Shown here: positions 1-64,000 of the stretch, one piece after another
Layout of the letters: every line of letters starts with the position of its first letter
Numbering within the stretch: the first letter of the stretch is position 1
Source: a virus
Taxonomy: Duplodnaviria; Caudoviricetes
Reading direction: 5' to 3' (one strand)
Virus record (IMG/VR): IMGVR_UViG_2728368993_000001
Coordinates: 50,818-114,817 of that record
Length of the DNA stretch: 64,000 nucleotides
The notes under the pieces: generated by a model
Database searches by the model: none
Told to the model about the DNA's origin: nothing
The model's input: the letters and a program-made list of their open reading frames with translations, nothing else
Position numbers and translations under genes: made by a program

Positions 1-453
1 ACAGAAGAAATCGAATCATTAGGAACTTTTGAAGAATTTGAAGGTGTAAATGTAGTTCTGCCAAATTCTGAATCCTATAAAAAGTTATTAAAAATGAAGA
101 TGGAAGAATACTCAGTTGAAAAAGGAAATCCTTTAAGCGACTTTTTTGTTTCATCGGTTCTTACACAAGGCAATGCAATCGTTGGGTATTTGGTTGGACA
201 ATATTCCAATCAACAAAAAGATACTACATTATACACAGTAAAATCTAACGGAATTGCTAATTTCTTGAAAGCAAATCCTATAGTTGAAGAAACAGGCTTT
301 ATCAATGCACGACTTGGATCTCGGACAAACAAAAACACAAATGAGAAAACCTACTATTTGAAAAGTTGTTTAACCAATCTTTCATTTAGAGATATTCCAG
401 ATCTTGTATCAAAAGTTGAAGATATTGATAAGTTTTTCAATAGTATCCAATAA
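1..453 (+). CDS. Hypothetical protein, 5'-truncated by the window edge (cargo of the left element)
   Basis: Frame is open from base 1 through the ATG at 94 to TAA at 451-453; no recognisable family. Confidence 0.6.
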   Translation, partial: TEEIESLGTFEEFEGVNVVLPNSESYKKLLKMKMEEYSVEKGNPLSDFFVSSVLTQGNAIVGYLVGQYSNQQKDTTLYTVKSNGIANFLKANPIVEETGFINARLGSRTNKNTNEKTYYLKSCLTNLSFRDIPDLVSKVEDIDKFFNSIQ

Positions 454-534
454 TCTTTCATTTAGAGATATTCCAGATCTTGTATCAAAAGTTGAAGATA
501 TTGATAAGTTTTTCAATAGTATCCAATAATCTTT
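376..534. repeat. Perfect 76-bp tandem duplication
   Basis: 376-451 = 452-527, bounded by AATCTTT microhomology at 376, 452 and 528. Confidence 0.95.
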
Positions 535-731
535 TTTCAGAGATGATCGCAAGCTATTATGACATTGATAATCAAGAAACAATAGAGTAATTTGCTTTTG
601 ATTTTTTCCCAAATACAAACACACTTGCGATTCGGTAAAATCGAATGAAGAACAGATGAACAAGATTCTCAAAAATATAAAATAACAATTTTAAGATAGC
701 CTCACTGTAGGCTTTTCTTTTAACCCGAATC

Positions 732-745
732 AGAACATACATTCC
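732..745 (+). promoter_or_regulatory. Degenerate LexA (SOS/Cheo) box
   Basis: AGAATACATATTCC vs CGAACN4GTTCG; same position as the box at 62299. Confidence 0.4.
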
Positions 746-761
746 CCAAAAGGGTTTTAAA

Positions 762-958
762 ATGCAAAAAAAAATATTAAACACGTTAATTTAAATGCTG
801 AGATTGATAGATGCAAAAACAAAGATGAAGAAATGATTAAAATACCAATTTTTAATTCTGTCAGGTACATCAATGGTGAACTAATAGGTGAACTAGACGG
901 GTACTCTGATGTAACAGATGTAGAAATTCATTTTGACAGAAACGAATTCAAGCACTAG
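762..958 (+). pseudogene. Frameshifted homologue of the 64-aa ORF at 62327-62521
   Basis: ATG 762 is out of frame across the A9 run 766-774; downstream frame reads NLNAEIDRCKNKDEEMIKIPIFNSVRYINGEL...EIHF, aligning with NLQEEIKKSKQTGVKLVKVPLLNNFRLVDGKL...PIHF. Confidence 0.7.
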
Positions 959-1056
959 ACAAAGATAACGGATTTGTAACAGGATGGAGTGGTTTCAAAA
1001 TATCACTTATCGTTTTAGAATTCAAGAAAATTAATTAATAAGGTGAATTTTGTCAC

Positions 1057-1236
1057 GCGCGTATCATCATCTATATTATTATTCTCTTTCTTATTCTTAG
1101 TTCTTAGTTCTTAGTTCTTCTTCTTCCCCCCTAGTCTATGGATAGTCTATGCATACCCTATCCATATTGTTTATATAGGATATGCATACGGTATCTATAC
1201 CCTGTTTATACCGTATGCAAAGAGTATATATAGATC
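1057..1236. repeat. Pyrimidine-rich tract plus nine 11-bp-phased ATA-N3-TAT iteron-like repeats upstream of the integrase
   Basis: Units start at 1131, 1142, 1153, 1164, 1175, 1186, 1197, 1208, 1219; near-identical to parts of 62534-62816. Confidence 0.85.
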
Positions 1237-1262
1237 ATAAAATTGAAAGGTAGTAGAATATT

Positions 1263-2457
1263 TTGTCATATTTTCAAAAGGTACCTGCGAAAAATAAACA
1301 AGGTTACAAATGGAAGTGTACTGAAGAAGGTCCAAGGAATTCAGCGACAGGGAAAAGAACTCAAATTACTCGTCGTGCAGATACAAAGAAAGAAGCTTCA
1401 CTTAAGGTTGATCTTGCGTTACAAGAACTCCAATTGAACAATGGACAGTCTTACAATAAAAATATATCGTTTAAAGACTATTTATCAGATTGGTTAGTAA
1501 CATACAAAAAACATACTGTTAAAGAAAATACTTATAAACTTCATGAACGAAATGTTCATAAAAAAAATTATCCCTTTAATCGGACATATGAAAATAGCAG
1601 ACTTAACCCCTACTCATTATCAAAAAATTATTAATGCACTATCTGAGCAAGATATTAGTAAAAGGACCGTTGAAATTATTCACACAACGCTTTCAAATGC
1701 CATGAATAAAGCAGTGTCGCTTGAAATAATTATGAAAAACCCTTGTTCCCGCGTCACGATCCCAGATAAAACTATCAACAAAATTAAAGAGGACGATGAT
1801 CTAGTGTATCTGACCAAGGATGAAGTTTTTAGATTTTTGGAGGCTGCCATTCAAGATAACTGGAAGTATTATATTTTATTTAAAACATTAATCGACACTG
1901 GTTTAAGAAAAGGAGAAGCTCTTGCACTTCAAATCCAAGACTTAGATTTCTCATCTAGTAAAATCAAAATATATAAAACATTAAATTATGACGTCAACCA
2001 AATAGAAAAAATGTTTGGACCACCTAAAACTGAAACATCCTACAGGAAAGTATTAATAAATAATGATCTTTCAACTTTGTTGTCTAAACATCTTATTAAG
2101 CAAAAAGAAATTAAATTGAAATTAGCAGACAGATACCATAGTGAAACGAATCTTGTGTTTGACCGTGGAGACGGTCTTCCCTTTGCTAAATCCACATTAC
2201 AAAGATCATTTAATCGAATATGCAAAAATGCCGGAATTTCAAAACATATAACTATTCACGGATTGCGACACACGCACGCAGTTTTGCTTCTTGAATCCGG
2301 GGCTAGCTTAAAAGAAGTCCAAGAACGTTTGGGTCATAAATCGATTCAGACTGCTGCGGATGTATATGTACAGGTCTCTAAAGTTTTGGAAGTAAGAAGC
2401 GTTGATAATTATTCAAAATACATGGATTATGAACAAAAGAAATATGAAATAAAATGA
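1263..2457 (+). pseudogene. Tyrosine integrase split by a frameshift in an A8 run (1560-1567)
   Basis: Arm-binding N-terminus in 1263..1634; catalytic GLRKGE, HGLRHTH, LGH...Y in 1543..2457; removing one A restores a single ORF. Confidence 0.85.
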
Positions 2458-2459
2458 AA

Positions 2460-2478
2460 TGTGGTCAAAATGTGGTCA
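2460..2478 (+). other. Integrase arm-type direct repeats (attR region)
   Basis: TGTGGTCA-AAA-TGTGGTCA immediately after the integrase stop. Confidence 0.65.
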
Positions 2479-2514
2479 ATTAGAATTTTGCCGAGTATTC
2501 CACAATAAATATAA

Positions 2515-2554
2515 AAGCCTTGGTTACTGATAAACTCAGTAATACCAAGGCTTT
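2515..2554. terminator. Hairpin between the convergent integrase and glnA
   Basis: AAAGCCTTGGT...ACCAAGGCTTT inverted repeat. Confidence 0.65.
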
Positions 2555-2561
2555 CATTTGA

Positions 2562-3896
2562 TTAGTACATGTTCATATATTGCTCGCGTTCCCATGGGTG
2601 AACTTGTGTTCTAAACATATCCCACTCAATCTCTTTTGCTTCAATGAAATGTTCTAATAAGTGATCACCTAGAGCGTCCATAATCACTCCATCTTCTTTT
2701 AATTTTTCCAATGCAGCAAATAATGTTGCAGGAAGATCTACGATACCATTTTCTTCGCGTTCTTCTTTAGTCATTACATAAATGTTACGGTCAATCGGAG
2801 CTGGTGGAGTCATTTTATTCTTAATCCCATCAAGACCTGCTTTCAGTATGACAGCAAGTGCTAAATACGGATTAGCTGCTGGGTCAACACTTCGTACTTC
2901 AACACGAGTGCTTATTCCACGAGAAGCCGGAATACGTACAAGTGGGCTACGGTTCTGAGCTGACCACGCAACATAGCAAGGTGCTTCATAACCCGGTACT
3001 AAACGTTTATACGAGTTAACGGTTGGGTTCGTTACAGCAGTAAAGTTCGGAGCATGCTTAATGATCCCTGCAATGAATTGTTCAGCCGTTTCACTTAATT
3101 GGAGGTTACCTGATTTGTCATAGAATGCATTCTCACCATCTTTAAATAAAGATACGTTACAGTGCATACCAGATCCACTTACTCCGAACAGTGGTTTTGG
3201 CATAAATGTTGCATGCAAACCATGTTTACGAGCAATTGTTTTTACTACAAGTTTGAACGTTTGAATATTATCACAAGCACTCACGGCATCTGCATATTTA
3301 AAATCGATTTCATGCTGACCTGGTGCTACTTCATGATGAGAAGCTTCTATTTCAAAGCCCATTTCTTCTAGTTCAAGTACGATATCACGACGGCAATTTT
3401 CACCTGAATCTGTTGGTGCAAGGTCGAAATAACCACCTCTATCATTTAATTCAAGTGTAGGTTCACCATTAGCATCCAATTTGAATAGGAAGAATTCTGG
3501 CTCTGGTCCAAGATTAAACTCTGTAAAGCCCATTTCTTTCGCTTCAGCTAGGACTCGTTTCAGATTGGTACGTGGATCACCACTAAAAGGAGTTCCTTCT
3601 GTCGTATATATATCACAGATTAAACGTGCAACTTTCCCTTTTTCTGAAGTCCACGGAAAAATCACCCATGTATTAAGGTCTGGTTGTAATAACATATCAG
3701 ATTCTTCGATACGCACAAACCCTTCAATTGAAGAACCATCGAACATCATTTTATTATCTAGTGCTTTATTTAACTGACTTACTGGGATTTCTACGTTTTT
3801 AACTGTTCCTAGAATATCCGTAAATTGGAGTCGAATATATTTCACATTTTCCTCTTTGGCCAAACGAATAATATCTTCACGAGTATACTTTACCAT
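2562..3896 (-). CDS. glnA: Type I glutamine synthetase
   Basis: [35 protein letters not shown] motifs; downstream of glnR. Confidence 0.99.
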
Positions 3897-3934
3897 GAAC
3901 AACTTCCTCTCTTAATTCTGTTTTTTGATTTTAT

Positions 3935-4348
3935 TTAATGAAAAAATCTGGACATATCTCCTTGACGCAGCGTTGTGCGATGTCTGCCACCATGCAAAAG
4001 TTCTGATTTTAAAAGCTTCCGCAATTCTCCGTCACTGAGATCTTTCCTAATTTCTTCTGACTTCTGAATCGGTTTATTCGAAACAAGTTCCGTTTCATTT
4101 ACAATTATAAGTTTCTTAATACCGGCTAAGTTGACACCTTGTTCTAGTAGATCTTTTATCTCTAAGAGACGATCTATATCATTCAAGGAAAACAGTCGCC
4201 TATTTCCATCTGTTCTCATAGGAGTAATTAATTGATGCTCTTCGTAATAACGAATTTGACGAGCGGACAATTCGGTAAGCTGCATGACAATTCCAATTGA
4301 GAAAAGAGGCATAGAACGCCGAATGTTGCTACTACTCATCTTCAGCAT
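3935..4348 (-). CDS. glnR: MerR-family nitrogen repressor GlnR
   Basis: [24 protein letters not shown]...GDMSRFFH; operon with glnA (start probably 4339). Confidence 0.97.
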
Positions 4349-4373
4349 CCTCCTTATTGGTTTTCTTATTTAT

Positions 4374-4424
4374 ATTATATTAAATGTTAGATTTGTTGTC
4401 AATCATATGTTACATTTCCTAACA
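4374..4424 (-). promoter_or_regulatory. glnRA SigA promoter with GlnR/TnrA box
   Basis: TTGACA (4397-4402), 17 bp, TATAAT (4374-4379); TGTTA-N7-TAACA at 4408-4424. Confidence 0.9.
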
Positions 4425-4525
4425 TGTTTTTATTTTAGTTTTTTTAAAACAGAATTGCTCATAAAAGTTTTGCAACCCATTCGTATGAAGACGCAATTTC
4501 ACACACTTTCCATCATAACCTTCCC

Positions 4526-5788
4526 CTAGATAAGTTTCTTGTCAATCAAGGAGTCTACCGCTGTTAACACAGCAATTTTTACATGTTCGTACGTTAACCC
4601 GCCTTGAACATATGCTACATATGGTGGGCGAGTAGGACCATCTGCTGTCAATTCAATACTTGCCCCTTGAATAAATGTACCTGCTGCCATAATAACATCA
4701 TCAACATATCCCGGCATATAATTAGGATAAGGTGTAACATGAGAATTTATCGGTGAGGCATATTGGATCGCTTGACAAAACGCCACCATTTTATCCTTAT
4801 CATCAAATTGAACAGATTGAATTAAATCCGTTCGCTTTGCATTCCATTTCGGTGAGGTGTTCATACCCAACATTTCAAGTAATGCTGATGTAAAAACCGC
4901 ACCCTTTAAAGCTTGACCGACTACATGAGGTGCGAGAAAGAAGCCTTGATACATTTCTTGAAGGCTGTAAAGAGACGCTCCTGCTTCCGCTCCAATACCT
5001 GGCGAAGTTAAACGGTAGGAACACGCTTCAACATATTCTTTTTTTCCGACGATATAGCCGCCTGTTTTTACAAGGCCACCACCTGGGTTTTTTATTAAAG
5101 AACCTGCAATTAAATCCGCACCTACATGACACGGCTCTTTATCCTCAACAAACTCTCCATAACAGTTGTCAACAAAAACAACTAGGTTAGGGTTAATATC
5201 TTTTACAAACGATATCATTTCTTCAATTTCAGATATCATAAAGGATGGCCGTGTTGCGTATCCTTTCGAACGTTGAATACCAATCATCTTTGTTTGTGGA
5301 GTAATTGCTTTTTTCACAGCATTGAAGTCTATTCCCCCTTCATCCGTCAACATAACAGAATTATAATCAATATTAAATTCTTTTAATGAACCGATTCCCG
5401 TACCACGAATCCCTACTATTTCTTCTAATGTGTCATAAGGCTTGCCTGTTATGTATAATAGCTCATCTCCCGGCCGTAGAATACCAAACAATGCAATGGA
5501 AATCGCATGAGTTCCGGAAATGATTTGCGGTCGTACTAGACCTGCTTCTCCACCAAATACCTCACTATAAATTTTTTCTAATGTATCTCTTCCATAATCA
5601 TCATATCCATACCCTGTAGTAGGAATAAAATGCGAATCACTTACTCTATTGCTTTGGAAGCTTTGTAAAACACGAAACTGGTTTAGCTCCATCATTGTAT
5701 GAATATCTTGGTGTATTGGGGCTATTTGAGCTTCAGCCTGTTCTGTTAATTTTTTAAGTCTATCTCCATTCGTTAAATGCTGATACAT
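4526..5788 (-). CDS. ynbB: Methionine gamma-lyase family / aluminium-resistance PLP protein (YnbB)
   Basis: GYGYDDYGRD, DNCYGEF, GSLIKNPGGG; conserved upstream of glnR. Confidence 0.93.
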   Translation of the reverse strand: MYQHLTNGDRLKKLTEQAEAQIAPIHQDIHTMMELNQFRVLQSFQSNRVSDSHFIPTTGYGYDDYGRDTLEKIYSEVFGGEAGLVRPQIISGTHAISIALFGILRPGDELLYITGKPYDTLEEIVGIRGTGIGSLKEFNIDYNSVMLTDEGGIDFNAVKKAITPQTKMIGIQRSKGYATRPSFMISEIEEMISFVKDINPNLVVFVDNCYGEFVEDKEPCHVGADLIAGSLIKNPGGGLVKTGGYIVGKKEYVEACSYRLTSPGIGAEAGASLYSLQEMYQGFFLAPHVVGQALKGAVFTSALLEMLGMNTSPKWNAKRTDLIQSVQFDDKDKMVAFCQAIQYASPINSHVTPYPNYMPGYVDDVIMAAGTFIQGASIELTADGPTRPPYVAYVQGGLTYEHVKIAVLTAVDSLIDKKLI

Positions 5789-6153
5789 GTTGAGTCTCCT
5801 TCTTATTCCAATCATTAAAATCAGATTTTTAAGATAAAGTAGTGATGAATGTCCTAATCATAACAAATGAACATACCCTTTCACAATTCATCCTAATAAA
5901 ACAGTCATGAGCATCCTGAACCCAACTAAAGCGTAAAAAAAGATTCAGGTTCTCAAATTGCATCACCTTATAAAGGTGGTGGCGCGAAGCTAATTTTGCG
6001 AAGTCCCGCCCCTTTTCCACAGAAAAGTCGTTAATAATCATAACACCTTCTAAGCTTGTTAGCAGTAGAAAACTCTTGAAAAACCAGTGATTTCTGCTAA
6101 AATCAGATAGGTTATCATAAAATAGAATAATGAAAGAACAGCGAGGAATTCCG

Positions 6154-6762
6154 ATGACATGGGAAATATTAACAATAATTGGCACGATTGCTTTTGCTAT
6201 AAGCGGCGCAATTATTGCGATGGAAGAAGAATATGATATATTAGGCGTTTATATTTTGGGAGTCGTCACCGCTTTTGGCGGGGGAGCCTTACGAAATCTA
6301 TTAATTGGTGTTCCCGTTTCCGCGTTATGGGATCAAGGTACAAACTTTATTATTGCAATAGTATCTATAACAATTGTATTTCTCTTCCCCAAAAATTTAT
6401 TAAAACATTGGAAAACATGGGGCAATTTTACTGATTCAATTGGGCTCTCAGCTTTTGCCATTCAAGGAGCACTTTACGCCATTGACTTAAATCGGCCTTT
6501 AAGCGCCGTTCTCGTAGCTGCCGTACTTACAGGTTGTGGCGGCGGAATGATTCGAGATTTATTAGCGCATAGAAAACCGCTTGTTTTGAAGGATGAAATA
6601 TACGCTTTATGGGCAATTATTTGTGGCCTTTTCATAGGTCTCAACAGTTCTATAGAACCTTGGCAGTTATACAGCTTATTCCTTGCGATTACAGCATTAA
6701 GAGTTCTTTCCTACTCGTACAACTGGAAACTTCCGGCAAGGAATATTAAACAATACAACTGA
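6154..6762 (+). CDS. Trimeric intracellular cation channel (TRIC/UPF0126) membrane protein
   Basis: GTIAFAISGA, TAFGGGALR, TGCGGGMIRD duplicated motifs. Confidence 0.92.
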   Translation: MTWEILTIIGTIAFAISGAIIAMEEEYDILGVYILGVVTAFGGGALRNLLIGVPVSALWDQGTNFIIAIVSITIVFLFPKNLLKHWKTWGNFTDSIGLSAFAIQGALYAIDLNRPLSAVLVAAVLTGCGGGMIRDLLAHRKPLVLKDEIYALWAIICGLFIGLNSSIEPWQLYSLFLAITALRVLSYSYNWKLPARNIKQYN

Positions 6763-6959
6763 TTGTTAGTATATTATATAAGGTGAATTTAAATGAATTA
6801 GGGCTGCACTTTAGGCATTTCTCATCTCCTAAAAGCAGCCCTTTTCTAATATTCATCAAGAATATTGTTTTCTTTTAGACAATTTCTACTTAGTAAATCG
6901 GGTTTACTTTTATCTCACTTTAACAGACAATACCCCTCAAATTTACGAGGAACAAAGAA

Positions 6960-7226
6960 GATAGGTAGGGACACACTGCCCGTAAAGGTTCGATAGGTGA
7001 GATACAGTGAAACTTACCTTTGTGGTTTTCAATAGGTATAGTTGAGGCCACAGAAAGTGGTCACACAGATATTGCCACAGGACGCGGCGTACTTAGTCTA
7101 CGATTCATTGAATCAGGTTCGTAGAGTCGCTTTATCGAAGCGTAGCGGAGATATGAGCGACTCTAGAACGGGACTAACAATCAGTAGGGATGAAGAAAAA
7201 CCCCACTGATTAAAGTTTCACTTTAT
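6960..7226. repeat. Bacillus intergenic repeat / MITE-like element
   Basis: GC-richer non-coding block with hairpins ending AATCAGTAGGG...CCCCACTGATTAAAGTTTCACTTTAT, resembling bcr-type repeats (from memory). Confidence 0.55.
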
Positions 7227-8189
7227 CTATTCTTCATCTTCATCAAAAACAAGGTCCTGACTCCTTAAGGTCACAAGGTCTCCTCGATCATATGAATCTT
7301 CAAGCAATAACCGCATCGCTTGTGACCGTATTGATTTTTCAATAATATTTCGAATATAACGACCATTTGAAAAAGACACCAATCTCGGATCGGCCTTGAT
7401 TACGATTAAATGCTCATTCAATTTACGCTCCGCATCCCTGCTAAGTACATATTCCCGATCATCGATCATTCTTTGTCCGATTTCCATCAATTGTTCAATC
7501 GAATAATCCGGAAAGTCTACCACAATAGGAAATCTTGAATGAAGACCAGGATTCAGGGTTAGGAAATGATCCATCTCCTTTGAATAACCGGCCAGGATTA
7601 ATATGAATTCGTGCTGACGATCTTCCATATGCTTTACAAGCGTATCAATTGCTTCTTTCCCAAAATCCTTTTCTCCTCCTCTACCAAGAGAATAGGCTTC
7701 ATCAATAAACAAGATTCCGCCGATTGCTTTTTTAATTAAATCACGAGTTTTTTGAGCTGTATGCCCAATATACTCACCTACAAGATCCGCTCTTTCCACT
7801 TCAATTAAATGACCTTTAGATAAAACATTCATCTTATGGAACAGCCTGCCGATTAACCTAGCTACTGAAGTTTTCCCTGTTCCTGGGTTACCTTTAAACA
7901 TCATATGAAGAGCTTGCCGTCCGGCCTTCAACCCTCGCTCTTCTCGTTTCTTATTCACATAAATCCATGCGTATATTTCTTTAATCATCCGTTTCATTTC
8001 ATCCATCCCAACCAATTCTCCCAGTTCCTCTTCTATTTCTTTCAGCGCTATATGTTGAGGAGGAATATCTTGATCGTGCCTTTCACGTATCGGCGGATCT
8101 TTCGGTATAGGCTTCCGCTTTTGTCCATTTAAGACAATATTAATCTGTCCGTTATTTTTTTTACGGATCGGTTGTTCCAATGTATTCAC
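7227..8189 (-). CDS. spoVK: Stage V sporulation AAA+ ATPase SpoVK
   Basis: NGQINIVLN N-terminus, GNPGTGKT, LFIDEAYSL, FSNGRYIRN. Confidence 0.96.
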   Translation of the reverse strand: MNTLEQPIRKKNNGQINIVLNGQKRKPIPKDPPIRERHDQDIPPQHIALKEIEEELGELVGMDEMKRMIKEIYAWIYVNKKREERGLKAGRQALHMMFKGNPGTGKTSVARLIGRLFHKMNVLSKGHLIEVERADLVGEYIGHTAQKTRDLIKKAIGGILFIDEAYSLGRGGEKDFGKEAIDTLVKHMEDRQHEFILILAGYSKEMDHFLTLNPGLHSRFPIVVDFPDYSIEQLMEIGQRMIDDREYVLSRDAERKLNEHLIVIKADPRLVSFSNGRYIRNIIEKSIRSQAMRLLLEDSYDRGDLVTLRSQDLVFDEDEE

Positions 8190-8642
8190 CTCTCATAGAA
8201 CGATTAGAAATGACAAACTCTCTTAATGTTCGCCAATTATTTTGTTTTTCCATAATTAAATGAGAATCATGTCATTTCCTGCGCTTTCCCAAGAAATAAT
8301 CCCTCATTTATTTATATTCACGAACGAGTTACATCAGTAGTATTTGTTAAAAATAGTACAGCACAACAAAAGAGCAAACATAAGAAAAGCCAAGAAGGTG
8401 TGTTTTTCCTTCTTGAAGCTTATTATCTTTTCTACAGCTTTATCGGGTACTGGAACTAGAAAGACTAGACCTTCGTGGGGCTTCAATACGAAAAATGAAG
8501 CACGCGACTTGGATTAAACACCCCATTTTAATGAACTACAACTTCACCACAACTATATTTTCTAGACCAAATAAAAATCCCCACTTAAAAACAGAAGAAT
8601 GGTTCTGTTTTTAAGTAGGGATCGTTGTACGTATAATTCCAT

Positions 8643-8876
8643 TTATTCTTTTGCTTCAAAATCAATTTGCACATTTTTTTGTGGAGCAAAAGTGGAAATC
8701 GCATGTTTAAAGACCAACTGCTGCTTTCCTTCAGATTCAAATAAAACGGTAAAGTTATCGAATCCTTTAACAAGTCCTCTAATTTGAAAACCATTTAATA
8801 AAAAAACAGTCACATATGTACTATCTTTTCTTAACTGATTTAAAAATTGATCTTGAATATTTACTTGTTTCATCAT
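8643..8876 (-). CDS. hfq: RNA chaperone Hfq
   Basis: [23 protein letters not shown]; follows miaA. Confidence 0.98.
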
Positions 8877-8901
8877 TATTCCTCCTCATTCTCTCTATGT
8901 A

Positions 8902-9867
8902 TTACATATTCGCGTTAAGTGATAGCTTTCCTGCTATATATGTGGATATTTCTTCAGAAACAAATGAATTATTTCCCTGTTCCTGCACCTCATACCATTT
9001 TACATCCATTTTATTACGAAACCAAGTAAGTTGACGCTTAGCGTAGCGTCGTGAATTTTGTTTTAATGCTTCAACTGATTCATCGATCGTTAACCTATCA
9101 TCGAAGTAATCGTATAATTCCTTATATCCAATTGCCTGTATCGACTGACAATCTCTCAAACCTTGTTCATGAAAGCTCTTTACTTCTTCCATTAATCCCT
9201 GTTCCACCATAACATCAACGCGGTGGTTAATCCGCCGATAAAGTGCTTCACGGTTCATCGTCAAGCCGATAAGAGCTGTATCATACTTTAATTCGGATGT
9301 TTGCTTTTCGAGTTGATTAGACATCGTGATTCCTGTGCAATAATAAATTTCCAACGCTCGAATAATGCGCCTAATATTGTTAGGATGAATTCTCTCAGCA
9401 CTTTCAGGGTCAATTGACCGAAGCTTCTCAATAAGAGGTTCAATTCCATCTGTTTCCACAATAGATTCTAGCCTTTTTCTATATTCTAAATTAGAAGGGG
9501 CCTCTGAGAATTGATAGTCATAAATTACAGATTGAATGTACAAACCTGTACCTCCAACAATAATCGGCAGTTTACCACGCTTCTGAATATCTGCAATTGC
9601 CTGATTCGCTTGTTCTTGAAAATCAGCCGCACTAAATGATTCATTTGGTTCTTTAATATCCAGCAGAAAGTGAGGGATGCCCTCCATTTCTTTAGGTGTT
9701 ATTTTGGCTGTTCCGATATCCATCCCTTTATAAACTTGCATAGAATCTCCACTTATAATTTCACCATTAAAACGCTTCGCCATTTCTATACTCAGTTTTG
9801 TTTTCCCAACTGCTGTCGGGCCGATAATGACAAGTAACTTATTGTTCTCTTGTTCCAAAACATTCAC
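8902..9867 (-). CDS. miaA: tRNA dimethylallyltransferase
   Basis: GPTAVGKT, DSMQVY, GGTGLY, YAKRQLTWF. Confidence 0.98.
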   Translation of the reverse strand: MNVLEQENNKLLVIIGPTAVGKTKLSIEMAKRFNGEIISGDSMQVYKGMDIGTAKITPKEMEGIPHFLLDIKEPNESFSAADFQEQANQAIADIQKRGKLPIIVGGTGLYIQSVIYDYQFSEAPSNLEYRKRLESIVETDGIEPLIEKLRSIDPESAERIHPNNIRRIIRALEIYYCTGITMSNQLEKQTSELKYDTALIGLTMNREALYRRINHRVDVMVEQGLMEEVKSFHEQGLRDCQSIQAIGYKELYDYFDDRLTIDESVEALKQNSRRYAKRQLTWFRNKMDVKWYEVQEQGNNSFVSEEISTYIAGKLSLNANM

Positions 9868-10142
9868 TGCCTTATTTAAGTTTTACTTTTCGTACGTTTA
9901 AAGCAGTCAAACATCATTCATCATAGACAAATGATAAATCGTTTATACCTATTAAACGCACGTAAAGTTATTTTCTCCAGACCGCATACACTAAATTAGT
10001 CTTACCTTTATAAACTACATCACACGTTTGATTTACGACTTTCATAATATTTCTTGGTCTTTCGATTTACGTTTATACATTAAGACTAACATAAATTTTT
10101 GTATATGGACAGACACCAACTTTCACTTTCGGACAGAAGAAA

Positions 10143-10162
10143 TGTGGTCAATTAAGTGGTCA
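10143..10162 (+). other. Integrase arm-type repeats (attL region)
   Basis: TGTGGTCA-ATTA-AGTGGTCA; same motif as 2460-2478. Confidence 0.6.
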
Positions 10163-10283
10163 CGTGTACGTTGATGGCACTTAGATAAATACATCATACC
10201 GCCCGTTTATTACAAGAGCTTCGCAAAATTTCGGATTACTTCACTTCCCTCTTTTTTGGCGTGTTTCTTCTATATAACATAGA

Positions 10284-10514
10284 TTGCAAACAATCTTAAA
10301 AGAAAACGGAATTAAACAGGGATTTATTGCTGATAAAGCAGGTGTCTCGCAAGGGACTTTCAGTTTAATTGTAAGGGGGAAATCAGTTCCTACTTTACCT
10401 GTAGCAATTAGGATATCAAGAGTTGTTGGAAAATCAGTTGAGGAATTATGGGGTGACCAAGCTTTCAGGGGTTTGAAGCCAAATGAAATTATTAAACAAA
10501 CCAATTGCCATTAG
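10284..10514 (+). CDS. XRE/Cro-type HTH protein (start uncertain)
   Basis: GIKQGFIADKAGVSQGTFSLIVRGKSVPTL. Confidence 0.8.
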   Translation: MQTILKENGIKQGFIADKAGVSQGTFSLIVRGKSVPTLPVAIRISRVVGKSVEELWGDQAFRGLKPNEIIKQTNCH

Positions 10515-11059
10515 TTTTTCTTGTTCAACGAATTACCTCATCATAGAAATATGGATACTTCTCTGACTTTATATGTACCTACATCTTTTTCTCCATATTT
10601 GCGGAATCTTTACAGAACTTATGAGTAAGACCGTTTATGATATCAATCGTAACCCAATCATTTTCATTAAATGTTTTTCGGCAATCCCTGCACTATGGGG
10701 TAGAGTCAGGGAAATGCGGATTTACAACGTTGATTGACTTGAGCCCTCTGTGGGTACAATTTATCCTGAAGCCTGAAGCAGTTTTCCCATCAGGCAACGA
10801 GCATATCTACCACTCTTTCGCTTACTGTCCTTGAAGTTTGGTCTGGAAGAAGCACATTTCCATACTAAACTTCAATGTTGTTTCTTTCTCCTGTTACCCA
10901 AGTCCATTTACTCATACCTTTGAATACGTTGAATACTATAAAAAATAACTGTAGATAATGTTTCCACAAATTTATAAATCTGGTCATTTTTGTATTATTA
11001 CATTGAATACTGTAGATAAGGGCAGATTAGTTGAACGAGAAATACATATCGCAACAATA

Positions 11060-11080
11060 AAACTCGCCGAATGGGCGAGT
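11060..11080 (-). terminator. Probable terminator of the MTase-HEPN gene
   Basis: AACTCGCC-GAATG-GGCGAGTT hairpin next to an A tract. Confidence 0.6.
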
Positions 11081-11152
11081 TCTTTACGTAGCTTTACTAC
11101 TTCTTTACTTTTTAACCTTTTAGGTTTGCATCTGTCATCTCATTCCAAAACC

Positions 11153-12940
11153 TTATTCTTCTCCTCTTTTTAAAAAGTCAGGATGAAGCATTTCAAGAAA
11201 ATTCAACAGTAATCGCTTTTCAAAAATAATGATGGCTCTACACTGATCCGCTGTTTTAATCGGGATATACTCCTTATGAGCGATTGTATTGCGATAAGTA
11301 ACTATTTTTTCCAATTGCTCTTTTAAAATTCTTTTTTCCCTAGATTGGAAGATGGCAGCATCCTCTTTTAAAATTCCAATCTCTTCAACAATTTCTTTTA
11401 TGGTAATGGAATCACCAAACCATTCCCAGCCATCAAATAATATATGAAGGATAGAACCAAAGGTAAAGAGTCTGATTTTTAAGGAATTTTTGGTCTTAAA
11501 TACCATAGTGTTCGGCCATTTATTAAGTTTAGACTTCCCTATATTAATCTTACAGTATTCTTCGATTGGTTGATGGATTTTGCAATAGAATTCAAATTCA
11601 AGGGCTTTTGTTAAATTAATGACGGCTGGTGAAAAATCAAGGGTTTCTCTGAATGCTTCATGATCCATACTTTTATAAATAAATTCTGATGTAATGATAA
11701 ATTGTTTTGTATCAGGTTCTAAAAATACCCAATAATCCCCAAAGAAATCGAATAGTTCCTTCTCAATTTCTTTAATTTGCTCTTTTGGTATTTTTGTGTG
11801 GAACTTGTTGATGTTTAACACCCAATCTTCAATTCGCTGTATACTTTCTTCTGTTGAACAATCCTCTAATTCCAAGAGTTCTCGGAGTCTTCCTAAATTA
11901 TTAGACAAACGTTTATATTCATTTTGAAGGGCAGTTATTTGAATATAACTCTTTAGAATATTTCTGTATGAAAAATCCTTTACCGGCATGGAGTCCAAGG
12001 CATCATTGGTAATTATACTGAATGGACAGCTGTAACTGTTCAATCTCTCCTTTGATACTTTAATGGCCTCTTCTGAGGAGTCGATTCCAATCCAACGCCT
12101 GCCCATGTTTCCTGCAGCCACTAAAGTACTGCTGGAACCTGAAAAAGGATCCAAGATGACCTCATCAGGATGAGAGCCCATTTTGATAACCCTTTCCATT
12201 AGGGCCAAAGGTAGTTGTCCAGCATAATTAGTTATTTTTTCATGTGGAAGGGTTCTCATGTAAATATCGCCCCAGTCAGAACCAACCTCTTTTTCCTTTT
12301 CGTAATATTTTAAGGATGGGCTTCCTGTACGAGGATGGTAGTAAATGAGTCCTTCTTTATCAAGTTGATTTAGCTTTTCTTCGCTGTACTTCCAATAAAG
12401 TCGCTCCGTAGGTGTTACGCCTTTCCAGGTGAATTTCCGGTTGCCACTTAATTCTAGAGGAGTAAACAAAGTAACGGTAGTAAAGCGACCAACTTTGTCT
12501 TCTAGACGGTATTGTTTTTGTTCCTCTGTTGTAAGTGGCCGGGTAATTTTGTTTAAATTATACTTCCCGGAGTTGCTGTAAATTAATAGAGTTTGATGGT
12601 CAGGACGAAGTGATTTGGTGTTGCCAAAAAACACGTGTTTGAGTTTAATTTCTAACGGCTGTTCCTCCTGCTCAAAAACTTGGTCTAAAATAAATCTAAA
12701 ATTAATAGAGGAGGCTGGAATATGATAAAAGAATACTAGCCCATCTTCTTTTAAGACCCTTCTAATTTGCTGAAAGACTTTGGAATAATATTCTGATATT
12801 ACTTCTAGCAATCCATCCGTTTTACTCATCCAATCTCCTAAATAGGCAGGTGGATCTAAGAACACAAGTGAAGCAACCCTTCCATCCATTCTCTCCAAGA
12901 CTTTTAACGAATCTGCCCAAAACAAAGCGTTTTCATGCAT
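11153..12940 (-). CDS. N6/N4 DNA methyltransferase-like domain (degenerate) fused to a C-terminal HEPN-like domain
   Basis: DPPA (motif IV), DPFSGSS (motif I), GRRWIGID; coiled coil; LDFSPAVINLTKALE and RNTIAH (Rx4H). Confidence 0.8.
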   Translation of the reverse strand: MHENALFWADSLKVLERMDGRVASLVFLDPPAYLGDWMSKTDGLLEVISEYYSKVFQQIRRVLKEDGLVFFYHIPASSINFRFILDQVFEQEEQPLEIKLKHVFFGNTKSLRPDHQTLLIYSNSGKYNLNKITRPLTTEEQKQYRLEDKVGRFTTVTLFTPLELSGNRKFTWKGVTPTERLYWKYSEEKLNQLDKEGLIYYHPRTGSPSLKYYEKEKEVGSDWGDIYMRTLPHEKITNYAGQLPLALMERVIKMGSHPDEVILDPFSGSSSTLVAAGNMGRRWIGIDSSEEAIKVSKERLNSYSCPFSIITNDALDSMPVKDFSYRNILKSYIQITALQNEYKRLSNNLGRLRELLELEDCSTEESIQRIEDWVLNINKFHTKIPKEQIKEIEKELFDFFGDYWVFLEPDTKQFIITSEFIYKSMDHEAFRETLDFSPAVINLTKALEFEFYCKIHQPIEEYCKINIGKSKLNKWPNTMVFKTKNSLKIRLFTFGSILHILFDGWEWFGDSITIKEIVEEIGILKEDAAIFQSREKRILKEQLEKIVTYRNTIAHKEYIPIKTADQCRAIIIFEKRLLLNFLEMLHPDFLKRGEE

Positions 12941-13724
12941 AGATTTCCGTCCTTTTACTGTTTTTGTCTAGTTAATAGTTTACTATTGATAATAGATTTG
13001 ATTAAGGTCAAATGCAAGTGTTTCCAGTGCTACTCCCTCTATATAATTCCTGCCTGATGCTTCCGCTTAGCTGGGCATATATCCGGATGGTTTCACTTTT
13101 TTCATGACAGAAAAACTTGTATTGCTCACGTTAAATCCTTTTTTTATGATATTGTTAGGTAAATTGATGTTCTTTCCGGTCTCTTATTACCTGCTTTGAT
13201 AGGATTAACGAACAAACTAAAAAGTTTTAGAAGGAAGCATTCTTTGCAAGAATGTGAGGAAATTCACTTAAACTAATGGATGCGTTAGTTGAAGAATAAA
13301 GAATAAAAAAAGTTTATTTCCTCAAACTGGAAACCGGCTTTTTTTATGGGTTGAGACTCCCTTAGCGTTGTAAATTCGCATTTCCCTGACTATATATTTG
13401 AACTTAGTTTCATTAAACCTACTTCTTTTTTAAGGGATTCAATTTATTAGTTCTATAATCCTCCCTATTTACAAATACTTCATAAATCTGTGTTGCTAAA
13501 TGTCCTGCTGCTCTTTTAAGAGTTGTATCATATACCTCAGCTGGAACTGCTTTGCATCGAAGTAAGTTAGTTGGTGGGCATAAGGGGTAACGATAATCTT
13601 AATTATTTGGATCTACAATATGTGGACTTTAGATAGTATTCCTATATTCTTAATTTAAGTAACCCCTTTTCTTCAAGAAAGTGGTTACTTAAATGGAATA
13701 TTAAAATTATAATTACACAGCCCC

Positions 13725-14660
13725 TTAAAAATCCCCAGTACTTGACAGACGGCTTACTTTCTCATTAACTTTAGCCTGAATACTCTCTCCAATACCCTTG
13801 ATTAATTCAATTTTTTGGTTAATCGACCAGTTTTCATTAGAGATATCGTTACCATATCTATCTATAATATTCGGAATAGCTTCTAGCGCAACCATTAAAA
13901 CAACTTTTGCAGTTAATTCTTCAGTGGGATCCATAAAATAATCCCCTAAGTAATTTTCAAAATTTATATCAATAGATCCACTTAGCTTTAGAAAAAGCTC
14001 AATCGTATGATTTTTATACTCTATAACAGGTTTTACATATGTGACTTCTTCGTTTTCAAAAAGAAACGCAAGGGTACTTAGTGCATTCATAATTCGGTTT
14101 CCGGATCCAATCACTTCAGCTAATTGATCATGTGATGACCCCTTAAATCCCACAATTTTCTTTATAACTAGATGTGAAGATTCATCGATAGACTCATCAG
14201 TAGAGTTTAACACTTTAGAAATCATCCAGATAAATAAATCCTCGGTAATTTGAAAGGGATTACTTTTAATTTCTCCTTGACCAGTATAATTATTTATTTT
14301 TCTTAAAATAGTTTTTGTAGTATCATTATTAGATTTATTAGTAATATACTGTGTTCTTACATTATCAGAATAAACAATTATGTAACCTACTATTGAGTAT
14401 ATTCTTGAGGAACGCATTTCATTGGTTTCTTCTCCAGTTCTAACTCTTTCATATTCATATTTTATTATATTGTAATTAATCTCTGCGCCATTCAACTCTA
14501 TCACTTTATTATTTTCAAATGACTTTGTAATATTGTATCGCAAATTTTCATTAGTTAATGGATCTGTAACTGAAATGTTCCAATCATCGTAATTTAACAT
14601 ATTTGATATTATTTCTTCCATCGTTTTCTCTGTATTATCTGACCACCTAGATAAAGACAC
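13725..14660 (-). CDS. Hypothetical protein, gene 3 of a low-GC three-gene moron
   Basis: 311-aa ORF starting 5 bp after the upstream stop. Confidence 0.8.
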   Translation of the reverse strand: MSLSRWSDNTEKTMEEIISNMLNYDDWNISVTDPLTNENLRYNITKSFENNKVIELNGAEINYNIIKYEYERVRTGEETNEMRSSRIYSIVGYIIVYSDNVRTQYITNKSNNDTTKTILRKINNYTGQGEIKSNPFQITEDLFIWMISKVLNSTDESIDESSHLVIKKIVGFKGSSHDQLAEVIGSGNRIMNALSTLAFLFENEEVTYVKPVIEYKNHTIELFLKLSGSIDINFENYLGDYFMDPTEELTAKVVLMVALEAIPNIIDRYGNDISNENWSINQKIELIKGIGESIQAKVNEKVSRLSSTGDF

Positions 14661-14665
14661 ATTAA

Positions 14666-15298
14666 TTACCCCTTTATTTCAATTTTCAAACCTTGAAATT
14701 TAATTCTTCTTAAAGGATTTCTGTTCCCCTTTATTAGCTCAGGAATAATTTCAATTTTATTTTTTTCTTCAGCGTTGCCATTACCAATTAAATCAATAGC
14801 TATTTCCTTGGTTTGATTGATTTCTTTTTGCTGATTGAACATTTTTTTCAAATTAAAAACATATTGATTGTGTTCATCTAATGAGGTCAAATAAGGTCGG
14901 CCTTTTATTTGCATATCTAGCCAATCTGGATAATTTAATACTATTTCAGCAGGAATGTTTTCCCTTTTCCCTTTAGCTGTTATTTCTAATATTATTTTTT
15001 TATTTTCATTATGTTTTATCTTTACATTTTTAAGTTTATCTTCTGTATAAAATAATTTAATATCAATTGTAGTTTTTAAAGAAGAATAAAAATACATGAT
15101 TGTAGATACAATTATTGAGAAAATAAAATTATAAATACCCAAATCCATAAACCATAGAAGTTTATCATTTTGTGAGTTAATGAACTTTTCTGCAAGTGAT
15201 ATTTCAAAATAAAGTGGAATTATTGTGAATATAAGTACTATTAGATTTTTCAGATAATTTCTAAATTCTTTTTCAATATCTTTTTTTAATTCTGTCAT
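14666..15298 (-). CDS. Hypothetical two-TM protein, gene 2 of the moron
   Basis: Two hydrophobic N-terminal helices; ATGA overlap with gene 1. Confidence 0.8.
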   Translation of the reverse strand: MTELKKDIEKEFRNYLKNLIVLIFTIIPLYFEISLAEKFINSQNDKLLWFMDLGIYNFIFSIIVSTIMYFYSSLKTTIDIKLFYTEDKLKNVKIKHNENKKIILEITAKGKRENIPAEIVLNYPDWLDMQIKGRPYLTSLDEHNQYVFNLKKMFNQQKEINQTKEIAIDLIGNGNAEEKNKIEIIPELIKGNRNPLRRIKFQGLKIEIKG

Positions 15299-15768
15299 GA
15301 TAAATAATTATCTAAAACTTTCTCAAGAATTCCTTTAAAAATTAAATTTAATTTATTACCCATTATCAATCCGTTTGAATAAACAGTATACGGATTTTTG
15401 TTATAATATAATTCAATGTTAAAAATATCTATTGAATTATTATCTAGAGCCCATTTTAAGAGTTCCTTTAAATTAATAAATTGTAAACGATCTTTTCTAA
15501 TTTTTAACACTAAATTTTTTACATCAATTTTTAAATTTTCGTCTGTATTATCTGTGAAGTTAATACCTAATATGTATCCTTCGTTCATAATAATCGCATT
15601 TAAAATTTCTATCATTAATTCTGAATTAATGATTACTTGTTTATAACCTTTGGCTTTCATTCTTAATATAACTTCATGATATTTTTCTACATCTGGATTA
15701 TAGGATTCCGTGCAAATATTCAGTTTATCATTAGAATATTTACGGAATATTTTTCCATATTCATCCAT
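15295..15768 (-). CDS. Hypothetical protein, gene 1 of the moron
   Basis: 157-aa ORF with GAGGAG RBS. Confidence 0.8.
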   Translation of the reverse strand: MDEYGKIFRKYSNDKLNICTESYNPDVEKYHEVILRMKAKGYKQVIINSELMIEILNAIIMNEGYILGINFTDNTDENLKIDVKNLVLKIRKDRLQFINLKELLKWALDNNSIDIFNIELYYNKNPYTVYSNGLIMGNKLNLIFKGILEKVLDNYLS

Positions 15769-15880
15769 AAAAAAACTCCTCTAAAAATCTATAGTATGTT
15801 ACTTTAAATAATTTCCTATTCCAACTTGTAAAGTATACTACCCCAATGGTTTATTTTAAACCTAATTTGCTAAATTAATT

Positions 15881-15908
15881 TATTCTACAACAAACTCATT
15901 TATCCTTT
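15881..15908 (-). promoter_or_regulatory. SigH-like promoter for the three-gene moron
   Basis: AAAGGATAAA...GTAGAAT. Confidence 0.55.
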
Positions 15909-15992
15909 TTCTGAATTCTTTATTTTATATTAACAGATTTACGTTTCCCCTCTCAAACAAGAGAAGGGCTTATTTATTTTACAAAAATTTTA

Positions 15993-16020
15993 CAAGGACT
16001 TTTATCCTAATCGTCAAATA
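15993..16020 (+). promoter_or_regulatory. SigH-like promoter
   Basis: CAAGGACTTT...GTCAAAT upstream of the 16063 ORF. Confidence 0.5.
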
Positions 16021-16062
16021 TAAATGGTGTAGGCTTCTAACTATTTATATAGGAGTGATTAA

Positions 16063-16338
16063 ATGGATAAGATTGGAGAACATTTGTATTATTTATGGGA
16101 ATTGATTTGGTATGGGTACGTAATTCATTTTTGGGATTGGTTTTGGTATTACCGCAGAGGGAAAATAAAATTTACTGTCTATGATTTCGGAGATTATTAT
16201 AATGTGTCGGCTTCGAACGGAAGATTGATTGTTTACAATGCTTACGGAAGTACAATAGAAGAGGCAAAGAAAATGGCGTTGTGGAGATTGCGAAACTCTA
16301 ACAGTGATAAAAGTAGCGCCCCTATTCGTATAGAATAA
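16063..16338 (+). CDS. Hypothetical aromatic-rich moron protein
   Basis: AGGAG RBS; opposite strand to the lysis genes. Confidence 0.7.
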   Translation: MDKIGEHLYYLWELIWYGYVIHFWDWFWYYRRGKIKFTVYDFGDYYNVSASNGRLIVYNAYGSTIEEAKKMALWRLRNSNSDKSSAPIRIE

Positions 16339-16424
16339 GGGCTTTTACGTAAATCTCAGGGGAACATTATTATATTTCCCCTTCAACTATATGAACAAAC
16401 ATTAATTGAGTAAGATTTTTTATT

Positions 16425-17222
16425 TTATTTCCCTGTGATATAACCTCGGTCAATAGCAACGTATACCAACTCTAGAGCTTGAGCGACAGTTAATTCTCCC
16501 TTAGCTTGCTTCTCACGCCACTCTTTTCCTAGCGCCGGGTCTTTATTCTCGAAACGTGATAATACTCGTAATACTGCGTTAGCTGCTTCTTGCGTGCTCG
16601 GCTTAAATGGTTGACCCATTTCATCTTCCTCCTTTTCAACTGTTGCTGGTCTAACGATTGCCTTTGCGCTTAAATTCAAAAACTTGGCCACACCTCGTGC
16701 ATAGGCAGCAGCCATATCCTTGATGAAATTGTTATTCTTTAGCAATTCAGCATCTTTGGAGTCAATATAAGCTATTTCAGTTAACACGGCAGACATGTTA
16801 GTTTGACGGACAACGGCAAGATTACCTTGTTTACTATCATCACCATGGGGGCCTAAACCGTATTTCTTAGCAGTAGCAAGAGCCTCCGCGTTGACTAGGC
16901 TTTGAAGTTTCACGGAACCAGCACTCGGTTTCGTGTAGATATAAGACTCGTAGCCTGTCCCTCCTCCAGCGTTCACATGGTTAGAGATAAATACATCCGC
17001 ATTGGCTCTATTGGCAATATCAGCTCGTTCAGATAGTTCTAAAAAAACATCTATGGTCCGTGTAAGTGAGGTTTCATGCCTTGTATAATTTGCATCAAGG
17101 TATCTTTTCATTTCTTTTGAGATATCCAATGTGATATTTTTCTCTTGTAAGCCATTTCCAACTGCCCCGGGATCTTTTCCTCCGTGTCCTGAGTCAATAA
17201 TAATTTTCACCATATTAATCAC
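16425..17222 (-). CDS. Endolysin, N-acetylmuramoyl-L-alanine amidase (Amidase_3)
   Basis: DSGHGGKDPGA, EKNITL, FISNHVNAGGG, AVLTE. Confidence 0.95.
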   Translation of the reverse strand: MINMVKIIIDSGHGGKDPGAVGNGLQEKNITLDISKEMKRYLDANYTRHETSLTRTIDVFLELSERADIANRANADVFISNHVNAGGGTGYESYIYTKPSAGSVKLQSLVNAEALATAKKYGLGPHGDDSKQGNLAVVRQTNMSAVLTEIAYIDSKDAELLKNNNFIKDMAAAYARGVAKFLNLSAKAIVRPATVEKEEDEMGQPFKPSTQEAANAVLRVLSRFENKDPALGKEWREKQAKGELTVAQALELVYVAIDRGYITGK

Positions 17223-17270
17223 CTCATGTTTTATTTATATGAACAAAAAAAGCCATCCGTGTGGACAACC

Positions 17271-17483
17271 TCATTTCCCCTTTTTCTTTTTAAACCAGCC
17301 TGTATGAGTGTTCTTCCACACTGCATACACGTTAATAGCAAGAGCAACCAATGCAGAAATAACAAGCACGAAAGCGTTAATACTCGCCTCAGTAAACCAG
17401 TCAAACTTAATCCCAATTGTTCCAAAGAAAAAAAGAAGGGCTGTAAGGAACCCTCCTAGTAACGTGAATACATCCTTTTTCAC
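17271..17483 (-). CDS. Phage holin
   Basis: Two TM helices, WKNT motif, basic tail; adjacent to the endolysin. Confidence 0.88.
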   Translation of the reverse strand: MKKDVFTLLGGFLTALLFFFGTIGIKFDWFTEASINAFVLVISALVALAINVYAVWKNTHTGWFKKKKGK

Positions 17484-17484
17484 T

Positions 17485-17757
17485 TCAATGTCCTCCTTTT
17501 AAAACGTTATAAAAAATAGCGATAGCCCCGCCGATTATACCGGTGCTGATCGCAGTAACAATAGCTGCAGTTATCGTCCTTTTTATCCAAGTAGTGTTAT
17601 CATCAATTTTATTGAGTTTTTCAGCCATTGAGATAATCTGTTGATCATGCCTATCTGATGTTCTTTCTAAAACATTGACCCTATTTTCAAGTGATTTAAC
17701 ATCACTCTTAACTTCTGTTATCTCTTTATCATGCGTGTTCATTGCAGTTCCCTCCAA
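17485..17757 (-). CDS. XhlA-family lysis protein
   Basis: Coiled coil, KIDDNTTWIKRTI, C-terminal TM. Confidence 0.88.
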   Translation of the reverse strand: MEGTAMNTHDKEITEVKSDVKSLENRVNVLERTSDRHDQQIISMAEKLNKIDDNTTWIKRTITAAIVTAISTGIIGGAIAIFYNVLKGGH

Positions 17758-17845
17758 TGTCCTTCGCCCCCTTTTAACATAAAATTCTCTCTATCTGTGT
17801 ATGTCTAGGTTGTTTTGCATATAAAAAAGCCATCCGAATGGACAG

Positions 17846-19042
17846 CTATCGTTTTGCCAATTTAATCTGTTTACTAGGTTTAAGTTGTTTGCTAGGTGTA
17901 TTCGCTAGTTGAAATGGCTCATAAGCTGAAGCAGCTGAACCTTCTTCTAGCTGAATGGAATTTAAGTCGGCATACCCATCAGCATTCCTGTCACCTGTAT
18001 CAATATAAATGTACTTGATCGGCTTATTTTCCGTTGTAAATGTGAGGATCGTTTCACTATAGTTATTTAAACATTCACCCGGAATAGTCGACGTATTATC
18101 CGCATAGAAAATAGTTACTTTGTTAAAATACGTTGTTCTTTTGAATCTACCTCTAAGTGTGTATGTTGTATTAGGCTTTATCTTATCCGATAAAATTAAA
18201 GGCGTTCCCGTTAATACGCCTGTGCCTATACCATAATATCCATTGAAGCGCAGGACATTTTTCCCGCTTTCTGTGGTTCTTAACACCCATTCCGATTCGT
18301 TGAATAAATTCTTTTTCGGAACCTTAACAGCACTTTTGTTTACGCCCACGTAGGGTTCGTAGGCGGTTGCAACTGAACCCTTTTCTATTTGAATATCTTT
18401 TACAAAATTAAATATATCTGTTGACTGATGATGTCCGAAGTACAACTTATTCCCTCTTGGTTTAATAGTGAATCCAGAGTTTTGTATAATTCCTGCGTTT
18501 ACATGTGCAATCCATCTAGGAGTACCCGCGCCAGTGGATATATTATCGTTCACAATTAGATAGCGGCTTTCAAATCCTGGTGAGCGTTTAAAAGTTACAA
18601 CGTAATTTACATTTGGTTCCACATCTACTTCCACCCAATAATACGCAACTGCTAAATACCATTTTGTTGTATCGTAAAACGAGTCATTCCATAGATTCTT
18701 TTTCGGCATTTTCTTAACAATCATAGGTTTTTCGACTATTTGAATGTCTTGGATAACGATATCACCTTTGGATTTAAGATCGTAAAAATAAACGAAATCA
18801 CCCGTTTTAATCGTTCTCTCAAATCTATATTCTTTGAATTCCTCAGTTAAAGTGAGAGTGTGAAACTGTTTATTATCAACCAAATACCACAATTCTAATT
18901 CAGCTTTGCTTGGCGACTTAGCTTTAAATGACACTACGAGATCAGAAAATCTATTGCTGTTGGCTATTTTATTATTCCATCCAGTAGGTAAAGGGTTATA
19001 GCTGGTAGGTTGTCCACCAGCTTCCCATAGATTAATAGCCAT
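17846..19042 (-). CDS. Tail-associated protein with repeated carbohydrate-binding-like modules
   Basis: Repeated KKNL(W/F)N and IQ(I/L)E(K/E)GSxA(T/S)AYEP. Confidence 0.75.
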   Translation of the reverse strand: MAINLWEAGGQPTSYNPLPTGWNNKIANSNRFSDLVVSFKAKSPSKAELELWYLVDNKQFHTLTLTEEFKEYRFERTIKTGDFVYFYDLKSKGDIVIQDIQIVEKPMIVKKMPKKNLWNDSFYDTTKWYLAVAYYWVEVDVEPNVNYVVTFKRSPGFESRYLIVNDNISTGAGTPRWIAHVNAGIIQNSGFTIKPRGNKLYFGHHQSTDIFNFVKDIQIEKGSVATAYEPYVGVNKSAVKVPKKNLFNESEWVLRTTESGKNVLRFNGYYGIGTGVLTGTPLILSDKIKPNTTYTLRGRFKRTTYFNKVTIFYADNTSTIPGECLNNYSETILTFTTENKPIKYIYIDTGDRNADGYADLNSIQLEEGSAASAYEPFQLANTPSKQLKPSKQIKLAKR

Positions 19043-19044
19043 AT

Positions 19045-19275
19045 TTATTCACCATCAATCGAAAGTAAATATTCAGCCGTATCACCATTAATAACCTCGT
19101 TTGGATTCGCTTTGTTGTAAGTAGAAACTAGATAGAATGTATCGCATACAGGCTGTACATGAGTTGGTTCAAACGCTTCTAGAATGGCGATTAGCTTATC
19201 TTTAATTGTTACCTCTTTGGCTGGTGCCAATTCCATAATTCCATTTACATGTGGTGGTTCGTAATAGATTGTCAT
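19045..19275 (-). CDS. Hypothetical phage protein
   Basis: ORF coupled to its neighbours. Confidence 0.7.
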   Translation of the reverse strand: MTIYYEPPHVNGIMELAPAKEVTIKDKLIAILEAFEPTHVQPVCDTFYLVSTYNKANPNEVINGDTAEYLLSIDGE

Positions 19276-19287
19276 ACTGTTACCCCC

Positions 19288-19773
19288 TTATGCTTTTAAG
19301 TAAATCCAAGCGTTCATCGTATGTGCTACTGTGTCTTGATTTGAAAGTCCAACTCTAACAAATCGTGCGCCTATTTCATAAACAGCTTTCTTAGTTGTTG
19401 TAGTACTTTGAGGTATATTATCAAATCCGGCTTCGTTCACACCATCAGGAGAGTAATAAACATACACGATAGAGTTAGCAGGTCCATCGTTCTTGAACGT
19501 AATTCCTATCTTGTCAAACCCGTCTGTGTCGAACCAAGCGCTTTGACTAAGTCCACTAGCAGGTACACTAACTGCGGCATGCGTTTGAATAGTCTTTTGA
19601 TAGTGTCCTTGAATGTCAACAGGTTGCATGATTGCACTATCTTTTAACGAGCTAGGAATTGGATTATTTTCTCCTGTTAATACCATCGATCCGTCTTTTT
19701 TTTCATGTTGCGGCAGGGGGACAGCTATCCCGTATAAATAAGTAAAAAGTATATCTTTTATTTTCTTGGGCAT
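19288..19773 (-). CDS. Hypothetical phage structural protein
   Basis: Beta-rich; GAGGTG RBS. Confidence 0.75.
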   Translation of the reverse strand: MPKKIKDILFTYLYGIAVPLPQHEKKDGSMVLTGENNPIPSSLKDSAIMQPVDIQGHYQKTIQTHAAVSVPASGLSQSAWFDTDGFDKIGITFKNDGPANSIVYVYYSPDGVNEAGFDNIPQSTTTTKKAVYEIGARFVRVGLSNQDTVAHTMNAWIYLKA

Positions 19774-19840
19774 GTGATCACCTCATTAATTAATTGGAAA
19801 AATGGTATAAAAAATACACCTATTTAGTAGGTGCATAAAA

Positions 19841-20398
19841 TTAATCAACCTCTATGTTATTTTGCCAGACAATTACCCATTCAATATTGTTTCCATGTAG
19901 AGTAGAACTGTAGTTTAATAATCCTGCTGTGAAACTGTGTTCACCTTGTTCTAAAAGAACATAAGAAAACGGCTCTGTCCCATCTGTAGCTGATATTGAA
20001 AGCTTTGTTGTCGGATCATCCCAGTTTATTGAACCGTTCAAACCTGTTACTTTTATAAATTTTCCCTCTTCCAAAAATTGTCCAGAAACAGTTCCTTTTG
20101 CCCACTTTAAAGGGTAATTTTCTTTAATCAATTTCAAAACCTTTTTATCAATTGAGTTCTCTGCCTGATCTATACCTCGTTCTATCCCTTTACTAATAGA
20201 AGTTTTCACTAAAAAATATAGAGCTATCCCAACAGCACTAACTGAGGCAACTATTATTCCTAATACAGAATAAAACCAATAAATATTATTATTGATATTC
20301 TCTTGAAAAAGCGACACATTGTCTTGTAAACCTTCAAATCTTAATTCTAAATCCCTAATTTTTGTGGCTAATTCCTCTGTTTTCATAACTTCCTCCAC
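19841..20398 (-). CDS. Single-TM moron protein
   Basis: Coiled coil plus TM; flanked by ATAAAAAATACACCT terminators. Confidence 0.75.
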   Translation of the reverse strand: MEEVMKTEELATKIRDLELRFEGLQDNVSLFQENINNNIYWFYSVLGIIVASVSAVGIALYFLVKTSISKGIERGIDQAENSIDKKVLKLIKENYPLKWAKGTVSGQFLEEGKFIKVTGLNGSINWDDPTTKLSISATDGTEPFSYVLLEQGEHSFTAGLLNYSSTLHGNNIEWVIVWQNNIEVD

Positions 20399-20537
20399 CC
20401 CGTAAACTATTACAAGGTGAGTATATCACTTTGAATAAGAAATAAAAAGTTGGAGCTAAACATAACAGCATATACAAAACCATTAATAAAAGAGAAATAT
20501 TGTAATAGTTTGTAATCCAATTCAATTTATTCTCCAT
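20355..20537 (-). CDS. Small hydrophobic moron protein
   Basis: 60-aa ORF with one TM and an AAGGA RBS. Confidence 0.45.
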   Translation of the reverse strand: MENKLNWITNYYNISLLLMVLYMLLCLAPTFYFLFKVIYSPCNSLRGGGSYENRGISHKN

Positions 20538-20628
20538 CCTTCTTTTAATTCACTTTATGAGAATTTCGGCATAAAAAATACACCTCATTGGGTGTTTGGT
20601 TTGTTGCATATAATTTTCCTGTTACGCA

Positions 20629-20784
20629 TTAAGCTACTCGTTGATTATCCATTAAACCTTTTAATTCTGTGTATTGCGCTGGTGAAATTCGGTTTCCTAA
20701 AAGGTAAACGTCTAATTTATTAAGCATGTTAGTATACTCGTAATTTCCACCTTGAATAACTTGTTTTGATAATGAGTAAATCAT
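20629..20784 (-). CDS. XkdX-like small tail protein (not in ORF track)
   Basis: MIYSLSKQVIQGGNYEYTNMLNKLDVYLLGNRISPAQYTELKGLMDNQRVA; GGAGGT RBS. Confidence 0.8.
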   Translation of the reverse strand: MIYSLSKQVIQGGNYEYTNMLNKLDVYLLGNRISPAQYTELKGLMDNQRVA

Positions 20785-20797
20785 TTTCGCACCTCCC

Positions 20798-21142
20798 TTA
20801 AATTCCGTTTCTTATTTCAGTTAGTACCGCGATATATTCTATGTTCAATAGAATTTGCGCTTGAAATTCCTCTTGCGATATGGATTTTTCTGACGGTGTG
20901 TATCCTTCAATCACGACGTATTCTTGAATTAACTTCTTTGTGGCAGAATCCCATGTATCGGAAATCCGAAACCCTTCTTTTTCTGGTAATAAAGCCACGT
21001 TTCCGATATCTATTTCGTTAATTTTTGATGAGTCATATGGGATTTTAGAACTAGAAACAGTTACTAATTCATTTGTTTTTGTCACATATACAATCATACG
21101 TTCAACACCTCCGCTTCTTTGATTTTTTCTGTTATGTTGCAC
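20798..21142 (-). CDS. Tail fibre assembly-type protein
   Basis: Position; C-terminal EFQAQILLNIEYIAVL (true start is probably the internal MIVYV). Confidence 0.65.
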   Translation of the reverse strand: MQHNRKNQRSGGVERMIVYVTKTNELVTVSSSKIPYDSSKINEIDIGNVALLPEKEGFRISDTWDSATKKLIQEYVVIEGYTPSEKSISQEEFQAQILLNIEYIAVLTEIRNGI

Positions 21143-22245
21143 GTTATTATGTTGTTGTTGTATGAGTTTCCTCCTGAGTACGAACCCGGCGATGCCGTTA
21201 CAAAAATTTCCCCTTTATGTTGGAAAATACAGCATTGGCCGTAATCGCTATTTATATTCATAAAATCGAATGCTATTAATGGCTTCAAGGAAATTGTGTT
21301 ATTTGCGCTATTATATTTCCATCCGTTTATAAAAATTTTGCCAGTTGCCTGAGCGATCATATATATATTGCCATTGAAAGTGATAGTGTTGAATACCCAC
21401 CTACCCCTTCCCAAATAATCATCGACATTTAATTTCAAAGTCATTGTTTCTATATCAACAATGTTATTCTTGTCCGTTAACCATAAACTACCACTGATAT
21501 TTTTTATACCAATCACACCATATTGGTTTTTAAAGGCTGAAAAGAGTATGATATCCGATGAATTTTGCGCAGTGGTTTTCTTAGAGTTTTTACATGTTTT
21601 CTGCGCCATATCTATTTCGAATAAATATCCGTCATAAGAACTACTGTAGCTATAGTAAGCGCCGATTTTGAATATGTCTGAGTCCAGATCACGGAAAGCC
21701 GTTACTTCACCGCTTATTGTAGAATCTCCGTTCAACATGGTTATTGTTACTTTTGTCCATGTGACGGTCGTTAAAACGCTCGGTAGTTGAACATAGAAAT
21801 ATTCACTATTACTTGTCATACTTCCCGGAGCTAACACATGAAGAACATTTCTTTTATCTATCATAGTTACTACATTGTAATTTGACGCTCTCCCAAGCGT
21901 GAGAGCTTGATTCAAAACCATCGTTGTTGTTCTGTCGCTGTTTATTTTGAACGCTATTATCCTTGCTGTGGATCCACTGGTACTTAGCATAACGATAAAT
22001 TCATTGTTAGTTGTCGTATATACATTATTGAAATTTAGAATAGTGGGCATTTTCGGTTCCGTACTTAACGGATTATACATAGCGCCCTTATTTGCATTGT
22101 TCGACTTGTAAAAAATAGGGATTCCGAATCTTCTTGTTTCCTCGGCTGGGAGTAACCCGTAATCCGTTCGACCTTGTTCGTCTTGCAGTACCAAAAAACT
22201 AGGTAATTCTTTGTTTCCGATTCTAATGATATCACCTGTAGCCAT
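21094..22245 (-). CDS. Putative receptor-binding/tail protein
   Basis: 383-aa S/T/N beta-rich ORF in the fibre region. Confidence 0.7.
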   Translation of the reverse strand: MATGDIIRIGNKELPSFLVLQDEQGRTDYGLLPAEETRRFGIPIFYKSNNANKGAMYNPLSTEPKMPTILNFNNVYTTTNNEFIVMLSTSGSTARIIAFKINSDRTTTMVLNQALTLGRASNYNVVTMIDKRNVLHVLAPGSMTSNSEYFYVQLPSVLTTVTWTKVTITMLNGDSTISGEVTAFRDLDSDIFKIGAYYSYSSSYDGYLFEIDMAQKTCKNSKKTTAQNSSDIILFSAFKNQYGVIGIKNISGSLWLTDKNNIVDIETMTLKLNVDDYLGRGRWVFNTITFNGNIYMIAQATGKIFINGWKYNSANNTISLKPLIAFDFMNINSDYGQCCIFQHKGEIFVTASPGSYSGGNSYNNNIITCNITEKIKEAEVLNV

Positions 22246-22249
22246 ATGA

Positions 22250-22750
22250 TTAAACCTCCTTTAAAAATAGTCCGTTTTTATCAACGTGTAATGTGTATTT
22301 TTTTCCTGCGTAATCACCATCGCCAAGTGCAACACCGCCCACATTGGTAATGGCTTGTTTTACCCTTTGAGGGGTCATGTATTTATTGGTAGCCGTACCC
22401 GCTTCAGCTTCAGCTTGTGTCGCAATTCCGAAGTCTTGTACGTTCGTTAAACCAACCTGATCTTTCGTAACGGCGTGTGGGTTGTCTTTTTTATTGGCAT
22501 GAGCATCAGCTTTGTCATAGGCGGTTTTTACCGCTTTTGATGTGGCTGCCATTGTTTCGCTATCGCTTGATGTACTACTCGATAGCTGTACATGCCCCTT
22601 TTTTGTTGTTGACGCATTTTCAGCCTGATGTTCAGTAAAAGCCTTCTCTATATCATCGCCACTTCCTAAAAATGTTGTTTTTGCTTTAGCGTGTGGATAG
22701 TAGGAATTCCCCTCTGAATCTTCTATTCTAATATTTCTTTGTTCTGGCAT
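22250..22750 (-). CDS. Tail fibre protein
   Basis: ASTTKKGHVQLSS, AATSKAVK, NPHAVTKDQVGL fibre repeats. Confidence 0.85.
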   Translation of the reverse strand: MPEQRNIRIEDSEGNSYYPHAKAKTTFLGSGDDIEKAFTEHQAENASTTKKGHVQLSSSTSSDSETMAATSKAVKTAYDKADAHANKKDNPHAVTKDQVGLTNVQDFGIATQAEAEAGTATNKYMTPQRVKQAITNVGGVALGDGDYAGKKYTLHVDKNGLFLKEV

Positions 22751-22762
22751 AAATCATACCTC

Positions 22763-23395
22763 CTAAACCTTTTTGAAGAATAGACTGACTTGTGTTGCAC
22801 CGGCATAGGTTGTACCATATTTTAGATTTTCCCCAGAATCTCCTTTTTCCCCCTTGGGACCTTGGGATCCGGTTGCTCCCGTGTCACCTTTAGGTCCTTG
22901 AGGGCCAGTTGAACCAGAAGCACCAGTTGCTCCTGTCGGTCCTTGGGCTCCGGCGTCACCCTTTGGCCCTTGAATACCCGTGTCGCCCTTTATACCTTGA
23001 TCTCCTTTAAGACCTGGAATACCCTGCGCACCTGTGTCCCCTTTAGGGCCTTTAAAATTCCCTCGATTAGTCCATGCGGCAGCTCCTGTTTTTTCATAAA
23101 CGTCCCCATTTGTTGTGTTGAGAGCCCAATCCCCAACTACACCTAATCCTGTAGCAGGTGCTGCCGTTACATTAAAAAGTTTCGTTCCCGGAGTACCTGC
23201 TATCCCTTGCGCTCCAGTATCTCCTCTATCTCCCTTGTCCCCTTTTTGCAATACTAAACTTGAAATATAAGATTGAAGATCAGTTCCGTTGGCAAGAAGA
23301 ACAGCTTTTGCTTCTGTTTCTGGAATTACTGTTTCTATTACACTTCCTGTATTCGGGTCTAATAATTGGATCTGAACGATATTTCTTGCCATCAA
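22763..23395 (-). CDS. Collagen-like tail fibre protein
   Basis: Long Gly-X-Y runs (GPKGDTG). Confidence 0.9.
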   Translation of the reverse strand: MMARNIVQIQLLDPNTGSVIETVIPETEAKAVLLANGTDLQSYISSLVLQKGDKGDRGDTGAQGIAGTPGTKLFNVTAAPATGLGVVGDWALNTTNGDVYEKTGAAAWTNRGNFKGPKGDTGAQGIPGLKGDQGIKGDTGIQGPKGDAGAQGPTGATGASGSTGPQGPKGDTGATGSQGPKGEKGDSGENLKYGTTYAGATQVSLFFKKV

Positions 23396-23402
23396 ATTCC
23401 CT

Positions 23403-23753
23403 CTATTCTTTGAATTTTATCCCCATCATTGGGCTTACTTGAATATTTTCACTGGTTCCAATTGGATTTGCGTCAGTTATATGGAAGTAAAAAGAACCTT
23501 CCTTGCGATTTTGGATTGACGGAGGGTTACTAGTTATTATTATTTTATCTTTCAGTTTCTGCGTTATTTCCGTCTTATGCGTAGCAAGCTCTTCTTTCCT
23601 AGCAAGTTCACTGAGATCAATATTTTCAGCCTTTTCATCAATTGCTTTTAATGCAGCATCAACTTTATCTAAATTTTTATTTACGACTGCTACATCATAA
23701 AATTCTAATGGGTCTTGCTTTACTAAATTATAATTCGTTGTGTTTGTTGCCAT
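23403..23753 (-). CDS. Tail fibre N-terminal-type protein
   Basis: TTNYNLVK...NKNLDKVDAALK. Confidence 0.75.
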   Translation of the reverse strand: MATNTTNYNLVKQDPLEFYDVAVVNKNLDKVDAALKAIDEKAENIDLSELARKEELATHKTEITQKLKDKIIITSNPPSIQNRKEGSFYFHITDANPIGTSENIQVSPMMGIKFKE

Positions 23754-24301
23754 TAAGTAAGCACCTCGTTTCTTAATTGCTCATGTGTGTAGGCTGCTAG
23801 TTGAGAATGTGTATATTTTGCTAATGTAATATGTTGATTGTATAAAAGGCTTAAATCAATAATTAGGTTTGCAGGAACAATCCTATTAAGGAGATTACCA
23901 ACATCCTGAAAGTTTGATTTTGCAGTTAAAGCTATACGAACTTTTAATTTATAGTTGTTATGATCTAGCACTAATGAATAACCATCTTCACCACAAAGAT
24001 TAACGAGTTGCCTTGTGAGTGTTCGTAATGTATTAGGCAACTGCTCGTTCATCCTAACTAAAATCCTAAACTTTCGATCTTCTAACGTATCCGCACCTTT
24101 TGGAGTGATATTCATTATTTTTTCACGTCGTTGGACACCATTCGATGATGATGTGCTTATAAACTGATCATCTTTAAGTTGGTTTATGGCTGATATAATA
24201 TCGTCAATTTCTCGTTTTTCAACATTCGATAATACTTGATATTCCTTTACCTCATGCAAAATGGGGGGCAGGTAATTTAATAAATCAATGTCTCTATCCA
24301 C
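23753..24301 (-). CDS. xkdU: XkdU/DUF2313 baseplate protein
   Basis: YLPP, TLEDRKFRI, IVPANL. Confidence 0.85.
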   Translation of the reverse strand: MDRDIDLLNYLPPILHEVKEYQVLSNVEKREIDDIISAINQLKDDQFISTSSSNGVQRREKIMNITPKGADTLEDRKFRILVRMNEQLPNTLRTLTRQLVNLCGEDGYSLVLDHNNYKLKVRIALTAKSNFQDVGNLLNRIVPANLIIDLSLLYNQHITLAKYTHSQLAAYTHEQLRNEVLT

Positions 24302-25349
24302 TCACAGTCCCCCTTATAGGGATATTATCCGGTTCCAGTACAATATTTTGCTGAGCTCCATTAATCGTCGTATTCATGATATCTATGACTCCTGTTACAT
24401 TTAACAATCTAGTCTCAATCTGACTATTGCGGACTACGAGGTTATCCGAGTCCGCCCAAGTCTCGGCAAGTTCAATAAAATATTCATCTATTACAGAACA
24501 TAATGATGATTCTACATCGTCCCAAATCCAGCCATCTTGTAGGGTCACATTAGTGGCAATGTTTAATATCGTTTCTGAAACTCCAACTACAGTAACGATA
24601 TGCCCGATTGGAGCAATACCAACACCTTCCCCTTGATTTGTCAGAGGGTCAATTGCCATTTGCACTTGATCTATCAATACAGAACTCGGCTTCTGGAAAT
24701 CAGAATTAATGATTATTAACTTAACAGCTCCGCCGCCATTCCATGCACGATAGACTTTGACACCACCGACACCGGGTAACTCATTTGTTTTTTCTTTATA
24801 ATCAGCAATATTACCGCCAAACGCTTGCGAATCGAAACTATTAAAATATTTATTTCTTAGTGAAGCATTATCTTCTTCATCTTCACCTGGCACAAGCAAC
24901 TCGGTTAATCGGGCATCGGTTAAATCATCAATATATTCAATAGGAATCAGGTTCCCTAGAAGTAAATTCGGTTCCGCACCTTCCGTTTCACATTCCATTT
25001 TAAAAACCCCATCACTAATTTTTTCTCTAACCACATAGTTATAATTCTCTAAAGAAAAACGAGATTCAATAGGTACATCAATATTAAAAACACCTTTGAA
25101 TATTGCGTGAGTTGCTGGATCAGGAGTAATACCACGCTCTGCACATCGTCGTATTAAATACTCGTCTTCGGCCGTATCGGCAAACGTTTGATCATATGTG
25201 TAATCTATTTCAGCATATATATTACACACTTCGATAGCTGCAGGGGAAAGTGCATTCCAAATAATCGAACCTTCTCGCTTATCAACATCATCCGGGACCT
25301 CATCGAGCATTCTTTGCATAACCAGATCAAATGTTATGTGCTCGTACAT
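24294..25349 (-). CDS. xkdT: Baseplate J/gp47 (XkdT)
   Basis: DKREGSII, FGGNIADYK, GIAPIGH. Confidence 0.93.
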   Translation of the reverse strand: MYEHITFDLVMQRMLDEVPDDVDKREGSIIWNALSPAAIEVCNIYAEIDYTYDQTFADTAEDEYLIRRCAERGITPDPATHAIFKGVFNIDVPIESRFSLENYNYVVREKISDGVFKMECETEGAEPNLLLGNLIPIEYIDDLTDARLTELLVPGEDEEDNASLRNKYFNSFDSQAFGGNIADYKEKTNELPGVGGVKVYRAWNGGGAVKLIIINSDFQKPSSVLIDQVQMAIDPLTNQGEGVGIAPIGHIVTVVGVSETILNIATNVTLQDGWIWDDVESSLCSVIDEYFIELAETWADSDNLVVRNSQIETRLLNVTGVIDIMNTTINGAQQNIVLEPDNIPIRGTVSG

Positions 25350-25762
25350 TAGATATTCACCGTCCTCTCAGCTCCAAAATCACCAAATATGGTGTTAACG
25401 GTAAATGTAAGAAAAATAGATTTCTTTTGCACATCAAAAGAAAAAGCATCAACTCCAAAGATTCTGTCATCTTGTGTTAACGCCTCATATATTCTCCTTT
25501 TTAATTCGGGGATTACATATGAGGTAGGTTCCCCATATAAATCATGAAGTTCTATTCCGTAGTTCCACGAATAGATAATATGCTCATATCGCTCTGTATT
25601 CAGAATTAAATAAACAGCCTGTTTAACTGCTTCTAAACCATCTACAAAACCTAAAATAATATTTTTATTTAAATCTATAAAATACGATTTAGTAGGTTGT
25701 TCCTCTATTTCAAAATCATCTTGTAAATCATCATAGTCATTATTAGGAATCATCATAATCAC
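25349..25762 (-). CDS. xkdS: XkdS/DUF2634 baseplate wedge
   Basis: LNTERY, IYSWNYG, EALTQDDRI. Confidence 0.9.
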   Translation of the reverse strand: MIMMIPNNDYDDLQDDFEIEEQPTKSYFIDLNKNIILGFVDGLEAVKQAVYLILNTERYEHIIYSWNYGIELHDLYGEPTSYVIPELKRRIYEALTQDDRIFGVDAFSFDVQKKSIFLTFTVNTIFGDFGAERTVNI

Positions 25763-26025
25763 ATCCGATCTAAGACAACGAACAATTGCCCTTTTTGTTG
25801 CCGCAGTAAAATTACACTGTCACCTTCTTCAAGTGGTTGTTCCGTTTCAAATCGACTAGGTATAATCAAATGGATAGCCTCTAAATTTAATTTTTGCTCA
25901 ACATTAATTTGTAAAGGATTATCACTAATAACAGTACCAAATACAACAGCAGTCGGTTTGGAATCTTCAATCACATTTAAAGCTATCTTCTTAATTAGAT
26001 CAACTAGGTTAGGCAATAAACTCAC
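25759..26025 (-). CDS. XkdR/DUF2577 spike-type protein
   Basis: FGTVISDNPL, GDSVILLRQQKGQLFVVLD. Confidence 0.85.
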   Translation of the reverse strand: MSLLPNLVDLIKKIALNVIEDSKPTAVVFGTVISDNPLQINVEQKLNLEAIHLIIPSRFETEQPLEEGDSVILLRQQKGQLFVVLDRM

Positions 26026-28045
26026 CGCCCCTTAATGTCAAATTCATGTAATGCTCGTCATCTTCATAAAGATGCTTGACCTTTTCAACAAGCATATAAT
26101 TATTTGTTACTAAATCCCCTAGACTTAAACGGACAGCTATTAAACTACCGCCACGTACACGCCAGTCTCCCAAAGCATTATTTATTGTAAGATTACGAGT
26201 TTTTTGATTAAGTAATGCTAGTAAGGCATTCGCTTTTACATTCCCATTCATGTTGTTATCGATCTTTTCATAATGTTGCAGGACACCCCAGCTATTCATG
26301 TTAGCTCCATGCTGAGCGATATAAATTTCACGTACACCTTTTTCTTTATTTTCAAATGAAAGTTTGATTTTATTATAGGTTTGTTCGTCAATTGATGTGG
26401 AATAAGTAAAATTCTCTCCCGTTTCTTCATCAATCAGAAGATCCAATTTCATTTTGCTGATACCTTTTAATGTTAGTTTTCCAAAATCATCATAAAGTAC
26501 GTACATTCTCGACTTGGAAACAAGCGTATCATCCAAAGCACCTTGAATAATATCAAATAAAGTCTTGTTGTCCTCGATTTTAGAAGCAATCTTATACGCT
26601 GTATTTTCAAGGCTACCAACATTCAAACGGAAATCATTTGCAATCATACTTATCACTTCATCCGCACGCTTATTAGCATACACATACGTATCTTTGTTTT
26701 TAAAATATCTTAGCTGGTCATAGGCTGTCACTTGAATATGATGATCTTTATCTCTTTTTTTCGTGAAGACAAAGCCATAAAAGATTTTTATGCCATTAAT
26801 TATCAAACGGACAGGGTCACCCTCTTGTACAGATATCCCATTGTCTTTAACGACGGTAAACTTTAATATACCTGGGGAACCCTTCCGTTCAGTTTCCCAA
26901 GTAATTTCATCTTTTAGCATAGGCAAAAAAATCTGAGATTTGCTTAGAATGATTAGTTCCACCGTATCTTTTGTAACTGAACCAGAATAATTTAATAATA
27001 AATTATCTCGTTTTTGCATGGATTGCCCTGTCGTATAATTTACTGTACTAGTAATAGGTTTATTTGCTGTTGTGGAAGTGCTAGATGAACTTGATGCGGT
27101 TCCTCCAGTTGCACCCGCTGATGCTGACGAACCACTTTCTATATACCTAATAACCGCACATATTTTTGTAGTATTGTAGGAAATGCTGCCTTTAATAACA
27201 CCTTTAGTTTTATTCGCAGCATGAATAATGCCGCCATCAGTATTAACGGCAGCAACATGAGTGATTTTATTCGATCTAGATGTACCACTATCTGTGTTAT
27301 AAAAAATAATATCCCCTGATCTAACTCCTATACTACTTAAAATATTCGATGGGGATGGGAGATTTTTTCCGACTTTGGTATAACTGCTTGGATATAACAA
27401 AGAAAAACCTTTAGCATAGACCTCCTCACTTGAAGTCGTTACAGCTCTACCGTTATCCTTATGCACAAGATTTACTCCTGCTGATTGAAAAGCACGGTAA
27501 ATAAAACTGGAGCAGTCAAAGCTATTTGCCCCAAACCTATTCGCTTGGCTATAAGCCTTCCCTAATTGCTGGTTCATGTATTTTAATACTTGATCTATAA
27601 TAGTTACCGATTTAACAGATGTTTTCGTTGCTGCTGTTGATGCTTTATTGTCATACTGATCCAATTTATATTTTTGTATGGTACTAATTAACTTAGATGT
27701 ATAATTAGGATCTTCCGCATATCCGGCCTGATAAACATATCTACATGCCATTTTATAATCAGTACAATCTATAAGGTTCTTATACCGACTTTGCCTTAAA
27801 AATAGACCTGAATGATCAGATATGCTTTCTGACCATGAATTATACTTTCTATATCCATTGTAAGATTTCCCGTTATAAGTACCTTTCATCCCAAATAAAT
27901 TATTCGCATTTTTAGCTAAATTACTACTACCAAACCCACTTTCAAGGCAAGCTTGAGCTAAAGTTAGACTTGCTAATATACCCGTCCTTTCCATATCAGC
28001 AACAACGATTGGAGCAATTGTATTAATAAAATTACTTGCGCTCAA
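26009..28045 (-). CDS. XkdQ-like baseplate hub fused to glucosaminidase and NlpC/P60 domains
   Basis: AQACLESGFG/NNLFGMK/GYAEDP; FDCSS...HV...IIHA; AYDQLRYFKNKDT. Confidence 0.88.
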   Translation of the reverse strand: MSASNFINTIAPIVVADMERTGILASLTLAQACLESGFGSSNLAKNANNLFGMKGTYNGKSYNGYRKYNSWSESISDHSGLFLRQSRYKNLIDCTDYKMACRYVYQAGYAEDPNYTSKLISTIQKYKLDQYDNKASTAATKTSVKSVTIIDQVLKYMNQQLGKAYSQANRFGANSFDCSSFIYRAFQSAGVNLVHKDNGRAVTTSSEEVYAKGFSLLYPSSYTKVGKNLPSPSNILSSIGVRSGDIIFYNTDSGTSRSNKITHVAAVNTDGGIIHAANKTKGVIKGSISYNTTKICAVIRYIESGSSASAGATGGTASSSSSTSTTANKPITSTVNYTTGQSMQKRDNLLLNYSGSVTKDTVELIILSKSQIFLPMLKDEITWETERKGSPGILKFTVVKDNGISVQEGDPVRLIINGIKIFYGFVFTKKRDKDHHIQVTAYDQLRYFKNKDTYVYANKRADEVISMIANDFRLNVGSLENTAYKIASKIEDNKTLFDIIQGALDDTLVSKSRMYVLYDDFGKLTLKGISKMKLDLLIDEETGENFTYSTSIDEQTYNKIKLSFENKEKGVREIYIAQHGANMNSWGVLQHYEKIDNNMNGNVKANALLALLNQKTRNLTINNALGDWRVRGGSLIAVRLSLGDLVTNNYMLVEKVKHLYEDDEHYMNLTLRGGEFIA

Positions 28046-28060
28046 TTCGTCACCTCATTT

Positions 28061-28726
28061 CTAACTTAACTTTATAATCTGTCCGGGATATATTTTGCTT
28101 GGGTCACTTATTTTATTTAATTTTGCTATCTCTTTATATTTATTGCCATCACCTAGATACTTTTTGCAGATATTAAATAAAGAATCGCCTTTTTGGACTT
28201 TATAAGTCTTAACAGTAGGCTTATTTGTAGTAGGCCTGTTAGTAGTGGTGGAACTGACAGCTTTACTAGTTGTTGTAGCTGCTTTTTTAATAACAAACTT
28301 TTTGGTGGAATAAGGTTTGAATTGTTTGAGATTAAACGAAATGATCAGGTCCATACCTTCTTCTGCATCTTCGTCAATGCTGTAATCTTCAAGAGATACA
28401 GTTAGATTCGTATCGAATAAATGCTTGCCACCAGGTGAAGTTCTTGTAACTATAAATTGAAACGGCTTTTGACTTAGTTTTAATTTCTCGATAATCCCTA
28501 AATAATAAGCAGCATCTTTGAATCCATCCTTATAGATTGCGAATGGATAACGTACTTGCGGAATCATTGCTTTGAATTCAACATCGGTTAATCCAGCTGA
28601 TTTCAAAATATTAACCTCACCATGATTGATGAGGTTAATCGTTTTGTTCTGATTATTAATATTAGTAGTGATTCGTGATGGGGTAACAGGCAACGGGACC
28701 TTATCTAAATACACAACATATGGCAT
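28061..28726 (-). CDS. XkdP-like LysM tail protein
   Basis: LPVTPS N-terminus; YKVQKGDSL...IYPGQ LysM. Confidence 0.9.
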   Translation of the reverse strand: MPYVVYLDKVPLPVTPSRITTNINNQNKTINLINHGEVNILKSAGLTDVEFKAMIPQVRYPFAIYKDGFKDAAYYLGIIEKLKLSQKPFQFIVTRTSPGGKHLFDTNLTVSLEDYSIDEDAEEGMDLIISFNLKQFKPYSTKKFVIKKAATTTSKAVSSTTTNRPTTNKPTVKTYKVQKGDSLFNICKKYLGDGNKYKEIAKLNKISDPSKIYPGQIIKLS

Positions 28727-30957
28727 TAAATATGATCTCCTTCCGCAGCGATGCTCATTTTTTCATAAATTGTTTGTTCTAAATGGGCAACTACGCCATC
28801 AAGGTCTAATTCGCTGTTAATATTGTTTTGCATACCACTCATATCAACCTTGATCTCAGCTGTGGTAAAACGGTTTACAACTTCTTGTTCTGCCAAGTCA
28901 CGTAGGTATTTAAGGTCCTCTTCTGTCGCTTCCATAGATTTTGCCATTTTAGCAGTATTAGCCGCTGTTTTAGCGCCATCTTTCCCCACTTTATCCAGCT
29001 TGTCGGCAACAGGTGAATTTGCTCCACTCACTCCTGCAACCTTACCCATTAAGTCCTCAAAAGTACTGCCAATATCAAGCGCACCGCTTAATTTATCCGC
29101 AACACCTGACCCCCAATTGTAACCAGTATTATAGGCATTACCAATACTCTTCATACTCATTTTTGGAGCTTCCCAGTAACCAGATGGAGCATCTCCGACC
29201 CAATTATTAATGCCGTTTTTCAAATGTGATAGATTACTAGTGATGGATGATTGGTATGATATTGTGGTCCCTTTCCCTATGTTTAGAAAATCCTTAATCG
29301 AGTCTGGTAAAATACTAGTAAAAGCGTTCCACGCTTTAATGGCAATATTCACTGCAGCAATAATCGCATTTACAAAATTTGTTGCAAATGTATCCCATCC
29401 GTTTGTCATGGAAATTGCCATATCAAGAACATTGGTTGTAAAGTTAGCAAACAATCTTTTTGCAGAATAAATCGGATGATTCCACACGTTCACGAAAAAT
29501 TCAGCAATAGAGGCAAACAAGTTCCACCAAAATGCTACTTGATTGTAAATTGTTGCTCCCAAGGCAGTGAAATACCCTGCTATCATTCCTGTTGCCGAGT
29601 AGGATGTTCCTGCAAATTTATTTATAGCTGCTACTGCAAGGTAAATTACAGCGATAATAGCAATAATCCCAATAATAATCCATGTAATAGGACAAGCATA
29701 TAACGCTGCGTTCAACCCATACTGTGCAGCAGTTTGCATAAATGTTGCTCCAGTAGCCATCATTGCCGCTGCTGCTTGACCAGCAGTTCTTATAGCTAAA
29801 ATAGAATTCCATACTGCAACACCGATTAACGCAGCCTTATGTGCAATTAATACGCCCGTGTATACTCCTAAAACAGAAATAAGCCCCCATACAATAGGTG
29901 CAATTAACGACCAATTATCATACATAAATCCACCAATTGTCATAATTACAGAAAGTACTAAAGTAGCCACATCCGCAAACATATATAAGGAGTTTGTTAT
30001 ACCATTTATGAAACCATGGAATTTATCGCTGTTTGCTATGTCATTGATCTGCTGTAAGACAGACTGAAAAGCCCATAATGCATTATTCTGAAAACTAGTC
30101 CATATTTGTTCAAAAGTAAGAGGCATTGAGTTGAACTTATCATTTATTTCGTCAGTGGCAGCAAACATCGCTTTCTTCACAATGTCAGCAGTAATTTGTC
30201 CTTCTCCAGCCATTTCTCTAATCTTACCAATCGGAACTTCTAAGTAATCAGCAATGGTATGAATGATATTTGGAGCGTGCTCAAAAATACTGTTAAGTTC
30301 CTGACCTCTTAAAACTCCACCACCAAGGGCCTGAGTCAGTTGGATTGTGGCGTTTTTCATACCATCAGCACTTGTACCAGCGATACCAAATTGCTTGTTA
30401 AGTAACTCACCAAACATTACAACTTCACTATTAGATGAAAATGCATCTCCCGCATTCATCGCTAATTTCCCAACCAAATCAGCAGTATCTGAATACACTC
30501 CATAAGATCGTTGAGCAGAGTCGAAAATCATTCTTTGTAATTCAGCAGTAGTTTGTAATCCATCATTAACCATTTCTAGACGGGCAGTTGTGTTAGTTAA
30601 CTCATCAGATAGTGCGATAACATTACCACCAGCCTGAAATGAAAGATAAGTCGCAGCAACTGCTGCTAATTTGGACAAGAGACCATTTGCAGCAGATGTA
30701 CCGTCCCTTATATTATTATTGAAGCGTTGCTGTTGTTGATCTGCTTCACGGATTTCGCTTTCAATTCGATCAAAAGCTGATTCTGCTCTTTGTAATTCTT
30801 GCCTTGCCGCCTGAATACTTGCTGTATCAATCGCATTACTTGATGCCCTTTGTAGACTCTCAAACGAACTCAATACTATATTCATCGCATTATTCATAGA
30901 CTTAAAAGCCGGGGACATACCATCATATATTTGAATTGCAGTCCTTATAGTAGCCAA
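28726..30957 (-). CDS. Tape measure protein
   Basis: QLTQALGGGVLRGQELNSIFE; DLKYLRDLAEQEVVNRFTT. Confidence 0.93.
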   Translation of the reverse strand: MATIRTAIQIYDGMSPAFKSMNNAMNIVLSSFESLQRASSNAIDTASIQAARQELQRAESAFDRIESEIREADQQQQRFNNNIRDGTSAANGLLSKLAAVAATYLSFQAGGNVIALSDELTNTTARLEMVNDGLQTTAELQRMIFDSAQRSYGVYSDTADLVGKLAMNAGDAFSSNSEVVMFGELLNKQFGIAGTSADGMKNATIQLTQALGGGVLRGQELNSIFEHAPNIIHTIADYLEVPIGKIREMAGEGQITADIVKKAMFAATDEINDKFNSMPLTFEQIWTSFQNNALWAFQSVLQQINDIANSDKFHGFINGITNSLYMFADVATLVLSVIMTIGGFMYDNWSLIAPIVWGLISVLGVYTGVLIAHKAALIGVAVWNSILAIRTAGQAAAAMMATGATFMQTAAQYGLNAALYACPITWIIIGIIAIIAVIYLAVAAINKFAGTSYSATGMIAGYFTALGATIYNQVAFWWNLFASIAEFFVNVWNHPIYSAKRLFANFTTNVLDMAISMTNGWDTFATNFVNAIIAAVNIAIKAWNAFTSILPDSIKDFLNIGKGTTISYQSSITSNLSHLKNGINNWVGDAPSGYWEAPKMSMKSIGNAYNTGYNWGSGVADKLSGALDIGSTFEDLMGKVAGVSGANSPVADKLDKVGKDGAKTAANTAKMAKSMEATEEDLKYLRDLAEQEVVNRFTTAEIKVDMSGMQNNINSELDLDGVVAHLEQTIYEKMSIAAEGDHI

Positions 30958-30991
30958 TTAAACCACCTACTTAAATTAAAAAAACGCAACA

Positions 30992-31381
30992 TTAAGTCGC
31001 GTTTAAATGTTTTTTAATATACAAAACCCATCTGTCTATTCCGTCTAAATAATCTTGAAGTGTACCTTCCAAAGTTTCATATTCATATAAATCTATTAAT
31101 ATTTGCATCCATGTTTTTCTTCCTTGCAACTTCACTTTCCCGATAGGATAAGTAATATAATTCACATCAATTGCTTTATTACTCATTCTTCTTAACGTCA
31201 AATTCTTTGTTTCGCCATTTTGAGAAAGCCTTAGTATTAAATGATGAATAAATTGCTTTTCTTCTTCAGAGATCTCACAATATTTACTTTCCCTTAATTC
31301 TCTTGTAACCATATCATAGATGTCCAAATTAACTCCGATATGCTTAACTTTAGCTTTCTTAGAAAATAACTTAAACAACAT
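30992..31381 (-). CDS. Hypothetical moron protein
   Basis: ORF between chaperone and tape measure. Confidence 0.7.
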   Translation of the reverse strand: MLFKLFSKKAKVKHIGVNLDIYDMVTRELRESKYCEISEEEKQFIHHLILRLSQNGETKNLTLRRMSNKAIDVNYITYPIGKVKLQGRKTWMQILIDLYEYETLEGTLQDYLDGIDRWVLYIKKHLNAT

Positions 31382-31383
31382 AA

Positions 31384-31725
31384 TCAGAACAGCCTTTGGA
31401 TTAAAGCTTTGTATAATTTCTCATCAATCTCTATAAGACTTTTGTTTCCATCATTAAATTCAATTGCAATGACATGAGTTCCTTTTGTTTTAGCTGTTAA
31501 GCCTGCTAATAATCCAACAGGTCCCAATAAAGCACCACCTACTAACCCTCTCGCAATTCCACTAGTTGCACTCTTTCGATGATCCTCTGTAATAACTTCG
31601 TAATTGGCTACATTTTCTTTCGTCAATTCAATTGGAGTGCTCGGTGTAGCATAAATACCAGGAGTTACAAATCCCATTACCATACTACCCTCATATTCTC
31701 CAGCAATAACTTTATTTCGTGCCAT
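31384..31725 (-). CDS. Glycine-zipper moron protein
   Basis: RGLVGGALLGPVGLLAGL; GGAGG RBS. Confidence 0.75.
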   Translation of the reverse strand: MARNKVIAGEYEGSMVMGFVTPGIYATPSTPIELTKENVANYEVITEDHRKSATSGIARGLVGGALLGPVGLLAGLTAKTKGTHVIAIEFNDGNKSLIEIDEKLYKALIQRLF

Positions 31726-31776
31726 GTTTAACCCCTCCTATTCCATAAGTATACAAAAAAGGGAGGGATCATTCTA

Positions 31777-31974
31777 TCACTTCCGACCACGTCGCTTTGC
31801 TTTACTCTTCTTTTCTTCAGCCTTTTCGTTTTCAATCTTAATTTGAACAGACGCAATAACCATTGCTTTCTCAAACTTAGGCAGATTCAAGAACTCTGAC
31901 GGCCATTTATGAAGCTTATGAAGGCAGTAATACGCGACATTCGCTTCATAATCGCCGTCATTGATTAGTTTTTT
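31777..31974 (-). CDS. Tail chaperone C-terminal extension via -1 frameshift (GT product)
   Basis: A AAA AAC at 31968-31974 before the stop; -1 frame reads LINDGDYEANVAYYCLHKLHKWPSEFLNLP... Confidence 0.85.
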   Translation of the reverse strand, partial: KKLINDGDYEANVAYYCLHKLHKWPSEFLNLPKFEKAMVIASVQIKIENEKAEEKKSKAKRRGRK

Positions 31975-32390
31975 GCTTCTTCTACCGCATCTTCCATAGT
32001 GATTTCAAAACCATTTACTTCCTGAACCTTCGTTAAATAATCGGCATATTCACCAGGATTGAGCATTTTCTTTAGCATAGAATCATCACCCATCACCCCA
32101 TAACTGTTTTGGAGTTCAGCGTCGTTTAGATTTGGGAATACAGTACACTTGGCTGCCAGTTTCCCTAGATATTTCGGATAATCAGTTTCCGGAACAAACT
32201 GATTTTTCTTTCCTGGCACTGGTACGCGTCGAGTGCAAGACTTTCTCAATGCCTCATCTTCTTCCGATGTAATAGCACAGATTTCCCACTCGATTGGCTT
32301 GCCATCCTCTACAAATCGTTTAGATGCAACGTACTTTTCATTTTCAACCTTCAATGCGTTTTGACTCAAAAATGCGCTTAAATTACTCAT
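31965..32390 (-). CDS. xkdN: XkdN-like tail assembly chaperone
   Basis: FPNLNDAELQNSYGVMG, PGEY, EEAKN end. Confidence 0.9.
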   Translation of the reverse strand: MSNLSAFLSQNALKVENEKYVASKRFVEDGKPIEWEICAITSEEDEALRKSCTRRVPVPGKKNQFVPETDYPKYLGKLAAKCTVFPNLNDAELQNSYGVMGDDSMLKKMLNPGEYADYLTKVQEVNGFEITMEDAVEEAKN

Positions 32391-32413
32391 AAATAAATTC
32401 CTCCTAAATTGTA

Positions 32414-32442
32414 ATAGGTATTTTCTCACTTCTTGTCGAAAT
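32414..32442 (+). promoter_or_regulatory. SigH-like promoter of the antisense moron
   Basis: ATAGGTATTT...TGTCGAAAT followed by AAGGAGG RBS. Confidence 0.6.
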
Positions 32443-32458
32443 AGGACTATAGAAGGAG

Positions 32459-32785
32459 GTGGTAATTATGAAAATTAAAGGAATGAAGGAACTTCAAAAA
32501 CAACTTAAGAATATGGAACGTGGCGCTAAAGAACTTCAAAAAACAAAAAGTGCTTCCTTTGATGAATTATTTATTCAATCGTTCATGAGAAAAAACACCC
32601 AGTTCAATTCATTTGATGAGTTTTTAACAGCTGGTAATTTTATTGTTGAAACTCAAGAAGATTTTGAAGCTATTCCAGATGAGGACATGGATCAACATGT
32701 TGCCAAAACGACTACCTTTAAAGATTGGCAAACCATGCTCGATACTGCCGCAAGTGAATATGCTTTAAGAAAACTAGGTTTTTAA
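32459..32785 (+). CDS. Hypothetical moron protein antisense to the tail operon
   Basis: 108-aa ORF with own promoter and RBS. Confidence 0.85.
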   Translation: MVIMKIKGMKELQKQLKNMERGAKELQKTKSASFDELFIQSFMRKNTQFNSFDEFLTAGNFIVETQEDFEAIPDEDMDQHVAKTTTFKDWQTMLDTAASEYALRKLGF

Positions 32786-32922
32786 TTTATTTTCGATTCT
32801 ATATCTAACTCGAAGCCATCAATTTGTTGAAGAATTTCTTGAAGTTGTTCAGAGAGAGTTGCAGCTCTCTCTAACAATTTCTGTAACTCCTCTATATTCT
32901 TTATTCGGATTTTCGCCTTCAA
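32782..32922 (-). CDS. 46-aa ORF convergent with the moron (not in ORF track)
   Basis: MKAKIRIKNIEELQKLLERAATLSEQLQEILQQIDGFELDIESKIN; GGGGTG RBS, TTG start; overlapping stops. Confidence 0.7.
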   Translation of the reverse strand: MKAKIRIKNIEELQKLLERAATLSEQLQEILQQIDGFELDIESKIN

Positions 32923-32968
32923 AGATATCCACCCCATTCAAAATAAAGCTTTTTTTAATAAGAGAGTT

Positions 32969-33484
32969 TTATTGCATACCTGCTAACATTTTGAACTTTT
33001 CTGGAATTTCAAAGTCATCAAAGGTAAAATCCATATCCTCATCCAAGTATTCTGCATCAGCATCGAATTTAGCAAGGATGCCGCCATCGATATTACAATC
33101 TTTTAGAATGACAGTTTGACGACCAACGGAAGACGTTGGGTCCTCATTAGTGATTTGGATATCAAAATAAATATCCTCACCAGTCTTTTTATATCGATAC
33201 AACAATTCACGAAAAATCGAAGTGTTATAGTGGAATGTCGCAGATCCACTACCTGTCCACCCAGTTGATTTGTTACCTCGCCCTGTACGACCGAGGATAG
33301 GAACCTCACTTTTTTGTTTTTCGACTGATGCCTCTAGATTGATAGCTTGCATAAAGTTATAACGATTGCCGTTTAGCGTGACAAAACATTCAGCAAGTGA
33401 AGCGCTGACAGCATCTTTGGCGTTCATTGATTGAGCAAAATGTTGTAAATCCAATCGTAAAAGATCTATTTTCTTATCATTCAT
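32969..33484 (-). CDS. xkdM: Tail tube protein XkdM
   Basis: GWTGSGSATFHYNTS, NEDPTSSVGRQT, DFTFDD. Confidence 0.93.
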   Translation of the reverse strand: MNDKKIDLLRLDLQHFAQSMNAKDAVSASLAECFVTLNGNRYNFMQAINLEASVEKQKSEVPILGRTGRGNKSTGWTGSGSATFHYNTSIFRELLYRYKKTGEDIYFDIQITNEDPTSSVGRQTVILKDCNIDGGILAKFDADAEYLDEDMDFTFDDFEIPEKFKMLAGMQ

Positions 33485-33501
33485 ACTTACAGCCCCTTTC
33501 A

Positions 33502-34812
33502 TTATTTTACTGATACTGTCATATATAATTGGGCCATCGCGTTTGTAACCGTCACAGCATCACTAACAACAACTGATTTCTTTGAATCACCTTGTTCAAC
33601 AGTAACTAGGTCTGCATTAAAATCTTCAATTGCTTGAATTTGCTCTAGCTCTTGATGATGTTTGACGATATCATTCCAAAAGCCAATACGGCCAGATGGA
33701 TTGTTTTGAATCTTACCGAGATAACGAGTATTAAACAGTACAGCAATATCATTAGCGATTTGATCTAGCACCCTAATTGTTTGGTTATATTTGAAATCAT
33801 CATTTTTTTCTTGAGTAAACGATACGAATGTATTGATATCTTCTAGCACTCGCACTTCATCGCCCACACGGTGGAAAATAAATTTACCTGCTTTCAAAGC
33901 ATCTTGTAGTTGCATTTGCTTATAGTTCACATCTACTGTAAATTCACCGTCATACTTTTTATTCGTATTCGATTTATTGACGGGACACCCTGCCTCGGCT
34001 CCAGTTACCCAATAAACTAAAGAGGATTCATTCACACCTGCATCCGTCACTTTATTTTCAACAGAGATAATTCCTTCATAATCAGCCGAATTCACCTTAT
34101 AAAGCACTGTTTGGAACTTAGCCCCTATATCTTCTCTTAAACGTTTAGTGAAGGCGGTATACAATGCCTTGACTGCTTCTGTTGTAGTTAAGCAACCAAG
34201 CGTATGGAAGCTAAATGCTTCAATTTTATCTAAAAACGTTTGATGATCATCGCCTGTAATGGAACTCGCATTAGTTCCCCCTGTCAAAGGTACCCCTGCC
34301 GACACAGCTAAGGTTGCACCTGTTTTAAATTGAACAAAATCATTATTAATCAGTTTAGTTGCAGAAGAAACCGTCTGAATATCCACTTTCTTATTACCAA
34401 GCAAAGTGGATACATCGAAATCAGATGGATTATCAGCATTTTTTGTGATCACTATCTTTAAATCATTTCCTCTAGTACCACTATATCTCGCTGAAGCAAA
34501 GGTATTTTGAGCTTTCACGCCCTTACCAAGGCGGAATAAATGTAGTGTTCTAGCATTCAAGAACAACTCCCTAATCCCAATCAATTTTTCATGAGTGTAA
34601 TCATATCCAAAAAGAGATTGAGAATCCTGTTGGAAAGCCTCGTGATGAACAGTAAAAACGGCTTCCTCTTCTCCCCAATCGAGTTCGAGGGCAAACGCTG
34701 CCACGCCACGATCAGATAGTGATGAGCTTGCTCTAGCTGCACTAACAAAGTTTATATATGAACCTGGTAATACTTTGTTTTGACTAGTAAATGTACCTCC
34801 ACCTAATGCCAT
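33502..34812 (-). CDS. xkdK: Tail sheath protein XkdK
   Basis: GGTFTSQNKVLPGSYINF, DINTF, IRVLDQIAND. Confidence 0.95.
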   Translation of the reverse strand: MALGGGTFTSQNKVLPGSYINFVSAARASSSLSDRGVAAFALELDWGEEEAVFTVHHEAFQQDSQSLFGYDYTHEKLIGIRELFLNARTLHLFRLGKGVKAQNTFASARYSGTRGNDLKIVITKNADNPSDFDVSTLLGNKKVDIQTVSSATKLINNDFVQFKTGATLAVSAGVPLTGGTNASSITGDDHQTFLDKIEAFSFHTLGCLTTTEAVKALYTAFTKRLREDIGAKFQTVLYKVNSADYEGIISVENKVTDAGVNESSLVYWVTGAEAGCPVNKSNTNKKYDGEFTVDVNYKQMQLQDALKAGKFIFHRVGDEVRVLEDINTFVSFTQEKNDDFKYNQTIRVLDQIANDIAVLFNTRYLGKIQNNPSGRIGFWNDIVKHHQELEQIQAIEDFNADLVTVEQGDSKKSVVVSDAVTVTNAMAQLYMTVSVK

Positions 34813-34998
34813 TTAGTTCACCTTACCTTTCAAAAAGCCTTTTATTTCTGTTTCTACTTGTTTGAGGGTATACGTTTGATTATCTTTTAATAGAGCTTCT
34901 ACAAGATCCTGCTGTACTCTATATTGATCTGATGCCAAAATCTGTTTTTTTGTAAAAACAGGTTCATCTTTACCTAAAGAATCTTTTTTCTTTGTCAC
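34813..34998 (-). CDS. Small tail-region protein
   Basis: FTKKQIL...DLVEALL; precedes the sheath gene. Confidence 0.75.
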   Translation of the reverse strand: MTKKKDSLGKDEPVFTKKQILASDQYRVQQDLVEALLKDNQTYTLKQVETEIKGFLKGKVN

Positions 34999-35435
34999 GA
35001 ATTAACCCCCTCTCTCAAACCACTTTTTACAGATAACCCTTCCATTTCATCATCCTGAACAGTTTCTTTTCTGACAAATAGGTTATAATTAACGAAAAAA
35101 TGAAGCACCCCATCGAATGCCTCACTATTTAAATTTGTGCCACGAACAAGATCACCATTAACAGTGATGTATTCCAGAGCATCAGTTAATTCCTCGGCAA
35201 TCTCATTTAATTCAATGTTTTTTTCATGCTCACTTTTAGGGAAATAGTGGATATCGAAAAAGTGTTCCCTGAAATATCGTGGCCCGATGATTTGAGTCTG
35301 ACCGAAGCGCAAAAAGGCAATAAAAAAACAAGGCTCATTAAAACCCTGCTTGATTTCTTCGCTATATATATCGTATTCATCCCCAAACACTTGATTCAGC
35401 TTAATAGAGATGCCATCAACGATACTATTAATCAC
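34995..35435 (-). CDS. Tail terminator-type protein
   Basis: QGFNEPCFFI, FDIHYFP, DGVLHFFVNY. Confidence 0.82.
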   Translation of the reverse strand: MINSIVDGISIKLNQVFGDEYDIYSEEIKQGFNEPCFFIAFLRFGQTQIIGPRYFREHFFDIHYFPKSEHEKNIELNEIAEELTDALEYITVNGDLVRGTNLNSEAFDGVLHFFVNYNLFVRKETVQDDEMEGLSVKSGLREGVNS

Positions 35436-35934
35436 TAAAACACTTCCTTAGGAATTCTTCTACTTTCCGATCAACAATTTTCTGAGACTGTGATCTTAAT
35501 TCATCCTCTGAGATTGTCAGCATAAATTGCCCCTTCACCCAGCCTTTATGAGATCGAGTCCTATGTCCAAATTCCACGTAAGGGGCATAATGAACGGGAT
35601 TTATGACCTCGATTTGAAACACATGCCCAGTTTTAGTAACAGGTAATGATTCTGCATAAGCTTTGGCGCTTTTATTAGATGATGAAGCCGCTGCCTCCGC
35701 ATGTGTTTTGGCAGTCCACCCACGTCTTAAAGTACCCCCATTTTTACCTGAAGAATTTGGATATTGACCAACAGGAGTACGTTTAATTACTTTCGCAAGC
35801 AACCGAGCAGCAAGCTCCTTAGCAACACCCTCACAAAACTTTTCGAACTCTCTGCTCTGCAGTTTTTCCATTCTCTTTTGCAGATTTTTCAACTGCTGGA
35901 AATCAACACTACCCCACCTAGCCATTATGCCCAC
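35428..35934 (-). CDS. HK97 gp10-family neck protein
   Basis: TPV, GTLRRGW, YAPYVEFGHRT. Confidence 0.9.
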   Translation of the reverse strand: MGIMARWGSVDFQQLKNLQKRMEKLQSREFEKFCEGVAKELAARLLAKVIKRTPVGQYPNSSGKNGGTLRRGWTAKTHAEAAASSSNKSAKAYAESLPVTKTGHVFQIEVINPVHYAPYVEFGHRTRSHKGWVKGQFMLTISEDELRSQSQKIVDRKVEEFLRKCFSD

Positions 35935-36290
35935 CCATCGAAAAGATTTAAGGCGATTTCTTGATGGGTAGAGTAGACTGCCGGAACCCCGCTATGGGAG
36001 TAATCCGTAGTCCTCCCATCTTGGGTAACTGTAATTTTTGACCCTGCTTTTATAATAATTTCTGGTGCTATAAATAGCTTTGTCACTTGAGATATAGTAG
36101 GTGCATTATCAAATTCGCTTGCAGAGGACACTGTTTTAAAGGATAAACGACAAGGTTGATTCTCTAAAACGGTCACTTCTGTTTGCCTCGTCCTTTTTGT
36201 CTCTGGGTCCTTTATCGACTGATATTCAGCAATTGTACATATTCCCATATACAATTTTTCAATCAATTTTCGATGACGAGTCATGCTCAT
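35925..36290 (-). CDS. Head closure-type protein
   Basis: QPCRLS, KLFIAPE, IKAGSKITVTQ, HQE. Confidence 0.8.
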   Translation of the reverse strand: MSMTRHRKLIEKLYMGICTIAEYQSIKDPETKRTRQTEVTVLENQPCRLSFKTVSSASEFDNAPTISQVTKLFIAPEIIIKAGSKITVTQDGRTTDYSHSGVPAVYSTHQEIALNLFDGWA

Positions 36291-36664
36291 ATTGCTCTAA
36301 GCTTCCTAAATTTGTTGAGTTCATGAGTGTAATTTAAAACTAAAGTGTCAAGACTGCCCTTTGATGCACTGGTAATGTCATTGCCTTTATTGCCATAAGA
36401 CACGTTGGTATCACCTAATTTAACGGAAGAAACACCTTCACTGACATTATCTATAATCGCTTCCTCGTTCGGATGCTCAATACGAAGAATATCCATGACC
36501 ATGGATGCCCAGACAAATTTAAGGGCCTCTGGTATCTCACCTATATTGCAATATAGCTTGATTTTCCACTCTATTTGCTCTATATAATCCATGATTAGTT
36601 CAACAAGAGAATCATCAGTCAGTTTCAATCGGCGTTTGACGATAGCAAGAATTTTATCATTCAT
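36287..36664 (-). CDS. Head-tail connector
   Basis: YCNIGEIP, SVKLGDTNVSY, LNKFRKL. Confidence 0.85.
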   Translation of the reverse strand: MNDKILAIVKRRLKLTDDSLVELIMDYIEQIEWKIKLYCNIGEIPEALKFVWASMVMDILRIEHPNEEAIIDNVSEGVSSVKLGDTNVSYGNKGNDITSASKGSLDTLVLNYTHELNKFRKLRAI

Positions 36665-36878
36665 CGATTAGTCCACCATTTAAAAATGCAGCATGTTCTG
36701 ATTTGAGAATTTCAATTTTCTCACCTTTTTTATATCGATCTTGCCCATATTTAATATTACTTTTCAAAATTACCTTAACGGTTTTTTCCTTTTTAGGTGT
36801 CTCCGGCTTTTGCTCAGCCTCAGAAGTCTCATTGAATTTTTCTTCAAGATCAGTTGCATTTTCATTATTCTTAGACAT
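36657..36878 (-). CDS. Small head-region protein
   Basis: ORF after the capsid gene with RBS. Confidence 0.7.
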   Translation of the reverse strand: MSKNNENATDLEEKFNETSEAEQKPETPKKEKTVKVILKSNIKYGQDRYKKGEKIEILKSEHAAFLNGGLIDE

Positions 36879-36926
36879 ATGAAAATCTCCTTTCTAAATT
36901 AAATAAGGAAAGGTATTACCCTCCCC

Positions 36927-37970
36927 TTAATTAACTTTCGCAATAAAAATATTATCGATTGTTTCAAAGCTTGGTAAAATGATCATACTGACGATGGTTT
37001 CAACGTTTACTGGATGAGGCTCTTTAATAGTGGTAACAGCTACACCAGTATTCACAATAGAAACATCTGCAGTCGCATTACCAGCCATCAAGTCAGACTC
37101 CTCAGGTGTTGTTCCATAATACGTACTCCCTAGGTTGCCATCAGGAATCAACGTGAAATAATCATCTGGATAGAAATTATGCAGCGATCCGTCCTCAGCA
37201 CGGTATTTCTTGTTATAAACAGCAACAGAAAGTCCTAACTTAGCAGATAGGTATTGTTTTAACATTGACTCAGTCATGATAATGTTTTGTCCCCCCAGAG
37301 GGTTCATATCAAGACGGATACTCTTATGCTCAAGCAACGAGGTAAAAGTTTTTCGAGACACGATTGCATTAGTCGGACGAACACCCGTATTATCTTCCAC
37401 TGTGTCCATCCAGGTTAATATATCTTGAATTGGAGTTGAACCTTGATCGCTCCATTGTGCACCTGCAGTTAATGTTTCCTTGTGATCATTTTTCATCTTG
37501 TAATCATAATCGTAATCTAAACGATTGGCCGTAATGCGGATTTTTCCTGTAGAGAGCAATTGCATAATCATTCTCTCTGGCTGCACCATTGCTCCATTTA
37601 CAAGATTAGTGATGTCATCATAAATATTATTGATAACCGGCATAATCATGCTATCAAGGTTAGATGTAGCAAGACGATTCAATTCTTGGCGATCTTTTTC
37701 CCCAATCCTCATCGCTTCACGGAAGAAAGGCATCTCAGTTTGTACTTTATCGAATCCAATACGGTCTCTAAGAGTTGCCTTAGAATCGAACTCAGATGGC
37801 ATAAGGGCGACTGGTAACCCCTTTGAACCCTTAATCCAGCTCAAGTCCAGACCAAGCTGCTTCTTGGCAGGGAAAAGAACGGAACCTAGATATGGAATGG
37901 TGTTTGAAGGGTTAGTCTGGTAATAGGTTGCAATATTATTTGAATTCACTAAATCAAAGATTGTTGGCAT
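36927..37970 (-). CDS. Major capsid protein (E family)
   Basis: LFPAKKQLG, MPFFRE, YGTTPEE. Confidence 0.92.
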   Translation of the reverse strand: MPTIFDLVNSNNIATYYQTNPSNTIPYLGSVLFPAKKQLGLDLSWIKGSKGLPVALMPSEFDSKATLRDRIGFDKVQTEMPFFREAMRIGEKDRQELNRLATSNLDSMIMPVINNIYDDITNLVNGAMVQPERMIMQLLSTGKIRITANRLDYDYDYKMKNDHKETLTAGAQWSDQGSTPIQDILTWMDTVEDNTGVRPTNAIVSRKTFTSLLEHKSIRLDMNPLGGQNIIMTESMLKQYLSAKLGLSVAVYNKKYRAEDGSLHNFYPDDYFTLIPDGNLGSTYYGTTPEESDLMAGNATADVSIVNTGVAVTTIKEPHPVNVETIVSMIILPSFETIDNIFIAKVN

Positions 37971-37985
37971 ATAATCATTCCTCTC

Positions 37986-38342
37986 TTATTTCAAAAATGT
38001 GACTTGCTTTAGTGCAGTTACCGCTTCAGCAACTGGTGCGGCAGGAATCTTGTTTAAGTCCACGAATCCATGAATAAGCATCGCTGCTGGAGCTGGGCCA
38101 TAGGTAACATCCGTATCATTGAACAAGACACCTTCTGAACCTACCCCATTTACTGCTTTTACTTTTTTAGAAGGGTCGGCAAGAATCCCCCCACCAAGGA
38201 TAGTACCAGCAGGAACAATTTTCTTTCCATTAACAGCAGTAATGCCTGCATCATCTACCGTCACCGCTACGTTCACATAATGATCTGGGAACTTTAAAAT
38301 CCCTTTTTTATTTGAATGGCTTTCAACTACAAATTTACTCAT
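37986..38342 (-). CDS. Head decoration protein
   Basis: GKKIVPAGT, GVLFNDTDVTYG, IHGFV. Confidence 0.8.
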   Translation of the reverse strand: MSKFVVESHSNKKGILKFPDHYVNVAVTVDDAGITAVNGKKIVPAGTILGGGILADPSKKVKAVNGVGSEGVLFNDTDVTYGPAPAAMLIHGFVDLNKIPAAPVAEAVTALKQVTFLK

Positions 38343-38355
38343 TCAATATTCCTCC

Positions 38356-39036
38356 TTAGTTAAAATAGTGGCCGCGGGCTTTTTCAAGGGCTTCTGAATT
38401 TTGCGTTAAAGCCTCAGCTGCCTTTTTACCATAGTTAATCGCACCAGACGCAGAACCACCTCCTGGTGTTGAACCTTTAAGTCTTTCTTCTACTGCAGTT
38501 TGGACTGATTCACGAAAAGCTTTTTCAAATGTGTCCACATTCAATTTCGTTTTCTCTGCATCAGATGCAAGTAAAAGTTCAGCGAAATCGATAGGTAACT
38601 TCTTTTCATTTAAGATTTTAATAGTTTCAATTTTGAGCTCTCTTTGTTGGATAGATAGTTCCCTATCCTCGATATCCTTTTTCTGTTTATCTAGAAGAGC
38701 CTGTTCTTTCTCAGAAGCAGACATTTTAGCAAGCTTCTCAGCCTCTACTTTCTCAGCATCAAGTTTGGTTTTAAAATCTTGTTCCCATTGTGCTTGAGCT
38801 GTTTTCAAAGCTTCAGCAATTTTTTTATCTGTTTCACTTTGCAGAAGCGTTTGCAGTTCCTCTTGCGATTTTGGTAGCTCCGTTCCTGCTGGTGGATCTC
38901 CTTGGCCTCCGACTTGACCTGCTCCAGGATCATTTCCACCTCCTCCTGCCGCGCCAACTCCTGCGCCTCCACCTGAATCTGGTGCTAATAATGGAACCCC
39001 AACAAACCTACCACCAATCTTTTTGAACATTTTCAT
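38356..39036 (-). CDS. Scaffold protein (DUF4355)
   Basis: EAEKLAKMS, AVEERLKGSTP. Confidence 0.87.
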   Translation of the reverse strand: MKMFKKIGGRFVGVPLLAPDSGGGAGVGAAGGGGNDPGAGQVGGQGDPPAGTELPKSQEELQTLLQSETDKKIAEALKTAQAQWEQDFKTKLDAEKVEAEKLAKMSASEKEQALLDKQKKDIEDRELSIQQRELKIETIKILNEKKLPIDFAELLLASDAEKTKLNVDTFEKAFRESVQTAVEERLKGSTPGGGSASGAINYGKKAAEALTQNSEALEKARGHYFN

Positions 39037-39092
39037 TCCTCCTAATGTCTTATAAAGTTCTTGTGCAAAATAAAAAGCCGCATTAATTGCGA

Positions 39093-40121
39093 CTAATTCG
39101 AAACGTATTTTTCTTTCCAAGCCTTATAACTCATATTTGCAGGCACATGATATGTTTTACCGTCAGACCCTCTTGCCGCCCTCTGACCAAAGTTGTCCTC
39201 GAAATAAGGAACTGTAACAGATCTGCACCAAGCGTGCAATGGGGGAGCAGTTATGCCGACCTGGTAATCTTTCATATCGAATACTTTCCCATCAAGGTCC
39301 TGACAAACCTTACTGGTCTTTAAATCGAGAGTTGCCACCATCTCAAACTTTTCAACGTTCAGATCATTGAAAGTCTCTTTTTGTGATGCAGAAGCAAAGA
39401 ATGCTGATTCGGTCATAACTAGCCTTCCAGCTTTCTTTCTAGAAACGTCAAATCTCTCAGAAATTGTTTTGATTACCTTGTCTGGTGCATCTCCTCTAAC
39501 GATGGATTGTGTCAGTTCAGTGTGAAGGACATTCACCAATTCAGTTTTGTTCTTCCAGATACGGTCTGAAAAGTTTAATCCATCCGGCGCCCATGGCTTT
39601 GAAGCAATTCTTTCAATTCTCTTTGTATCTATAGCAGGGATTGCCCAACCAACACTAATTCCCTTTTGGATTTCGAATGCTGATTTGTAATATCCATCAG
39701 AAATAATACTAGAAGCTAAAGAATTGATGGAACCATTTTGGCTCCCATAAAGCACTTCGATTTGCTGTTGAATTGGAAGCATCATTGCTTCCAACTTAGA
39801 GATATGAACCCTCGCAGAAGCATTCTCCAATTGTTTAAGCCATCTTTGGTTCAAAGCATTATCTTTCCCGTATTTGATGTAATCATTAACGTCCCAAAGA
39901 AATTCTTTAAGTTCCCCTTTACTTAATAGCTTCTTTGCATCCGAGAGGGAAATCTCATTATTGGACGCTAAACGGGTATACCATTTGAGCAGATCCTTTT
40001 CAAGACTTACCAAGGTTCTTTGATACTGCTTAGCTATTTCATTATTGGTTTGCTGCCCTTGCTGTATAAGATGAGATTCTAGATCTACAAATCTTTTCTT
40101 CCAGTAATCTCTTGATTTCAT
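39093..40121 (-). CDS. Minor capsid/head morphogenesis protein (SPP1 gp7-like)
   Basis: FSDRIW, RLVMTE, ATLD...C, PPLHAWCRS. Confidence 0.92.
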   Translation of the reverse strand: MKSRDYWKKRFVDLESHLIQQGQQTNNEIAKQYQRTLVSLEKDLLKWYTRLASNNEISLSDAKKLLSKGELKEFLWDVNDYIKYGKDNALNQRWLKQLENASARVHISKLEAMMLPIQQQIEVLYGSQNGSINSLASSIISDGYYKSAFEIQKGISVGWAIPAIDTKRIERIASKPWAPDGLNFSDRIWKNKTELVNVLHTELTQSIVRGDAPDKVIKTISERFDVSRKKAGRLVMTESAFFASASQKETFNDLNVEKFEMVATLDLKTSKVCQDLDGKVFDMKDYQVGITAPPLHAWCRSVTVPYFEDNFGQRAARGSDGKTYHVPANMSYKAWKEKYVSN

Positions 40122-41455
40122 TCTTGATCACCAGTATCCTCATTCCCTTTCTCAAAAGAATAAGGATCACTTTCGTCAATCATCTTCTTACGTTCCTCAT
40201 CCTTACGGGCAATCTCAGCATCCGCATCATCAACAAAAGGTAGCTGACTTAGTTGAGTTTTTTCGCTAAGTATACCTGATAAATCCTTAACCATATCCAC
40301 CAACTCTACAAGATTTCGAGGTATGTTTCTATGAAACTTAAGATTGATCTTATTGTAATCATATTGACCGCCTTTGATGTTAAGAAAATTAGTAATCATC
40401 CGCAGCCGTTTGATAAGGGGCGATTTGAATTTTCTCTCCTTGATAGATGCAATTTGTTCTAATCCCCAAAGCTTATACTTCATCGCTTCACCAGATACAT
40501 TTCCCGCGAATTTCTCATCAGTTAGATCTGGAACTTGGCTAATACGATGAATGTCTGTTTGGAGCCGTGTCTTATTATTTTCGGTGGCAGCATCATTAAT
40601 ATTCTTAATAAGCCAGTCAGCCTCACCTTCTGGTGGTATCAATAATACTCGATTTTCCTTCATTGTCTTGATATCAGTACCTTCAGTGGCATCCATACCA
40701 ACTAACTTAAGATAGGCATCTGTAAAATACTCAAAATCATTAGCCGTGTCAGATTGCGATTTATTATAAGCATCTATTAATGATAGAACAATCTCGAAGT
40801 CACCCATGAGTTCGTTGTTATTCGGATACTCAATGATTGGGACCTCTCCGAAGTAATGGTCTTTCCTCTCGAACTCTTCAAGGCGGCCGTTAGATGAATG
40901 GAAATATATAATTTCATCAGCAGTGTATACTTCTGCCTTGTCCAATTTCTCCCCAGTGATGATATTTTCAGTCTGATATTTTCTAATGGCGAAAATCATA
41001 GTTTCTTCAATATCATCCGAATAGACAGGAATAATGGTCTTTTTGTCAATCTCCTTGAATCGTACATTGGCGGTCTCATCCGCATAGACTAATTCAAAAG
41101 CACGTCCACACATGCTCATGGATTTAGCGAGTTCAAAATTGGTATCCTCTTCACAATTATCGTCTAAGATCTCGAATACCTGGTCAAGCAACGCTTTATC
41201 ATCGCTTTCGTAAGTAACAGGAACACCCATGAAGTAACCAGTTGCATTATCAGTGATTAGCTTCGCATAATTGATAACCAGCTTATTATTTGGTTTATCA
41301 GGTCCAACTTCTCTCTTAAGAATTTCATGTTCGCCAGTATAATATTTCTCGAGCTTATCAATACGCTTTTCTTCGAGCACACCCCACTTAGAGATAATAT
41401 TCGCTATCAGCAGGCCTGTAATTTCCGTACCCTTAGGTATCTTAATTTTAAGCAT
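40118..41455 (-). CDS. Portal protein (SPP1 gp6-like)
   Basis: YYTGEH, NNKLVINY, VPIIEYPNN, SGEAMKYK. Confidence 0.95.
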   Translation of the reverse strand: MLKIKIPKGTEITGLLIANIISKWGVLEEKRIDKLEKYYTGEHEILKREVGPDKPNNKLVINYAKLITDNATGYFMGVPVTYESDDKALLDQVFEILDDNCEEDTNFELAKSMSMCGRAFELVYADETANVRFKEIDKKTIIPVYSDDIEETMIFAIRKYQTENIITGEKLDKAEVYTADEIIYFHSSNGRLEEFERKDHYFGEVPIIEYPNNNELMGDFEIVLSLIDAYNKSQSDTANDFEYFTDAYLKLVGMDATEGTDIKTMKENRVLLIPPEGEADWLIKNINDAATENNKTRLQTDIHRISQVPDLTDEKFAGNVSGEAMKYKLWGLEQIASIKERKFKSPLIKRLRMITNFLNIKGGQYDYNKINLKFHRNIPRNLVELVDMVKDLSGILSEKTQLSQLPFVDDADAEIARKDEERKKMIDESDPYSFEKGNEDTGDQE

Positions 41456-41470
41456 TAAACAACACCACCT

Positions 41471-42814
41471 TTAGAGACCCAATAATTTCTTATCCATAGA
41501 GCCAAGTTTATTTTTGTTAAATAGAATCGTATTCACAAAATATCGATCACCATCAAGTTGGTGGTCATTTTGTTTAATCGGCTTATCTTCACCGCGATCA
41601 GCAGCCTTTTCATCCCAAATATAAGAAGAAAACTCACGGAAAGTTTCTACGCATCGATCATTGTATTTAATCAGACCATCATTGAGGGCATTACCAACAT
41701 TACGAATTCCATCGATGACCTCATTCTTTGCCTTAATCACTTTAAATCCGTTTTTCTTCAAAAGGGCAATAAAAGAAGCAGCCGATGGATCTACAATCAC
41801 ACCTTTAAGATTTTTTATATCATCTGTAAACGCCTGTAGATCCTCTAAATACTCTTGGTCTGTTTTTTGCTTACTCTTTTGTCGACCATCGTAATGGTAT
41901 TCCTTGTCCTTGTACCAAAGTTCATTGGAAAGACCCCACAATCCAAAGGTTGTCGGGTTCTGCGTACCATAATCAATACTGACATAGCACTTGGAGTATG
42001 GTCTTTCTTGTGTAGTCACGACATGCTTGTCCTTATTAAACATGTCATAAATAACGCCCTCAGCAAGCACCCATAAGCCTAGAATGAACCGCTGATAGAA
42101 GATGCCCTTATACATCCTCTTGTAACGCTCTTTGGTCTTAGCTGTCAGGGAAAGGTTATCATCCATCGTGAAATGGATATGTAGCATGTTCTTATCTTTT
42201 AGTTGGTCCAGATATTCCACCTTGAACCAATGATATGGACCAGCTGGGTTGCAGTTGAACCAAAACTTTGCCCCATCAACAGAACAACGAGCTGTTGCCT
42301 GATTAACAAATGATTGTGGCATCAATGCAACTTCGTCAAAGAACATGCCAGCAAGCGTAATCCCCTGTATAAGATCCTGTGAACCTTCATCCTTACCACC
42401 AAAAATATAAAAGTAATTCGTTTTACCTTTATAGGAGATGGTCAAGAAATTATCTGCTCGATGGTCCTTAACTCTATAACCTCGCGCCTTTAACATTCGC
42501 TTCAATGGAGTAATAACGTTACGTCGAAAAGAACCAATCGTCTTTCCGGCCATACCTAAGTTCACTTCATCGAACGTATCCATTCCCCACATAACGTAGG
42601 ATAGGGACATAACGACTGTTTTCCCAGCACGGACGGAACCATCACAAATAACCCCGTCTTTATCTTTGACAGGGGAACCATTTCGCCACCAGGTTAAAAC
42701 TTGCTTTTGCTTTACTGAGAAAGGTTTAAAGGTAAATGGTGCTGGCTTTTTCTTCTTAGCTGGCTTACTCGTCAGGAAAGCAAACGACTTAGCTTCAATC
42801 TTCGTTTGTGTCAT
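41471..42814 (-). CDS. Terminase large subunit (PBSX family)
   Basis: DGSVRAGKT, FFDEVAL, IDYGTQNP, DHQLD. Confidence 0.96.
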   Translation of the reverse strand: MTQTKIEAKSFAFLTSKPAKKKKPAPFTFKPFSVKQKQVLTWWRNGSPVKDKDGVICDGSVRAGKTVVMSLSYVMWGMDTFDEVNLGMAGKTIGSFRRNVITPLKRMLKARGYRVKDHRADNFLTISYKGKTNYFYIFGGKDEGSQDLIQGITLAGMFFDEVALMPQSFVNQATARCSVDGAKFWFNCNPAGPYHWFKVEYLDQLKDKNMLHIHFTMDDNLSLTAKTKERYKRMYKGIFYQRFILGLWVLAEGVIYDMFNKDKHVVTTQERPYSKCYVSIDYGTQNPTTFGLWGLSNELWYKDKEYHYDGRQKSKQKTDQEYLEDLQAFTDDIKNLKGVIVDPSAASFIALLKKNGFKVIKAKNEVIDGIRNVGNALNDGLIKYNDRCVETFREFSSYIWDEKAADRGEDKPIKQNDHQLDGDRYFVNTILFNKNKLGSMDKKLLGL

Positions 42815-43682
42815 TATTCCACACCTCCGAAGTTGTAGCATCTAAAGCGGCTTCAAAACCATCATCCTCATATTCTTCTTCTTCATTCGCTCCAAAGACT
42901 TTATGATGAGAAATTTTAAGTTTCTCTTCCTCAACTTGACGCTTGAATTTGTCTGGGAACAAGTCGAAGTATAAGGACAATTTATCCAAGGCCTTCATCT
43001 TGTCAGCAAGCTTAACCGATATACCGTCTTTGCCCTTTTTAACTTCTGTAATTAGAGTCCCATCAACTTCATTGGCATTCTTGAAATCAACATAGTTGTA
43101 GCTATACATCACAGGTTCGCCGTTTTCATCTAATATAGGTTCGCCAGTTAATGCATTGACTTCCGGCTGTTCCTTTTGCCCAAAATCAACAAAGTCTGTA
43201 ATGTCAGCAAATGCTATCTTTACCCACTTATTTAGAACGTCTTGAGCATCAATAAACAGATTTCCTGTCATTTCTTTCTTCATTCGCTGAATAAACTCTT
43301 TCACCCTAACATTCCCTAACAGCCTTGGACCTTGCACATGAGCTGTATCTAGAGAATACCCAGCCTTAATTGCTGATTGAGTAGCATTGAATGACTTAAC
43401 GTAATGAAAACAAAAAAGCCTTTGTTTATCAGTAAGTCTATCTGAATCAAGCTCATCTTCTTTTATTATTTCTGGCTCGCTTTGTGGGGATGCATCCTTC
43501 TTTTTTAGGGTTGCAACCTTTTGATTTTTGGTTGCATCCTTTTTCGTTGGATTCCTCGACCAACCTTCACGGCTTTTTCTGCTTTTCAAGGTACCAATTT
43601 TCACATCATGCTTATCAGCAAGAGCCTGCAAAGTAATCTTAGAAGTTTCATATTCATTTCTTATTTCATCCCAATTAGGCAT
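42795..43682 (-). CDS. Terminase small subunit
   Basis: N-terminal HTH, LTDKQRLF, NATQSAIKAGYS, KLADKMKAL. Confidence 0.93.
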   Translation of the reverse strand: MPNWDEIRNEYETSKITLQALADKHDVKIGTLKSRKSREGWSRNPTKKDATKNQKVATLKKKDASPQSEPEIIKEDELDSDRLTDKQRLFCFHYVKSFNATQSAIKAGYSLDTAHVQGPRLLGNVRVKEFIQRMKKEMTGNLFIDAQDVLNKWVKIAFADITDFVDFGQKEQPEVNALTGEPILDENGEPVMYSYNYVDFKNANEVDGTLITEVKKGKDGISVKLADKMKALDKLSLYFDLFPDKFKRQVEEEKLKISHHKVFGANEEEEYEDDGFEAALDATTSEVWNNDTNED

Positions 43683-43754
43683 GTCATGTCACCTTCCACC
43701 TCCTAGTATTTGAGTTGTTTTGGGCAAAAGAAAAAGCACCCTTTATTGATGCTT

Positions 43755-44261
43755 TTATTCTTGAATTTCCTGTTTAGTATCGCCATTTTGCAATTCTGTT
43801 TCCTTCACTTTCACAGAATCCATTATATTGTCTAAAAAGGAATCGTATCTATTCTTAAACTCTTCTAATTTTTCAGCAGTAGGATTCTGATTGCTTTCTA
43901 GATAAAATTGTACATCTAAAAGCAGCCTGGTTACGAGTCCAACTCGAATCGCTATTTTTTTATCACGAGTAGTTAAGTTTAAAAATTGATCCATCGTAGT
44001 TAGAACAGTAAGAATTCCACTAAGTATTAAAGCCAACGAAGGCCCAAAGTTATTTATTTTCAAACCTAATATCACTGTTATTGTTGATGAGATTCCAACT
44101 ATTGTTATTTTCATCCAAAAAGCTTTCCTTTTAGCAACCTCGTGACTTTTACTAAGCGATTCCATATTGCTATTTAGTAATTTAATTAAAAAAAGAAAAT
44201 TTTTTACAACTTGCAAATCTGTCAAAATATCACCTTCTTTAATATTTTTGTCATTAATCAT
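43755..44261 (-). CDS. SLATT/DUF4231-like two-TM protein
   Basis: Helix - TM hairpin (ITIVGISSTITVILG...ALILSGILTVL) - helix. Confidence 0.7.
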   Translation of the reverse strand: MINDKNIKEGDILTDLQVVKNFLFLIKLLNSNMESLSKSHEVAKRKAFWMKITIVGISSTITVILGLKINNFGPSLALILSGILTVLTTMDQFLNLTTRDKKIAIRVGLVTRLLLDVQFYLESNQNPTAEKLEEFKNRYDSFLDNIMDSVKVKETELQNGDTKQEIQE

Positions 44262-44320
44262 ATTCTAATGTTAGAAAGATTTCTATTGTACTCCATTTGG
44301 ATACAATCATTGATCTATAT

Positions 44321-44353
44321 TTGAAAGGCACCCATTAAATGAGTGCCTTTCAA
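44321..44353. terminator. Hairpin after micropeptide A
   Basis: TTGAAAGGCAC...GTGCCTTTCAA. Confidence 0.8.
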
Positions 44354-44362
44354 ACTATAAGA

Positions 44363-44458
44363 TTATGGGCGAACAATACCTTGATATAAAACAGGATATC
44401 CGCCTGTACCTGGATCACCTTGCAACATTGGGCTTCCACCACTTCCTGGAACTTTCAT
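44363..44458 (-). CDS. 31-aa micropeptide A (not in ORF track)
   Basis: MKVPGSGGSPMLQGDPGTGGYPVLYQGIVRP; AAGGAGG RBS; paralogue at 46899. Confidence 0.82.
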   Translation of the reverse strand: MKVPGSGGSPMLQGDPGTGGYPVLYQGIVRP

Positions 44459-44504
44459 TTTACACACCCTCCTTCTAATAGTAGTGATGAATATGAGCTA
44501 ACTA

Positions 44505-44753
44505 TCACTTTTTTATTGTTATTTTTTTATAATCTACATCAAATGTATTTGGGTAGCCACATTCATCACGAGGACAATATGCATATACATTAATTGGTGT
44601 TCTATCTTCATTTCTCGTATTAGGACTAACCGCAACTTTGTTTTTAGGTAAAACATGTACAGTTAATACTCCACTATAGTGTTGTGGCACTTGATAATAC
44701 CATTCAAAATCTTTATCACAATCCTGACAATTATGCTTGCCTTCAATTAACAC
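44505..44753 (-). CDS. Zinc-ribbon protein
   Basis: CQDC...CPRDEC. Confidence 0.75.
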   Translation of the reverse strand: MLIEGKHNCQDCDKDFEWYYQVPQHYSGVLTVHVLPKNKVAVSPNTRNEDRTPINVYAYCPRDECGYPNTFDVDYKKITIKK

Positions 44754-44981
44754 TTCTCACCACCCTTTTGCCATATAATTATCAGCGACAGAAAGTTCAT
44801 GTACAATCTCTATCGTTCGACAAAACATGACAATTCATCCATAAACAAAGACGACATTCCCAACCTGATCACCTTCTTTCTCCATAATAAAAGCACCCAC
44901 CTAGGTGAGCGCCGAATTTAGTTCGTTTATCTTTCTTCTTAATTTCCCATCCTACAAAAAAAGAACTGCTTTTTTTAAAAA

Positions 44982-45752
44982 TTAATTCTTCTTCATTTTT
45001 TCAAAATCACCAGATTTAACCAGAATCGCTACTTTCCGACCAGATGAAAAGACTTTTGTACTAATTTTCATAGCACCGATTCTTCTGAATTTCTTTATTG
45101 CTTGTTCAACACTATCCTCTGTAGCATGAAGATTATTATCAACTAAATATTTTTTGAAATTTTTTCTAACGAATGATGATCCCATTTCTAAATCGCTTAA
45201 GTATTCAGCTAACGCAGCCTCTATTTCATTATCAATGCGGAACATGGTATCCTCAAACTTGCTTATGCCTTTATTTATTTCCTTCTTAAATTCTTGTTCA
45301 ATAGCTGCTTCGACATCTGGGGTTATCTTTATTGATTTTTTATCAAGAATCTTTGAAATGTCAATATTCCCCACTTCCTCTTTAAGGTTTGAAATTGCCT
45401 CTATAATTGTTGTTGTATCAGTTTTAGTATGAGTTTTAAGCTCCGACAATTCATCCTTTATATCACTTAAAGAATCTGTTACTTTGTTAAGTTCGTTAAT
45501 TTTGTTAGTTACATCTATTAATGCTTGATTTATTAACCTGCTTTGGCTAGATGAATCTATTGATTGAACGAAAGAATAAATAATCGCAACCCCAGCAAGA
45601 ATTAATGAGGCTATTCCTACCGCAAAAGAAATCTTATCCAGTAACACATCTGTTGTTTGTATTCTTATGGTCCAACTTAAAATAATGATAAAAAGTAAGA
45701 ATCCAATCCAATAAACAAAGTCCCTATTTGTAAATAACTTTTTCTTTTCCAT
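44982..45752 (-). CDS. Two-TM plus coiled-coil moron protein
   Basis: Hydrophobic N-terminal helices, then heptads. Confidence 0.78.
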   Translation of the reverse strand: MEKKKLFTNRDFVYWIGFLLFIIILSWTIRIQTTDVLLDKISFAVGIASLILAGVAIIYSFVQSIDSSSQSRLINQALIDVTNKINELNKVTDSLSDIKDELSELKTHTKTDTTTIIEAISNLKEEVGNIDISKILDKKSIKITPDVEAAIEQEFKKEINKGISKFEDTMFRIDNEIEAALAEYLSDLEMGSSFVRKNFKKYLVDNNLHATEDSVEQAIKKFRRIGAMKISTKVFSSGRKVAILVKSGDFEKMKKN

Positions 45753-45847
45753 ATGTCCAACTCCCCTCATTTACCTATTTCGGTAAAGAGAAGCTTTTTT
45801 TTAATAAATTCGTTCGACAAATCATGCAAAAGAAAAAGCACCCGATA

Positions 45848-46399
45848 TTATTCGGATGCTCCAGAGACTTTATTTAATTCATTTTTAAGAAGTTCATTAT
45901 AGCCTTCCTGTTCTGCAATTTCATACAATAATGTTATTCTCTGTTTCAACAACTCTTCACAATCAACCGATCTTTCCAAACTATCATTTCTTATTACTTC
46001 AAAAAAGCCCTTATATTCATTATTGATTATTTTTCCAGCAATATCCCAAGCATTCTTTTCCGCTAAAATTCTATTATATTTAATTGTATCTAGAATCTTT
46101 TCATCATAACCAGTTTTTATTAACAAATCGTAACAGGTAGATATTTCACGACTTATCTTATCTAAGTCTTTATCTATCGCATGCCCTAATTCATGACATA
46201 GTACAATTTCAGCATACACATTCAATGGTAAATCATAATATCTAGAACCACCAGTCAATGTATCAATATTTACTTCAATGGATTTCCTTATTGGATCATA
46301 ATTCATCTCTACAGATTCGTTATTTGTAAGACATAAATCCGCATCAATATTATGACTATCAACCTTTTCTTTGAGGATATTCATTAAATTTTTTATCAA
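45848..46399 (-). CDS. HEXXH zinc metallopeptidase-like protein
   Basis: LCHELGHA...EKNAW. Confidence 0.78.
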   Translation of the reverse strand: MIKNLMNILKEKVDSHNIDADLCLTNNESVEMNYDPIRKSIEVNIDTLTGGSRYYDLPLNVYAEIVLCHELGHAIDKDLDKISREISTCYDLLIKTGYDEKILDTIKYNRILAEKNAWDIAGKIINNEYKGFFEVIRNDSLERSVDCEELLKQRITLLYEIAEQEGYNELLKNELNKVSGASE

Positions 46400-46500
46400 T
46401 ACCCACTCCTCACCAAATATTTTCCTTCACATATGTAATTTGACAAATAGTTACTATTCCCCTGCTTTTCTTACAAATATTTGATTGAGTACTTAGCTCT

Positions 46501-46794
46501 TTATTGTATATTTGAATATGCCTGTTTATCTAACTCAAATACCGCATTGTCTTGAGCTTCTTCTAATGTATCGCCAATACCAACAGCCAAGTAATCCCTA
46601 CCGATGATTGCAGTACTATCTTCATTTTCATCATATAAATTTAAATACACTTCCACACGATCTGCGAAGAACAGAAAAATGAAATCAACAGCATCTTTAT
46701 GCTCGTTAAACATAATACCTGTCTCATTATCTAAAGCTCCCAATCCAAAACTTTCGTCTTCCACTAACTTTTCTAATTGTGTTTTCATGGTCAT
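46501..46794 (-). CDS. Acidic hypothetical moron protein
   Basis: AGGAGG RBS; SigH-like promoter at 46813-46840. Confidence 0.75.
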   Translation of the reverse strand: MTMKTQLEKLVEDESFGLGALDNETGIMFNEHKDAVDFIFLFFADRVEVYLNLYDENEDSTAIIGRDYLAVGIGDTLEEAQDNAVFELDKQAYSNIQ

Positions 46795-46898
46795 CCTCCT
46801 TCTATAAAGAAAGATTCAACATGCAGGCAAATAGTCCTTGTAAAAGTTTTGTAAAATAAAAAGACACCCAATGATTGAGTGCCCACCAAATTATAGTA

Positions 46899-47024
46899 TT
46901 ATGGACGAATAATACCTTGTTTCATAATGGCTCCTCCACCAACACCCGGATCTAACAATACGTTTCCTCCGATTGGTGGTTTTGTATAACCGCCTACTTT
47001 CTCACTCTTCACGACTCTTTTCAT
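46899..47024 (-). CDS. 41-aa micropeptide B (not in ORF track)
   Basis: MKRVVKSEKVGGYTKPPIGGNVLLDPGVGGGAIMKQGIIRP; AAAGGAGG RBS; own promoter and terminator. Confidence 0.85.
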   Translation of the reverse strand: MKRVVKSEKVGGYTKPPIGGNVLLDPGVGGGAIMKQGIIRP

Positions 47025-47048
47025 ACTATCCCTCCTTTCAAATATCTC

Positions 47049-47076
47049 ATTTCGACAAAAGAAGATAAATTCCTGC
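47049..47076 (-). promoter_or_regulatory. SigH promoter of micropeptide B
   Basis: GCAGGAATTT...TGTCGAAAT. Confidence 0.75.
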
Positions 47077-47080
47077 ATAC

Positions 47081-47290
47081 TTACCCTAGCACTATTATTA
47101 TCGTTTTATACAGCACAAATAGCATGGCAGCTATAGCTATATAATTAGAAATACTCTGCGGTAACTTGATTGTAACAAGAACAAATTTAACAAGTAGTCC
47201 AACAATTAATGGGATAATTACTATCACAGCAAGTTGTAAAGCTAAATTGTCCATTTGTCCCTTAAGTGGACTAAAATCTATCTTTTCCAT
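47081..47290 (-). CDS. Small two-TM protein
   Basis: 69-aa hydrophobic ORF. Confidence 0.72.
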   Translation of the reverse strand: MEKIDFSPLKGQMDNLALQLAVIVIIPLIVGLLVKFVLVTIKLPQSISNYIAIAAMLFVLYKTIIIVLG

Positions 47291-47353
47291 AATACACCCC
47301 TAATGTTATATCGGATGATTAAGGATATATAAAAGCACCCCGAAGGATGCTTG

Positions 47354-47476
47354 TTACTTACTTTTTAATTCATGCTCAATAACGACTTTTTTTTCAGTTA
47401 TTTTATATATTAAGTCCTGTTTTTCAGTAGTATTCGTGGCTGTAATATTAGGCAAAAACTTACCTTCAACTTTCAC
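47354..47476 (-). CDS. 40-aa ORF coupled to the HEXXH gene (not in ORF track)
   Basis: GTG 1 bp after the upstream TGA; GGAGG RBS; MKVEGKFLPNITATNTTEKQDLIYKITEKKVVIEHELKSK. Confidence 0.5.
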   Translation of the reverse strand: MKVEGKFLPNITATNTTEKQDLIYKITEKKVVIEHELKSK

Positions 47477-47477
47477 G

Positions 47478-48380
47478 TCACCCAACTCCTCCTGTATTTT
47501 GAATAAACTGTCTTAAAGTTAAAGTGTTTAGCATTTCATTCGTTTTGGCGTAATCAAGATTTAAAAAATAGCAGCAGTAATCTTCAGCGTTCTTAATAAC
47601 AAATGTAACGGATTCTCCACTTAAGTTAACTGGAGAGAGAATTTTATTTGCTTTTTGCTCTAATTCATAAGGAGTAAATATGGGTTCCATTCTAGTTAAG
47701 TACCTTAAAAATAAATCATGTTTCATTTCTTTTTTTAAAAATTCATCTACATATTTAATTATGTTCACAATAGTCTTCCTCATATCTTTTGGAGTTGAAG
47801 TATTCTTAGATAGACGCCTTAATCTTTTGTATATTTTATATTCTATAGGTTGAAATTGACTTATTTCTTGTTCAATTCCTTCTACTAAAGCAGGGGTTCT
47901 TACATACGCTTCAAAGATTCGAAGAGCTCTATCTAACTTGTTTGGGCCTGTATATTCTGTATGTATTTTTTCTTTAACACTTTCAAAAAACTCATTATCT
48001 AATATACTTTGACTAAATTTTTCTTGCTTCATCATCCGATAAATTTGTGTATGTTGAACCGTATTCTCTATATTCGTCAATGCACTATCTGGTCCTGAAC
48101 CATAATTAAAATCATATAGATAAATTTTTGGGAAACCTTGGAGGAATAATTTCGCATGAAATATTTCATGAACAAACGTTTCAATTAATTGTTTGCAATC
48201 AGGTCTTAGATAAACTTTTAATATTTTATTCCGTTTTTCCACTTCCTGCGCACCGTATGCCTCATCAAACAAAGGATTTGATTCTTCAAGTTTATGAATT
48301 TCTATCGTGTATCCTTGTTGAGACGCAAGACGTTTCACCTCATTATAAATTGGTATTTCTTCTGGATTTATCATTTTCAT
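47478..48380 (-). CDS. HEXXH metallopeptidase-like protein
   Basis: FVHEIFHAKLFLQGFP...ENTVQH. Confidence 0.78.
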   Translation of the reverse strand: MKMINPEEIPIYNEVKRLASQQGYTIEIHKLEESNPLFDEAYGAQEVEKRNKILKVYLRPDCKQLIETFVHEIFHAKLFLQGFPKIYLYDFNYGSGPDSALTNIENTVQHTQIYRMMKQEKFSQSILDNEFFESVKEKIHTEYTGPNKLDRALRIFEAYVRTPALVEGIEQEISQFQPIEYKIYKRLRRLSKNTSTPKDMRKTIVNIIKYVDEFLKKEMKHDLFLRYLTRMEPIFTPYELEQKANKILSPVNLSGESVTFVIKNAEDYCCYFLNLDYAKTNEMLNTLTLRQFIQNTGGVG

Positions 48381-48398
48381 CTCCCCTTATGCCTACTC

Positions 48399-48426
48399 AT
48401 TTCGACAAAAGGGGAGAATTTCCTTC
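48399..48426 (-). promoter_or_regulatory. SigH promoter
   Basis: GAAGGAAATT...TGTCGAAAT. Confidence 0.75.
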
Positions 48427-48515
48427 AAATAAAAAACGCCACCACAAGGTGACGCCCTAATCATATTCCGTTCATAATCGGAGAGTATTTCCTACTCCCC
48501 GTCCTGCCTTCCATT

Positions 48516-48974
48516 CTAGCACGCGGATTTTGATTTCGATAAATCCGTAACCTCTGTAACATTTGGAACATATACACTAATTTGGTTAACTATGGAATCC
48601 TTAATACGTCCTATATGAGAATGAGATAACCCCATATGAAGAGCAATCCAACGATAAGACTTGCCTTCTAATATCCAATGCAGAACTTCAAAATCACGAT
48701 CATCTTGAATAATAGCCATACGGTCCTGTATAATTTGCACCTTTTCCTCATATTGAGCAATCTTCTTATACCGTTTTTCTCTACGTACAACCTCTTTGAA
48801 AATAGGATCACTGGTTACGCCTTGTGGCTTCGGGAGTGTGGCTTCAATACCATATTGAACAGTAAGTCCTTCACCCGCATCCTGCATTGAATCTCGTAAT
48901 ATCTTTATGGAGTTCATCATCCAATGGTAGTCTTTCAAAATACTCTCAATCTGTTTGCTAGCAGTTTCTTTCAA
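48516..48974 (-). CDS. Late transcriptional activator (ArpU/RinA-like, sigma region-4 HTH)
   Basis: LKDYHWM, QYGIEATLPK, LEGKSYRWIALHMGLS; precedes the packaging genes. Confidence 0.8.
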   Translation of the reverse strand: MKETASKQIESILKDYHWMMNSIKILRDSMQDAGEGLTVQYGIEATLPKPQGVTSDPIFKEVVRREKRYKKIAQYEEKVQIIQDRMAIIQDDRDFEVLHWILEGKSYRWIALHMGLSHSHIGRIKDSIVNQISVYVPNVTEVTDLSKSKSAC

Positions 48975-49079
48975 TTTAATCGCTCCTTTATTAATCAAAA
49001 TAAAAAAGGACACCAAACAAACGGCGTTAACCGTTCATTCAGTGTCCTCCAGAGGGCTGGTAGAATACTCAATCTTTCT

Positions 49080-49982
49080 TTATTTAAAATTCTTCAAATA
49101 ATATTCATAACTAGCTTTATTTCTAAAATGTTGTTTTGTAACTTTGATTTCCTTTTTCAGTAGTAATTGTATAACATCATTAATGAAATTATAAAGTCTA
49201 ACTACATATTTATTAAGACTTTTATAGGCATAATCATACGGCTCCTCAAAGTCAGCACTTTGATTTGTATCATCATAATTAAACAATTTTACTTCCAAAT
49301 GTATTGGGAATGTTCTTCCATCTATGGTGTGTTGATATCTTGTACTAAAATCATTGTAATGCGTAATTAAATCTCTTGGAGCAACAGCACCTTTAATCCA
49401 AGCATCATAATTTTCCAAAATGAAATCCATTAATGGATCACCTTTTAGCTCCATTACCTTTTGCATTAATCCTCTTGCCTTCCCACTAGATTTAATTCGT
49501 CCAAATGTCGACTCTAAAGAAATACCAGAATAATAAAACGACATTAAGGGCACAAGCCGATCTATTAGTGTTTTTATAGAAGAAAAAATTGATTGCACAT
49601 ATATATTTAAATGACGCTCTAAATTCTTATTGTCCAAATTTTTAAAATCATTTAATGTGTATTGATTTAAAGTATCTAAATACTGATTTAAAAAATATGC
49701 AGGTGATATATAGCTGGTTAGAGACTTAGATAAATAATAACTTGGTAATGCGGAAATTCCAAAATAGATTTTATCATCTGTTTTATACTTTAATTCCTTT
49801 TCACCAATTTTTTTTTCAAAATAAGCTAAATTATCTACTAATGAATTAATATCTATTTTCAATCTTAGGTATTGATCCACCTGTTCTACTTCTAATTCTC
49901 CAGATCGAATTAATCTTTCCAGCTCTCTTTGAGTTTTTATATAATCATCTATAAACGACTTTTTTTCTTTATTACTACTCAT
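49080..49982 (-). CDS. HEPN-domain protein (Cthe_2314-like)
   Basis: SIKTLIDRL helix and RDLITH (Rx4H). Confidence 0.7.
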   Translation of the reverse strand: MSSNKEKKSFIDDYIKTQRELERLIRSGELEVEQVDQYLRLKIDINSLVDNLAYFEKKIGEKELKYKTDDKIYFGISALPSYYLSKSLTSYISPAYFLNQYLDTLNQYTLNDFKNLDNKNLERHLNIYVQSIFSSIKTLIDRLVPLMSFYYSGISLESTFGRIKSSGKARGLMQKVMELKGDPLMDFILENYDAWIKGAVAPRDLITHYNDFSTRYQHTIDGRTFPIHLEVKLFNYDDTNQSADFEEPYDYAYKSLNKYVVRLYNFINDVIQLLLKKEIKVTKQHFRNKASYEYYLKNFK

Positions 49983-50008
49983 AACTCTTCCCCTCTCAAA
50001 CTAAGCCA

Positions 50009-50386
50009 CTACATACTTTTGTTACGCATCATTAAAGATAATCCCAAACTAAAGATCGCTATATAAGATGATAGCTTAGATATTACTTCATCTGCTGCAT
50101 CTACAAAAAGCTCTATAATTACAAGTGGTATTATAAATGATAAAGGGATAGCCGCCGCGATTATTAAAGATTCAACTAAACGAAAAAACTTAATCCCCTT
50201 TATTTGTTGCGAGCTTAATTCTTCATCTTCTTTTGCTTGGATTTCAAAAAAATCAGAAACAGTAATGCAAAAAGCAAAGATAGATAACCCTAGAATTATT
50301 CCGCTATGTATATTAAAAGCAAAAGCAACAATAGCAGAAAAAGTAAAACCTACTCCTAATAACCATATAAATTTATGATCTTTCAA
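50009..50386 (-). CDS. Four-TM hypothetical protein
   Basis: Hydrophobic helices; start overlaps the xtrA-like stop. Confidence 0.7.
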   Translation of the reverse strand: MKDHKFIWLLGVGFTFSAIVAFAFNIHSGIILGLSIFAFCITVSDFFEIQAKEDEELSSQQIKGIKFFRLVESLIIAAAIPLSFIIPLVIIELFVDAADEVISKLSSYIAIFSLGLSLMMRNKSM

Positions 50387-50619
50387 AAATCTTCCCCCTC
50401 ATCAAACTTAACCCGCTTAATCTTACCTTGATGAGTGACGATCTTCGTTTCCCCATGTTCGGGCAATCTAGTGAGCTTGACCTTACCATCACAAACAACA
50501 ATGGCAAAGCTTCCTTTTACATCCATTATATCAATTTCTAGTCTATTTGTCCTAGGGTCTATTTCAAGATTTTGGAGTCTAGTAGAATTTTCATTAATAA
50601 GCCTGGCAGCTTCTTTCAT
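50383..50619 (-). CDS. XtrA/YqaO-family protein
   Basis: LPEHGETKIVTHQGKIKRVKFDEGE. Confidence 0.78.
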   Translation of the reverse strand: MKEAARLINENSTRLQNLEIDPRTNRLEIDIMDVKGSFAIVVCDGKVKLTRLPEHGETKIVTHQGKIKRVKFDEGEDF

Positions 50620-50784
50620 TGAGATTCCTCCCGTGGTAAAATGTAATTGGGTGGACTGGGAGAAATCTCAGTCTTTTTTTATTTTCTATAACCTTCCATC
50701 AAATACTCACTCCAAATTTAATTCAAAAACAAAATGTAGTCTTTTAGAACCATTTATCATAATGCTAACAAGTGATAAAATACC

Positions 50785-50862
50785 CATTAGGCAAATTTTA
50801 CGAAAGTAAAAGACGCAAAGCCACGGACCTAAGGTTTTTAACTATGGTAGCCGGTTGCCAAG
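50785..50862 (+). ncRNA. c-di-GMP-I (GEMM) riboswitch
   Basis: GGCAAA-TTTTAC-GAAA-GTAAAA-GACGCAAAGCCACGGACCTAAG...ATGGTAGCCGGTTGCC. Confidence 0.9.
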
Positions 50863-50930
50863 GTTTTTTTATCTTGTAATTGAAACATTCTTTCAAATTT
50901 GCCTTATCATAATGAAAGAAGGTTTTCAAA

Positions 50931-51293
50931 ATTAAATCAGTTCTACTTGTTGACGACTCTAAATTTATGCGCACTATTCTTAAGAAGCTTGTAAACAGTA
51001 AAGATTACTCTATACTTAGCGAGGCAAGTAATGGTATTGAAGCCATTGAGCAATACGGTTTTTTTCGTCCTGATGTAGTAATACTGGATATTACAATGCC
51101 GATTATGAACGGAATAGAAGCCTTAAAAAGCATCTTAAACAATGATCCCAAAGCCAATGTGATCATGTGTTCTGCTCTAAGTCAAAAGTATTTAATAAAC
51201 GAAGCACTTGACTTGGGTGCTAAGGGATTTATTGTAAAACCAAATTTTGATAACATTCTTGATATTTTACAAAGTATTGTTCCTAACAGATAA
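50931..51293 (+). CDS. Single-domain CheY-like response regulator
   Basis: IKSVLLVDDSKFMR..., LDITMP, MCSA, FIVKP; the DD motif lies upstream of the first ATG (50967). Confidence 0.85.
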   Translation: MKSVLLVDDSKFMRTILKKLVNSKDYSILSEASNGIEAIEQYGFFRPDVVILDITMPIMNGIEALKSILNNDPKANVIMCSALSQKYLINEALDLGAKGFIVKPNFDNILDILQSIVPNR

Positions 51294-51642
51294 CTTTCCT
51301 TATTTCAGTAGACAATGAATTAGTGGGGCAAGGTGTTCAGTCAGGTAAACTACTCCACCATCGAGCCTTGTTCTTTCTTATGTTTTTTATAAAAAATTAA
51401 ACATTTATTCATAGTTTAGTAACATCTTCTCGGTAAGATAAAGAAGTGAAGAGACCCCTACCTTTTTCAAAAGTATCACATTAATTTGTCCGGCAAATGC
51501 CGGATTTTTTTGTGTTTTACGAAGATGCAGTAAATCTGCTTCTCTTTCCCCCCCCATATCTCTGGTATTTAGAGAGTAAATTCTATCCTTAAGTATATTT
51601 TTTTCATTTTTATCCAGTCTATAATAATCGGAGGTGATTTTA

Positions 51643-51792
51643 ATGAACAACCCAAACCCTAAAAAAGAAACACATGTAAACAAAGAACTGCAACAAAGTA
51701 TTGATGAAGTCGGTCTTGATGCAGATGAACAAGCTATGAATGGATTATACGGAATGCCAGAAACTGATTTAGAAAATAGTCAAAACGATTAA
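51643..51792 (+). CDS. DUF4021-like small protein (not in ORF track)
   Basis: QAMNGLYGMPET; GGAGGTG RBS. Confidence 0.8.
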   Translation: MNNPNPKKETHVNKELQQSIDEVGLDADEQAMNGLYGMPETDLENSQND

Positions 51793-51830
51793 GCACTAAG
51801 CAATCTAAAATGTTTTGGAGGTAAAAATAA

Positions 51831-51998
51831 ATGTCACATCAAACGGATAGAATTTAGAAACAAAAAACTAAATCATTAATAGACAATCGTCAAGGTTCAG
51901 GTTCAGAATATCACACAGAGCATGCTGGTCATGTTGAAGGATACGGTCAGCCGCACCCAGTTAATGGCGGAAGTAATTCGACTAAAAACAAAGGTTAA
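51831..51998 (+). pseudogene. Small hydrophilic ORF with an internal TAG (51855-51857)
   Basis: GGAGGT RBS; frame continues to TAA 51996; terminator follows. Confidence 0.5.
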
Positions 51999-52148
51999 TC
52001 CCAATTCTTTTAAGAGTGAACAAATTTTAGTTCACTCTTTTTTACGGTTTATTCGAAATGTTCACTACCAAAGTCCATTTATTTTTATTTACTATAAAGG
52101 TAATTTTCAATTATACTTAAGTGAATTATTTTATTAAGGAGATTTAAT

Positions 52149-52496
52149 GTGAAAACCACTTTGCCTTGTCCGAATTGTCAAAATGCTATAACACTTGATG
52201 ACTTTGAGAACTTTTCATCACCTTTTACCATGAAATGTCCGAATTGCAAGGCCAAATTAAAAGAAACTCGAGTAACCCCTTTTCTATTAATCGGTGTGAT
52301 TGCTATCATTCCTTTATTTATTTACTTAGGAGAAACAGCAAAAACTTTTTTATCTGGCATAATACCTATTATTGATAAAATACCTACCTCTATCGTATTT
52401 ATTGGTGTTCTATACCCCGTGTATGCCATATACGAACGATTTAATGGACTTATCATGTTTAATAAAGGCAATTTGCAATTAAAAAAGCGTCAGTGA
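52149..52496 (+). CDS. Zinc-ribbon (CxxC-CxxC) two-TM protein
   Basis: CPNC...CPNC, then two TM helices. Confidence 0.8.
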   Translation: MKTTLPCPNCQNAITLDDFENFSSPFTMKCPNCKAKLKETRVTPFLLIGVIAIIPLFIYLGETAKTFLSGIIPIIDKIPTSIVFIGVLYPVYAIYERFNGLIMFNKGNLQLKKRQ

Positions 52497-52600
52497 ATAG
52501 AAGCGTGGTATTGTCACGCTTTTTTAGTTTTTAAATAAGTAGGTTTTTTATCTATTACTCATAATATTTCAACCTAGACTAAACTAGATTAGCCGATTAT

Positions 52601-52882
52601 TTAACGAATATATTCCTGCCGGTCCAATCGTTCCATAATCCCAAGATGCTCCTCATACCCGAATGGCTTTTCCCGTTTCAACCATAGCTTGTACTCATTC
52701 CATCGTTTCCAAGGATTCTCTTCCCTGACCTGTTCTATTTCACGCTGTAGGATGATGCCTGATTCTCTGACGTTGCTAACTATATCCCACCTAGATTTAT
52801 CTGATAGATGCATGCTTTCGTTTTCCTGCACAAGATAGATAATGTTCTTAGCCATTCTTTCTACTCGTTCATCACGTTTCAT
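52601..52882 (-). CDS. Hypothetical phage early protein
   Basis: ORF with GGGTGG RBS. Confidence 0.65.
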   Translation of the reverse strand: MKRDERVERMAKNIIYLVQENESMHLSDKSRWDIVSNVRESGIILQREIEQVREENPWKRWNEYKLWLKREKPFGYEEHLGIMERLDRQEYIR

Positions 52883-52913
52883 GCACCCACCCCATTTTTT
52901 AATATAAGGAAAT

Positions 52914-53219
52914 TCAAAACGACAGTTCTTGAGGCAACCTTTCCTGCAACTCATCAAACCATTGCCTATCCTCTGTATCCATGGCGAAATCCATCATGGA
53001 ATATAAGTCTTCTTCCTCCAGTGAGGACTCACAGAGATCAACACAGTCGAAATTAACCCACATCTTTGAGTTTATTTCCGTATCAATAGGAGTCCTTGTA
53101 AAACGAACGTAATATTGCCCTCTTAATAAGGAAATCCCTTCGATATATCCTACAAACTGAAAGTTACCCTTAAGGATTATCCAATCACCAACATGCAGAA
53201 GGTTATCTTCGGCCTTCAT
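52914..53219 (-). CDS. IDEAL-domain protein
   Basis: MDFAMDTEDRQWFDEL. Confidence 0.78.
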   Translation of the reverse strand: MKAEDNLLHVGDWIILKGNFQFVGYIEGISLLRGQYYVRFTRTPIDTEINSKMWVNFDCVDLCESSLEEEDLYSMMDFAMDTEDRQWFDELQERLPQELSF

Positions 53220-53445
53220 TCTGATCGCCCCCTTCATCAAATTGCTGCATAAAGTAATTTTCGATTTTCGCCGCAGTCTTCTCACCGATACCAGGAACCG
53301 TTTCAAGCTTTTCTAATAGTTTCACGAAATTATCAGCATCCGATTCTTGCTGCTGTTTTGCTCCTGCAGCATAACCTCGGTTAAATGCTGTCATGATGGC
53401 TGGATTAAGAGGGGAAACCTTTTTCTGTTTCAATGCATTATTCAT
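53203..53445 (-). CDS. Small helix-hairpin-helix protein
   Basis: LETVPGIGEKTAAKI. Confidence 0.75.
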   Translation of the reverse strand: MNNALKQKKVSPLNPAIMTAFNRGYAAGAKQQQESDADNFVKLLEKLETVPGIGEKTAAKIENYFMQQFDEGGDQNEGRR

Positions 53446-53568
53446 AAACCTTCCATCCTCTCCGTAGCCGTTTATTTAATTCGTTTTTCCTTAACGGTTC
53501 ATAAAGAAAGACCTGTTGTTTCTGCTCCCTATCCCATCGAAAAAGGAGCGTCCATTTACGACGAGACA

Positions 53569-53979
53569 TTATTTCAGCTCCCTTATAGATACTTCAATAC
53601 CTGTTTTTTCGCTGTATATCTTCAAAGCTGTGACTTTAGCAATCTGGTTATCGTCCTGCCAAACTATTTTATTCAATGCGTCAAACACGCCTTTTACTAG
53701 ATTGTCTGCATCAGGCTTTTTCGTGTGATAACTGAAAACGGCGTCCTCTTTTTTCTTTTTACTCCAGCTTTTCGGTATCGGCATAAAGAAAGTAATTCGT
53801 GCTTCTAATGGTCCGGAGGGGAAAAAGTCTCCTTTTAACTGCTGTTTAGCAAGTAATTGAATATGGGATTTATAAGCTAGGTAACGTTGCGCCGCAGCAT
53901 TTATGTATTTTCCACGTTGAGTCATTCTGACGGCACCCATTGGTGTGACTGGTAAATTAAGATTGATCAACATCTTCAC
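53569..53979 (-). CDS. rusA: RusA Holliday junction resolvase
   Basis: PKSWSKKK, KPDADNLVKGVFDALN, WQDDNQI. Confidence 0.93.
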   Translation of the reverse strand: MKMLINLNLPVTPMGAVRMTQRGKYINAAAQRYLAYKSHIQLLAKQQLKGDFFPSGPLEARITFFMPIPKSWSKKKKEDAVFSYHTKKPDADNLVKGVFDALNKIVWQDDNQIAKVTALKIYSEKTGIEVSIRELK

Positions 53980-54121
53980 CTAACTTCGACTCTAAAAAGG
54001 ATAACTGACCTTCTGGCGGTTCATTTTCGAGCTTCTTTACCTTAGTTGCATAAACAGGACCAATGCCCTTAGCGATGCTTTTTGCACTTTTTAATGGACG
54101 GTTACATACCGGACAATTCAA
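53957..54121 (-). CDS. DUF6011-like small Zn protein (not in ORF track)
   Basis: CPVCNRPL...SIAKGIGPV. Confidence 0.65.
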   Translation of the reverse strand: MNCPVCNRPLKSAKSIAKGIGPVYATKVKKLENEPPEGQLSFLESKLGEDVDQS

Positions 54122-54294
54122 GACCTCACCGCCGATGCTTTAGCAAGCTCAATTTTCAATTCCTCATAACTTAGTAGATCAATAGGCGATCCTGCACGTG
54201 AACGACGTATACCCATTTCTTTTAGTCTAGATAAGACAAAATTCCGTTTCATTTCATTTTGAGATTGAACAGCTTGGTAAAGTAATCCAATCAA
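54118..54294 (-). CDS. FbpA-like small basic protein (not in ORF track)
   Basis: GLLYQAV...LKEMGI...LSYEELK; AGGAGG RBS. Confidence 0.6.
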   Translation of the reverse strand: MIGLLYQAVQSQNEMKRNFVLSRLKEMGIRRSRAGSPIDLLSYEELKIELAKASAVRS

Positions 54295-54311
54295 GCACCC
54301 CTCCTTTCCAA

Positions 54312-55253
54312 CTATGGATTTATTTTCTGAAACATCTGGTCCATTTTACGTTTACGATTTTCCAATTCTTTAATGTTAACTGGCTCATTTGACTCAACAG
54401 CTGGATTTTTTTGCAGCCATTCAGGCACAACCTCAATCCTCCCTGAACCCCTTCTATATGGAGTAACCTTGTTCTGTTTCTGAGCCTGTTTCTCTTTAAA
54501 TTCAAGCTGATAGGCTTCGACTTCTGATGTCTTTTTAAAACCTTTGTCAAACCAATCTGTTAAGATGGCTTCAACATATCTCCACGTCTTTTTACCCTGT
54601 TCTGTTGAACGCTTCATGGCCAATACAACTAGTTCATCCGAAAGGTCTGCACACCAGGAGGATATCTTTTCAGTTATATAACTACCTATCACACCAAAAC
54701 CATTCTCTTCATAGAACCGAAATGGATTCTCTTGTGGAACTGGACTTACATCTACAGGTTCATCTATCACAAAGGGTTCTACGTATTCCTGCTCCTCTTC
54801 TTCTACACCTATCTCAGGTTGAGCAATCTCTGGTGGCTCCCAAGAAGTAATAGTAAGGCCATCTATGTGATATCCAAGAGCTATGCAGTTATTGATAAAC
54901 TCGTTTACTAGATCTTTGTTTTTGATACCATCAAGTTCTTTTTTTATACAAGCAATCACTTTCGGACTCTTGATAAAGTTGTACTTTGCCCAATTGACAA
55001 TCATGATTTCCTTCGTCTTACCGTCATAAATGATTTTTCCGTAATCAATGAATCTCTGAAGCAACTTATCTACAGTTTCGCGGTTATATCCCGTCTCTGT
55101 TTCGACGATGCGCTTCGGGAGTTCATAAATGCCGCATTGTGAGGTTTTACTGTTAGTCATTAAATACAAGTAAAAATATTTTTCCTCCGGTGTAAGGTCA
55201 AGAACGAACCCATCCTGCCAAAACTCGATATGCACTTGTCTATATTTCGCCAT
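54312..55253 (-). CDS. Phage replication initiator with DnaD domain
   Basis: FWQD...LTPEEKYFYLYLMTN wHTH; NPFRFYEENGFG...WRYVEAILTDW. Confidence 0.92.
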   Translation of the reverse strand: MAKYRQVHIEFWQDGFVLDLTPEEKYFYLYLMTNSKTSQCGIYELPKRIVETETGYNRETVDKLLQRFIDYGKIIYDGKTKEIMIVNWAKYNFIKSPKVIACIKKELDGIKNKDLVNEFINNCIALGYHIDGLTITSWEPPEIAQPEIGVEEEEQEYVEPFVIDEPVDVSPVPQENPFRFYEENGFGVIGSYITEKISSWCADLSDELVVLAMKRSTEQGKKTWRYVEAILTDWFDKGFKKTSEVEAYQLEFKEKQAQKQNKVTPYRRGSGRIEVVPEWLQKNPAVESNEPVNIKELENRKRKMDQMFQKINP

Positions 55254-55427
55254 GCTCTTATCTCCTTTCACAAATAGCAAAGCTATTTTTAACTACTTTC
55301 ACGGTATAATCTGGATACGATTTTTTCATATATTTAAGGACTAGCTTTTTTAAGTGATCCTTATCCTTTGCCTCCTCCCAGATCCACGCTGGAAGGAGGA
55401 CATTTGTCTTATATTCGAAATTACTCA

Positions 55428-56309
55428 TCAGTCAAATTTAATTTCCTGATCAATTACAGAAGGCTTTTCTTTCGAATCAGTTTTCCCTGTTTTTGGTACT
55501 ACATCGATAATTTCCGGCTCGGTAATATCTTCAACCTCACTTGCCTCATCAGTTATATCCTTCATTTCTGGTTCCTTCTCGTCCTCAGCAACAGCAGTTT
55601 GCATTTCAACAGATAGAATTCCCCACTTGCCAAGCATGTTCCTTAAAACAGTCTTCATAGCCATAGCATCATAATCAGAACGCCAAACATTGTTTAAACT
55701 CGTTTTGTCCTTAGCTTTATTAAACTTAATGCGATGCGCTTCTATTTCATCACGGGTCCAATAGACGGTCTTTTCAAAACCATTTATCAGTTTGAAATAT
55801 CCGCAATATCCGATCACCTTATCGCTTGTAGCAGCATCTAAATCAAGGTCAATTTCTTCTGTAAGGCGGTTCCACTTAACGAGTTCACCTTCACGAACCT
55901 CAATGACATTAATGCTTTTATATTGGCCTGTTCTAAGTGCTAACTGAATGTATCCTTTGTATCCTAGTTGGAATTGTGCCGCCTTATGGCCTTTCTTGCT
56001 GTCATAGAAAGGAACAATCCAGGCATATCCAAGATTCTTATCAATCGGTAGATCCAGAGTGGCTGCCACCATCGCAGAGGAAACGATACTCATTGGCTCA
56101 GCTGCCTGAATGTTAGGATCTCCGTTATATAAATTCAGCAGAGATGACATAAATTGAGGTGCCTTTTTTTCTAAAACCTGTTCAAATTTCTTTTTCATTG
56201 TTGGGGCACTAAGTAAATTTTTAAGACCCAGAGATTGAGCAGCAACCTGTTTTGATGCTTCTGGTTGTTTATTTACTAATTGATTTTTTAAAGCAGCATT
56301 TGTAGCCAT
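55428..56309 (-). CDS. recT: RecT recombinase
   Basis: LGYAWIVPF, AQFQLGYKGYIQLALRTGQY, MAMKTV. Confidence 0.95.
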   Translation of the reverse strand: MATNAALKNQLVNKQPEASKQVAAQSLGLKNLLSAPTMKKKFEQVLEKKAPQFMSSLLNLYNGDPNIQAAEPMSIVSSAMVAATLDLPIDKNLGYAWIVPFYDSKKGHKAAQFQLGYKGYIQLALRTGQYKSINVIEVREGELVKWNRLTEEIDLDLDAATSDKVIGYCGYFKLINGFEKTVYWTRDEIEAHRIKFNKAKDKTSLNNVWRSDYDAMAMKTVLRNMLGKWGILSVEMQTAVAEDEKEPEMKDITDEASEVEDITEPEIIDVVPKTGKTDSKEKPSVIDQEIKFD

Positions 56310-57259
56310 TAATTAGCCATCTCCTTCACAGCGAATTTACGAAAACTAGTTTCTTTCAGGACCTCACGGTAAATATCAGGGTATTTTTCTTTCAAGGCCT
56401 TTGTATCGACTCTGCTTTGTGATTGGTTTTTCCAAGATACAAGGAAGCTGTCGACCAGACCTGTTTCAGCATCCTTTAGTTCAGCCTTGATTTTATTTTC
56501 AATTTCCGTTTTCGCTAACTTGATGAGTTTTTCGTCAGCTTTGATTTCTTCGTATTGAGCCAAATACTCTTTATAGTCAGATGGGAGAATAATCTCCTTG
56601 TCCTTTTCAGCGCGGTCATATTTTTCTTTAAGGTATTTTTCAGCAGCACTGGACCCGTCCAACTCTGGAGGGATTCCTTGAAGAACATGAAACTCCCAGA
56701 AATGCTTTTCAGCAGAGAAAATCATGTTGATAAGCTCCTCATCACGTTCTACTTCTTTCCAGATAAATTTATTTCCACCGACAAGCACAGCGATATAACC
56801 CTTTTCCTTACCTGTCACACCAAGGTAATGTTGAACTTGCACAAGATAGGTGGCCGGGACTTCATCTAACTCCCATTCCTTTGCTAGATAAGCACTTGTT
56901 GTCTTGCATTCAAGCAAAGAAGATTCACCAATAACGAGCCGATCCAGGTTAGCCTTAATAAAGGGGTATTCTGGATGGGTGTACATGAAGTTTGTTCGAC
57001 GAACCTTCTTATCTGTGCGCTTTTCAAATTCCTTGGCAACCACATTTTCCATTTCATTTCCCCAATAGATGGCTTCATTATCAATTTCTTGTGGGGTAAC
57101 CTGTCCCGTTTTCTCAAGCCATAATTCAAACGCTGTACGGTATTTATTTAGGCCGAGAATGATTCCAGCATCACTGCCACCGATTCCTTTAGTACGTTCT
57201 TCAAGCCATTCCATACGGCTCATATAACGAGTAGAAATTGCATTCATATTCATTGCCAT
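56309..57259 (-). CDS. YqaJ viral recombinase exonuclease
   Basis: GIGGSD, ANLDR, LECKT, QVQHY. Confidence 0.95.
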   Translation of the reverse strand: MAMNMNAISTRYMSRMEWLEERTKGIGGSDAGIILGLNKYRTAFELWLEKTGQVTPQEIDNEAIYWGNEMENVVAKEFEKRTDKKVRRTNFMYTHPEYPFIKANLDRLVIGESSLLECKTTSAYLAKEWELDEVPATYLVQVQHYLGVTGKEKGYIAVLVGGNKFIWKEVERDEELINMIFSAEKHFWEFHVLQGIPPELDGSSAAEKYLKEKYDRAEKDKEIILPSDYKEYLAQYEEIKADEKLIKLAKTEIENKIKAELKDAETGLVDSFLVSWKNQSQSRVDTKALKEKYPDIYREVLKETSFRKFAVKEMAN

Positions 57260-57357
57260 AATAAAGTCCTCCTTTACCGTCACTGGACAATGTAGTACAA
57301 TGACGGTAATTCAATTATTTTTAAATCACTGGTTCCTGTTCTCAGCAGGAGCCATTT

Positions 57358-57576
57358 TTATATTGCTGTTGAAAATATCGCTTGATATTCTTCTGCAAGA
57401 AAGCGTTCAAGATTATCTTTCAAAATTAATTCGCCATCAATTTCAACATAATCATCACCGGATAGAATCTCTGTTCCAAAATAATCAACGCCTGCATGTT
57501 CAAGTTGATCTACCATGTTCGGGTAACCAGTACGTTCAATTTCTTCAATTACTGGATGATCTCTCACATTCCTCAC
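57358..57576 (-). CDS. YqaI-like protein
   Basis: DHPVIEEIERTGYP, DYFGTEI. Confidence 0.78.
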   Translation of the reverse strand: MRNVRDHPVIEEIERTGYPNMVDQLEHAGVDYFGTEILSGDDYVEIDGELILKDNLERFLAEEYQAIFSTAI

Positions 57577-57784
57577 CCCCTTTCAAATCATGAGTTAATC
57601 CCATGTTCTTGATGCGCAGTTGGAATTTGCCGTAGCAGTTAAAAATTTCTATAATAGACTTATCGATTCTAGAGCTTTTTCTCTGAAAGTAGTAAGTAGC
57701 CGCTTACTGCTTTTTTTGTTATTTTCTCTAATAAAAACTGCTTTGTTATACCTGATAAACTCAGCCATTCTCCAGCTTTGATTC

Positions 57785-58057
57785 TCATGAATTCCTCACC
57801 ACCATTTCTACCAAAATCCCTTTAGCTCTCATCAACTTAACAACCTCTTCAAATCGATCACGACGAACCTTTTTGTCGTGCAGTCTTTCAAGTTCGCGAA
57901 TAGAATTTAACAAATCAATAGCCGTCAGCTTTGCTTCCTCAAAATCCCCTTCGTAAAGTGACTTTTCAATACGTCCATAGCAACTATGTACGGCTCCAAA
58001 CTCTTTGGCAGCATGCTTTATATCTTGCGGTAAAACTGAATTTTTAGTTAAATCCAT
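57785..58057 (-). CDS. Hypothetical phage protein
   Basis: GGAGG RBS; follows the HTH gene. Confidence 0.7.
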   Translation of the reverse strand: MDLTKNSVLPQDIKHAAKEFGAVHSCYGRIEKSLYEGDFEEAKLTAIDLLNSIRELERLHDKKVRRDRFEEVVKLMRAKGILVEMVVRNS

Positions 58058-58311
58058 ATAATAAATCCTCCAATCAATGTTGATAGACTTTGAACAACAG
58101 TTGTAATATCTATTCCACATAGAAGAGCAGCCAGTGCTTCAGGAGCTTGAGTTGCCTGGAACCATCTAATAGCATCCGCTAACTTTAATTCCAGCTTGTC
58201 ATTCTCCAATCTCGAGACAGCACTCCTAGATATAAATATCTTTTCGGCCAGTTCCTCTTGGCTAAGTCCGGAGCGAAGCCGCGTTTTACGGAGCATTGAA
58301 CCAAATTGCAT
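58048..58311 (-). CDS. XRE HTH protein
   Basis: GLSQEELAEKIFISRSAVSRLEN. Confidence 0.88.
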   Translation of the reverse strand: MQFGSMLRKTRLRSGLSQEELAEKIFISRSAVSRLENDKLELKLADAIRWFQATQAPEALAALLCGIDITTVVQSLSTLIGGFIIWI

Positions 58312-58418
58312 AATATGCTCACCTCCCTATAATGTGCAGATATTGCACATGTGCAGAATATGGACAGAATTTAAGTATTAAATTTAGTAAAATTTACATA
58401 TAGGTAGAAACTAGATTG

Positions 58419-59117
58419 CTAGCTTACTTTACGAGGTAACCAGTTTTCTATGTAGCGGATTGCACTTTGTAGTTCCTGCCTCTTAACATCTTTGTAGCTG
58501 GCGACGCCGAACCTGTCTTTGATTTCCCGATAGATTTCTTTGAAAAGCCTGGCAGCTTCTTTCTTATCTTCGGTAAATTCATATACTCGGCGCGCTACAC
58601 CTTTTTGTAAGCGACGTTGTTCGCCGTGATCAAGGGTAATTTGTTGTTCTACTTTTATTTCAAGCTCTTGAATCTTATTAGAATGTTCGGTAGTGACTAG
58701 TTTTAGCTCTTCTGTTTCCTCGGCTGTGATGGCTGATAGTTTCATGAGAGCGACTAAGGATTGTTTTTCGTTTAATGGGACGATCTTGTCTGTAGAGTAG
58801 CTTCCTGTTTGCCGGATGGATGGAAGAACTTCTTCTACAATCCAATCAGTGAATTTTTCTGCTTCCGGTTTACGAGAAGTGAAAACTAATTTATAAACAC
58901 CAGCTTCGTTAATAACAGCCATTTGTTGCATTCCACCAAGGGTATTCACAGTATGAAGTCCCTTTTGTTTCGGATTTAATCGATCAACAGAACGAGTAAC
59001 GTTTGTTAATTCCAAAATGTCACAAACATCTTTTGCTACGAACCAAGGCTGATTATCTTTCAAAACTGTTCTAACTTGTTGTTCTTGATAATTGAACACT
59101 TTTTGTAATTGATTCAT
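58419..59117 (-). CDS. BRO-N/ORF6C antirepressor
   Basis: PWFVAKDVC, INEAGVY, SRKPEA; FGVASYKDV. Confidence 0.92.
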   Translation of the reverse strand: MNQLQKVFNYQEQQVRTVLKDNQPWFVAKDVCDILELTNVTRSVDRLNPKQKGLHTVNTLGGMQQMAVINEAGVYKLVFTSRKPEAEKFTDWIVEEVLPSIRQTGSYSTDKIVPLNEKQSLVALMKLSAITAEETEELKLVTTEHSNKIQELEIKVEQQITLDHGEQRRLQKGVARRVYEFTEDKKEAARLFKEIYREIKDRFGVASYKDVKRQELQSAIRYIENWLPRKVS

Positions 59118-59128
59118 TCGTGGACCTC

Positions 59129-59275
59129 CTATAAATCGTGATATTCAAGAAACTTTACTAGAGCTTTTACAGCATCCTCTTTGCTATAACTGGGGTCATT
59201 AACAAGATCATAAGCAATCTTCAAAATATCTGTTCTCATTTCTGACTTTCGAAGCATTTCTTGGATGTCTGGCAA
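59129..59275 (-). CDS. Small hypothetical protein (not in ORF track)
   Basis: 48-aa TTG ORF coupled to the upstream stop; GGAGG RBS. Confidence 0.5.
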   Translation of the reverse strand: MPDIQEMLRKSEMRTDILKIAYDLVNDPSYSKEDAVKALVKFLEYHDL

Positions 59276-59650
59276 TTAGACGACCTCCTTCTTGAAATAG
59301 CTTGTGTTTTCATCAACCCAGCGAGTGTGCTGCTCGATCCACTTGAACAACAAATGAGTCGGTACCAGAACTCCAGCTTCTCGAAATACCGGAAAGTCAG
59401 AACGATTTATCAACTCTGATGTCTTTGTCTCACCAATGTTGAACAGCTTCATCAACTGCTTTCTTGTAAGCAATGGAGGTAATTGGTCTTGTTGAAGTAC
59501 TTCGGTTATAGATCGTTTAATCTCTTCTCGAAATATTTCTCGAATGTTCTCATCAACAAGCCCGAATACTTCTGTAACAGCTTTTTGTATTTCTGCATGG
59601 AAGATGCTTAAAACGTGTTCATCAGCTAGCTCTAATTTAACTTGGGCCAT
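59276..59650 (-). CDS. Excisionase-like DNA-binding protein
   Basis: LPPLLTRKQLMKLFNIG...DFP...VPTHLLFKWI. Confidence 0.7.
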   Translation of the reverse strand: MAQVKLELADEHVLSIFHAEIQKAVTEVFGLVDENIREIFREEIKRSITEVLQQDQLPPLLTRKQLMKLFNIGETKTSELINRSDFPVFREAGVLVPTHLLFKWIEQHTRWVDENTSYFKKEVV

Positions 59651-59856
59651 TATACTTCTCCTTTCGTACTTATAAATCGATCTTAACAAATTAGCTTTTT
59701 TCCAATTTTCACAGATAAGAATGCCGTACAAATTCATAACAGTTTGTTTCGCAAGGTAATTAGCAATTCCTGTTTCTTATGCTTTCATGATGTTTCATTT
59801 TGATTAATGAAATTGGGAATTTATTCATAGGTTCATGTCAAGTGTTTTTTAATAAT

Positions 59857-60009
59857 TTACGAAATTTGAATTACTTGTTGCTGACAGATGTCACTCAGTT
59901 TCAGTTTCATCCCTTTTATAAGCTCTGGAACCTCTGCGAAGATTATGTTGTTAGCTGCTAATACATTGATTAAATCGTTTATGACTTATTCTTTTTTTTT
60001 TTGGTTCAT
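59857..60009 (-). pseudogene. Small ORF with an in-frame TAA at codon 8
   Basis: AAGGAG RBS; MNQKKKE*VINDLINVLAANN... Confidence 0.45.
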
Positions 60010-60022
60010 GCGATTACTCCTT

Positions 60023-60265
60023 TTAGGCTGAATTCGCTTTATCAAGTTCCCCTAAGGAACTATCATTTTCAAAAAAAATAGTCCATTTGAAACTTAGTGA
60101 GCCAGCAATTCTTTTAGCGACAGCTACACTTGGTGTTTTCGTGCCATTTTCAACATGTGTATAAAAGCTTCTAGATATGTCACACATTTTTGCTACTTGA
60201 TCTTGTGTTAGCTTTCTATTGGTGCGTTTTTCTTTTAGCCAAGATCTCAATTTCGTCACCTCCAC
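60023..60265 (-). CDS. Cro-like HTH
   Basis: LTQDQVAKMCDISRSFYTHVENG; divergent from the repressor. Confidence 0.88.
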   Translation of the reverse strand: MEVTKLRSWLKEKRTNRKLTQDQVAKMCDISRSFYTHVENGTKTPSVAVAKRIAGSLSFKWTIFFENDSSLGELDKANSA

Positions 60266-60372
60266 GTTCCTTTTAGGAACATCTTATATTTGTATTATAT
60301 GTTCCGTAAGGTAACACGTCAACAACATATTAACTCTTTTAGGAACATTAATCGAAAGTTTCTAAAAGAAAC
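60266..60372. promoter_or_regulatory. Lysis/lysogeny switch operators GTTCC-N5-GGAAC
   Basis: Copies at 60266, 60301, ~60332 (half) and 60358; another perfect copy at 60046-60060. Confidence 0.8.
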
Positions 60373-60412
60373 ATTATAATAGCATTAAGAAACATAGGAA
60401 AGATGTGGTTTT

Positions 60413-60859
60413 GTGGATATTCTAGGTAAAAGAATAAAACAATTAAGAGAAAGTAAAAAACAAACAGATAGTAAGTACACCCAAGGGTATATAGCGAATT
60501 TAATCGGTGTTGCTAGAACTACATATACAGCTTATGAAAACGGGACTAAGCAACCATCTCTTGAGACTGTTAATAAGATTGCGGATGTATTTAGCGTTTC
60601 TACAGATTTTTTACAAGGACGAACGAACAATCCTACTCAATTGGGCCACGCTGAAAAAGATGAAAAAGACATCGCAAAGCGTATGGAAGAAATAAAAAAA
60701 GACCTATCTAGTCAAGATGGTCTCATGTTTTCTGGTGAACCCTTAAGTGAAGAAGCAGTAGAATCACTTATGGAAGCAATGGAGCACATGGTTCGTCAAA
60801 CTCAACGAATCAATAAGAAGTACATTCCTAAGAAGTACAGAGATAAAGAAACCGAATAG
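60413..60859 (+). CDS. ImmR/CI-like repressor
   Basis: XRE HTH; GLMFSGEPLS C-terminal motif; followed by ImmA. Confidence 0.92.
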   Translation: MDILGKRIKQLRESKKQTDSKYTQGYIANLIGVARTTYTAYENGTKQPSLETVNKIADVFSVSTDFLQGRTNNPTQLGHAEKDEKDIAKRMEEIKKDLSSQDGLMFSGEPLSEEAVESLMEAMEHMVRQTQRINKKYIPKKYRDKETE

Positions 60860-60877
60860 GAATGCGAGGCGAATCAA

Positions 60878-61318
60878 GTGGGTTGGATTAAAGAAAAGGT
60901 TATTGAACTTACGAAGAAATATGATACTAGAGATCCATTCGAACTTGCTTCATGCTTAAATGTGTTTGTGTTCGAATGGGACTTTCACGAAGAAATCAAC
61001 GGGGTATACAAGTATGACAAACGAAACAAGTACATATACATCAATTCCAATTTAAATATAAATAATAAATTGTTTACTTGTGCTCATGAGCTAGGCCATG
61101 TTGTACTCCATCCTAGAGCCAACACCCCTTTCATGAGAAAAAATACACTATTATCCGTGGATAAGATCGAAAAAGAAGCTAATCGATTTGCTGTTGAATT
61201 GCTGGTTCCTGACGAAGCTTTGTATGACTACCAAGATAGCAATCTATCAATACATGAAATATGTGAGCAATACTCAGTTCCTAAGGAGTTAGCGTGCATA
61301 AAAAATTTTAACAATTAA
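60878..61318 (+). CDS. immA: ImmA/IrrE metallopeptidase anti-repressor
   Basis: CAHELGH, EKEANRFAVELL. Confidence 0.92.
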   Translation: MGWIKEKVIELTKKYDTRDPFELASCLNVFVFEWDFHEEINGVYKYDKRNKYIYINSNLNINNKLFTCAHELGHVVLHPRANTPFMRKNTLLSVDKIEKEANRFAVELLVPDEALYDYQDSNLSIHEICEQYSVPKELACIKNFNN

Positions 61319-61519
61319 CTAGGTATATCCACACATTACTATTTCATCACGAAAATACATTCGTGTTTTTATTTTAGGCACCGATGGGTCAATTGCCCAT
61401 ATATACATAAATATCACATTCGATAGGAGGTTTATAAATGAGCTGAAATTGTCCTTTTCGTATAAACAGTTTCAGTTGTCTTTGCAAATTTATATATTAA
61501 AGATAAACGGGGTGTAGAT

Positions 61520-62257
61520 TTGATAGCTATTTTCATAATAGGCTTTCTAGTATTTTTATTTTCTTTAACCTACCTAATTTTTCATTTTATTAAAAAGATA
61601 AAAAATAGGAACCGCACACTATCGAAAAAAATCTTCTATTCTACTTTTGTAGGGGGGTTACTCTTATTTATTGTCGGGGGTTCTTTTATGGATACTGGAA
61701 TACAGGATCAATTAAATGAAGCCTTAGCAAATAATGAAAAATTAACTTCTGAAGTCAATGAACTGAAGTCTAAGGTTAAAGAACTACAAAAAAGTAATAA
61801 GGATCTAATTACAGCTAATGAGAAATTAGATAAAGACTTAAAAGATACAACAACTAAGGTTACAGCATTAGAACAAGCTAAACAGGAGCTAAACGATCAA
61901 AAAACTACCTTTGAACAGGACAAGGTCGGTCTCAATAAACAAATCACGGATTTAGATGCTAAAAATAAAACTTTAGAGAGCGAAGTTACTAGTTTAAAAG
62001 AACAACTTACAAACAAAAACACAACAGCTAGCGCAAACAAGAGTTCAAACTCTAACACATCAGGAACAACAAATAAGACTGCTTCATCATCTAATAGCTC
62101 GAGCCCAAAAACTGCTACGGATACTACTGGTGGAAATGAAACCTTTGCTAATTGCACTGAACTTAGAAAAGTTTACCCCAACGGAGTACCGAGCTCTCAT
62201 TCAGCCTATCAATCAAAAATGGACCGTGATAAAGACAATTATGCTTGCGAGAGATAA
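61520..62257 (+). CDS. Membrane-anchored coiled-coil protein with excalibur Ca-binding domain
   Basis: Two TM, heptads, FANCTEL...YQSKMDRDKDNYACE. Confidence 0.88.
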   Translation: MIAIFIIGFLVFLFSLTYLIFHFIKKIKNRNRTLSKKIFYSTFVGGLLLFIVGGSFMDTGIQDQLNEALANNEKLTSEVNELKSKVKELQKSNKDLITANEKLDKDLKDTTTKVTALEQAKQELNDQKTTFEQDKVGLNKQITDLDAKNKTLESEVTSLKEQLTNKNTTASANKSSNSNTSGTTNKTASSSNSSSPKTATDTTGGNETFANCTELRKVYPNGVPSSHSAYQSKMDRDKDNYACER

Positions 62258-62298
62258 ATAGATTGCCCTCCCCTGGGCTTTTCTTTTAAAACTAAAAC

Positions 62299-62312
62299 AG
62301 AACATATATTCT
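62299..62312 (+). promoter_or_regulatory. LexA (SOS) box
   Basis: AGAACATATATTCT just upstream of the GGAGG RBS. Confidence 0.65.
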
Positions 62313-62326
62313 ATATCGGAGGTTTC

Positions 62327-62521
62327 ATGATGAATGCTAAAAACGAAATTGAAAAATTCAATCTACAAGAAGAAATTAAGAAGTCTAAACAAACAGGCGT
62401 GAAGTTGGTGAAAGTCCCTCTGCTCAATAATTTTAGATTAGTAGACGGTAAATTGCAATATGACATCGAAGATTATATCGAGACGCCTATACATTTTTTG
62501 AAAGATGAAAAATTGAATTAA
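62327..62521 (+). CDS. 64-aa hypothetical protein upstream of the integrase
   Basis: RBS; homologue at 762-958. Confidence 0.8.
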   Translation: MMNAKNEIEKFNLQEEIKKSKQTGVKLVKVPLLNNFRLVDGKLQYDIEDYIETPIHFLKDEKLN

Positions 62522-62533
62522 GGAGTCGCGCAT

Positions 62534-62816
62534 GCGCGTATCATCATCATCTATATTCTTATTCTCTTTCTTATTCTCTTTCTTATTCTTAGTTCTTCTT
62601 CTTCCCCCTAGTCTATGGATAGTCTATGCATACCCTATCGATACCGTATAGATATGGTATAAAACCTTTATGTATCAAGGGTTACAGCAATTTCAACAAA
62701 TATGTAAAATCTATCCTATAGATACTGTACTTATACCATATCCGTAGTGTTTCTATAGAGTATGCATACGGTATCTACACCCTATTTATACCGTATGCAA
62801 GGAGTATAGATAGACC
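62534..62816. repeat. Pyrimidine tract plus two 11-bp-phased iteron-like arrays (5 + 9 units)
   Basis: Units from 62608 to 62662 and from 62711 to 62809; consensus ATA-N3-TAT-NN. Confidence 0.88.
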
Positions 62817-62830
62817 TTAAAAATGAAAGG

Positions 62831-64000
62831 TTGTGGAATATATTGGCATACTTCCGGAAAGTGAAAGCAAAAAATAAAAAAGGATATACTTGGGCATTTA
62901 CGATTGAAATTGGGATTGATCCTGAAACAGGAAAAAGAAAACAACTCACACGAAGAGGTTTTGAAACTAAAAAAGATGCAGAGATGGCTTCAGGAAAGAT
63001 TCAACAGGAAATAGAGAATGATGAATTTATTCAACCGAAAAAGGTACTTGTAAAAGATTTTATGGTCGACTGGCTAAATAATATTGCTAAACAAAATGTT
63101 AAGCCTTCTACTTTTGCTGGTTATAAAGGGGTTGTTGCTAAAAGGATCATTCCTATATTCGGGGCTTTAAAACTAGAACAACTAAAACCTATTATGATTA
63201 CAAAATATTATAATTCACTCTTAGAAGAAGGATTATCTGAGGAATATATTGATTATATACATTCTATTCTTAAAACATCCTTAAATACTGCTGTAAAATG
63301 GGAATTCATTAAAACAAATCCTGTTGTAAAAGCTGATAAACCTTCTCTTAAGAAAAAAAGCGTTTCAACATGGAGTATAGAAGAATGTAATGCATTTCTC
63401 TCCAAAGCGAACGAAGACAGCAAACCTCATTTTTATATTTTGTATTTATTAGCAATCTATACTGGAATGAGACGAGGAGAAATATTAGGATTGAAATGGA
63501 GCGATATTATTTTTACCCAAAAGAAAATAAGTATTGCTAGGACTCTATATTATATCCACGATCAAGGTATTATTGAACAATCGACCAAAAACGACGGATC
63601 AACTCGTGTAATTTCTATATCTGATATGGTAATAAACGAACTAAAAAAACATCAATTGTGGCAGAAAGAACGTAAACTAGAATATGGTATCCCCTATTCA
63701 GAAGATGGATATATAACAGCTAATCACAAAGGCGAAGCATTGAATCCAAATTACGTTTATAATCATTTTGTAAAAATGACTAAGAAAGCAGGATTAAAGA
63801 AAATACGCTTCCATGATTTACGTCATACACATGCTACAATTATGCTGCAGCTAGGAGAACATCCGAAAATCGTCTCTGAGAGATTAGGACATTCTTCAAT
63901 CGAAATGACGATGAATACCTATTCTCACGTTACACCAGATATGCAGCAAGATTCTTCTGATCGCTTTGAAGAGGCCTTAAAAAACGCGAAAAATCTATAA
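62831..64000 (+). CDS. Tyrosine integrase (intact; start may be TTG 62843)
   Basis: GMRRGE, RFHDLRHTH, LGHS...TYSH. Confidence 0.97.
   Translation: MWNILAYFRKVKAKNKKGYTWAFTIEIGIDPETGKRKQLTRRGFETKKDAEMASGKIQQEIENDEFIQPKKVLVKDFMVDWLNNIAKQNVKPSTFAGYKGVVAKRIIPIFGALKLEQLKPIMITKYYNSLLEEGLSEEYIDYIHSILKTSLNTAVKWEFIKTNPVVKADKPSLKKKSVSTWSIEECNAFLSKANEDSKPHFYILYLLAIYTGMRRGEILGLKWSDIIFTQKKISIARTLYYIHDQGIIEQSTKNDGSTRVISISDMVINELKKHQLWQKERKLEYGIPYSEDGYITANHKGEALNPNYVYNHFVKMTKKAGLKKIRFHDLRHTHATIMLQLGEHPKIVSERLGHSSIEMTMNTYSHVTPDMQQDSSDRFEEALKNAKNL

Follow-up and report, generated by a model that had tools for sequence, protein, structure and literature searches.

What does a prophage gene do whose product seems to join a DNA-methyltransferase-like domain and a HEPN domain in one chain? 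The gene lies in a 64,000-nucleotide stretch of a virus record (IMGVR_UViG_2728368993_000001, positions 50,818 to 114,817), hereafter the window, whose numbering is used throughout. It occupies 11153..12940 on the minus strand, where the ORF list gives an intact reading frame of 595 amino acids with an ATG start and a stop codon at 11153-11155, in the position and frame that an initial annotation had assigned to it. Three parts can be told apart, all on the minus strand: a beta-class N6/N4 DNA-methyltransferase-like domain (residues 1-310; 12011..12940), delimited by Pfam, AF2 and Foldseek; a helical, coiled-coil-like linker (residues 325-381; 11798..11968); and a HEPN domain (residues 385-590; 11171..11788), delimited by model pLDDT, fold matches and homologues. 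The linker, which the same annotation had called a coiled coil, corresponds to long helices assigned by DSSP at residues 325-358 and 363-381 of the predicted full-length model, and its structural matches were generic long helices only.

We determined the identity of the N-terminal domain from its sequence and its predicted fold. It matched the N6_N4_Mtase family (PF01555, residues 25-298) with an E-value of 3.8e-30 and 105.9 bits against a Pfam cut-off of 26.7, and is therefore a match far beyond chance. The AF2 model of the domain (mean pLDDT 90.1, pTM 0.86) found its best Foldseek match in EcoP15I Mod (chain A; E 9.8e-18, TMq 0.71), with M.RsrI, TTHA0409 and CcrM among the further top matches; the fold also matched M.MboIIA. 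The fold is that of a Type III Mod-like, beta-class enzyme and not that of HsdM, and a recognition-type insert is present at residues 121-225. Translation of the window places the motifs in the permuted order of the beta class: the motif IV variant DPPA at residues 29-32 (12845..12856, minus strand), YAGQLP in place of YPTQKP at residues 239-244 (12209..12226, minus strand) and the motif I variant FSGSSS at residues 266-271 (12128..12145, minus strand). A single-sequence search of the PDB returned methyltransferases only, spanning residues 218-335, and among the 25 PADLOC matches listed the methyltransferase half of the fusion protein was alone recognized.

The relatives of this domain typically carry DPPF, YPTQKP and FCGCGT where the query has DPPA, YAGQLP and FSGSSS. 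The aromatic fourth residue of motif IV defines N6/N4 methyltransferase activity, and a similar motif without the aromatic, EPPL, occurs in METTL14, which is catalytically inactive. Of 121 proteins compared, 113 show (D/N/S)PP(F/Y/W/H) with its aromatic and four lack the motif; in the other four, namely the query, P0002, P0121 and P0103, the fourth residue is non-aromatic. The three HEPN fusions known to us, namely the query and its orthologues P0002 and P0121, have A, A and M at this position, so that the aromatic is lost in all of them. The alignments also show that the catalytic loop following the DPP of motif IV, in which relatives have residues conserved at 86-95%, is deleted in the query, where Tyr33 directly follows DPPA. 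YPTQKP is found in 99 of the 121 proteins and YAGQLP in the query and P0002 only; T241 and K243, present in 97% and 98% of 118 relatives, are both missing from the query. These two positions and H72, D74, Y80, W100 and D116, each conserved at 92-98%, are all substituted. The change in motif I is mild, because the second glycine of FxGxG, a serine in the query, is an alanine in 13 of the 121 proteins (CGCAT in 11, CGCAS in 2). D264, F266, G268, the motif II acid D287 and D29-P30-P31 of motif IV are retained. In orthologue P0121, motif I is a canonical FAGFGT and the lysine of QKP is kept; an altered motif I is seen in two of the three fusions, an altered motif X-like YPTQKP in every one.

When the comparison was extended to all family-conserved columns, the query kept 47 of 86, whereas the median for 118 relatives was 82.5. 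One subfamily prevails among the relatives from which these columns were taken, and some of the shortfall may be a matter of distance and not of lost function. The losses are uneven along the domain: the catalytic N-terminal half retains 15 of 39 columns, the insert (121-225) 8 of 9 and the region around motifs X and I-III 24 of 38. We regard the changes in motif IV and YPTQKP as real outliers within the alignment, and the domain as selectively eroded, by its sequence, relative to its relatives. It is probably catalytically impaired, and we infer from the motifs that methyl transfer has been lost. Some residual or altered activity is possible, because D264, F266, G268, D287 and the DPP are kept and motif I of P0121 is canonical. 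The beta-class fold, the three altered motifs and the degenerate character that the initial annotation had attributed to this half are borne out by the family match and nearest folds, by the translation and by the conserved columns respectively, with the qualification that its FSGSS is a mild change only.

The C-terminal part was modeled with pLDDT above 90 across most of residues 390-590 of the full-length protein. In VIA-align comparisons of residues 384-587 the best matches were RnlA (Z 10.2, rmsd 3.3, 137 aligned) and LsoA (Z 10.1), followed by 3mfn (9.6), the AF_0298 HEPN and Roquin (8.1 each), AbiA (7.9), the HEPN toxin 7ae2 (7.8) and the sacsin HEPN (7.6); Z values below about 13 may be generic for helical domains, and those of HEPN are 8-10 here. 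Except for 3mfn and 2jpu, the structural matches that aligned mainly to this domain are HEPN proteins, some of them labeled as such. The nearest named Atlas clusters were of RnlA/LsoA type (TM 0.56/0.58). The Rx4H catalytic motif, identified from the translation and the alignments, reads RNTIAH (R550 to H555, residues 550-555; 11276..11293, minus strand). The domain has 155 representative homologues, and every one of the 104 non-orthologous homologues compared carries both R550 and H555, with N551 conserved at 91% and A554 at 95%; the R and the H are invariant also in alignments of 80 and 107 sequences. The query keeps 24 of the 26 conserved HEPN columns.

No curated HEPN family model of Pfam was matched above its cut-off by the query. 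HEPN_RiboL-PSP fell below threshold (residues 510-569, E 2.1e-4, 21.7 bits, cut-off 28.4), DUF4145 (PF13643) gave no match at E≤1, and there was no Pfam match to HEPN_RnaseLS or to an ATPase family. The orthologues weakly matched RiboL-PSP (E 1.2e-4) and MAE_28990 (E 4.5e-3). At E≤0.1, HEPN_Swt1 was matched by 8 of 80 C-terminal homologues, Hypoth_Ymh by 7 and DUF4145 by 4, the last by 3 at E≤0.001; DUF4145 appears to be a related neighbor of this HEPN family. The 107-sequence alignment, searched against PDB sequences, gave spurious matches to the linker coiled coil only and no HEPN entry. We conclude that the C-terminal domain belongs to an uncurated HEPN family near the RnlA/LsoA, DUF4145 and Swt1-like HEPN families, and the effector looks intact as judged from its conserved residues. 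The HEPN-like C-terminus with an Rx4H motif of the initial annotation is upheld, and modeling each domain gave a predicted EcoP15I Mod-like methyltransferase fold at the N-terminus and a predicted HEPN-type fold at the C-terminus. The 80 family members are joined to a ResIII helicase in 10 cases, to Sel1 in 9, to TPR_12 in 5 and to AAA_22 in 4; in such proteins the HEPN domain is the effector at the C-terminal end, preceded by a module of sensor type. The only plasmid record matched by the C-terminal domain alone is from Priestia megaterium, and the neighbors of that homologue are annotated as an AAA ATPase, a UvrD helicase, an HNH endonuclease and a DEAD/DEAH-box helicase.

Across all databases searched, three methyltransferase-HEPN fusions were found: the query, P0002 (79% identity), named Neobacillus vireti by its source, and P0121 of Evansella sp. 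AB-P1 (locus L011; 45% identity). The fusion is conserved across three genera, and with three known members the conservation statistics inside the clade are thin. Full-length matches were obtained in 0 of 66 other genomes of the same taxonomic family and in 0 of 400 other sampled genomes of the same order. Viral contigs yielded one locus with a methyltransferase match of 69 residues only, the 418 pattern matches in metagenome contigs held no relative, none of the 167 phage records matched covered at least 80% of the query, and the C-terminal domain alone had no match in phage records. A profile of the three orthologues matched 166 proteins at E≤1e-10; among the 120 matches listed, the full-length ones were the query and P0002 only. 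In a separate search for sequence relatives, the methyltransferase scaffold carried Mrr_cat and/or NA-iREase1 in 72 of the 120 proteins listed, HNH in 11 and Schlafen AlbA_2 in 1. The three HEPN fusions form one clade (support 0.986) adjoining the Schlafen fusion P0010, and the effector appears to have been swapped on a shared methyltransferase scaffold. The Evansella orthologue is surrounded by housekeeping genes unrelated to it and has no neighbor in common with the window, which speaks for a protein that stands alone. Within 10 kb on each side it shows no evident mobile element or defense island, an observation that counts against a defense reading. There is no conserved partner gene for the fusion protein.

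The surroundings of the gene are those of a prophage of about 54 kb, inserted between mutL and miaA and encoding an integrase, a repressor with ImmA, a terminase, a capsid and an XhlA-amidase pair. Its left end is marked by a 14-bp attachment core at 10016..10029 (no strand assigned), identified as an exact shared word; a second copy lies about 80 bp past the end of the window, after the integrase gene. This core was the sole exact word of at least 14 bases shared between 9701-13800 of the window and the 4 kb after position 63182, and its copies fall between miaA and a prophage HTH gene and between the integrase gene and mutL. The fusion gene follows the lysis cassette and is about 1.1 kb inward of the prophage end as counted from the attachment core; its downstream neighbor encodes a small HTH protein. 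Three upstream ORFs (13725-15768) and a 91-aa ORF at 16063-16338 had no Pfam or PADLOC match at E≤1, apart from weak sub-threshold Pfam rows, and no PHROGs match at E≤0.01; the three upstream ORFs had no NCBIfam match above cut-off either. An operon of the fusion gene with these three low-GC ORFs was considered and rejected, because a 785-bp ORF-free gap intervenes and the ORFs are absent at the Evansella orthologue. Promoter-like sites were not enriched (25, against a shuffle mean of 30.7), no terminator-like site was seen beside the gene, and Rfam gave 0 matches over 9800-16500 at E≤0.1. No antitoxin-like partner ORF is present on the strand of the fusion gene, and the genome has no other PF01555 gene. 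The absence of an adjacent restriction gene, claimed from the letters alone, holds as far as family matches tell: no recognizable nuclease gene was matched near the fusion gene, although the neighboring ORFs that match no family may include an unrecognized one. The location in a prophage fits a defense role, and the role proposed at the outset agrees both with the placement of the gene among the accessory genes of the prophage and with the sensor-type partners of the HEPN family.

From these data we favor, at somewhat better than even chances, the view that this prophage gene encodes a single-chain sensor-effector protein of abortive infection or superinfection exclusion, with a methyltransferase-like sensor and a HEPN RNase. 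The N-terminal domain would descend from the DNA methyltransferase of fused methyltransferase-nuclease restriction enzymes and would have lost the catalytic aromatic and the next loop, while its fold, its recognition insert and most residues of the cofactor site were kept. It may serve as a sensor or regulator that restrains the RNase through the helical linker, until a phage-derived ligand, perhaps foreign nucleic acid or perhaps a phage protein targeting methyltransferases, binds it and releases the RNase. The activated HEPN domain would then cut host or phage RNA (tRNA, rRNA or mRNA), and translation would stop. At least three triggers are possible: anti-restriction proteins, foreign nucleic acid and the level of S-adenosylmethionine. 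That the fusion protein cleaves RNA, acts as a sensor, answers to such a trigger and protects against phages is inferred.

The nature of the trigger separates several of the alternatives. As the initial annotation proposed, the pseudo-methyltransferase could mimic the target of phage anti-restriction proteins, for instance DNA mimics or methyltransferase inhibitors, whose binding would free the HEPN RNase, so that the one chain would act as a decoy; lost catalysis with a preserved fold and recognition insert is what a bait requires, and the gene has no recognized cognate nuclease nearby and no second PF01555 gene in its genome. A sensor that is unable to methylate host DNA cannot discriminate self from non-self by methylation, which favors a trigger other than DNA. 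Precedents come from Ronin, which according to the accessible part of the preprint fires on Ocr, ArdA and Aop1 (bioRxiv 10.1101/2023.04.06.535777), and from PrrC, which in the accessible text of the 2013 HEPN survey likewise responds to T4 Stp (PMC3710099). Known DNA-mimic anti-restriction proteins, however, target Type I restriction-modification (R-M) and BREX methyltransferases in the portions of the literature available, whereas the domain here is beta-class and Type III Mod-like, and a bait should mimic a common resident target, of which the genome has none. We consider such mimicry rather unlikely, and are as doubtful of its elaboration into a one-polypeptide prophage guard, in which a non-methylating methyltransferase baits anti-restriction proteins or SAM-destroying enzymes and the HEPN RNase in cis kills or arrests the cell. 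If instead the domain binds S-adenosylmethionine and is a metabolite sensor, depletion of the cofactor by a phage SAM-degrading enzyme would free the RNase. The retention of cofactor-site residues beside the loss of base-flipping and catalytic residues agrees with this, but only one of the three orthologues has an unaltered motif I and none an unaltered YPTQKP, and the literature searched offers nothing on such a sensor; we judge it very improbable.

A different possibility is that the domain is an active, if unusual, orphan or prophage-protective DNA or RNA methylase, with the HEPN domain as a second, independent or back-up function. The strong Pfam match, the retained residues of motifs I, II and IV and the canonical FxGxG and QKP lysine of P0121 speak for activity, and Tyr33 might replace the missing aromatic. 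The aromatic present in 113 of the 121 relatives is nevertheless absent from all three fusions, the conserved loop after motif IV is deleted and seven further conserved positions are substituted, and we hold an active methylase to be quite unlikely. Finally, the gene may have no part in defense: its product could be an RNase for regulation or for prophage maintenance (addiction-like), or the gene could be a remnant in decay. It is extremely rare, and HEPN domains also work in toxin-antitoxin modules, as stated in the accessible text of the survey (PMC3710099). The 595-codon frame is intact, the protein persists in three genera at 79% and 45% identity and has lost none of the HEPN signature residues, no antitoxin-like ORF accompanies it on its strand and the Evansella copy is outside any recognizable prophage, all of which argue against this explanation and leave it scarcely probable.

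Single-chain sensor-HEPN defense proteins and R-M-derived decoys are each already known. In the literature we found no DNA-methyltransferase-like domain serving as the cis sensor of a HEPN RNase; supplements of HEPN and BREX surveys may list such fusions. The 2013 HEPN survey, in its accessible text, describes R-M-associated HEPN domains as fused to nucleases, helicases and ATPases "but not to the methylases", while its Table 1 gives occasional methylase fusions for the DUF86 family (PMC3710099). If the sensor-effector reading is true, the fusion would record a stepwise passage from an R-M scaffold to an abortive-infection sensor, in which a DNase effector was exchanged for an RNase and catalysis was then lost, and it would offer a compact single-gene system for learning what a pseudo-methyltransferase senses. 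Its general importance is limited by its extreme rarity (three genes).

We compared the fusion protein with known systems, those from the literature being taken as described in the accessible parts of their reports. Defense by a single HEPN protein, which speaks for the reading favored here, has been demonstrated in experiments for HepS (PMC13043305), a prophage-borne single-protein HEPN defense, for Tha (PMC11087260), a prophage-encoded HEPN-domain defense system, and for RAZR, described below; the N-terminal architectures of HepS and Tha differ from that of the query. So do those of the RNase LS toxins RnlA and LsoA, the best structural matches to residues 384-587, which the query does not resemble in having an antitoxin partner or a HEPN_RnaseLS match. 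PrrC and RloC share with the query an N-terminal regulatory domain, a C-terminal HEPN RNase and a conceptual link to R-M, but their regulatory domain is an ABC ATPase, which the query lacks, and a Type Ic R-M complex distinct from PrrC keeps it latent, whereas the R-M-derived domain of the query is fused in cis (PMC3710099). RAZR (PD-T7-4) is a single-protein defense with a zinc finger and a DUF4145 HEPN, an abortive-infection RNase that requires R and H (PMC13017515). It resembles the query in its N-terminal sensor, which is small in RAZR, and in a divergent C-terminal HEPN of the DUF4145 neighborhood; its sensor is a zinc ribbon, whereas that of the query is methyltransferase-like, and the query has no DUF4145 match. 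Ronin consists of HsdS and HsdM without HsdR, together with the small toxin RonA (bioRxiv 10.1101/2023.04.06.535777). It and the query both have an R-M-derived methyltransferase module without a nuclease and a cell-killing effector (predicted to be HEPN in the query), but in Ronin the module is of Type I R-M origin, the parts are spread over three genes and the toxin is a 61-aa membrane protein, while the query is one polypeptide, Type III Mod-like, with HEPN. Fused methyltransferase-nuclease proteins (Mrr_cat/NA-iREase1, HNH or Schlafen AlbA_2) share the order of a homologous methyltransferase followed by a C-terminal effector, with identities of about 25-37% that extend over 32-57% of the query among the matches listed, and the Schlafen-type P0010 is their branch nearest to the HEPN fusions. 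These relatives carry DPPF, YPTQKP and FxGxG and mostly DNase-type effectors, whereas the query combines altered motifs and a deleted loop with an RNase-type HEPN domain.

The initial annotation had placed a fusion gene at 11153-12940, and the ORF list holds exactly one long frame there, on the minus strand, with an ATG start and 595 codons' worth of protein (595 aa). Translation of the window yields the four motifs claimed for it, DPPA (residues 29-32), YAGQLP (239-244), FSGSSS (266-271) and RNTIAH (550-555). Pfam assigns N6_N4_Mtase to residues 25-298 (E 3.8e-30; 105.9 bits, cut-off 26.7) and places HEPN_RiboL-PSP on residues 510-569 below its cut-off (E 2.1e-4; 21.7 bits, cut-off 28.4). The genome has no other PF01555 gene. 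Only similarity to methyltransferases appears in the 25 PADLOC matches listed and in NCBIfam, where no model reaches its cut-off. The G+C content is 39.5% in the MTase part of the gene and 31.6% in the HEPN part, which may reflect the joining of modules with separate histories, or just a difference in amino-acid composition.

A model of residues 1-330, folded with 120 relatives, is confident (mean pLDDT 90.1, pTM 0.86). Its best Foldseek matches are the Mod subunit of EcoP15I (Type III; E 9.8e-18, TMq 0.71 for chain A), M.RsrI, TTHA0409, CcrM, M.MboIIA and M.BceJIV. These matches identify the domain as a genuine DNA-methyltransferase fold of the beta class that carries a recognition-type insert. 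It has 173 sequence relatives at E≤0.001, which are fused MTase-effector proteins. Counted from the best 120 of these 173, with examples confirmed, the effectors are Mrr_cat and/or NA-iREase1 (72), HNH (11) and Schlafen AlbA_2 (1).

Motifs were surveyed in 121 proteins, namely the best 120 of the 173 relatives plus P0121, a full-length orthologue of the fusion. An aromatic (D/N/S)PP(F/Y/W/H) is found in 113 and the motif is absent in 4; a non-aromatic residue ends motif IV in only four, the query and the second full-length orthologue P0002 (DPPA), P0121 (DPPM) and the MTase-domain relative P0103 (DPPV). YPTQKP occurs in 99 of the 121, and YAGQLP is confined to the query and P0002. The degeneracy of these motifs had also been claimed initially and is confirmed: the relatives are canonical, and where 118 relatives show 86 columns at ≥85% conservation, the query matches 47 of these (P0002, 49; P0121, 45), versus a median of 82.5 and a 5th percentile of about 60 among the relatives. 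In a regional tally of the same columns the losses are uneven along the domain. Residues 9-116 keep 15 of 39, having lost F32, H72, D74, Y80, W100, D116 and, by deletion, a loop with three conserved residues; the insert (residues 121-225) keeps 8 of 9; and the region of motifs X and I-III keeps 24 of 38, with T241 and K243 lost and D264, F266, G268, R281, W283 and D287 retained. The second glycine of motif I is a serine in the query, a mild change since 13 of the 121 proteins have alanine there and P0121 has the canonical FAGFGT. This pattern of columns suggests a probable loss or strong reduction of methyl transfer, with the fold, the recognition insert and perhaps cofactor binding persisting.

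With residues 320-595 as query, a full-database HMMER search matched 155 representative proteins at E≤0.001, 13 of them at 1e-10 or better, and among the matches listed the match is almost always at or near the C-terminus. Across alignments of 80 and 107 sequences, no column other than R550 and H555 is invariant. In 104 non-orthologous homologues, 26 columns reach ≥70% conservation; the query matches 24 of these, among them W404, D435, S437, E448, E450, G495, N551, A554 and C567. The full-length AF2 model is confident over this domain, where 10-residue blocks from residue 390 onward score mostly 92-98. An exhaustive structural comparison of residues 384-587 returned mostly HEPN proteins, namely RnlA (Z 10.2; rmsd 3.3, 137 aligned), LsoA (10.1), 3mfn (9.6), the AF_0298 HEPN and Roquin (8.1 each), AbiA (7.9), the HEPN toxin 7ae2 (7.8), the sacsin HEPN and TT1696 (7.6 each) and SO_3166 (7.5), although the tool cautions that Z values of this size can be generic for helical domains. 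It is the fold matches at Z 7.5-10.2 and the invariant RNxxAH together that make the HEPN assignment convincing, as had been proposed for this C-terminus.

The nearest named Atlas clusters are of RnlA/LsoA type. The family falls outside every curated HEPN model. In 80 of its members, matches at E≤0.1 are to HEPN_Swt1 (8), Hypoth_Ymh (7) and DUF4145 (4). The N-terminal modules that accompany the domain in these 80 proteins are of the usual sensor or motor kinds: ResIII helicase (10), Sel1 (9), TPR_12 (5), AAA_22 (4) and, more rarely, a Schlafen-type helicase (1) and N6_N4_Mtase (only 2). This set resembles the one given for DUF4145 in a passage of the 2013 HEPN survey (PMC3710099). A domain of the same family ends a 693-aa "hypothetical protein" on a Priestia megaterium plasmid (NZ_CP085421.1; positions 4453-6534 of locus L017; 29.5% identity, E 2e-10). 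Neighboring genes are annotated as AAA ATPase, UvrD-helicase-domain protein, HNH endonuclease, exonuclease-domain protein and DEAD/DEAH helicase, a neighborhood that resembles a defence island and is carried by a mobilisable plasmid.

The MTase-HEPN fusion is very rare. Its only full-length relatives are P0002 (79% identity; source name Neobacillus vireti) and P0121 (45%), encoded in Evansella sp. AB-P1. No further fusion was found in 66 other genomes of the same family, 400 other sampled genomes of the order, viral contigs, metagenome contigs or phage records, nor among the matches listed from a profile search of a 5.8-billion-protein set. The Evansella gene lies among genes for an epimerase, DUF6671, DUF6407, an MFS transporter, UbiA and cytochrome oxidase; no neighbor is conserved between that locus and the window, so the fusion protein must be self-sufficient. 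When the MTase domain is placed in a maximum-likelihood tree, the three fusions group as one clade (support 0.986) and share a long branch with P0010 (an MTase joined to Schlafen AlbA_2; DPPW) and P0103 (DPPV), at a midpoint-rooted tip distance of about 2.1-2.2 versus a median of 1.33. P0010 (source name Armatimonas sp.) is the nearest outgroup, and its DPPW is near-canonical. Since P0010 carries AlbA_2 (residues 381-514, E 5.3e-15), the effectors joined to the MTase scaffold in this fast-evolving sub-branch are of RNase rather than DNase type. Also degenerate is P0103, which has FPGQLP and a tail of about 110 aa without an assigned family.

The fusion gene belongs to a prophage of about 54 kb, where it sits in an accessory region past the lysis genes and about 1.1 kb from the end. 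The prophage is inserted between mutL and miaA, as judged from 14-bp end repeats with miaA and hfq beyond the left copy and mutL beyond the right. One copy of this exact direct repeat occupies 10016-10029; the other directly follows the integrase, about 80 bp beyond the window end (899-912 of L015, a record extending past that end). The two end regions have no other word of ≥14 bases in common. To the right of the fusion gene are a lysis cassette of Amidase_3 (16425-17222), a 70-aa ORF and XhlA (17485-17757), the major capsid protein (36927-37970), the large terminase (41471-42841), a Bro-N protein beyond it, an HTH repressor with an ImmA-type peptidase (60413-61318) and a tyrosine integrase (62831-64000, continuing past the window end). 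No recognisable restriction nuclease is encoded next to the fusion gene, in agreement with the absence of an adjacent restriction gene noted earlier. Between the lysis cassette and the fusion gene, three tightly packed minus-strand ORFs of 157, 210 and 311 aa (13725-15768; a 4-base overlap joins the first and second, and 5 bases separate the second and third) have a G+C content of 26%, whereas the fusion gene is at 36% and the remainder of the prophage at 37%. They have no family assignment in Pfam, PADLOC, PHROGs or NCBIfam, and may be a second accessory module of an unrecognised kind. By eye, the middle ORF has hydrophobic, membrane-helix-like stretches; the 311-aa protein resembles large Bacillota clusters of "hypothetical proteins" (Atlas scores 0.96-0.97). 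The 785-bp gap upstream of the fusion gene (12941-13724) is of unusual length for the space between prophage genes. It lacks any same-strand ORF of ≥25 aa and matches nothing in Rfam; it may hold a promoter or regulatory region, or a decayed gene. Downstream, convergent with the fusion gene and just inside the att core at the extreme end of the prophage, is a gene for a 76-aa HTH_3 protein (10284-10514, plus strand; E 1.5e-8).

The most economical reading of these sequences, and one toward which we lean slightly, is that of an abortive-infection protein combining sensor and effector in one chain. Its MTase scaffold, of R-M type and normally DNase-bearing, would have gained an RNase effector and stopped methylating; the MTase-like domain would sense infection and, via the helical linker, control the HEPN domain. 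Unable to mark host DNA, such a protein could not use methylation to distinguish self from non-self, and its trigger would more likely be a phage-specific ligand than plain DNA sequence. Candidates are a phage protein that binds methyltransferases, which is the decoy idea of the initial annotation, an unusual nucleic acid, or loss of bound S-adenosylmethionine. Counting against this reading are the existence of only three fusion sequences, the Evansella copy without an obvious mobile element, and the cofactor-site residues retained in the query, which leave room for residual methyltransferase activity.

We found no MTase-HEPN fusion in the literature searched; supplementary files, outside that search, might contain them. 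Where the 2013 survey describes R-M-linked HEPN domains, they are fused to nucleases, helicases and ATPases, not to methylases, and its Table 1 gives occasional methylase fusions for DUF86 (PMC3710099). For an abortive-infection protein of the kind proposed here, the R-M-derived system Ronin offers a precedent for decoy triggering (bioRxiv 10.1101/2023.04.06.535777), and RAZR (PMC13017515), HepS (PMC13043305), Tha (PMC11087260) and PrrC/RloC (PMC3710099) are experimentally shown analogues of the general sensor-effector scheme.

What the first reader, a model, noticed from the sequence alone, without database searches (positions are those of the whole stretch)
44363..47076. Two leaderless paralogous micropeptides resembling strings of arbitrium-type signals
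Seen: unannotated ORFs 44363-44458 (MKVPGSGG-SPMLQG-DPGTGG-YPVLY-QGIVRP) and 46899-47024 (...EKVGG-YT-KPPIGG-NVLL-DPGVGGG-AIMK-QGIIRP). Both have strong AAGGAGG RBSs and related terminators (CACCCA...TGAGTGCC); B has a consensus SigH promoter. Conservation is confined to short Pro/Gly motifs separated by variable spacers. Known: arbitrium signals are 6-10-aa Gly-rich peptides (SAIRGA, GMPRGA; from memory also GIVRGA and PGG-containing types) cut from signal-peptide-bearing AimP encoded next to the TPR receptor AimR. Seen: neither peptide has a hydrophobic signal sequence, no TPR/RRNPP gene is in the window, and the phage has its own ImmR/ImmA switch. Inference: cytoplasmic multi-signal mimics that jam the receptors of other phages or conjugative elements, e.g. 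forcing lysogeny. A multi-core peptide precursor of another kind is the alternative.
Basis: partly seen in the sequence, partly recalled or inferred. Interest (0 to 1): 0.85.

Follow-up and report, generated by a model that had tools for sequence, protein, structure and literature searches.

The report
Export-less genes stringing rival phage signals
A dormant virus in a soil Peribacillus carries two tiny genes whose products are chains of the short "go dormant" words that other viruses of these bacteria secrete, but with no export tag and no receptor of their own, so they probably serve to feed rivals a false message.

Summary
Two paralogous minus-strand micro-ORFs, A (31 aa) and B (41 aa), each have a strong ribosome-binding site and a related terminator.

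They lie in the cargo zone between a sigma-like late regulator and the terminase of a prophage. Relatives turned up in only one other species of the genus, which has a short and a long form, and on one short contig.

New here: I collected 59 candidate AimP propeptides beside 86 AimR receptor genes of the same genus and order. B contains SEKVGG, the exact C-terminal signal of one AimP class. A contains DPGTGG, the core of a second, widespread class. Of 480 small window ORFs, only A and B share a 6-mer with AimP ends.

The peptides lack a hydrophobic leader and a predicted fold. The prophage has no AimR, and the genome holds only a truncated one.

Best reading (about 0.55): receptor-less, multi-specificity forged arbitrium signals aimed at rival phages' AimR. 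Binding, processing, route and expression are untested. The terminal GI(I/V)RP and PPIGG modules have no AimP counterpart.

The scan reported analogous genes before on other DNA (Bacillus, Brevibacillus). My searches found no paper describing such genes.

The parts
46899..47024 (-). Micropeptide B, 41 aa plus stop. Modules in order: N-terminal basic stretch, SEKVGG, YTK, PPIGG, NVLL, DPGVGG, GAIMKQ, GIIRP.
   Evidence: ORF. Paralogue of A. Orthologue in G031. Shares the 6-mer SEKVGG with AimP ends.
47030..47038 (-). Ribosome-binding site of B (AAAGGAGGG), 5 nt before the ATG
   Evidence: Read. Identical in the G031 orthologue.
47050..47074 (-). Sigma-H-like promoter of B (AGGAATT-N11-GTCGAAA). 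The same motif stands at 48400-48424 before the 300-aa gene.
   Evidence: Partly conserved in G031. The consensus is recalled, not tested.
46862..46884 (-). Intrinsic terminator of B
   Evidence: Stop codon plus 50 nt downstream is 49/53 identical to G031.
44363..44458 (-). Micropeptide A, 31 aa plus stop. Modules in order: MK, VPGSGG, SPMLQG, DPGTGG, YPVLYQ, GIVRP.
   Evidence: ORF. Orthologue in G031. Shares the 6-mer DPGTGG with AimP ends.
44467..44475 (-). Ribosome-binding site of A (GAAGGAGGG), 8 nt before the ATG
   Evidence: Read
44321..44355 (-). 17-bp hairpin after A (terminator; weak U tract in the window, U7 in G031)
   Evidence: -25.3 kcal/mol, z = -8.0. Alignment.
44505..44753 (-). 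82-aa Cys-rich ORF directly upstream of A with no terminator between, so probably co-transcribed. TTGTCGAA promoter-like motif at 44816-44823.
   Evidence: No family match.

Best explanation
A and B are translated, unstructured polypeptides that work as forged arbitrium signals. Each is a chain of short cores copied from, or converged on, the mature ends of AimP propeptides of at least two specificity classes: the xKVGG class and the DPGxGG class. The cores are joined by hydrophobic linkers like those of natural multi-copy AimPs. There is no Sec leader and no cognate AimR.

Proposed action: after proteolytic release of the cores, they occupy the AimR receptors of rival arbitrium phages or elements. 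Those rivals then fail to switch on their lysis-promoting output, so they lysogenise or stay dormant. That spares the cell the resident prophage lives in, or the hosts its progeny need.

Shown here: the ORFs and their signals, the conservation, the core matches, and the lack of leader, fold and receptor.

Inferred: translation, proteolytic release, AimR binding, the effect on rivals, and the route. The route could be action inside the lysogen on a superinfecting phage. It could also be release at lysis, followed by extracellular maturation and uptake by neighbouring cells.
For: 1. Core matches.
- 59 AimP candidates were taken from 86 AimR loci.
- B holds SEKVGG. This is the C-terminal signal present twice in the AimP of L031. 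It appears as AEKVGG in L027, from a genome of the same genus.
- A, both G031 forms and P0004 hold DPGTGG, which is the AimP core in L042 and L083.
- The G031 long form shares the 7-mers LDPGTGG and DPGTGGH with AimP ends.

2. Controls.
- Composition-preserving shuffles reach the observed number of shared 5-mers in 1/2000 (A), 57/2000 (B) and 0-1/2000 (the other three peptides).
- Shared 5- and 6-mers with the leader/pro part of the AimPs are 0 for every peptide, and shared 4-mers are 0 or 1.
- Of 480 window ORFs of 25-60 aa, only A and B share a 6-mer with an AimP end.

3. Architecture.
- Natural AimPs with two or more core copies and short hydrophobic linkers exist (L031, L032, L034, L057, L082, L101, L106).
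- P0004 ends exactly on a GNKVGG core.

4. No leader and no fold. Maximum Kyte-Doolittle(11) is 0.4-1.6 against 2.8 for an AimP. AlphaFold2 mean pLDDT is 48.6 with no secondary structure.

5. No receptor. AimR is absent from the window, truncated elsewhere in G000 and not found in G031. It is intact in 4 of 46 other genomes of the genus.

6. Coding signature. dN/dS is 0.44 and 0.55, there is an in-frame 33-nt indel, and cores are swapped between positions while linkers stay.

7. Setting. The genes sit in a cargo zone of self-contained cassettes next to defence-like genes.

8. Logic in print.
- A lysogen that emits a cross-talking AimP raises lysogeny of a superinfecting phage and benefits from it (10.1101/2025.10.13.681967, sections 9 and 10 read).
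- Cross-species AimP crosstalk has been shown (PMC13220667, passages).
- Tandem Phr propeptides are cut into several active pheromones (PMC11343458, abstract and section 9).
Against: - There is no export signal, and the cores are internal. AimR-type pockets are known to hold short free peptides (passages of PMC13220667), so proteolysis must be assumed, and none was shown.
- A and B end in GI(I/V)RP. That module has no counterpart: 0 of 59 AimP ends finish in RP. PPIGG also has no exact counterpart; only 3 of 59 ends hold IGG at all.
- The cores are Gly/Pro-rich, which raises chance matches. B's 5-mer excess is only moderately rare in shuffles (57/2000).
- The AimP candidates were picked by a simple rule: the first downstream ORF with a run of 13 or more small or hydrophobic residues. 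A few are plainly false, for example L090, L112 and L114.
- The AimR loci come from related genomes and are not independent.
- The family is tiny: two genomes and one 1284-base contig. Comparative power is therefore low.
- There is no expression evidence of any kind.
- The region from the stop codon through the terminator is at least as conserved as the coding part: 83% and 92% against 74% and 79%. This model does not explain that.
Confidence: 0.55

Rival explanations
1. The peptides are the prophage's own signals for a receptor that is not an AimR. One candidate is one of the unknown neighbouring proteins, such as the 300-aa HExxH protein with a helical C-terminal part at 47478-48380.
For: The 300-aa gene carries the same promoter motif as B and stands two genes upstream. 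The Atlas model of it aligns in part with TPR proteins (TM 0.59) and with M78/IrrE-type peptidases. A 183-aa HExxH-like protein follows the long form in both genomes (E = 1e-5).
Against: No RRNPP or AimR family match in the window. The G031 loci do not hold the 300-aa gene among the ORFs listed. I did not search for it there directly. The G031 copy of the 183-aa protein has Arg where the window protein has the two His of HExxH. One peptide carrying cores of two different AimP classes is hard to reconcile with a single private receptor.
Confidence: 0.12
2. They are small Pro/Gly-rich proteins with an unrelated job, for example an inhibitor of a host or phage protein. The likeness to AimP ends would then be convergence or low-complexity chance.
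For: Composition is 30-42% Gly plus Pro. PPIGG and GI(I/V)RP have no AimP counterpart. No family, fold or context points to a function.
Against: There are exact 6- and 7-mer matches confined to the signal end of AimPs, none to their leaders, and far above composition-preserving shuffles. Two separate AimP classes are matched within one peptide. The linkers are like those of multi-copy AimPs. P0004 ends on a core.
Confidence: 0.15
3. They are decaying remnants of aimP genes that lost the leader and the receptor, with no present function.
For: The host genome holds a broken AimR elsewhere, which shows that arbitrium modules do decay in this lineage.
Against: Strong ribosome-binding sites, promoter and terminator are kept in two species and two paralogues. 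dN/dS is below 1. The indel is in frame. Cores were exchanged rather than lost. The genes are not beside the AimR remnant, which lies about 28 kb outside the window.
Confidence: 0.08
4. They are regulatory leader peptides. A ribosome pausing at the Arg-Pro-stop end, 11-14 nt before the hairpin, would modulate termination and so read-through into the next genes.
For: All four full-length members end in Arg-Pro-stop. The stretch from the stop codon through the hairpin is the best conserved part of the cassette: 83% and 92% identity against 74% and 79% in the coding part. That C-terminal Pro slows termination is recalled knowledge (TnaC, SsrA-tagging studies) and was not tested here.
Against: Conservation reaches the N-terminus of the long form, far beyond what the exit tunnel would read. 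P0004 does not end in Arg-Pro. The genes downstream differ between genomes. This model does not explain the AimP core matches.
Confidence: 0.06
5. They are not translated. The conserved element would be an RNA or a terminator module, and the ORFs are incidental.
For: The terminator region is highly conserved. The antisense frame is also open in 3 of the 4 members. There is no expression evidence.
Against: Ribosome-binding sites sit at ideal spacing in all four members. Synonymous changes occur at conserved residues and dN is below dS. The 33-nt indel is in frame. Protein-level motifs are shared between paralogues that differ widely in DNA. There is no Rfam match.
Confidence: 0.04

Closest known systems
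AimP, the arbitrium propeptide of Bacillales phages (with its receptor AimR, NCBIfam NF038310)
   Same: The same short cores as the mature C-terminal signals: the xKVGG class in the same genus and in four IMG/VR contigs, and the DPGxGx class across the order. A DPG-type end is also printed for phage B83 (PMC6669507, passages). Hydrophobic residues precede the DPG core, as in AimP pro-regions.
   Different: No Sec leader. Not next to an aimR. Several cores of different classes sit in one product. A and B end in a module (GI(I/V)RP) not seen at any of 59 AimP ends. No NCBIfam, Pfam or PHROG family matched either peptide at E <= 10.
Tandemly duplicated RRNPP propeptides (Phr of phages phi3T and phi105; PMC11343458, abstract and section 9 read)
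   Same: More than one pheromone core in one precursor, separated by linkers that proteases cut. I also saw natural multi-copy AimPs here (L031, L032, L034, L057, L082, L101, L106).
   Different: Those precursors are secreted, sit beside their own receptor, and repeat variants of one specificity. A and B are leaderless and receptor-less and mix classes.
Arbitrium crosstalk and manipulation by canonical secreted AimP (PMC13220667, passages; 10.1101/2025.10.13.681967, abstract and sections 9-10)
   Same: The proposed benefit is the same: a signal-emitting prophage drives a receiving phage into lysogeny.
   Different: In print the emitter uses its own complete AimR-AimP system and the crosstalk is a by-product of similar signals. 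Here the genes would be dedicated signal-only devices in a phage that has no arbitrium system.
Analogous mini-genes noted earlier by this scan in Bacillus and Brevibacillus prophages (e1-6204159, e1-6227494, e1-5867899; AI notes, not checked by me)
   Same: Leaderless, receptor-less micro-ORFs built from other phages' signal words.
   Different: Different genera and different core classes (xxxRGA hexapeptides there; KVGG and DPGxGG here). I found no sequence relationship: the look-up by sequence returned only this genome.

Membership tests
AimP (arbitrium propeptide) | N-terminal Sec-type signal peptide | tested here: not met
   Maximum Kyte-Doolittle(11) is 0.4-1.6 in the five peptides against 2.8 in the L027 AimP. 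None has the run of 13 or more small or hydrophobic residues used to pick AimPs.
AimP (arbitrium propeptide) | Encoded directly downstream of its receptor gene aimR | tested here: not met
   NF038310 has no match in the window. The only match in G000 is a truncated copy about 28 kb outside it. There is none in G031.
AimP (arbitrium propeptide) | Mature signal is the extreme C-terminus of the precursor | tested here: not met
   In A, B and both G031 forms the matching cores are internal and the C-terminus is GI(I/V)RP or GVVRP. 0 of 59 AimP ends finish in RP. Only P0004 ends on a core.
AimP (arbitrium propeptide) | Core sequence of a class used by AimR-linked propeptides | tested here: met
   SEKVGG, NKVGG, DPGTGG, DPGTGGH and KDPGT are shared with AimP ends.
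AimP (arbitrium propeptide) | Binds AimR and releases it from DNA | not testable with these tools
There is no bench data.
AimP (arbitrium propeptide) | Match to a curated family model | tested here: not met
   0 families in NCBIfam, Pfam and PHROGs at E <= 10.
Tandem RRNPP propeptides (Phr3T/Phr105 type) | Several pheromone cores in one precursor | tested here: met
   Two to four cores per peptide.
Tandem RRNPP propeptides (Phr3T/Phr105 type) | Secreted and matured by extracellular proteases | tested here: inconclusive
   No leader, but the linkers resemble those of secreted multi-copy AimPs. Processing itself cannot be tested here.
Type I toxin-antitoxin peptide | Hydrophobic membrane-spanning toxin of 30-60 aa | tested here: not met
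   No hydrophobic stretch. An antisense promoter-like site over the 3' end of B is only a 9/12 consensus match.
Ribosome-arrest leader peptides (TnaC/SecM type) | Conserved C-terminal arrest motif that controls a fixed downstream gene | tested here: inconclusive
   Arg-Pro-stop is present in 4 of 5 members and the 3' region is conserved, but the downstream genes differ between genomes.

The most novel reading that the evidence does not exclude
Temperate phages of several Bacillales genera carry a dedicated class of weapon: export-less, receptor-less mini-genes that concatenate the private signals of several rival phage lineages. They would be made inside the lysogen, or spilled at lysis, and would switch off the rivals' AimR receptors. 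That imposes dormancy on superinfecting or neighbouring phages, which amounts to defence and competition by forged communication. The cores would evolve fast by swapping, while the linkers and the expression cassette stay fixed.
Probability: 0.35. Interest if true: 0.9.

Novelty: new variant of a known kind. Interest (0 to 1): 0.8.

Why it matters
Arbitrium is the model for communication between viruses. Recent work shows that similar secreted signals let phages manipulate each other.

A gene that exists only to emit other phages' signals would show that deception has become a selected trait with its own genetic device. Such a gene has several specificities at once, no export tag and no receptor.

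It would also add a new kind of prophage-encoded protection of the host: pacifying invaders instead of killing them or the cell. It would help explain why arbitrium specificities diversify so fast.

Finally, it gives a simple search rule for similar genes elsewhere: small leaderless ORFs that hold two or more AimP-end words.

The peptides are short and the matching receptors are identified here, so the idea can be tested directly with synthetic peptides and reporter strains.

Tried and rejected
Family and homology searches
- Family libraries gave nothing for either peptide.
- The word-indexed protein search found only the window's own product.
- blastn of 3.7 kb against phages found nothing.
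- tblastn of B against phages gave 6 Microbacterium phage hits at E >= 2, which I treat as noise.
- Profile search of 1.84 billion representatives gave 4 hits at E <= 0.001. They were A, B, P0004 and a 2656-aa protein matched only over profile positions 9-22, which I did not examine.
- Weak genome hits at E = 0.03-1 in G047, G052, G058, G218 and G379 were not examined.

Pattern scans
- Genome contigs: 5 stretches, 1 real. Viral contigs: 1, the same sequence. Metagenomes: 3, all chance in GC-rich frames.
- A second pattern for the long form found 0 in viral contigs.
- The search for related loci could not use the short peptides.
- It found no viral relatives of the L042 and L028 receptors.

Other checks
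- Rfam: only two sub-threshold ctRNA-like hits on other terminators.
- Sequencing runs: none was listed, and no RNA holder was listed.
- Spore-protein and RTX-repeat ideas were dropped. No family matches, the repeat period varies (8-12 residues), and the model shows no fold.
- Type I toxin idea dropped: the peptides are not hydrophobic.
- The promoter class stays open. The sigma-H consensus is recalled. The phage's own sigma-like regulator gives weak sub-threshold hits to sigma factors, including SigH region 4, so the cassettes could be late lytic genes instead.
- Literature searches for leaderless, orphan or tandem arbitrium signal genes found no such paper (and find in PMC13220667, PMC13389391 and PMC9765709). 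Stokar-Avihail et al. 2019 was not seen, only cited through PMC6669507.


Full report
**What is there**

Both ORFs lie on the minus strand.
- A is 44363-44458 and encodes 31 aa from the ATG.
- B is 46899-47024 and encodes 41 aa from the ATG.
- A has GAAGGAGGG 8 nt before its ATG. B has AAAGGAGGG 5 nt before its ATG.
- Each is followed within 14 nt by a stable hairpin: -25.3 and -12.2 kcal/mol, z = -8.0 and -3.6. B's is also listed by the terminator scan.
- The two products are paralogues: 13/25 identities, E = 7e-7. The shared parts are a DPGxGG motif and the C-terminal QGI(I/V)RP.
- B has its own promoter-like site, AGGAATT-N11-GTCGAAA, at 47050-47074. The same motif, with the same following bases, stands at 48400-48424 before a 300-aa gene.
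- A follows an 82-aa Cys-rich ORF with no terminator between them.

**Setting**

All genes here run on the minus strand of a prophage.
- The small terminase ORF is at 42795-43682. I name it from its sequence, and no family search was run on it.
- A sigma-like regulator is at 48516-49016. It matches phrog_1058 at 1.9e-36 and phrog_36 'transcriptional regulator'. It also gives weak sub-threshold sigma-factor hits.
- The 4.7 kb between these two genes is a row of short cassettes, each ending in a terminator. The scan found 11 terminator-like sites against 1.9 expected.
- The products have no family match, with these partial exceptions:
  - a SLATT-like 168-aa membrane protein (E = 7e-7, below the curated cut-off);
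  - a 69-aa membrane protein (phrog_23134);
  - a 300-aa HExxH protein that the Atlas places with 'IpaB/EvcA family' clusters.

**How wide is the family**

It is very narrow.
- The own genome has only A and B.
- Among 67 genomes of the family, only G031 has clear relatives, at E = 3.4e-13 and 1.9e-8.
  - One is a 52-aa long form with an extra PPIGG module.
  - The other is a 31-aa short form.
- A sample of 401 genomes of the order gave nothing beyond two weak hits that I did not examine.
- A profile search of 1.84 billion representative proteins found A, B and one further 44-aa member, P0004. P0004 was seen once on a 1284-base contig. The search also returned a long protein matched over 14 profile positions only.
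- A strict back-translated pattern found only the G031 short form in genome contigs. It found the same sequence in an IMG/VR provirus contig. Everything else was a chance hit in GC-rich frames.
- The named record returned places the genus as Peribacillus.

**Are they coding**

- dN/dS is 0.44 for A against the G031 short form and 0.55 for B against the long form. There are synonymous changes at conserved residues.
- The long form differs from B by an in-frame 33-nt insertion.
- The ribosome-binding sites are kept.
- DNA similarity between the genomes starts near the promoter or ribosome-binding site and stops after the terminator, so each gene travels as a small cassette.
- The stop codon plus the next 50 nt is 83% and 92% identical, against 74% and 79% for the coding parts. 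I have no firm explanation for this.
- Between orthologues the linkers (MLQG, VLL) and the end (GIVRP) stay the same while the cores change place or sequence. The first core of the G031 short form is the second core of A.

**The decisive comparison**

I searched the AimR family (NF038310).
- In the own genome it matches only a truncated gene about 28 kb outside the window: 176 aa, model positions 8-164 of 365, followed by a fragment behind a stop.
- It is intact in 4 of 46 other genomes of the genus and was not found in G031.
- It is present in 87 of 401 sampled genomes of the order.
- Four IMG/VR contigs hold receptors 66-67% identical to the one in G030.

From 86 receptor loci I took the first downstream ORF of 30-90 aa with a leader-like hydrophobic run.
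- Three duplicate loci (L063, L066, L068) were dropped first.
- 59 loci gave a candidate.
- A few candidates are clearly false (L090, L112, L114).

The candidate ends fall into classes.
- xKVGG class:
  - L027, of the same genus, ends in AEKVGG.
  - L031 carries SEKVGG twice.
  - L032 and L034 carry SDKVGG twice.
  - L033 ends in ANKVGG.
- xxPGG class: L035-L038.
- DPGxGx class: 26 of 59 ends. Examples:
  - L042 ends in LDPGTGGSGG.
  - L083 ends in QDPGTGGH.
  - L028, of the same genus, ends in KKDPGTLG.
  - Many others end in DPGGGIG, DPGPGGG or DPGTGIG.
- A DPG-type end is also printed for the AimP of phage B83 (PMC6669507, passages).

How the micropeptides match these ends:
- B reads basic N-terminus, SEKVGG, YTK, PPIGG, NVLL, DPGVGG, GAIMKQ, GIIRP.
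- A reads MK, VPGSGG, SPMLQG, DPGTGG, YPVLYQ, GIVRP.
- The G031 long form has GNKVGG and LDPGTGGH.
- P0004 has GNKVGG, TDPGTGG and a final GNKVGG at its very end.
- As in AimP pro-regions, hydrophobic residues precede the DPG core.
- Several natural AimPs carry two or more core copies with short hydrophobic linkers.

**Controls**

- Composition-preserving shuffles of each micropeptide reach the observed number of AimP ends sharing a 5-mer in 1, 57, 0, 1 and 0 of 2000 trials, for A, B, G031 long, G031 short and P0004 respectively.
- Shared 5- and 6-mers with the leader/pro part of the same AimPs are 0 for every peptide, and shared 4-mers are 0 or 1.
- Of 480 ORFs of 25-60 aa on both strands of the window, 4 share a 5-mer with an AimP end. 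The only two that share a 6-mer are A and B.

Limits:
- The receptor loci are related to one another.
- The AimP picking rule is crude.
- The cores are Gly/Pro-rich.
- PPIGG and GI(I/V)RP have no counterpart: 0 of 59 ends finish in RP.
- The likeness of the C-terminus to the published GIVRGA and GVVRGA signals (PMC13220667, passages) covers four residues only.

**What they lack**

- There is no hydrophobic leader. Maximum Kyte-Doolittle(11) is 0.4-1.6 against 2.8 in an AimP.
- There is no predicted fold. Mean pLDDT is 48.6 with no secondary structure.
- There is no receptor in either genome that carries them.
- There is no match to any RNA family.

**Reading**

The most economical explanation is that these are signal-only genes. 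They are chains of the private words of other arbitrium phages, including phages of the same genus, kept by a prophage that has no arbitrium system itself.

The benefit has been shown for canonical secreted signals. A lysogen emitting a cross-talking AimP raised polylysogeny of a superinfecting phage about tenfold. The authors argue that this protects the emitter (10.1101/2025.10.13.681967, sections 9 and 10).

The route is open.
- Acting inside the lysogen would bypass export and import, but it needs cytoplasmic cleavage or binding of internal cores.
- The AimP-like linkers fit release at lysis instead, followed by the usual extracellular maturation and uptake. The cassettes' position after the late regulator fits this too. 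So does the possibility that their promoters are read by the phage's own sigma-like protein.
- Extracellular proteolysis of tandem Phr propeptides into several active pheromones is documented (PMC11343458).

I could not test expression, because no sequencing run was listed.

**Rivals**

The rivals are a private non-AimR receptor, an unrelated Pro/Gly-rich small protein, decaying aimP relics, an Arg-Pro-stop leader peptide controlling the adjacent terminator, and no translation at all. They are set out with their evidence in the rival list. The leader-peptide idea is the only one that would explain the very conserved stop-to-terminator stretch. It may apply in addition to the main reading rather than instead of it.

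**Novelty**

- Earlier notes of this scan report analogous leaderless tandem-signal mini-genes in Bacillus and Brevibacillus prophages. I did not check them.
- The present case is a separate family with different core classes in a third genus, which suggests a recurrent strategy.
- My paper searches found crosstalk and manipulation by complete arbitrium systems, and tandem secreted propeptides. They found no description of leaderless, receptor-less multi-signal genes.
- I class it as a new variant of a known kind.

Noticed in passing
outside the window: G000:C1:2071270-2071853 (L025:1328-2025, minus strand): A truncated AimR-type receptor gene: 176 aa covering model positions 8-164 of 365, then a 60-aa fragment behind a stop, with no AimP-like ORF after it. 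It lies about 28 kb before the window start.
   Followed up: partly
window 47478-48380 (-): A 300-aa protein with an HExxH motif and a helical C-terminal part. The Atlas places it with 'IpaB/EvcA family' clusters and gives partial structural likeness to TPR proteins and M78/IrrE peptidases. It has the same promoter motif as peptide B.
   Followed up: partly
window 48516-49016 (-): Sigma-like late regulator (phrog_1058, phrog_36) with weak sub-threshold hits to sigma factors, including SigH region 4. The sigma-H-like promoters of the cargo cassettes might be read by this phage protein rather than by host sigma-H.
   Followed up: no
window 43755-44261 (-) and 44982-45770 (-): Two membrane proteins of the cargo row give weak SLATT-domain hits. 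The 168-aa protein scores E = 7e-7, below the curated cut-off. This suggests pore-type defence effectors next to the micropeptides.
   Followed up: no
window 45848-46399 (-) and L014:8920-9465 (-): A 183-aa HExxH-like protein follows the long-form peptide in both genomes (30% identity over 82 residues, E = 1e-5). The G031 copy has Arg at both His positions of the motif.
   Followed up: partly
L015:8165-9040 (-): In G031 the short-form peptide lies in a prophage remnant beside an AbiC/AbiP-like abortive-infection protein (E = 1.6e-14 and 4.4e-12), between a sigma-like regulator and the holin/lysin genes.
   Followed up: no
L031, L032, L034, L057, L082, L101, L106 (ORF just after each AimR gene): Natural leader-bearing AimP candidates that carry two to four copies of their core separated by short linkers. 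Multi-copy arbitrium propeptides seem common in this order.
   Followed up: partly
window 44310-44366 and 46850-46902 (-); L010:1585-1645; L005:1385-1441: The stretch from the stop codon through the terminator (CCATAAT-NN-TATARTWTG-hairpin) is better conserved than the coding sequence, both between species and between the two paralogues. It is unexplained.
   Followed up: partly

What the first reader, a model, noticed from the sequence alone, without database searches (positions are those of the whole stretch)
62299..62842. Origin-like iteron array moved out of the rep gene into the integrase leader, in two separate elements
Seen: both integrases are preceded by the same module, namely LexA box, ~64-aa ORF, pyrimidine tract, then ATA-N3-TAT units in strict 11-bp phase (5 + 9 units at 62608-62809; 9 units at 1131-1229) running almost to the integrase RBS. 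The DNA is near-identical between the two loci although the integrases have diverged. On the - strand it translates, with stops and frame breaks, to HRLSID*GEEEE and KNKKENKKENKNIDDDDTR. Known: lambda O-type/DnaD-type initiators carry their origin iterons inside the rep gene, in a linker of this composition. Seen: the initiator at 54312-55253 has no such array. Inference: this is a non-coding relic of the intragenic origin. It could be (a) the real, relocated origin activated by SOS read-through, (b) a Rep-bound switch coupling integrase expression to replication, or (c) a decoy titrating initiators of superinfecting phages.
Basis: partly seen in the sequence, partly recalled or inferred. Interest (0 to 1): 0.85.

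Follow-up and report, generated by a model that had tools for sequence, protein, structure and literature searches.

The report
Phage replication-origin cassette upstream of integrase
The repeat array in front of the prophage integrase gene is a non-coding copy of the replication-origin segment that related phages carry inside their replication-initiator gene, and here it is probably the prophage's working origin.

Summary
ATA-N3-TAT units in 11-bp phase occur only at 1131-1238, 62608-62671 and 62711-62807 (17 three-unit matches; 0.02 expected by chance). The pyrimidine tract plus array is about 80% identical to the middle of replisome-organizer (rep) genes. In 12 of 12 outside loci the array lies in-frame inside a rep gene whose N-terminal domain is 56-81% identical to the resident Rep. 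The resident rep gene has lost its array, and no other iteron array exists in this 54-kb prophage.

The key new result comes from a complete related provirus (L185). It has the same LexA-box, small-ORF, cassette, integrase module, but its cassette holds different 12-bp iterons. That cassette is an 86%-identical copy of the middle of L185's own, differently typed rep gene. So the cassette tracks the cognate initiator and is a selected Rep-binding site, not debris. It is not an integrase arm site: those are TGTGGTCAA repeats at the att ends.

Best reading: a portable origin cassette, closest to SPP1 oriL/oriR, and here the sole origin. Rep binding and origin firing are inferred, not shown. The module is rare: three loci found, two of them in this genome. 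I class it as a new variant of a known kind, of moderate interest.

The parts
62300..62311 (+). LexA (Cheo) box-like site GAACATATATTC, one mismatch to GAAC-N4-GTTC, just upstream of the small ORF's RBS
   Evidence: Sequence read. A box with at most 1 mismatch lies within 700 bp upstream of int in 7 of 8 related loci. The host lexA promoter carries the same one-mismatch variant. LexA binding itself is inferred.
62327..62521 (+). Small ORF (64 aa) of unknown function, first gene of the small-ORF/int unit
   Evidence: ORF listed. No Pfam, PHROG or NCBIfam family. A 59%-identical homologue sits at the same position in L185. Found in 1 of 401 genomes sampled from the order, and that one is the window's own genome.
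62527..62538 (.). GC-rich palindrome CGCGCATGCGCG at the left edge of the cassette
   Evidence: A CGCG-rich edge is also present in locus A and in the L185 leader. Function unknown.
62541..62607 (-). Pyrimidine (plus strand) / purine (minus strand) tract, 70% A+T and 85% C+T. It is homologous to the acidic/lysine linker coding region that follows the iterons in rep genes. Candidate DNA-unwinding element.
   Evidence: Composition. Homology to the GVE2 rep middle. The unwinding role is inferred by analogy with SPP1 oriL/oriR (PMC6316719, passages read).
62608..62662 (.). Left iteron block, five 11-bp units (ATA-N3-TAT-N2)
   Evidence: About 80% identical to the iterons inside 12 outside rep genes.
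62663..62710 (.). 48-bp spacer, 73% A+T, between the two iteron blocks. It is absent from locus A.
62711..62820 (.). Right iteron block, ten 11-bp registers (7 match at 5 of 6 positions or better), with units in both orientations. It ends 5 bp before the int RBS.
62843..64000 (+). Tyrosine integrase of prophage B, with Arm-DNA-bind_4, SAM-like and catalytic domains. TTG start, RBS GAAAGG at 62825-62830.
   Evidence: Pfam hits; ORF. The attachment core and arm-type repeats lie just past its stop codon.
54312..55253 (-). Resident replisome organizer (Rep): origin-binding-type N-terminal domain plus DnaD C-terminal domain. It has no internal iteron array.
   Evidence: Its N-terminal 135 residues share 75-110 identities with the 12 array-bearing Reps. 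It is the only replication initiator found in the early region, flanked by a YqaJ exonuclease, RecT and a RusA-like resolvase.
1060..1240 (.). Locus A cassette: pyrimidine tract (1060-1130) plus ten contiguous 11-bp units (1131-1240), upstream of the frameshifted intA (1263-2457)
733..958 (+). Locus A LexA-like box (733-744) and the remnant of the small ORF (761-958, start codon lost)
10016..10152 (.). Far end of prophage B: att core ACATCACACGTTT (10016-10029) and the Int arm-type repeat ATGTGGTCAA (about 10142-10151). The same core and two arm repeats lie just beyond window position 64000.
   Evidence: GTGGTCAA occurs only 5 times in 64.2 kb, always beside an att end.

Best explanation
The array is a portable phage origin cassette. 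It consists of Rep-binding iterons plus the adjoining A+T-rich, strand-asymmetric tract. It was copied from the middle of a replisome-organizer gene and now sits, non-coding, between an SOS-controlled small ORF and the integrase RBS.

The prophage's own replisome organizer (54312-55253) binds the phased units through its N-terminal domain. It then opens the neighbouring tract and recruits the host helicase-loading machinery through its DnaD-type C-terminal domain. Because this prophage's rep gene has lost its internal array, the cassette is the only iteron array in the 54-kb prophage, and so most likely its working origin.

The cassette lies inside the LexA-box transcription unit. SOS induction would therefore transcribe through it, as rep transcription does through an intragenic origin.

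Shown here: homology to intragenic origins, loss from the resident rep, uniqueness within the prophage, and co-variation of the cassette with the cognate rep in a relative. Inferred: Rep binding, unwinding, origin firing, and any effect on int expression.
For: 1. Homology. Window 62571-62660 is 80% identical to the middle of Geobacillus virus E2 ORF39, annotated 'replisome organizer'. There the same DNA encodes ...YGIDTVSIDYGEEKEKEKEK...DDDDD.

2. Usual location. In 12 of 12 outside loci that carry this iteron type, the array lies inside a single ORF. That ORF's N-terminal 135 residues share 75-110 identities with the resident Rep. The 12 loci are 11 distinct phages, because L157 is GVE2 again. 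So this iteron type travels with this N-terminal domain type.

3. Loss from the resident rep. It keeps only a vestige of the array. Tandem Repeats Finder, a repeat search around rep and the phased scan found no other iteron-like array in the prophage.

4. Co-variation. The complete provirus L185/G453 has the same module: LexA box, small ORF 59% identical, and the same int RBS. Its cassette carries 12-bp iterons with a TTCCG core. The cassette is 86% identical over 115 nt, on the same strand, to the middle of L185's own rep. That rep has an unrelated HTH-type N-terminal domain and a C-terminal half 79% identical to the resident Rep. The provirus holds exactly two copies of the segment. The same iteron type sits inside the DnaD-like gene of Aeribacillus phage AP45.

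5. Conservation. The cassette is 74-92% identical between loci A and B in 50-column windows, against about 45-55% for the flanking int DNA.

6. Expansion. The leader arrays hold more good units (5+7 and 10) than the intragenic arrays (2-6).

7. Precedent. SPP1 has one origin inside gene 38 and a second, intergenic one. Both are built of direct repeats plus an AT-rich unwinding element, and both are bound by gp38 (PMC6316719, passages read).
Against: - No binding, replication or expression data exist. No sequencing run could be listed for a coverage test.
- The module is rare. Only 3 loci were found, 2 of them in this one genome. The array matched in 2 of 67 genomes of the family at E <= 1e-4 (one is G000 itself, the other a weak partial hit). 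The small ORF matched in 1 of 401 genomes of the order.
- Close Int relatives (L179, L183, L184, L186, L188) have no leader cassette.
- L185 keeps an intragenic array as well, so the leader copy need not be an initiating origin there.
- The tract's A+T content (70%) is only modestly above the window average (64%).
- No DnaA boxes were found.
- Locus A keeps its cassette in a dead prophage, which shows that persistence alone does not prove function.
- It is not known whether prophage B is inducible.
Confidence: 0.55

Rival explanations
1. An SPP1 oriR-like secondary Rep site that does not initiate. Rep bound tightly to the array acts as a replication-fork barrier. The stalled fork is processed by the phage exonuclease, RecT and Holliday-junction resolvase, which switches replication from theta mode to concatemer-forming mode. 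Initiation would happen elsewhere.
For: SPP1 model: gp38 bound to oriR is proposed to stall the fork and trigger the switch (PMC6316719 passages; PMC3485210 abstract as listed). L185 has exactly this two-copy layout, 9.2 kb apart. Prophage B encodes a YqaJ exonuclease, RecT and a RusA-like resolvase next to rep.
Against: In prophage B no other iteron array exists from which initiation could start. The cassette keeps the candidate unwinding tract as well as the iterons, and a barrier alone would not need that.
Confidence: 0.17
2. A Rep-operated switch on integrase expression. Rep covers about 200 bp, right up to the int RBS. This blocks (or, by remodelling, allows) read-through from the LexA-controlled promoter, so that integrase supply is tied to the start of lytic replication. 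This can coexist with origin function.
For: The array ends 5 bp before the int RBS. No terminator-like site lies between the small ORF and int, and promoter-like hits are not above chance (9 found, 10.5 expected). The cassette occupies the same slot, within about 10 bp, in B, A and L185 despite the different iterons. A LexA-like box lies upstream of int in 7 of 8 relatives.
Against: Relatives manage the same LexA-box/int unit without any cassette. There are no expression data. The retained unwinding-type tract is not needed for an operator.
Confidence: 0.13
3. A neutral relic: a rep gene fragment trapped by illegitimate recombination, with no present function.
For: It no longer codes. It persists in the decayed prophage A. 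The module is rare.
Against: The cassette is far better conserved than its coding flanks. The units have been kept and multiplied although the reading frame is lost. In L185 the same slot holds a different cassette that matches that phage's own rep at 86%. Chance trapping does not predict this.
Confidence: 0.08
4. A decoy that titrates the initiators of superinfecting related phages, like the plasmid-borne 'phage-encoded resistance' origins of lactococcal phages.
For: The phenomenon is known for cloned phage origins (recalled; only the listing was seen). Locus A keeps an array without any cognate full-length rep.
Against: As recalled, the known effect needs multicopy plasmids, whereas here there is a single chromosomal copy. 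The cassette matches the phage's own rep type, not a foreign one.
Confidence: 0.04
5. Arm-type binding sites for the integrase (part of attP).
For: The integrase has an arm-DNA-binding domain, and the repeats lie next to int.
Against: The att core ACATCACACGTTT and the repeats (A)TGTGGTCAA lie at the two prophage ends, downstream of int. GTGGTCAA occurs only 5 times in 64.2 kb, always at an att end, including beside intA. The array is homologous to rep-internal DNA.
Confidence: 0.01

Closest known systems
Bacillus phage SPP1 oriL (inside gene 38) and oriR (intergenic), both bound by the replisome organizer gp38
   Same: The origin consists of direct repeats plus an AT-rich unwinding tract. One copy lies inside the initiator gene and a second copy kilobases away in non-coding DNA. 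L185 reproduces this two-copy layout. An exonuclease, a RecT-type annealase and a Holliday-junction resolvase are encoded nearby (PMC6316719 passages).
   Different: These are temperate phages. The outside copy sits in the leader of an SOS-boxed integrase unit. In the window's prophage the intragenic copy has been lost, so the outside copy stands alone and has grown to about 15 units. Sequence relatedness of the resident Rep to gp38 was not tested here.
Intragenic origins of replisome-organizer / lambda O-type genes (e.g. Geobacillus virus E2 ORF39, Bacillus phage PK1, Aeribacillus phage AP45 DnaD-like gene)
   Same: The same iteron sequence and the same adjoining linker tract, about 80% identical in DNA. 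The same N-terminal domain type occurs in the cognate initiator.
   Different: Here the segment is outside any gene, carries stops and frame breaks, and has more units. That lambda's ori lies inside gene O is recalled, not tested.
Origin upstream of rep: two remnants in the same genome (C1:821395-821468 and C18:59376-59468)
   Same: The same cassette (iterons plus purine tract), outside the coding sequence.
   Different: In those remnants it lies 200-290 bp upstream of the rep start, separated by a conserved spacer. It is not 7.3 kb away in the int leader.
   Same: An extragenic copy of iterons that normally lie inside a phage replisome-organizer gene.
   Different: It concerns another organism and element, where the copy is proposed to hijack a helper phage's initiator. 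Here the cassette matches the element's own initiator. I did not check that note.

Membership tests
Iteron-type phage origin of the replisome-organizer kind (lambda ori, SPP1 oriL/oriR) | Tandem initiator-binding repeats in helical phase | tested here: met
   There are 5 + 10 (locus B) and 10 (locus A) registers of 11 bp. The phased pattern gives 17 matches against 0.02 expected; 0 regions in 20 shuffles.
Iteron-type phage origin of the replisome-organizer kind (lambda ori, SPP1 oriL/oriR) | Repeats are the same sequence as those at the cognate initiator's established origin position (inside rep) | tested here: met
   About 80% DNA identity to the arrays inside 12 of 12 outside rep genes of the same N-terminal type. 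L185's cassette is 86% identical to the middle of its own rep.
Iteron-type phage origin of the replisome-organizer kind (lambda ori, SPP1 oriL/oriR) | Adjacent A+T-rich DNA-unwinding element | tested here: inconclusive
   The 67-nt tract beside the iterons is 85% pyrimidine on one strand, but only 70% A+T against 64% for the window. The spacer is 73% A+T. Unwinding was not measured.
Iteron-type phage origin of the replisome-organizer kind (lambda ori, SPP1 oriL/oriR) | A cognate initiator is encoded by the same element | tested here: met
   Rep at 54312-55253 matches PHROG 6251 'replisome organizer' at E 6e-68 and has a DnaD domain.
Iteron-type phage origin of the replisome-organizer kind (lambda ori, SPP1 oriL/oriR) | Initiator binding and initiator-dependent replication of the cloned segment | not testable with these tools
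   This needs EMSA or footprinting and a replication assay.
SPP1 oriR-type second origin | A second copy exists in addition to the intragenic origin | tested here: not met
   Not met for the window's prophage, because its rep has no array. Met for the relative L185, which has exactly two copies.
Integrase arm-type sites (attP arms) | Short repeats flanking the crossover core at the element's ends | tested here: not met
   The core and the TGTGGTCAA repeats lie at the prophage ends, downstream of int. The array is about 1.3 kb from the core, with the int gene in between.
LexA (Cheo) box, GAAC-N4-GTTC (consensus recalled) | Match to the consensus in a promoter-proximal position, conserved among relatives | tested here: met
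   There is one mismatch in B, A and L185. A box with at most 1 mismatch is present in 7 of 8 int-upstream regions. The same variant occurs in the host lexA promoter. LexA binding was not tested.
Structured cis-regulatory RNA leader | Rfam family match, or a fold shared by homologous leaders | tested here: not met
   No relevant Rfam hit at E <= 1. Fold z-score is -3.1 for B but +1.05 for L185.

The most novel reading that the evidence does not exclude
The integrase leader of this temperate-phage lineage is a dedicated slot for a swappable origin cassette that always matches the phage's own initiator. Placing the origin inside the SOS-controlled int transcript would make one DNA segment do three jobs: origin, Rep-sensing gate on integrase supply, and fork barrier. 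That would couple induction, excision timing and the start of replication. With the origin only about 1.3 kb from the attachment site, it might also drive in-situ replication into the neighbouring mutL/mutS region before excision.
Probability: 0.2. Interest if true: 0.75.

Novelty: new variant of a known kind. Interest (0 to 1): 0.55.

Why it matters
Origins of temperate Firmicute phages are normally assumed to lie inside the initiator gene. This case shows three things. The origin segment behaves as a movable cassette. It can stand alone outside rep. A specific slot in the SOS-controlled integrase leader is refilled with a cassette that matches whichever initiator the mosaic phage carries.

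If confirmed, it would give a natural system for asking what a second, SPP1 oriR-like origin copy is for, and whether initiator binding feeds back on integrase expression. On the practical side, annotation pipelines that look for phage origins only inside rep would miss this one.

Tried and rejected
- Integrase arm sites: rejected. The att core and the TGTGGTCAA arm repeats lie elsewhere.
- Structured RNA: no Rfam family and no fold shared with L185.
- DnaA boxes: none with at most 1 mismatch in either leader.
- int-specific promoter or terminator within the leader: consensus hits are not above chance.
- Function of the small ORF: no Pfam, PHROG or NCBIfam family, and no usable ESM Atlas lead.
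- Genome-contig scan: I spent the only scan on a 15-base pattern that was too short. Only 4 of these loci (L050, L063, L083, and weakly L067 by name) were relevant. The survey of species genomes is therefore incomplete.
- Further searches for the module:
  - right-half pattern in viral contigs: 0 hits;
  - int-RBS pattern: only the L185 contig in viral contigs and 0 in metagenome contigs;
  - small-ORF alignment: only L185's contig in viral contigs and none in metagenome contigs;
  - small ORF by tblastn in the phage collection: no match;
  - array DNA in 67 genomes of the family: own genome plus one weak hit;
  - small ORF in 401 genomes of the order: own genome only.
- Sequencing runs for a coverage or expression test: none was listed.
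- Literature: searches listed no paper describing an origin copy in an integrase leader. Only listings and abstracts were seen.
- Earlier findings of this scan: nothing on this genome.
Full report
**1. The observation**

Both integrase genes in the window are preceded by the same layout.

Locus B, in order:
- a terminator-like hairpin;
- a LexA-like box, GAACATATATTC (62300-62311);
- a 64-aa ORF (62327-62521);
- a GC-rich palindrome (62527-62538);
- a 67-nt pyrimidine tract (62541-62607; 85% C+T, 70% A+T);
- five 11-bp units (62608-62662);
- a 48-bp spacer;
- ten further 11-bp registers (62711-62820);
- the RBS GAAAGG, then the integrase start TTG at 62843.

Locus A has the box at 733-744, the tract at 1060-1130, ten contiguous units at 1131-1240, and int at 1263.

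A three-unit phased pattern (ATA-N3-TAT-N2, up to 2 mismatches) matches 17 times in the window, all in these loci, against 0.02 expected from 100 dinucleotide shuffles. A four-unit scan found only these three regions and none in 20 shuffles.

- The arrays are 83-88% identical and differ by an indel of about 100 bp.
- Locus A's small ORF has lost its start codon, and its int is split into two frames.

**2. The surroundings**

Prophage B spans roughly 10030-64080.
- The 13-14-nt core ACATCACACGTTT is repeated at 10016-10029 and at the stop codon of mutL, just beyond the window end.
- The repeat (A)TGTGGTCAA occurs only five times in 64.2 kb, always beside an att end. Two of these lie right after intA. 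These are the integrase arm-type sites, so the array is not.
- The lysogeny genes run repressor (60413), ImmA-type peptidase (60878), an Excalibur-domain protein (61520), small ORF, cassette, int, all on the plus strand.
- The early lytic genes on the minus strand include an anti-repressor, a YqaJ exonuclease, RecT, the replisome organizer Rep (54312-55253) and a RusA-like resolvase. No phage helicase, loader or primase was found among the 13 early-region ORFs scanned.

Locus A is the end of a decayed sister prophage. To its left lie tail genes, a rep fragment (residues 194-313, 97.5% identical to the resident Rep), cro-like and cI-like genes, ImmA and a cargo gene.

**3. What the array is**

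BLASTN against the phage collection matched window 62571-62660, on the opposite strand, to the middle of the 'replisome organizer' gene of Geobacillus virus E2 (80%) and of a Bacillus phage PK1 gene (72%). In E2 the same DNA encodes ...YGIDTVSIDYGEEKEKEKEK..DDDDD.

Loci were gathered three ways: by a short pattern, by Rep homology, and from the phage collection. In 12 of 12 outside loci with this iteron type (11 distinct phages), the array lies in-frame inside one ORF. That ORF's first 135 residues share 75-110 identities with the resident Rep. These intragenic arrays have 2-6 good units.

The resident rep has only a vestige of the array (GYHIDGLTIT), followed by an unrelated acidic/proline linker. 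No other iteron-like array was found in the prophage.

**4. Evidence that it is functional rather than debris**

(a) Between loci A and B the cassette is 74-92% identical in 50-column windows. The int DNA beside it is about 45-55% identical, and the Int proteins are 31-37% identical.

(b) The units have been kept and multiplied, to 5+7 and 10 good units, although the reading frame is destroyed.

(c) The decisive result is L185, part of an IMG/VR provirus rated 100% complete. It has the same module: LexA-like box, a small ORF 59% identical, and the same int RBS (93% over 30 nt). Between the small ORF and int, however, it carries a different cassette: a T-rich tract plus five or six 12-bp units (GTCGGAAAGGTT on the int strand).
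- This cassette is 86% identical over 115 nt to the middle of L185's own rep. The main difference is one 12-bp unit. It lies on the same strand, 9.2 kb away, and the provirus holds exactly these two copies.
- L185's Rep shares the DnaD-type C-terminal half with the resident Rep (79%). Its N-terminal domain is unrelated and HTH-like.
- Aeribacillus phage AP45, whose Rep has the L185-type N-terminus (47% identical overall), carries the same TTCCG-core iterons inside its gene.

So two iteron families each travel with their own initiator N-terminal domain, and in this phage lineage the int-leader slot holds the family that matches the resident initiator. A trapped pseudogene fragment does not predict that. 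A selected Rep-binding site does.

**5. Other configurations of the cassette**

The window's genome has two more copies of the cassette, both outside coding sequence and both 200-290 bp upstream of a rep start:
- one beside a rep plus DnaC-like remnant at C1:821395-821468;
- one beside a 17-residue rep fragment on contig C18.

The spacers are 80-87% identical between the two.

The iteron-plus-tract segment therefore behaves as a unit found in three settings: inside rep, just upstream of rep, and in the int leader.

**6. Mechanism**

The closest documented system is SPP1.
- oriL lies inside gene 38 and oriR in an intergenic region.
- Both are built of direct repeats plus an AT-rich unwinding element, and both are bound by gp38.
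- gp38 on oriR is proposed to stall the fork and trigger the theta-to-concatemer switch, helped by an exonuclease, an annealase and a resolvase (PMC6316719, passages read; PMC3485210, abstract as listed).

L185 mirrors that two-copy layout. The window's prophage has lost the internal copy, so I read its leader cassette as the working origin. In this reading Rep binds the phased units, the adjoining tract opens, and the DnaD-type domain brings in host loading factors.

The cassette lies inside the transcript that starts at the LexA-like box. No terminator-like site intervenes, and promoter-like hits are at chance level. SOS-induced transcription would therefore pass through it. A box with at most one mismatch lies within 700 bp upstream of int in 7 of 8 related loci, and the host lexA promoter uses the same one-mismatch variant.

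The array ends 5 bp before the int RBS. Bound Rep could therefore also gate integrase expression or act as a fork barrier, and these roles are not exclusive. All binding and firing steps are inferred.

**7. Limits**

- The module is rare in what I could search: three loci, two of them in one genome.
- Five Int relatives (36-58% identical) lack a cassette.
- The array matched in 2 of 67 genomes of the family; one is the window's own genome and the other a weak partial hit.
- The small ORF matched in 1 of 401 genomes sampled from the order.
- Pattern and protein scans of viral and metagenome contigs returned only L185's contig.
- No sequencing run was listed.
- Two literature searches listed no description of an origin copy in an integrase leader (listings only).
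It is a parallel that I did not check.

**8. Verdict**

The feature is a Rep-matched origin cassette outside rep, in the SOS-boxed integrase leader. It is a new variant of the SPP1/lambda kind of origin, and of moderate interest.

My confidence that the cassette is a selected Rep-binding site is about 0.8. My confidence that it is the prophage's initiating origin is about 0.55.

Noticed in passing
window 376-534: Perfect 76-bp tandem duplication (2.1 copies, 100% identical) that repeats the 3' end of the ORF ending at 453.
   Followed up: no
window 10016-10152 and just beyond 64000: Attachment sites of the 54-kb prophage. The core ACATCACACGTTT overlaps the stop codon of mutL. Arm-type repeats (A)TGTGGTCAA lie at both ends, and the same repeats follow the broken intA at 2457-2479 next to glnA.
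   Followed up: yes
window 43487-43543: A 21-bp repeat, 2.7 copies, inside ORF 42795-43682, upstream of the putative terminase and portal genes. It could be a packaging signal.
   Followed up: no
window 1263-2457: intA is split into two frames (1263-1634 and 1543-2457) around a poly-A run. The small ORF of locus A (761-958) has lost its start codon. Both fit a decaying prophage.
   Followed up: partly
own genome C1:820240-821468 (L180) and C18:59376-59736 (L181): Two remnants have the same iteron cassette 200-290 bp upstream of a rep start, with a conserved spacer. The C1 remnant is only rep plus a DnaC-like gene and sits beside serpin and LXG-toxin genes.
   Followed up: partly
L197 (Aeribacillus phage AP45) 1440-1680: The DnaD-like gene contains 12-bp TTCCG-core iterons followed by a lysine/acidic linker. 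This is the intragenic counterpart of L185's leader cassette.
   Followed up: partly
L179, L183, L184, L186 (int-upstream regions): Related integrases are preceded by a LexA-like box plus either an ImmA-type gene or a very short ORF, with no cassette. SOS-boxed integrase units appear to be common in this phage group.
   Followed up: partly
window 11153-12940: A cargo gene near the far end of the prophage encodes a DNA methyltransferase with a C-terminal HEPN (RiboL-PSP) domain.
   Followed up: no
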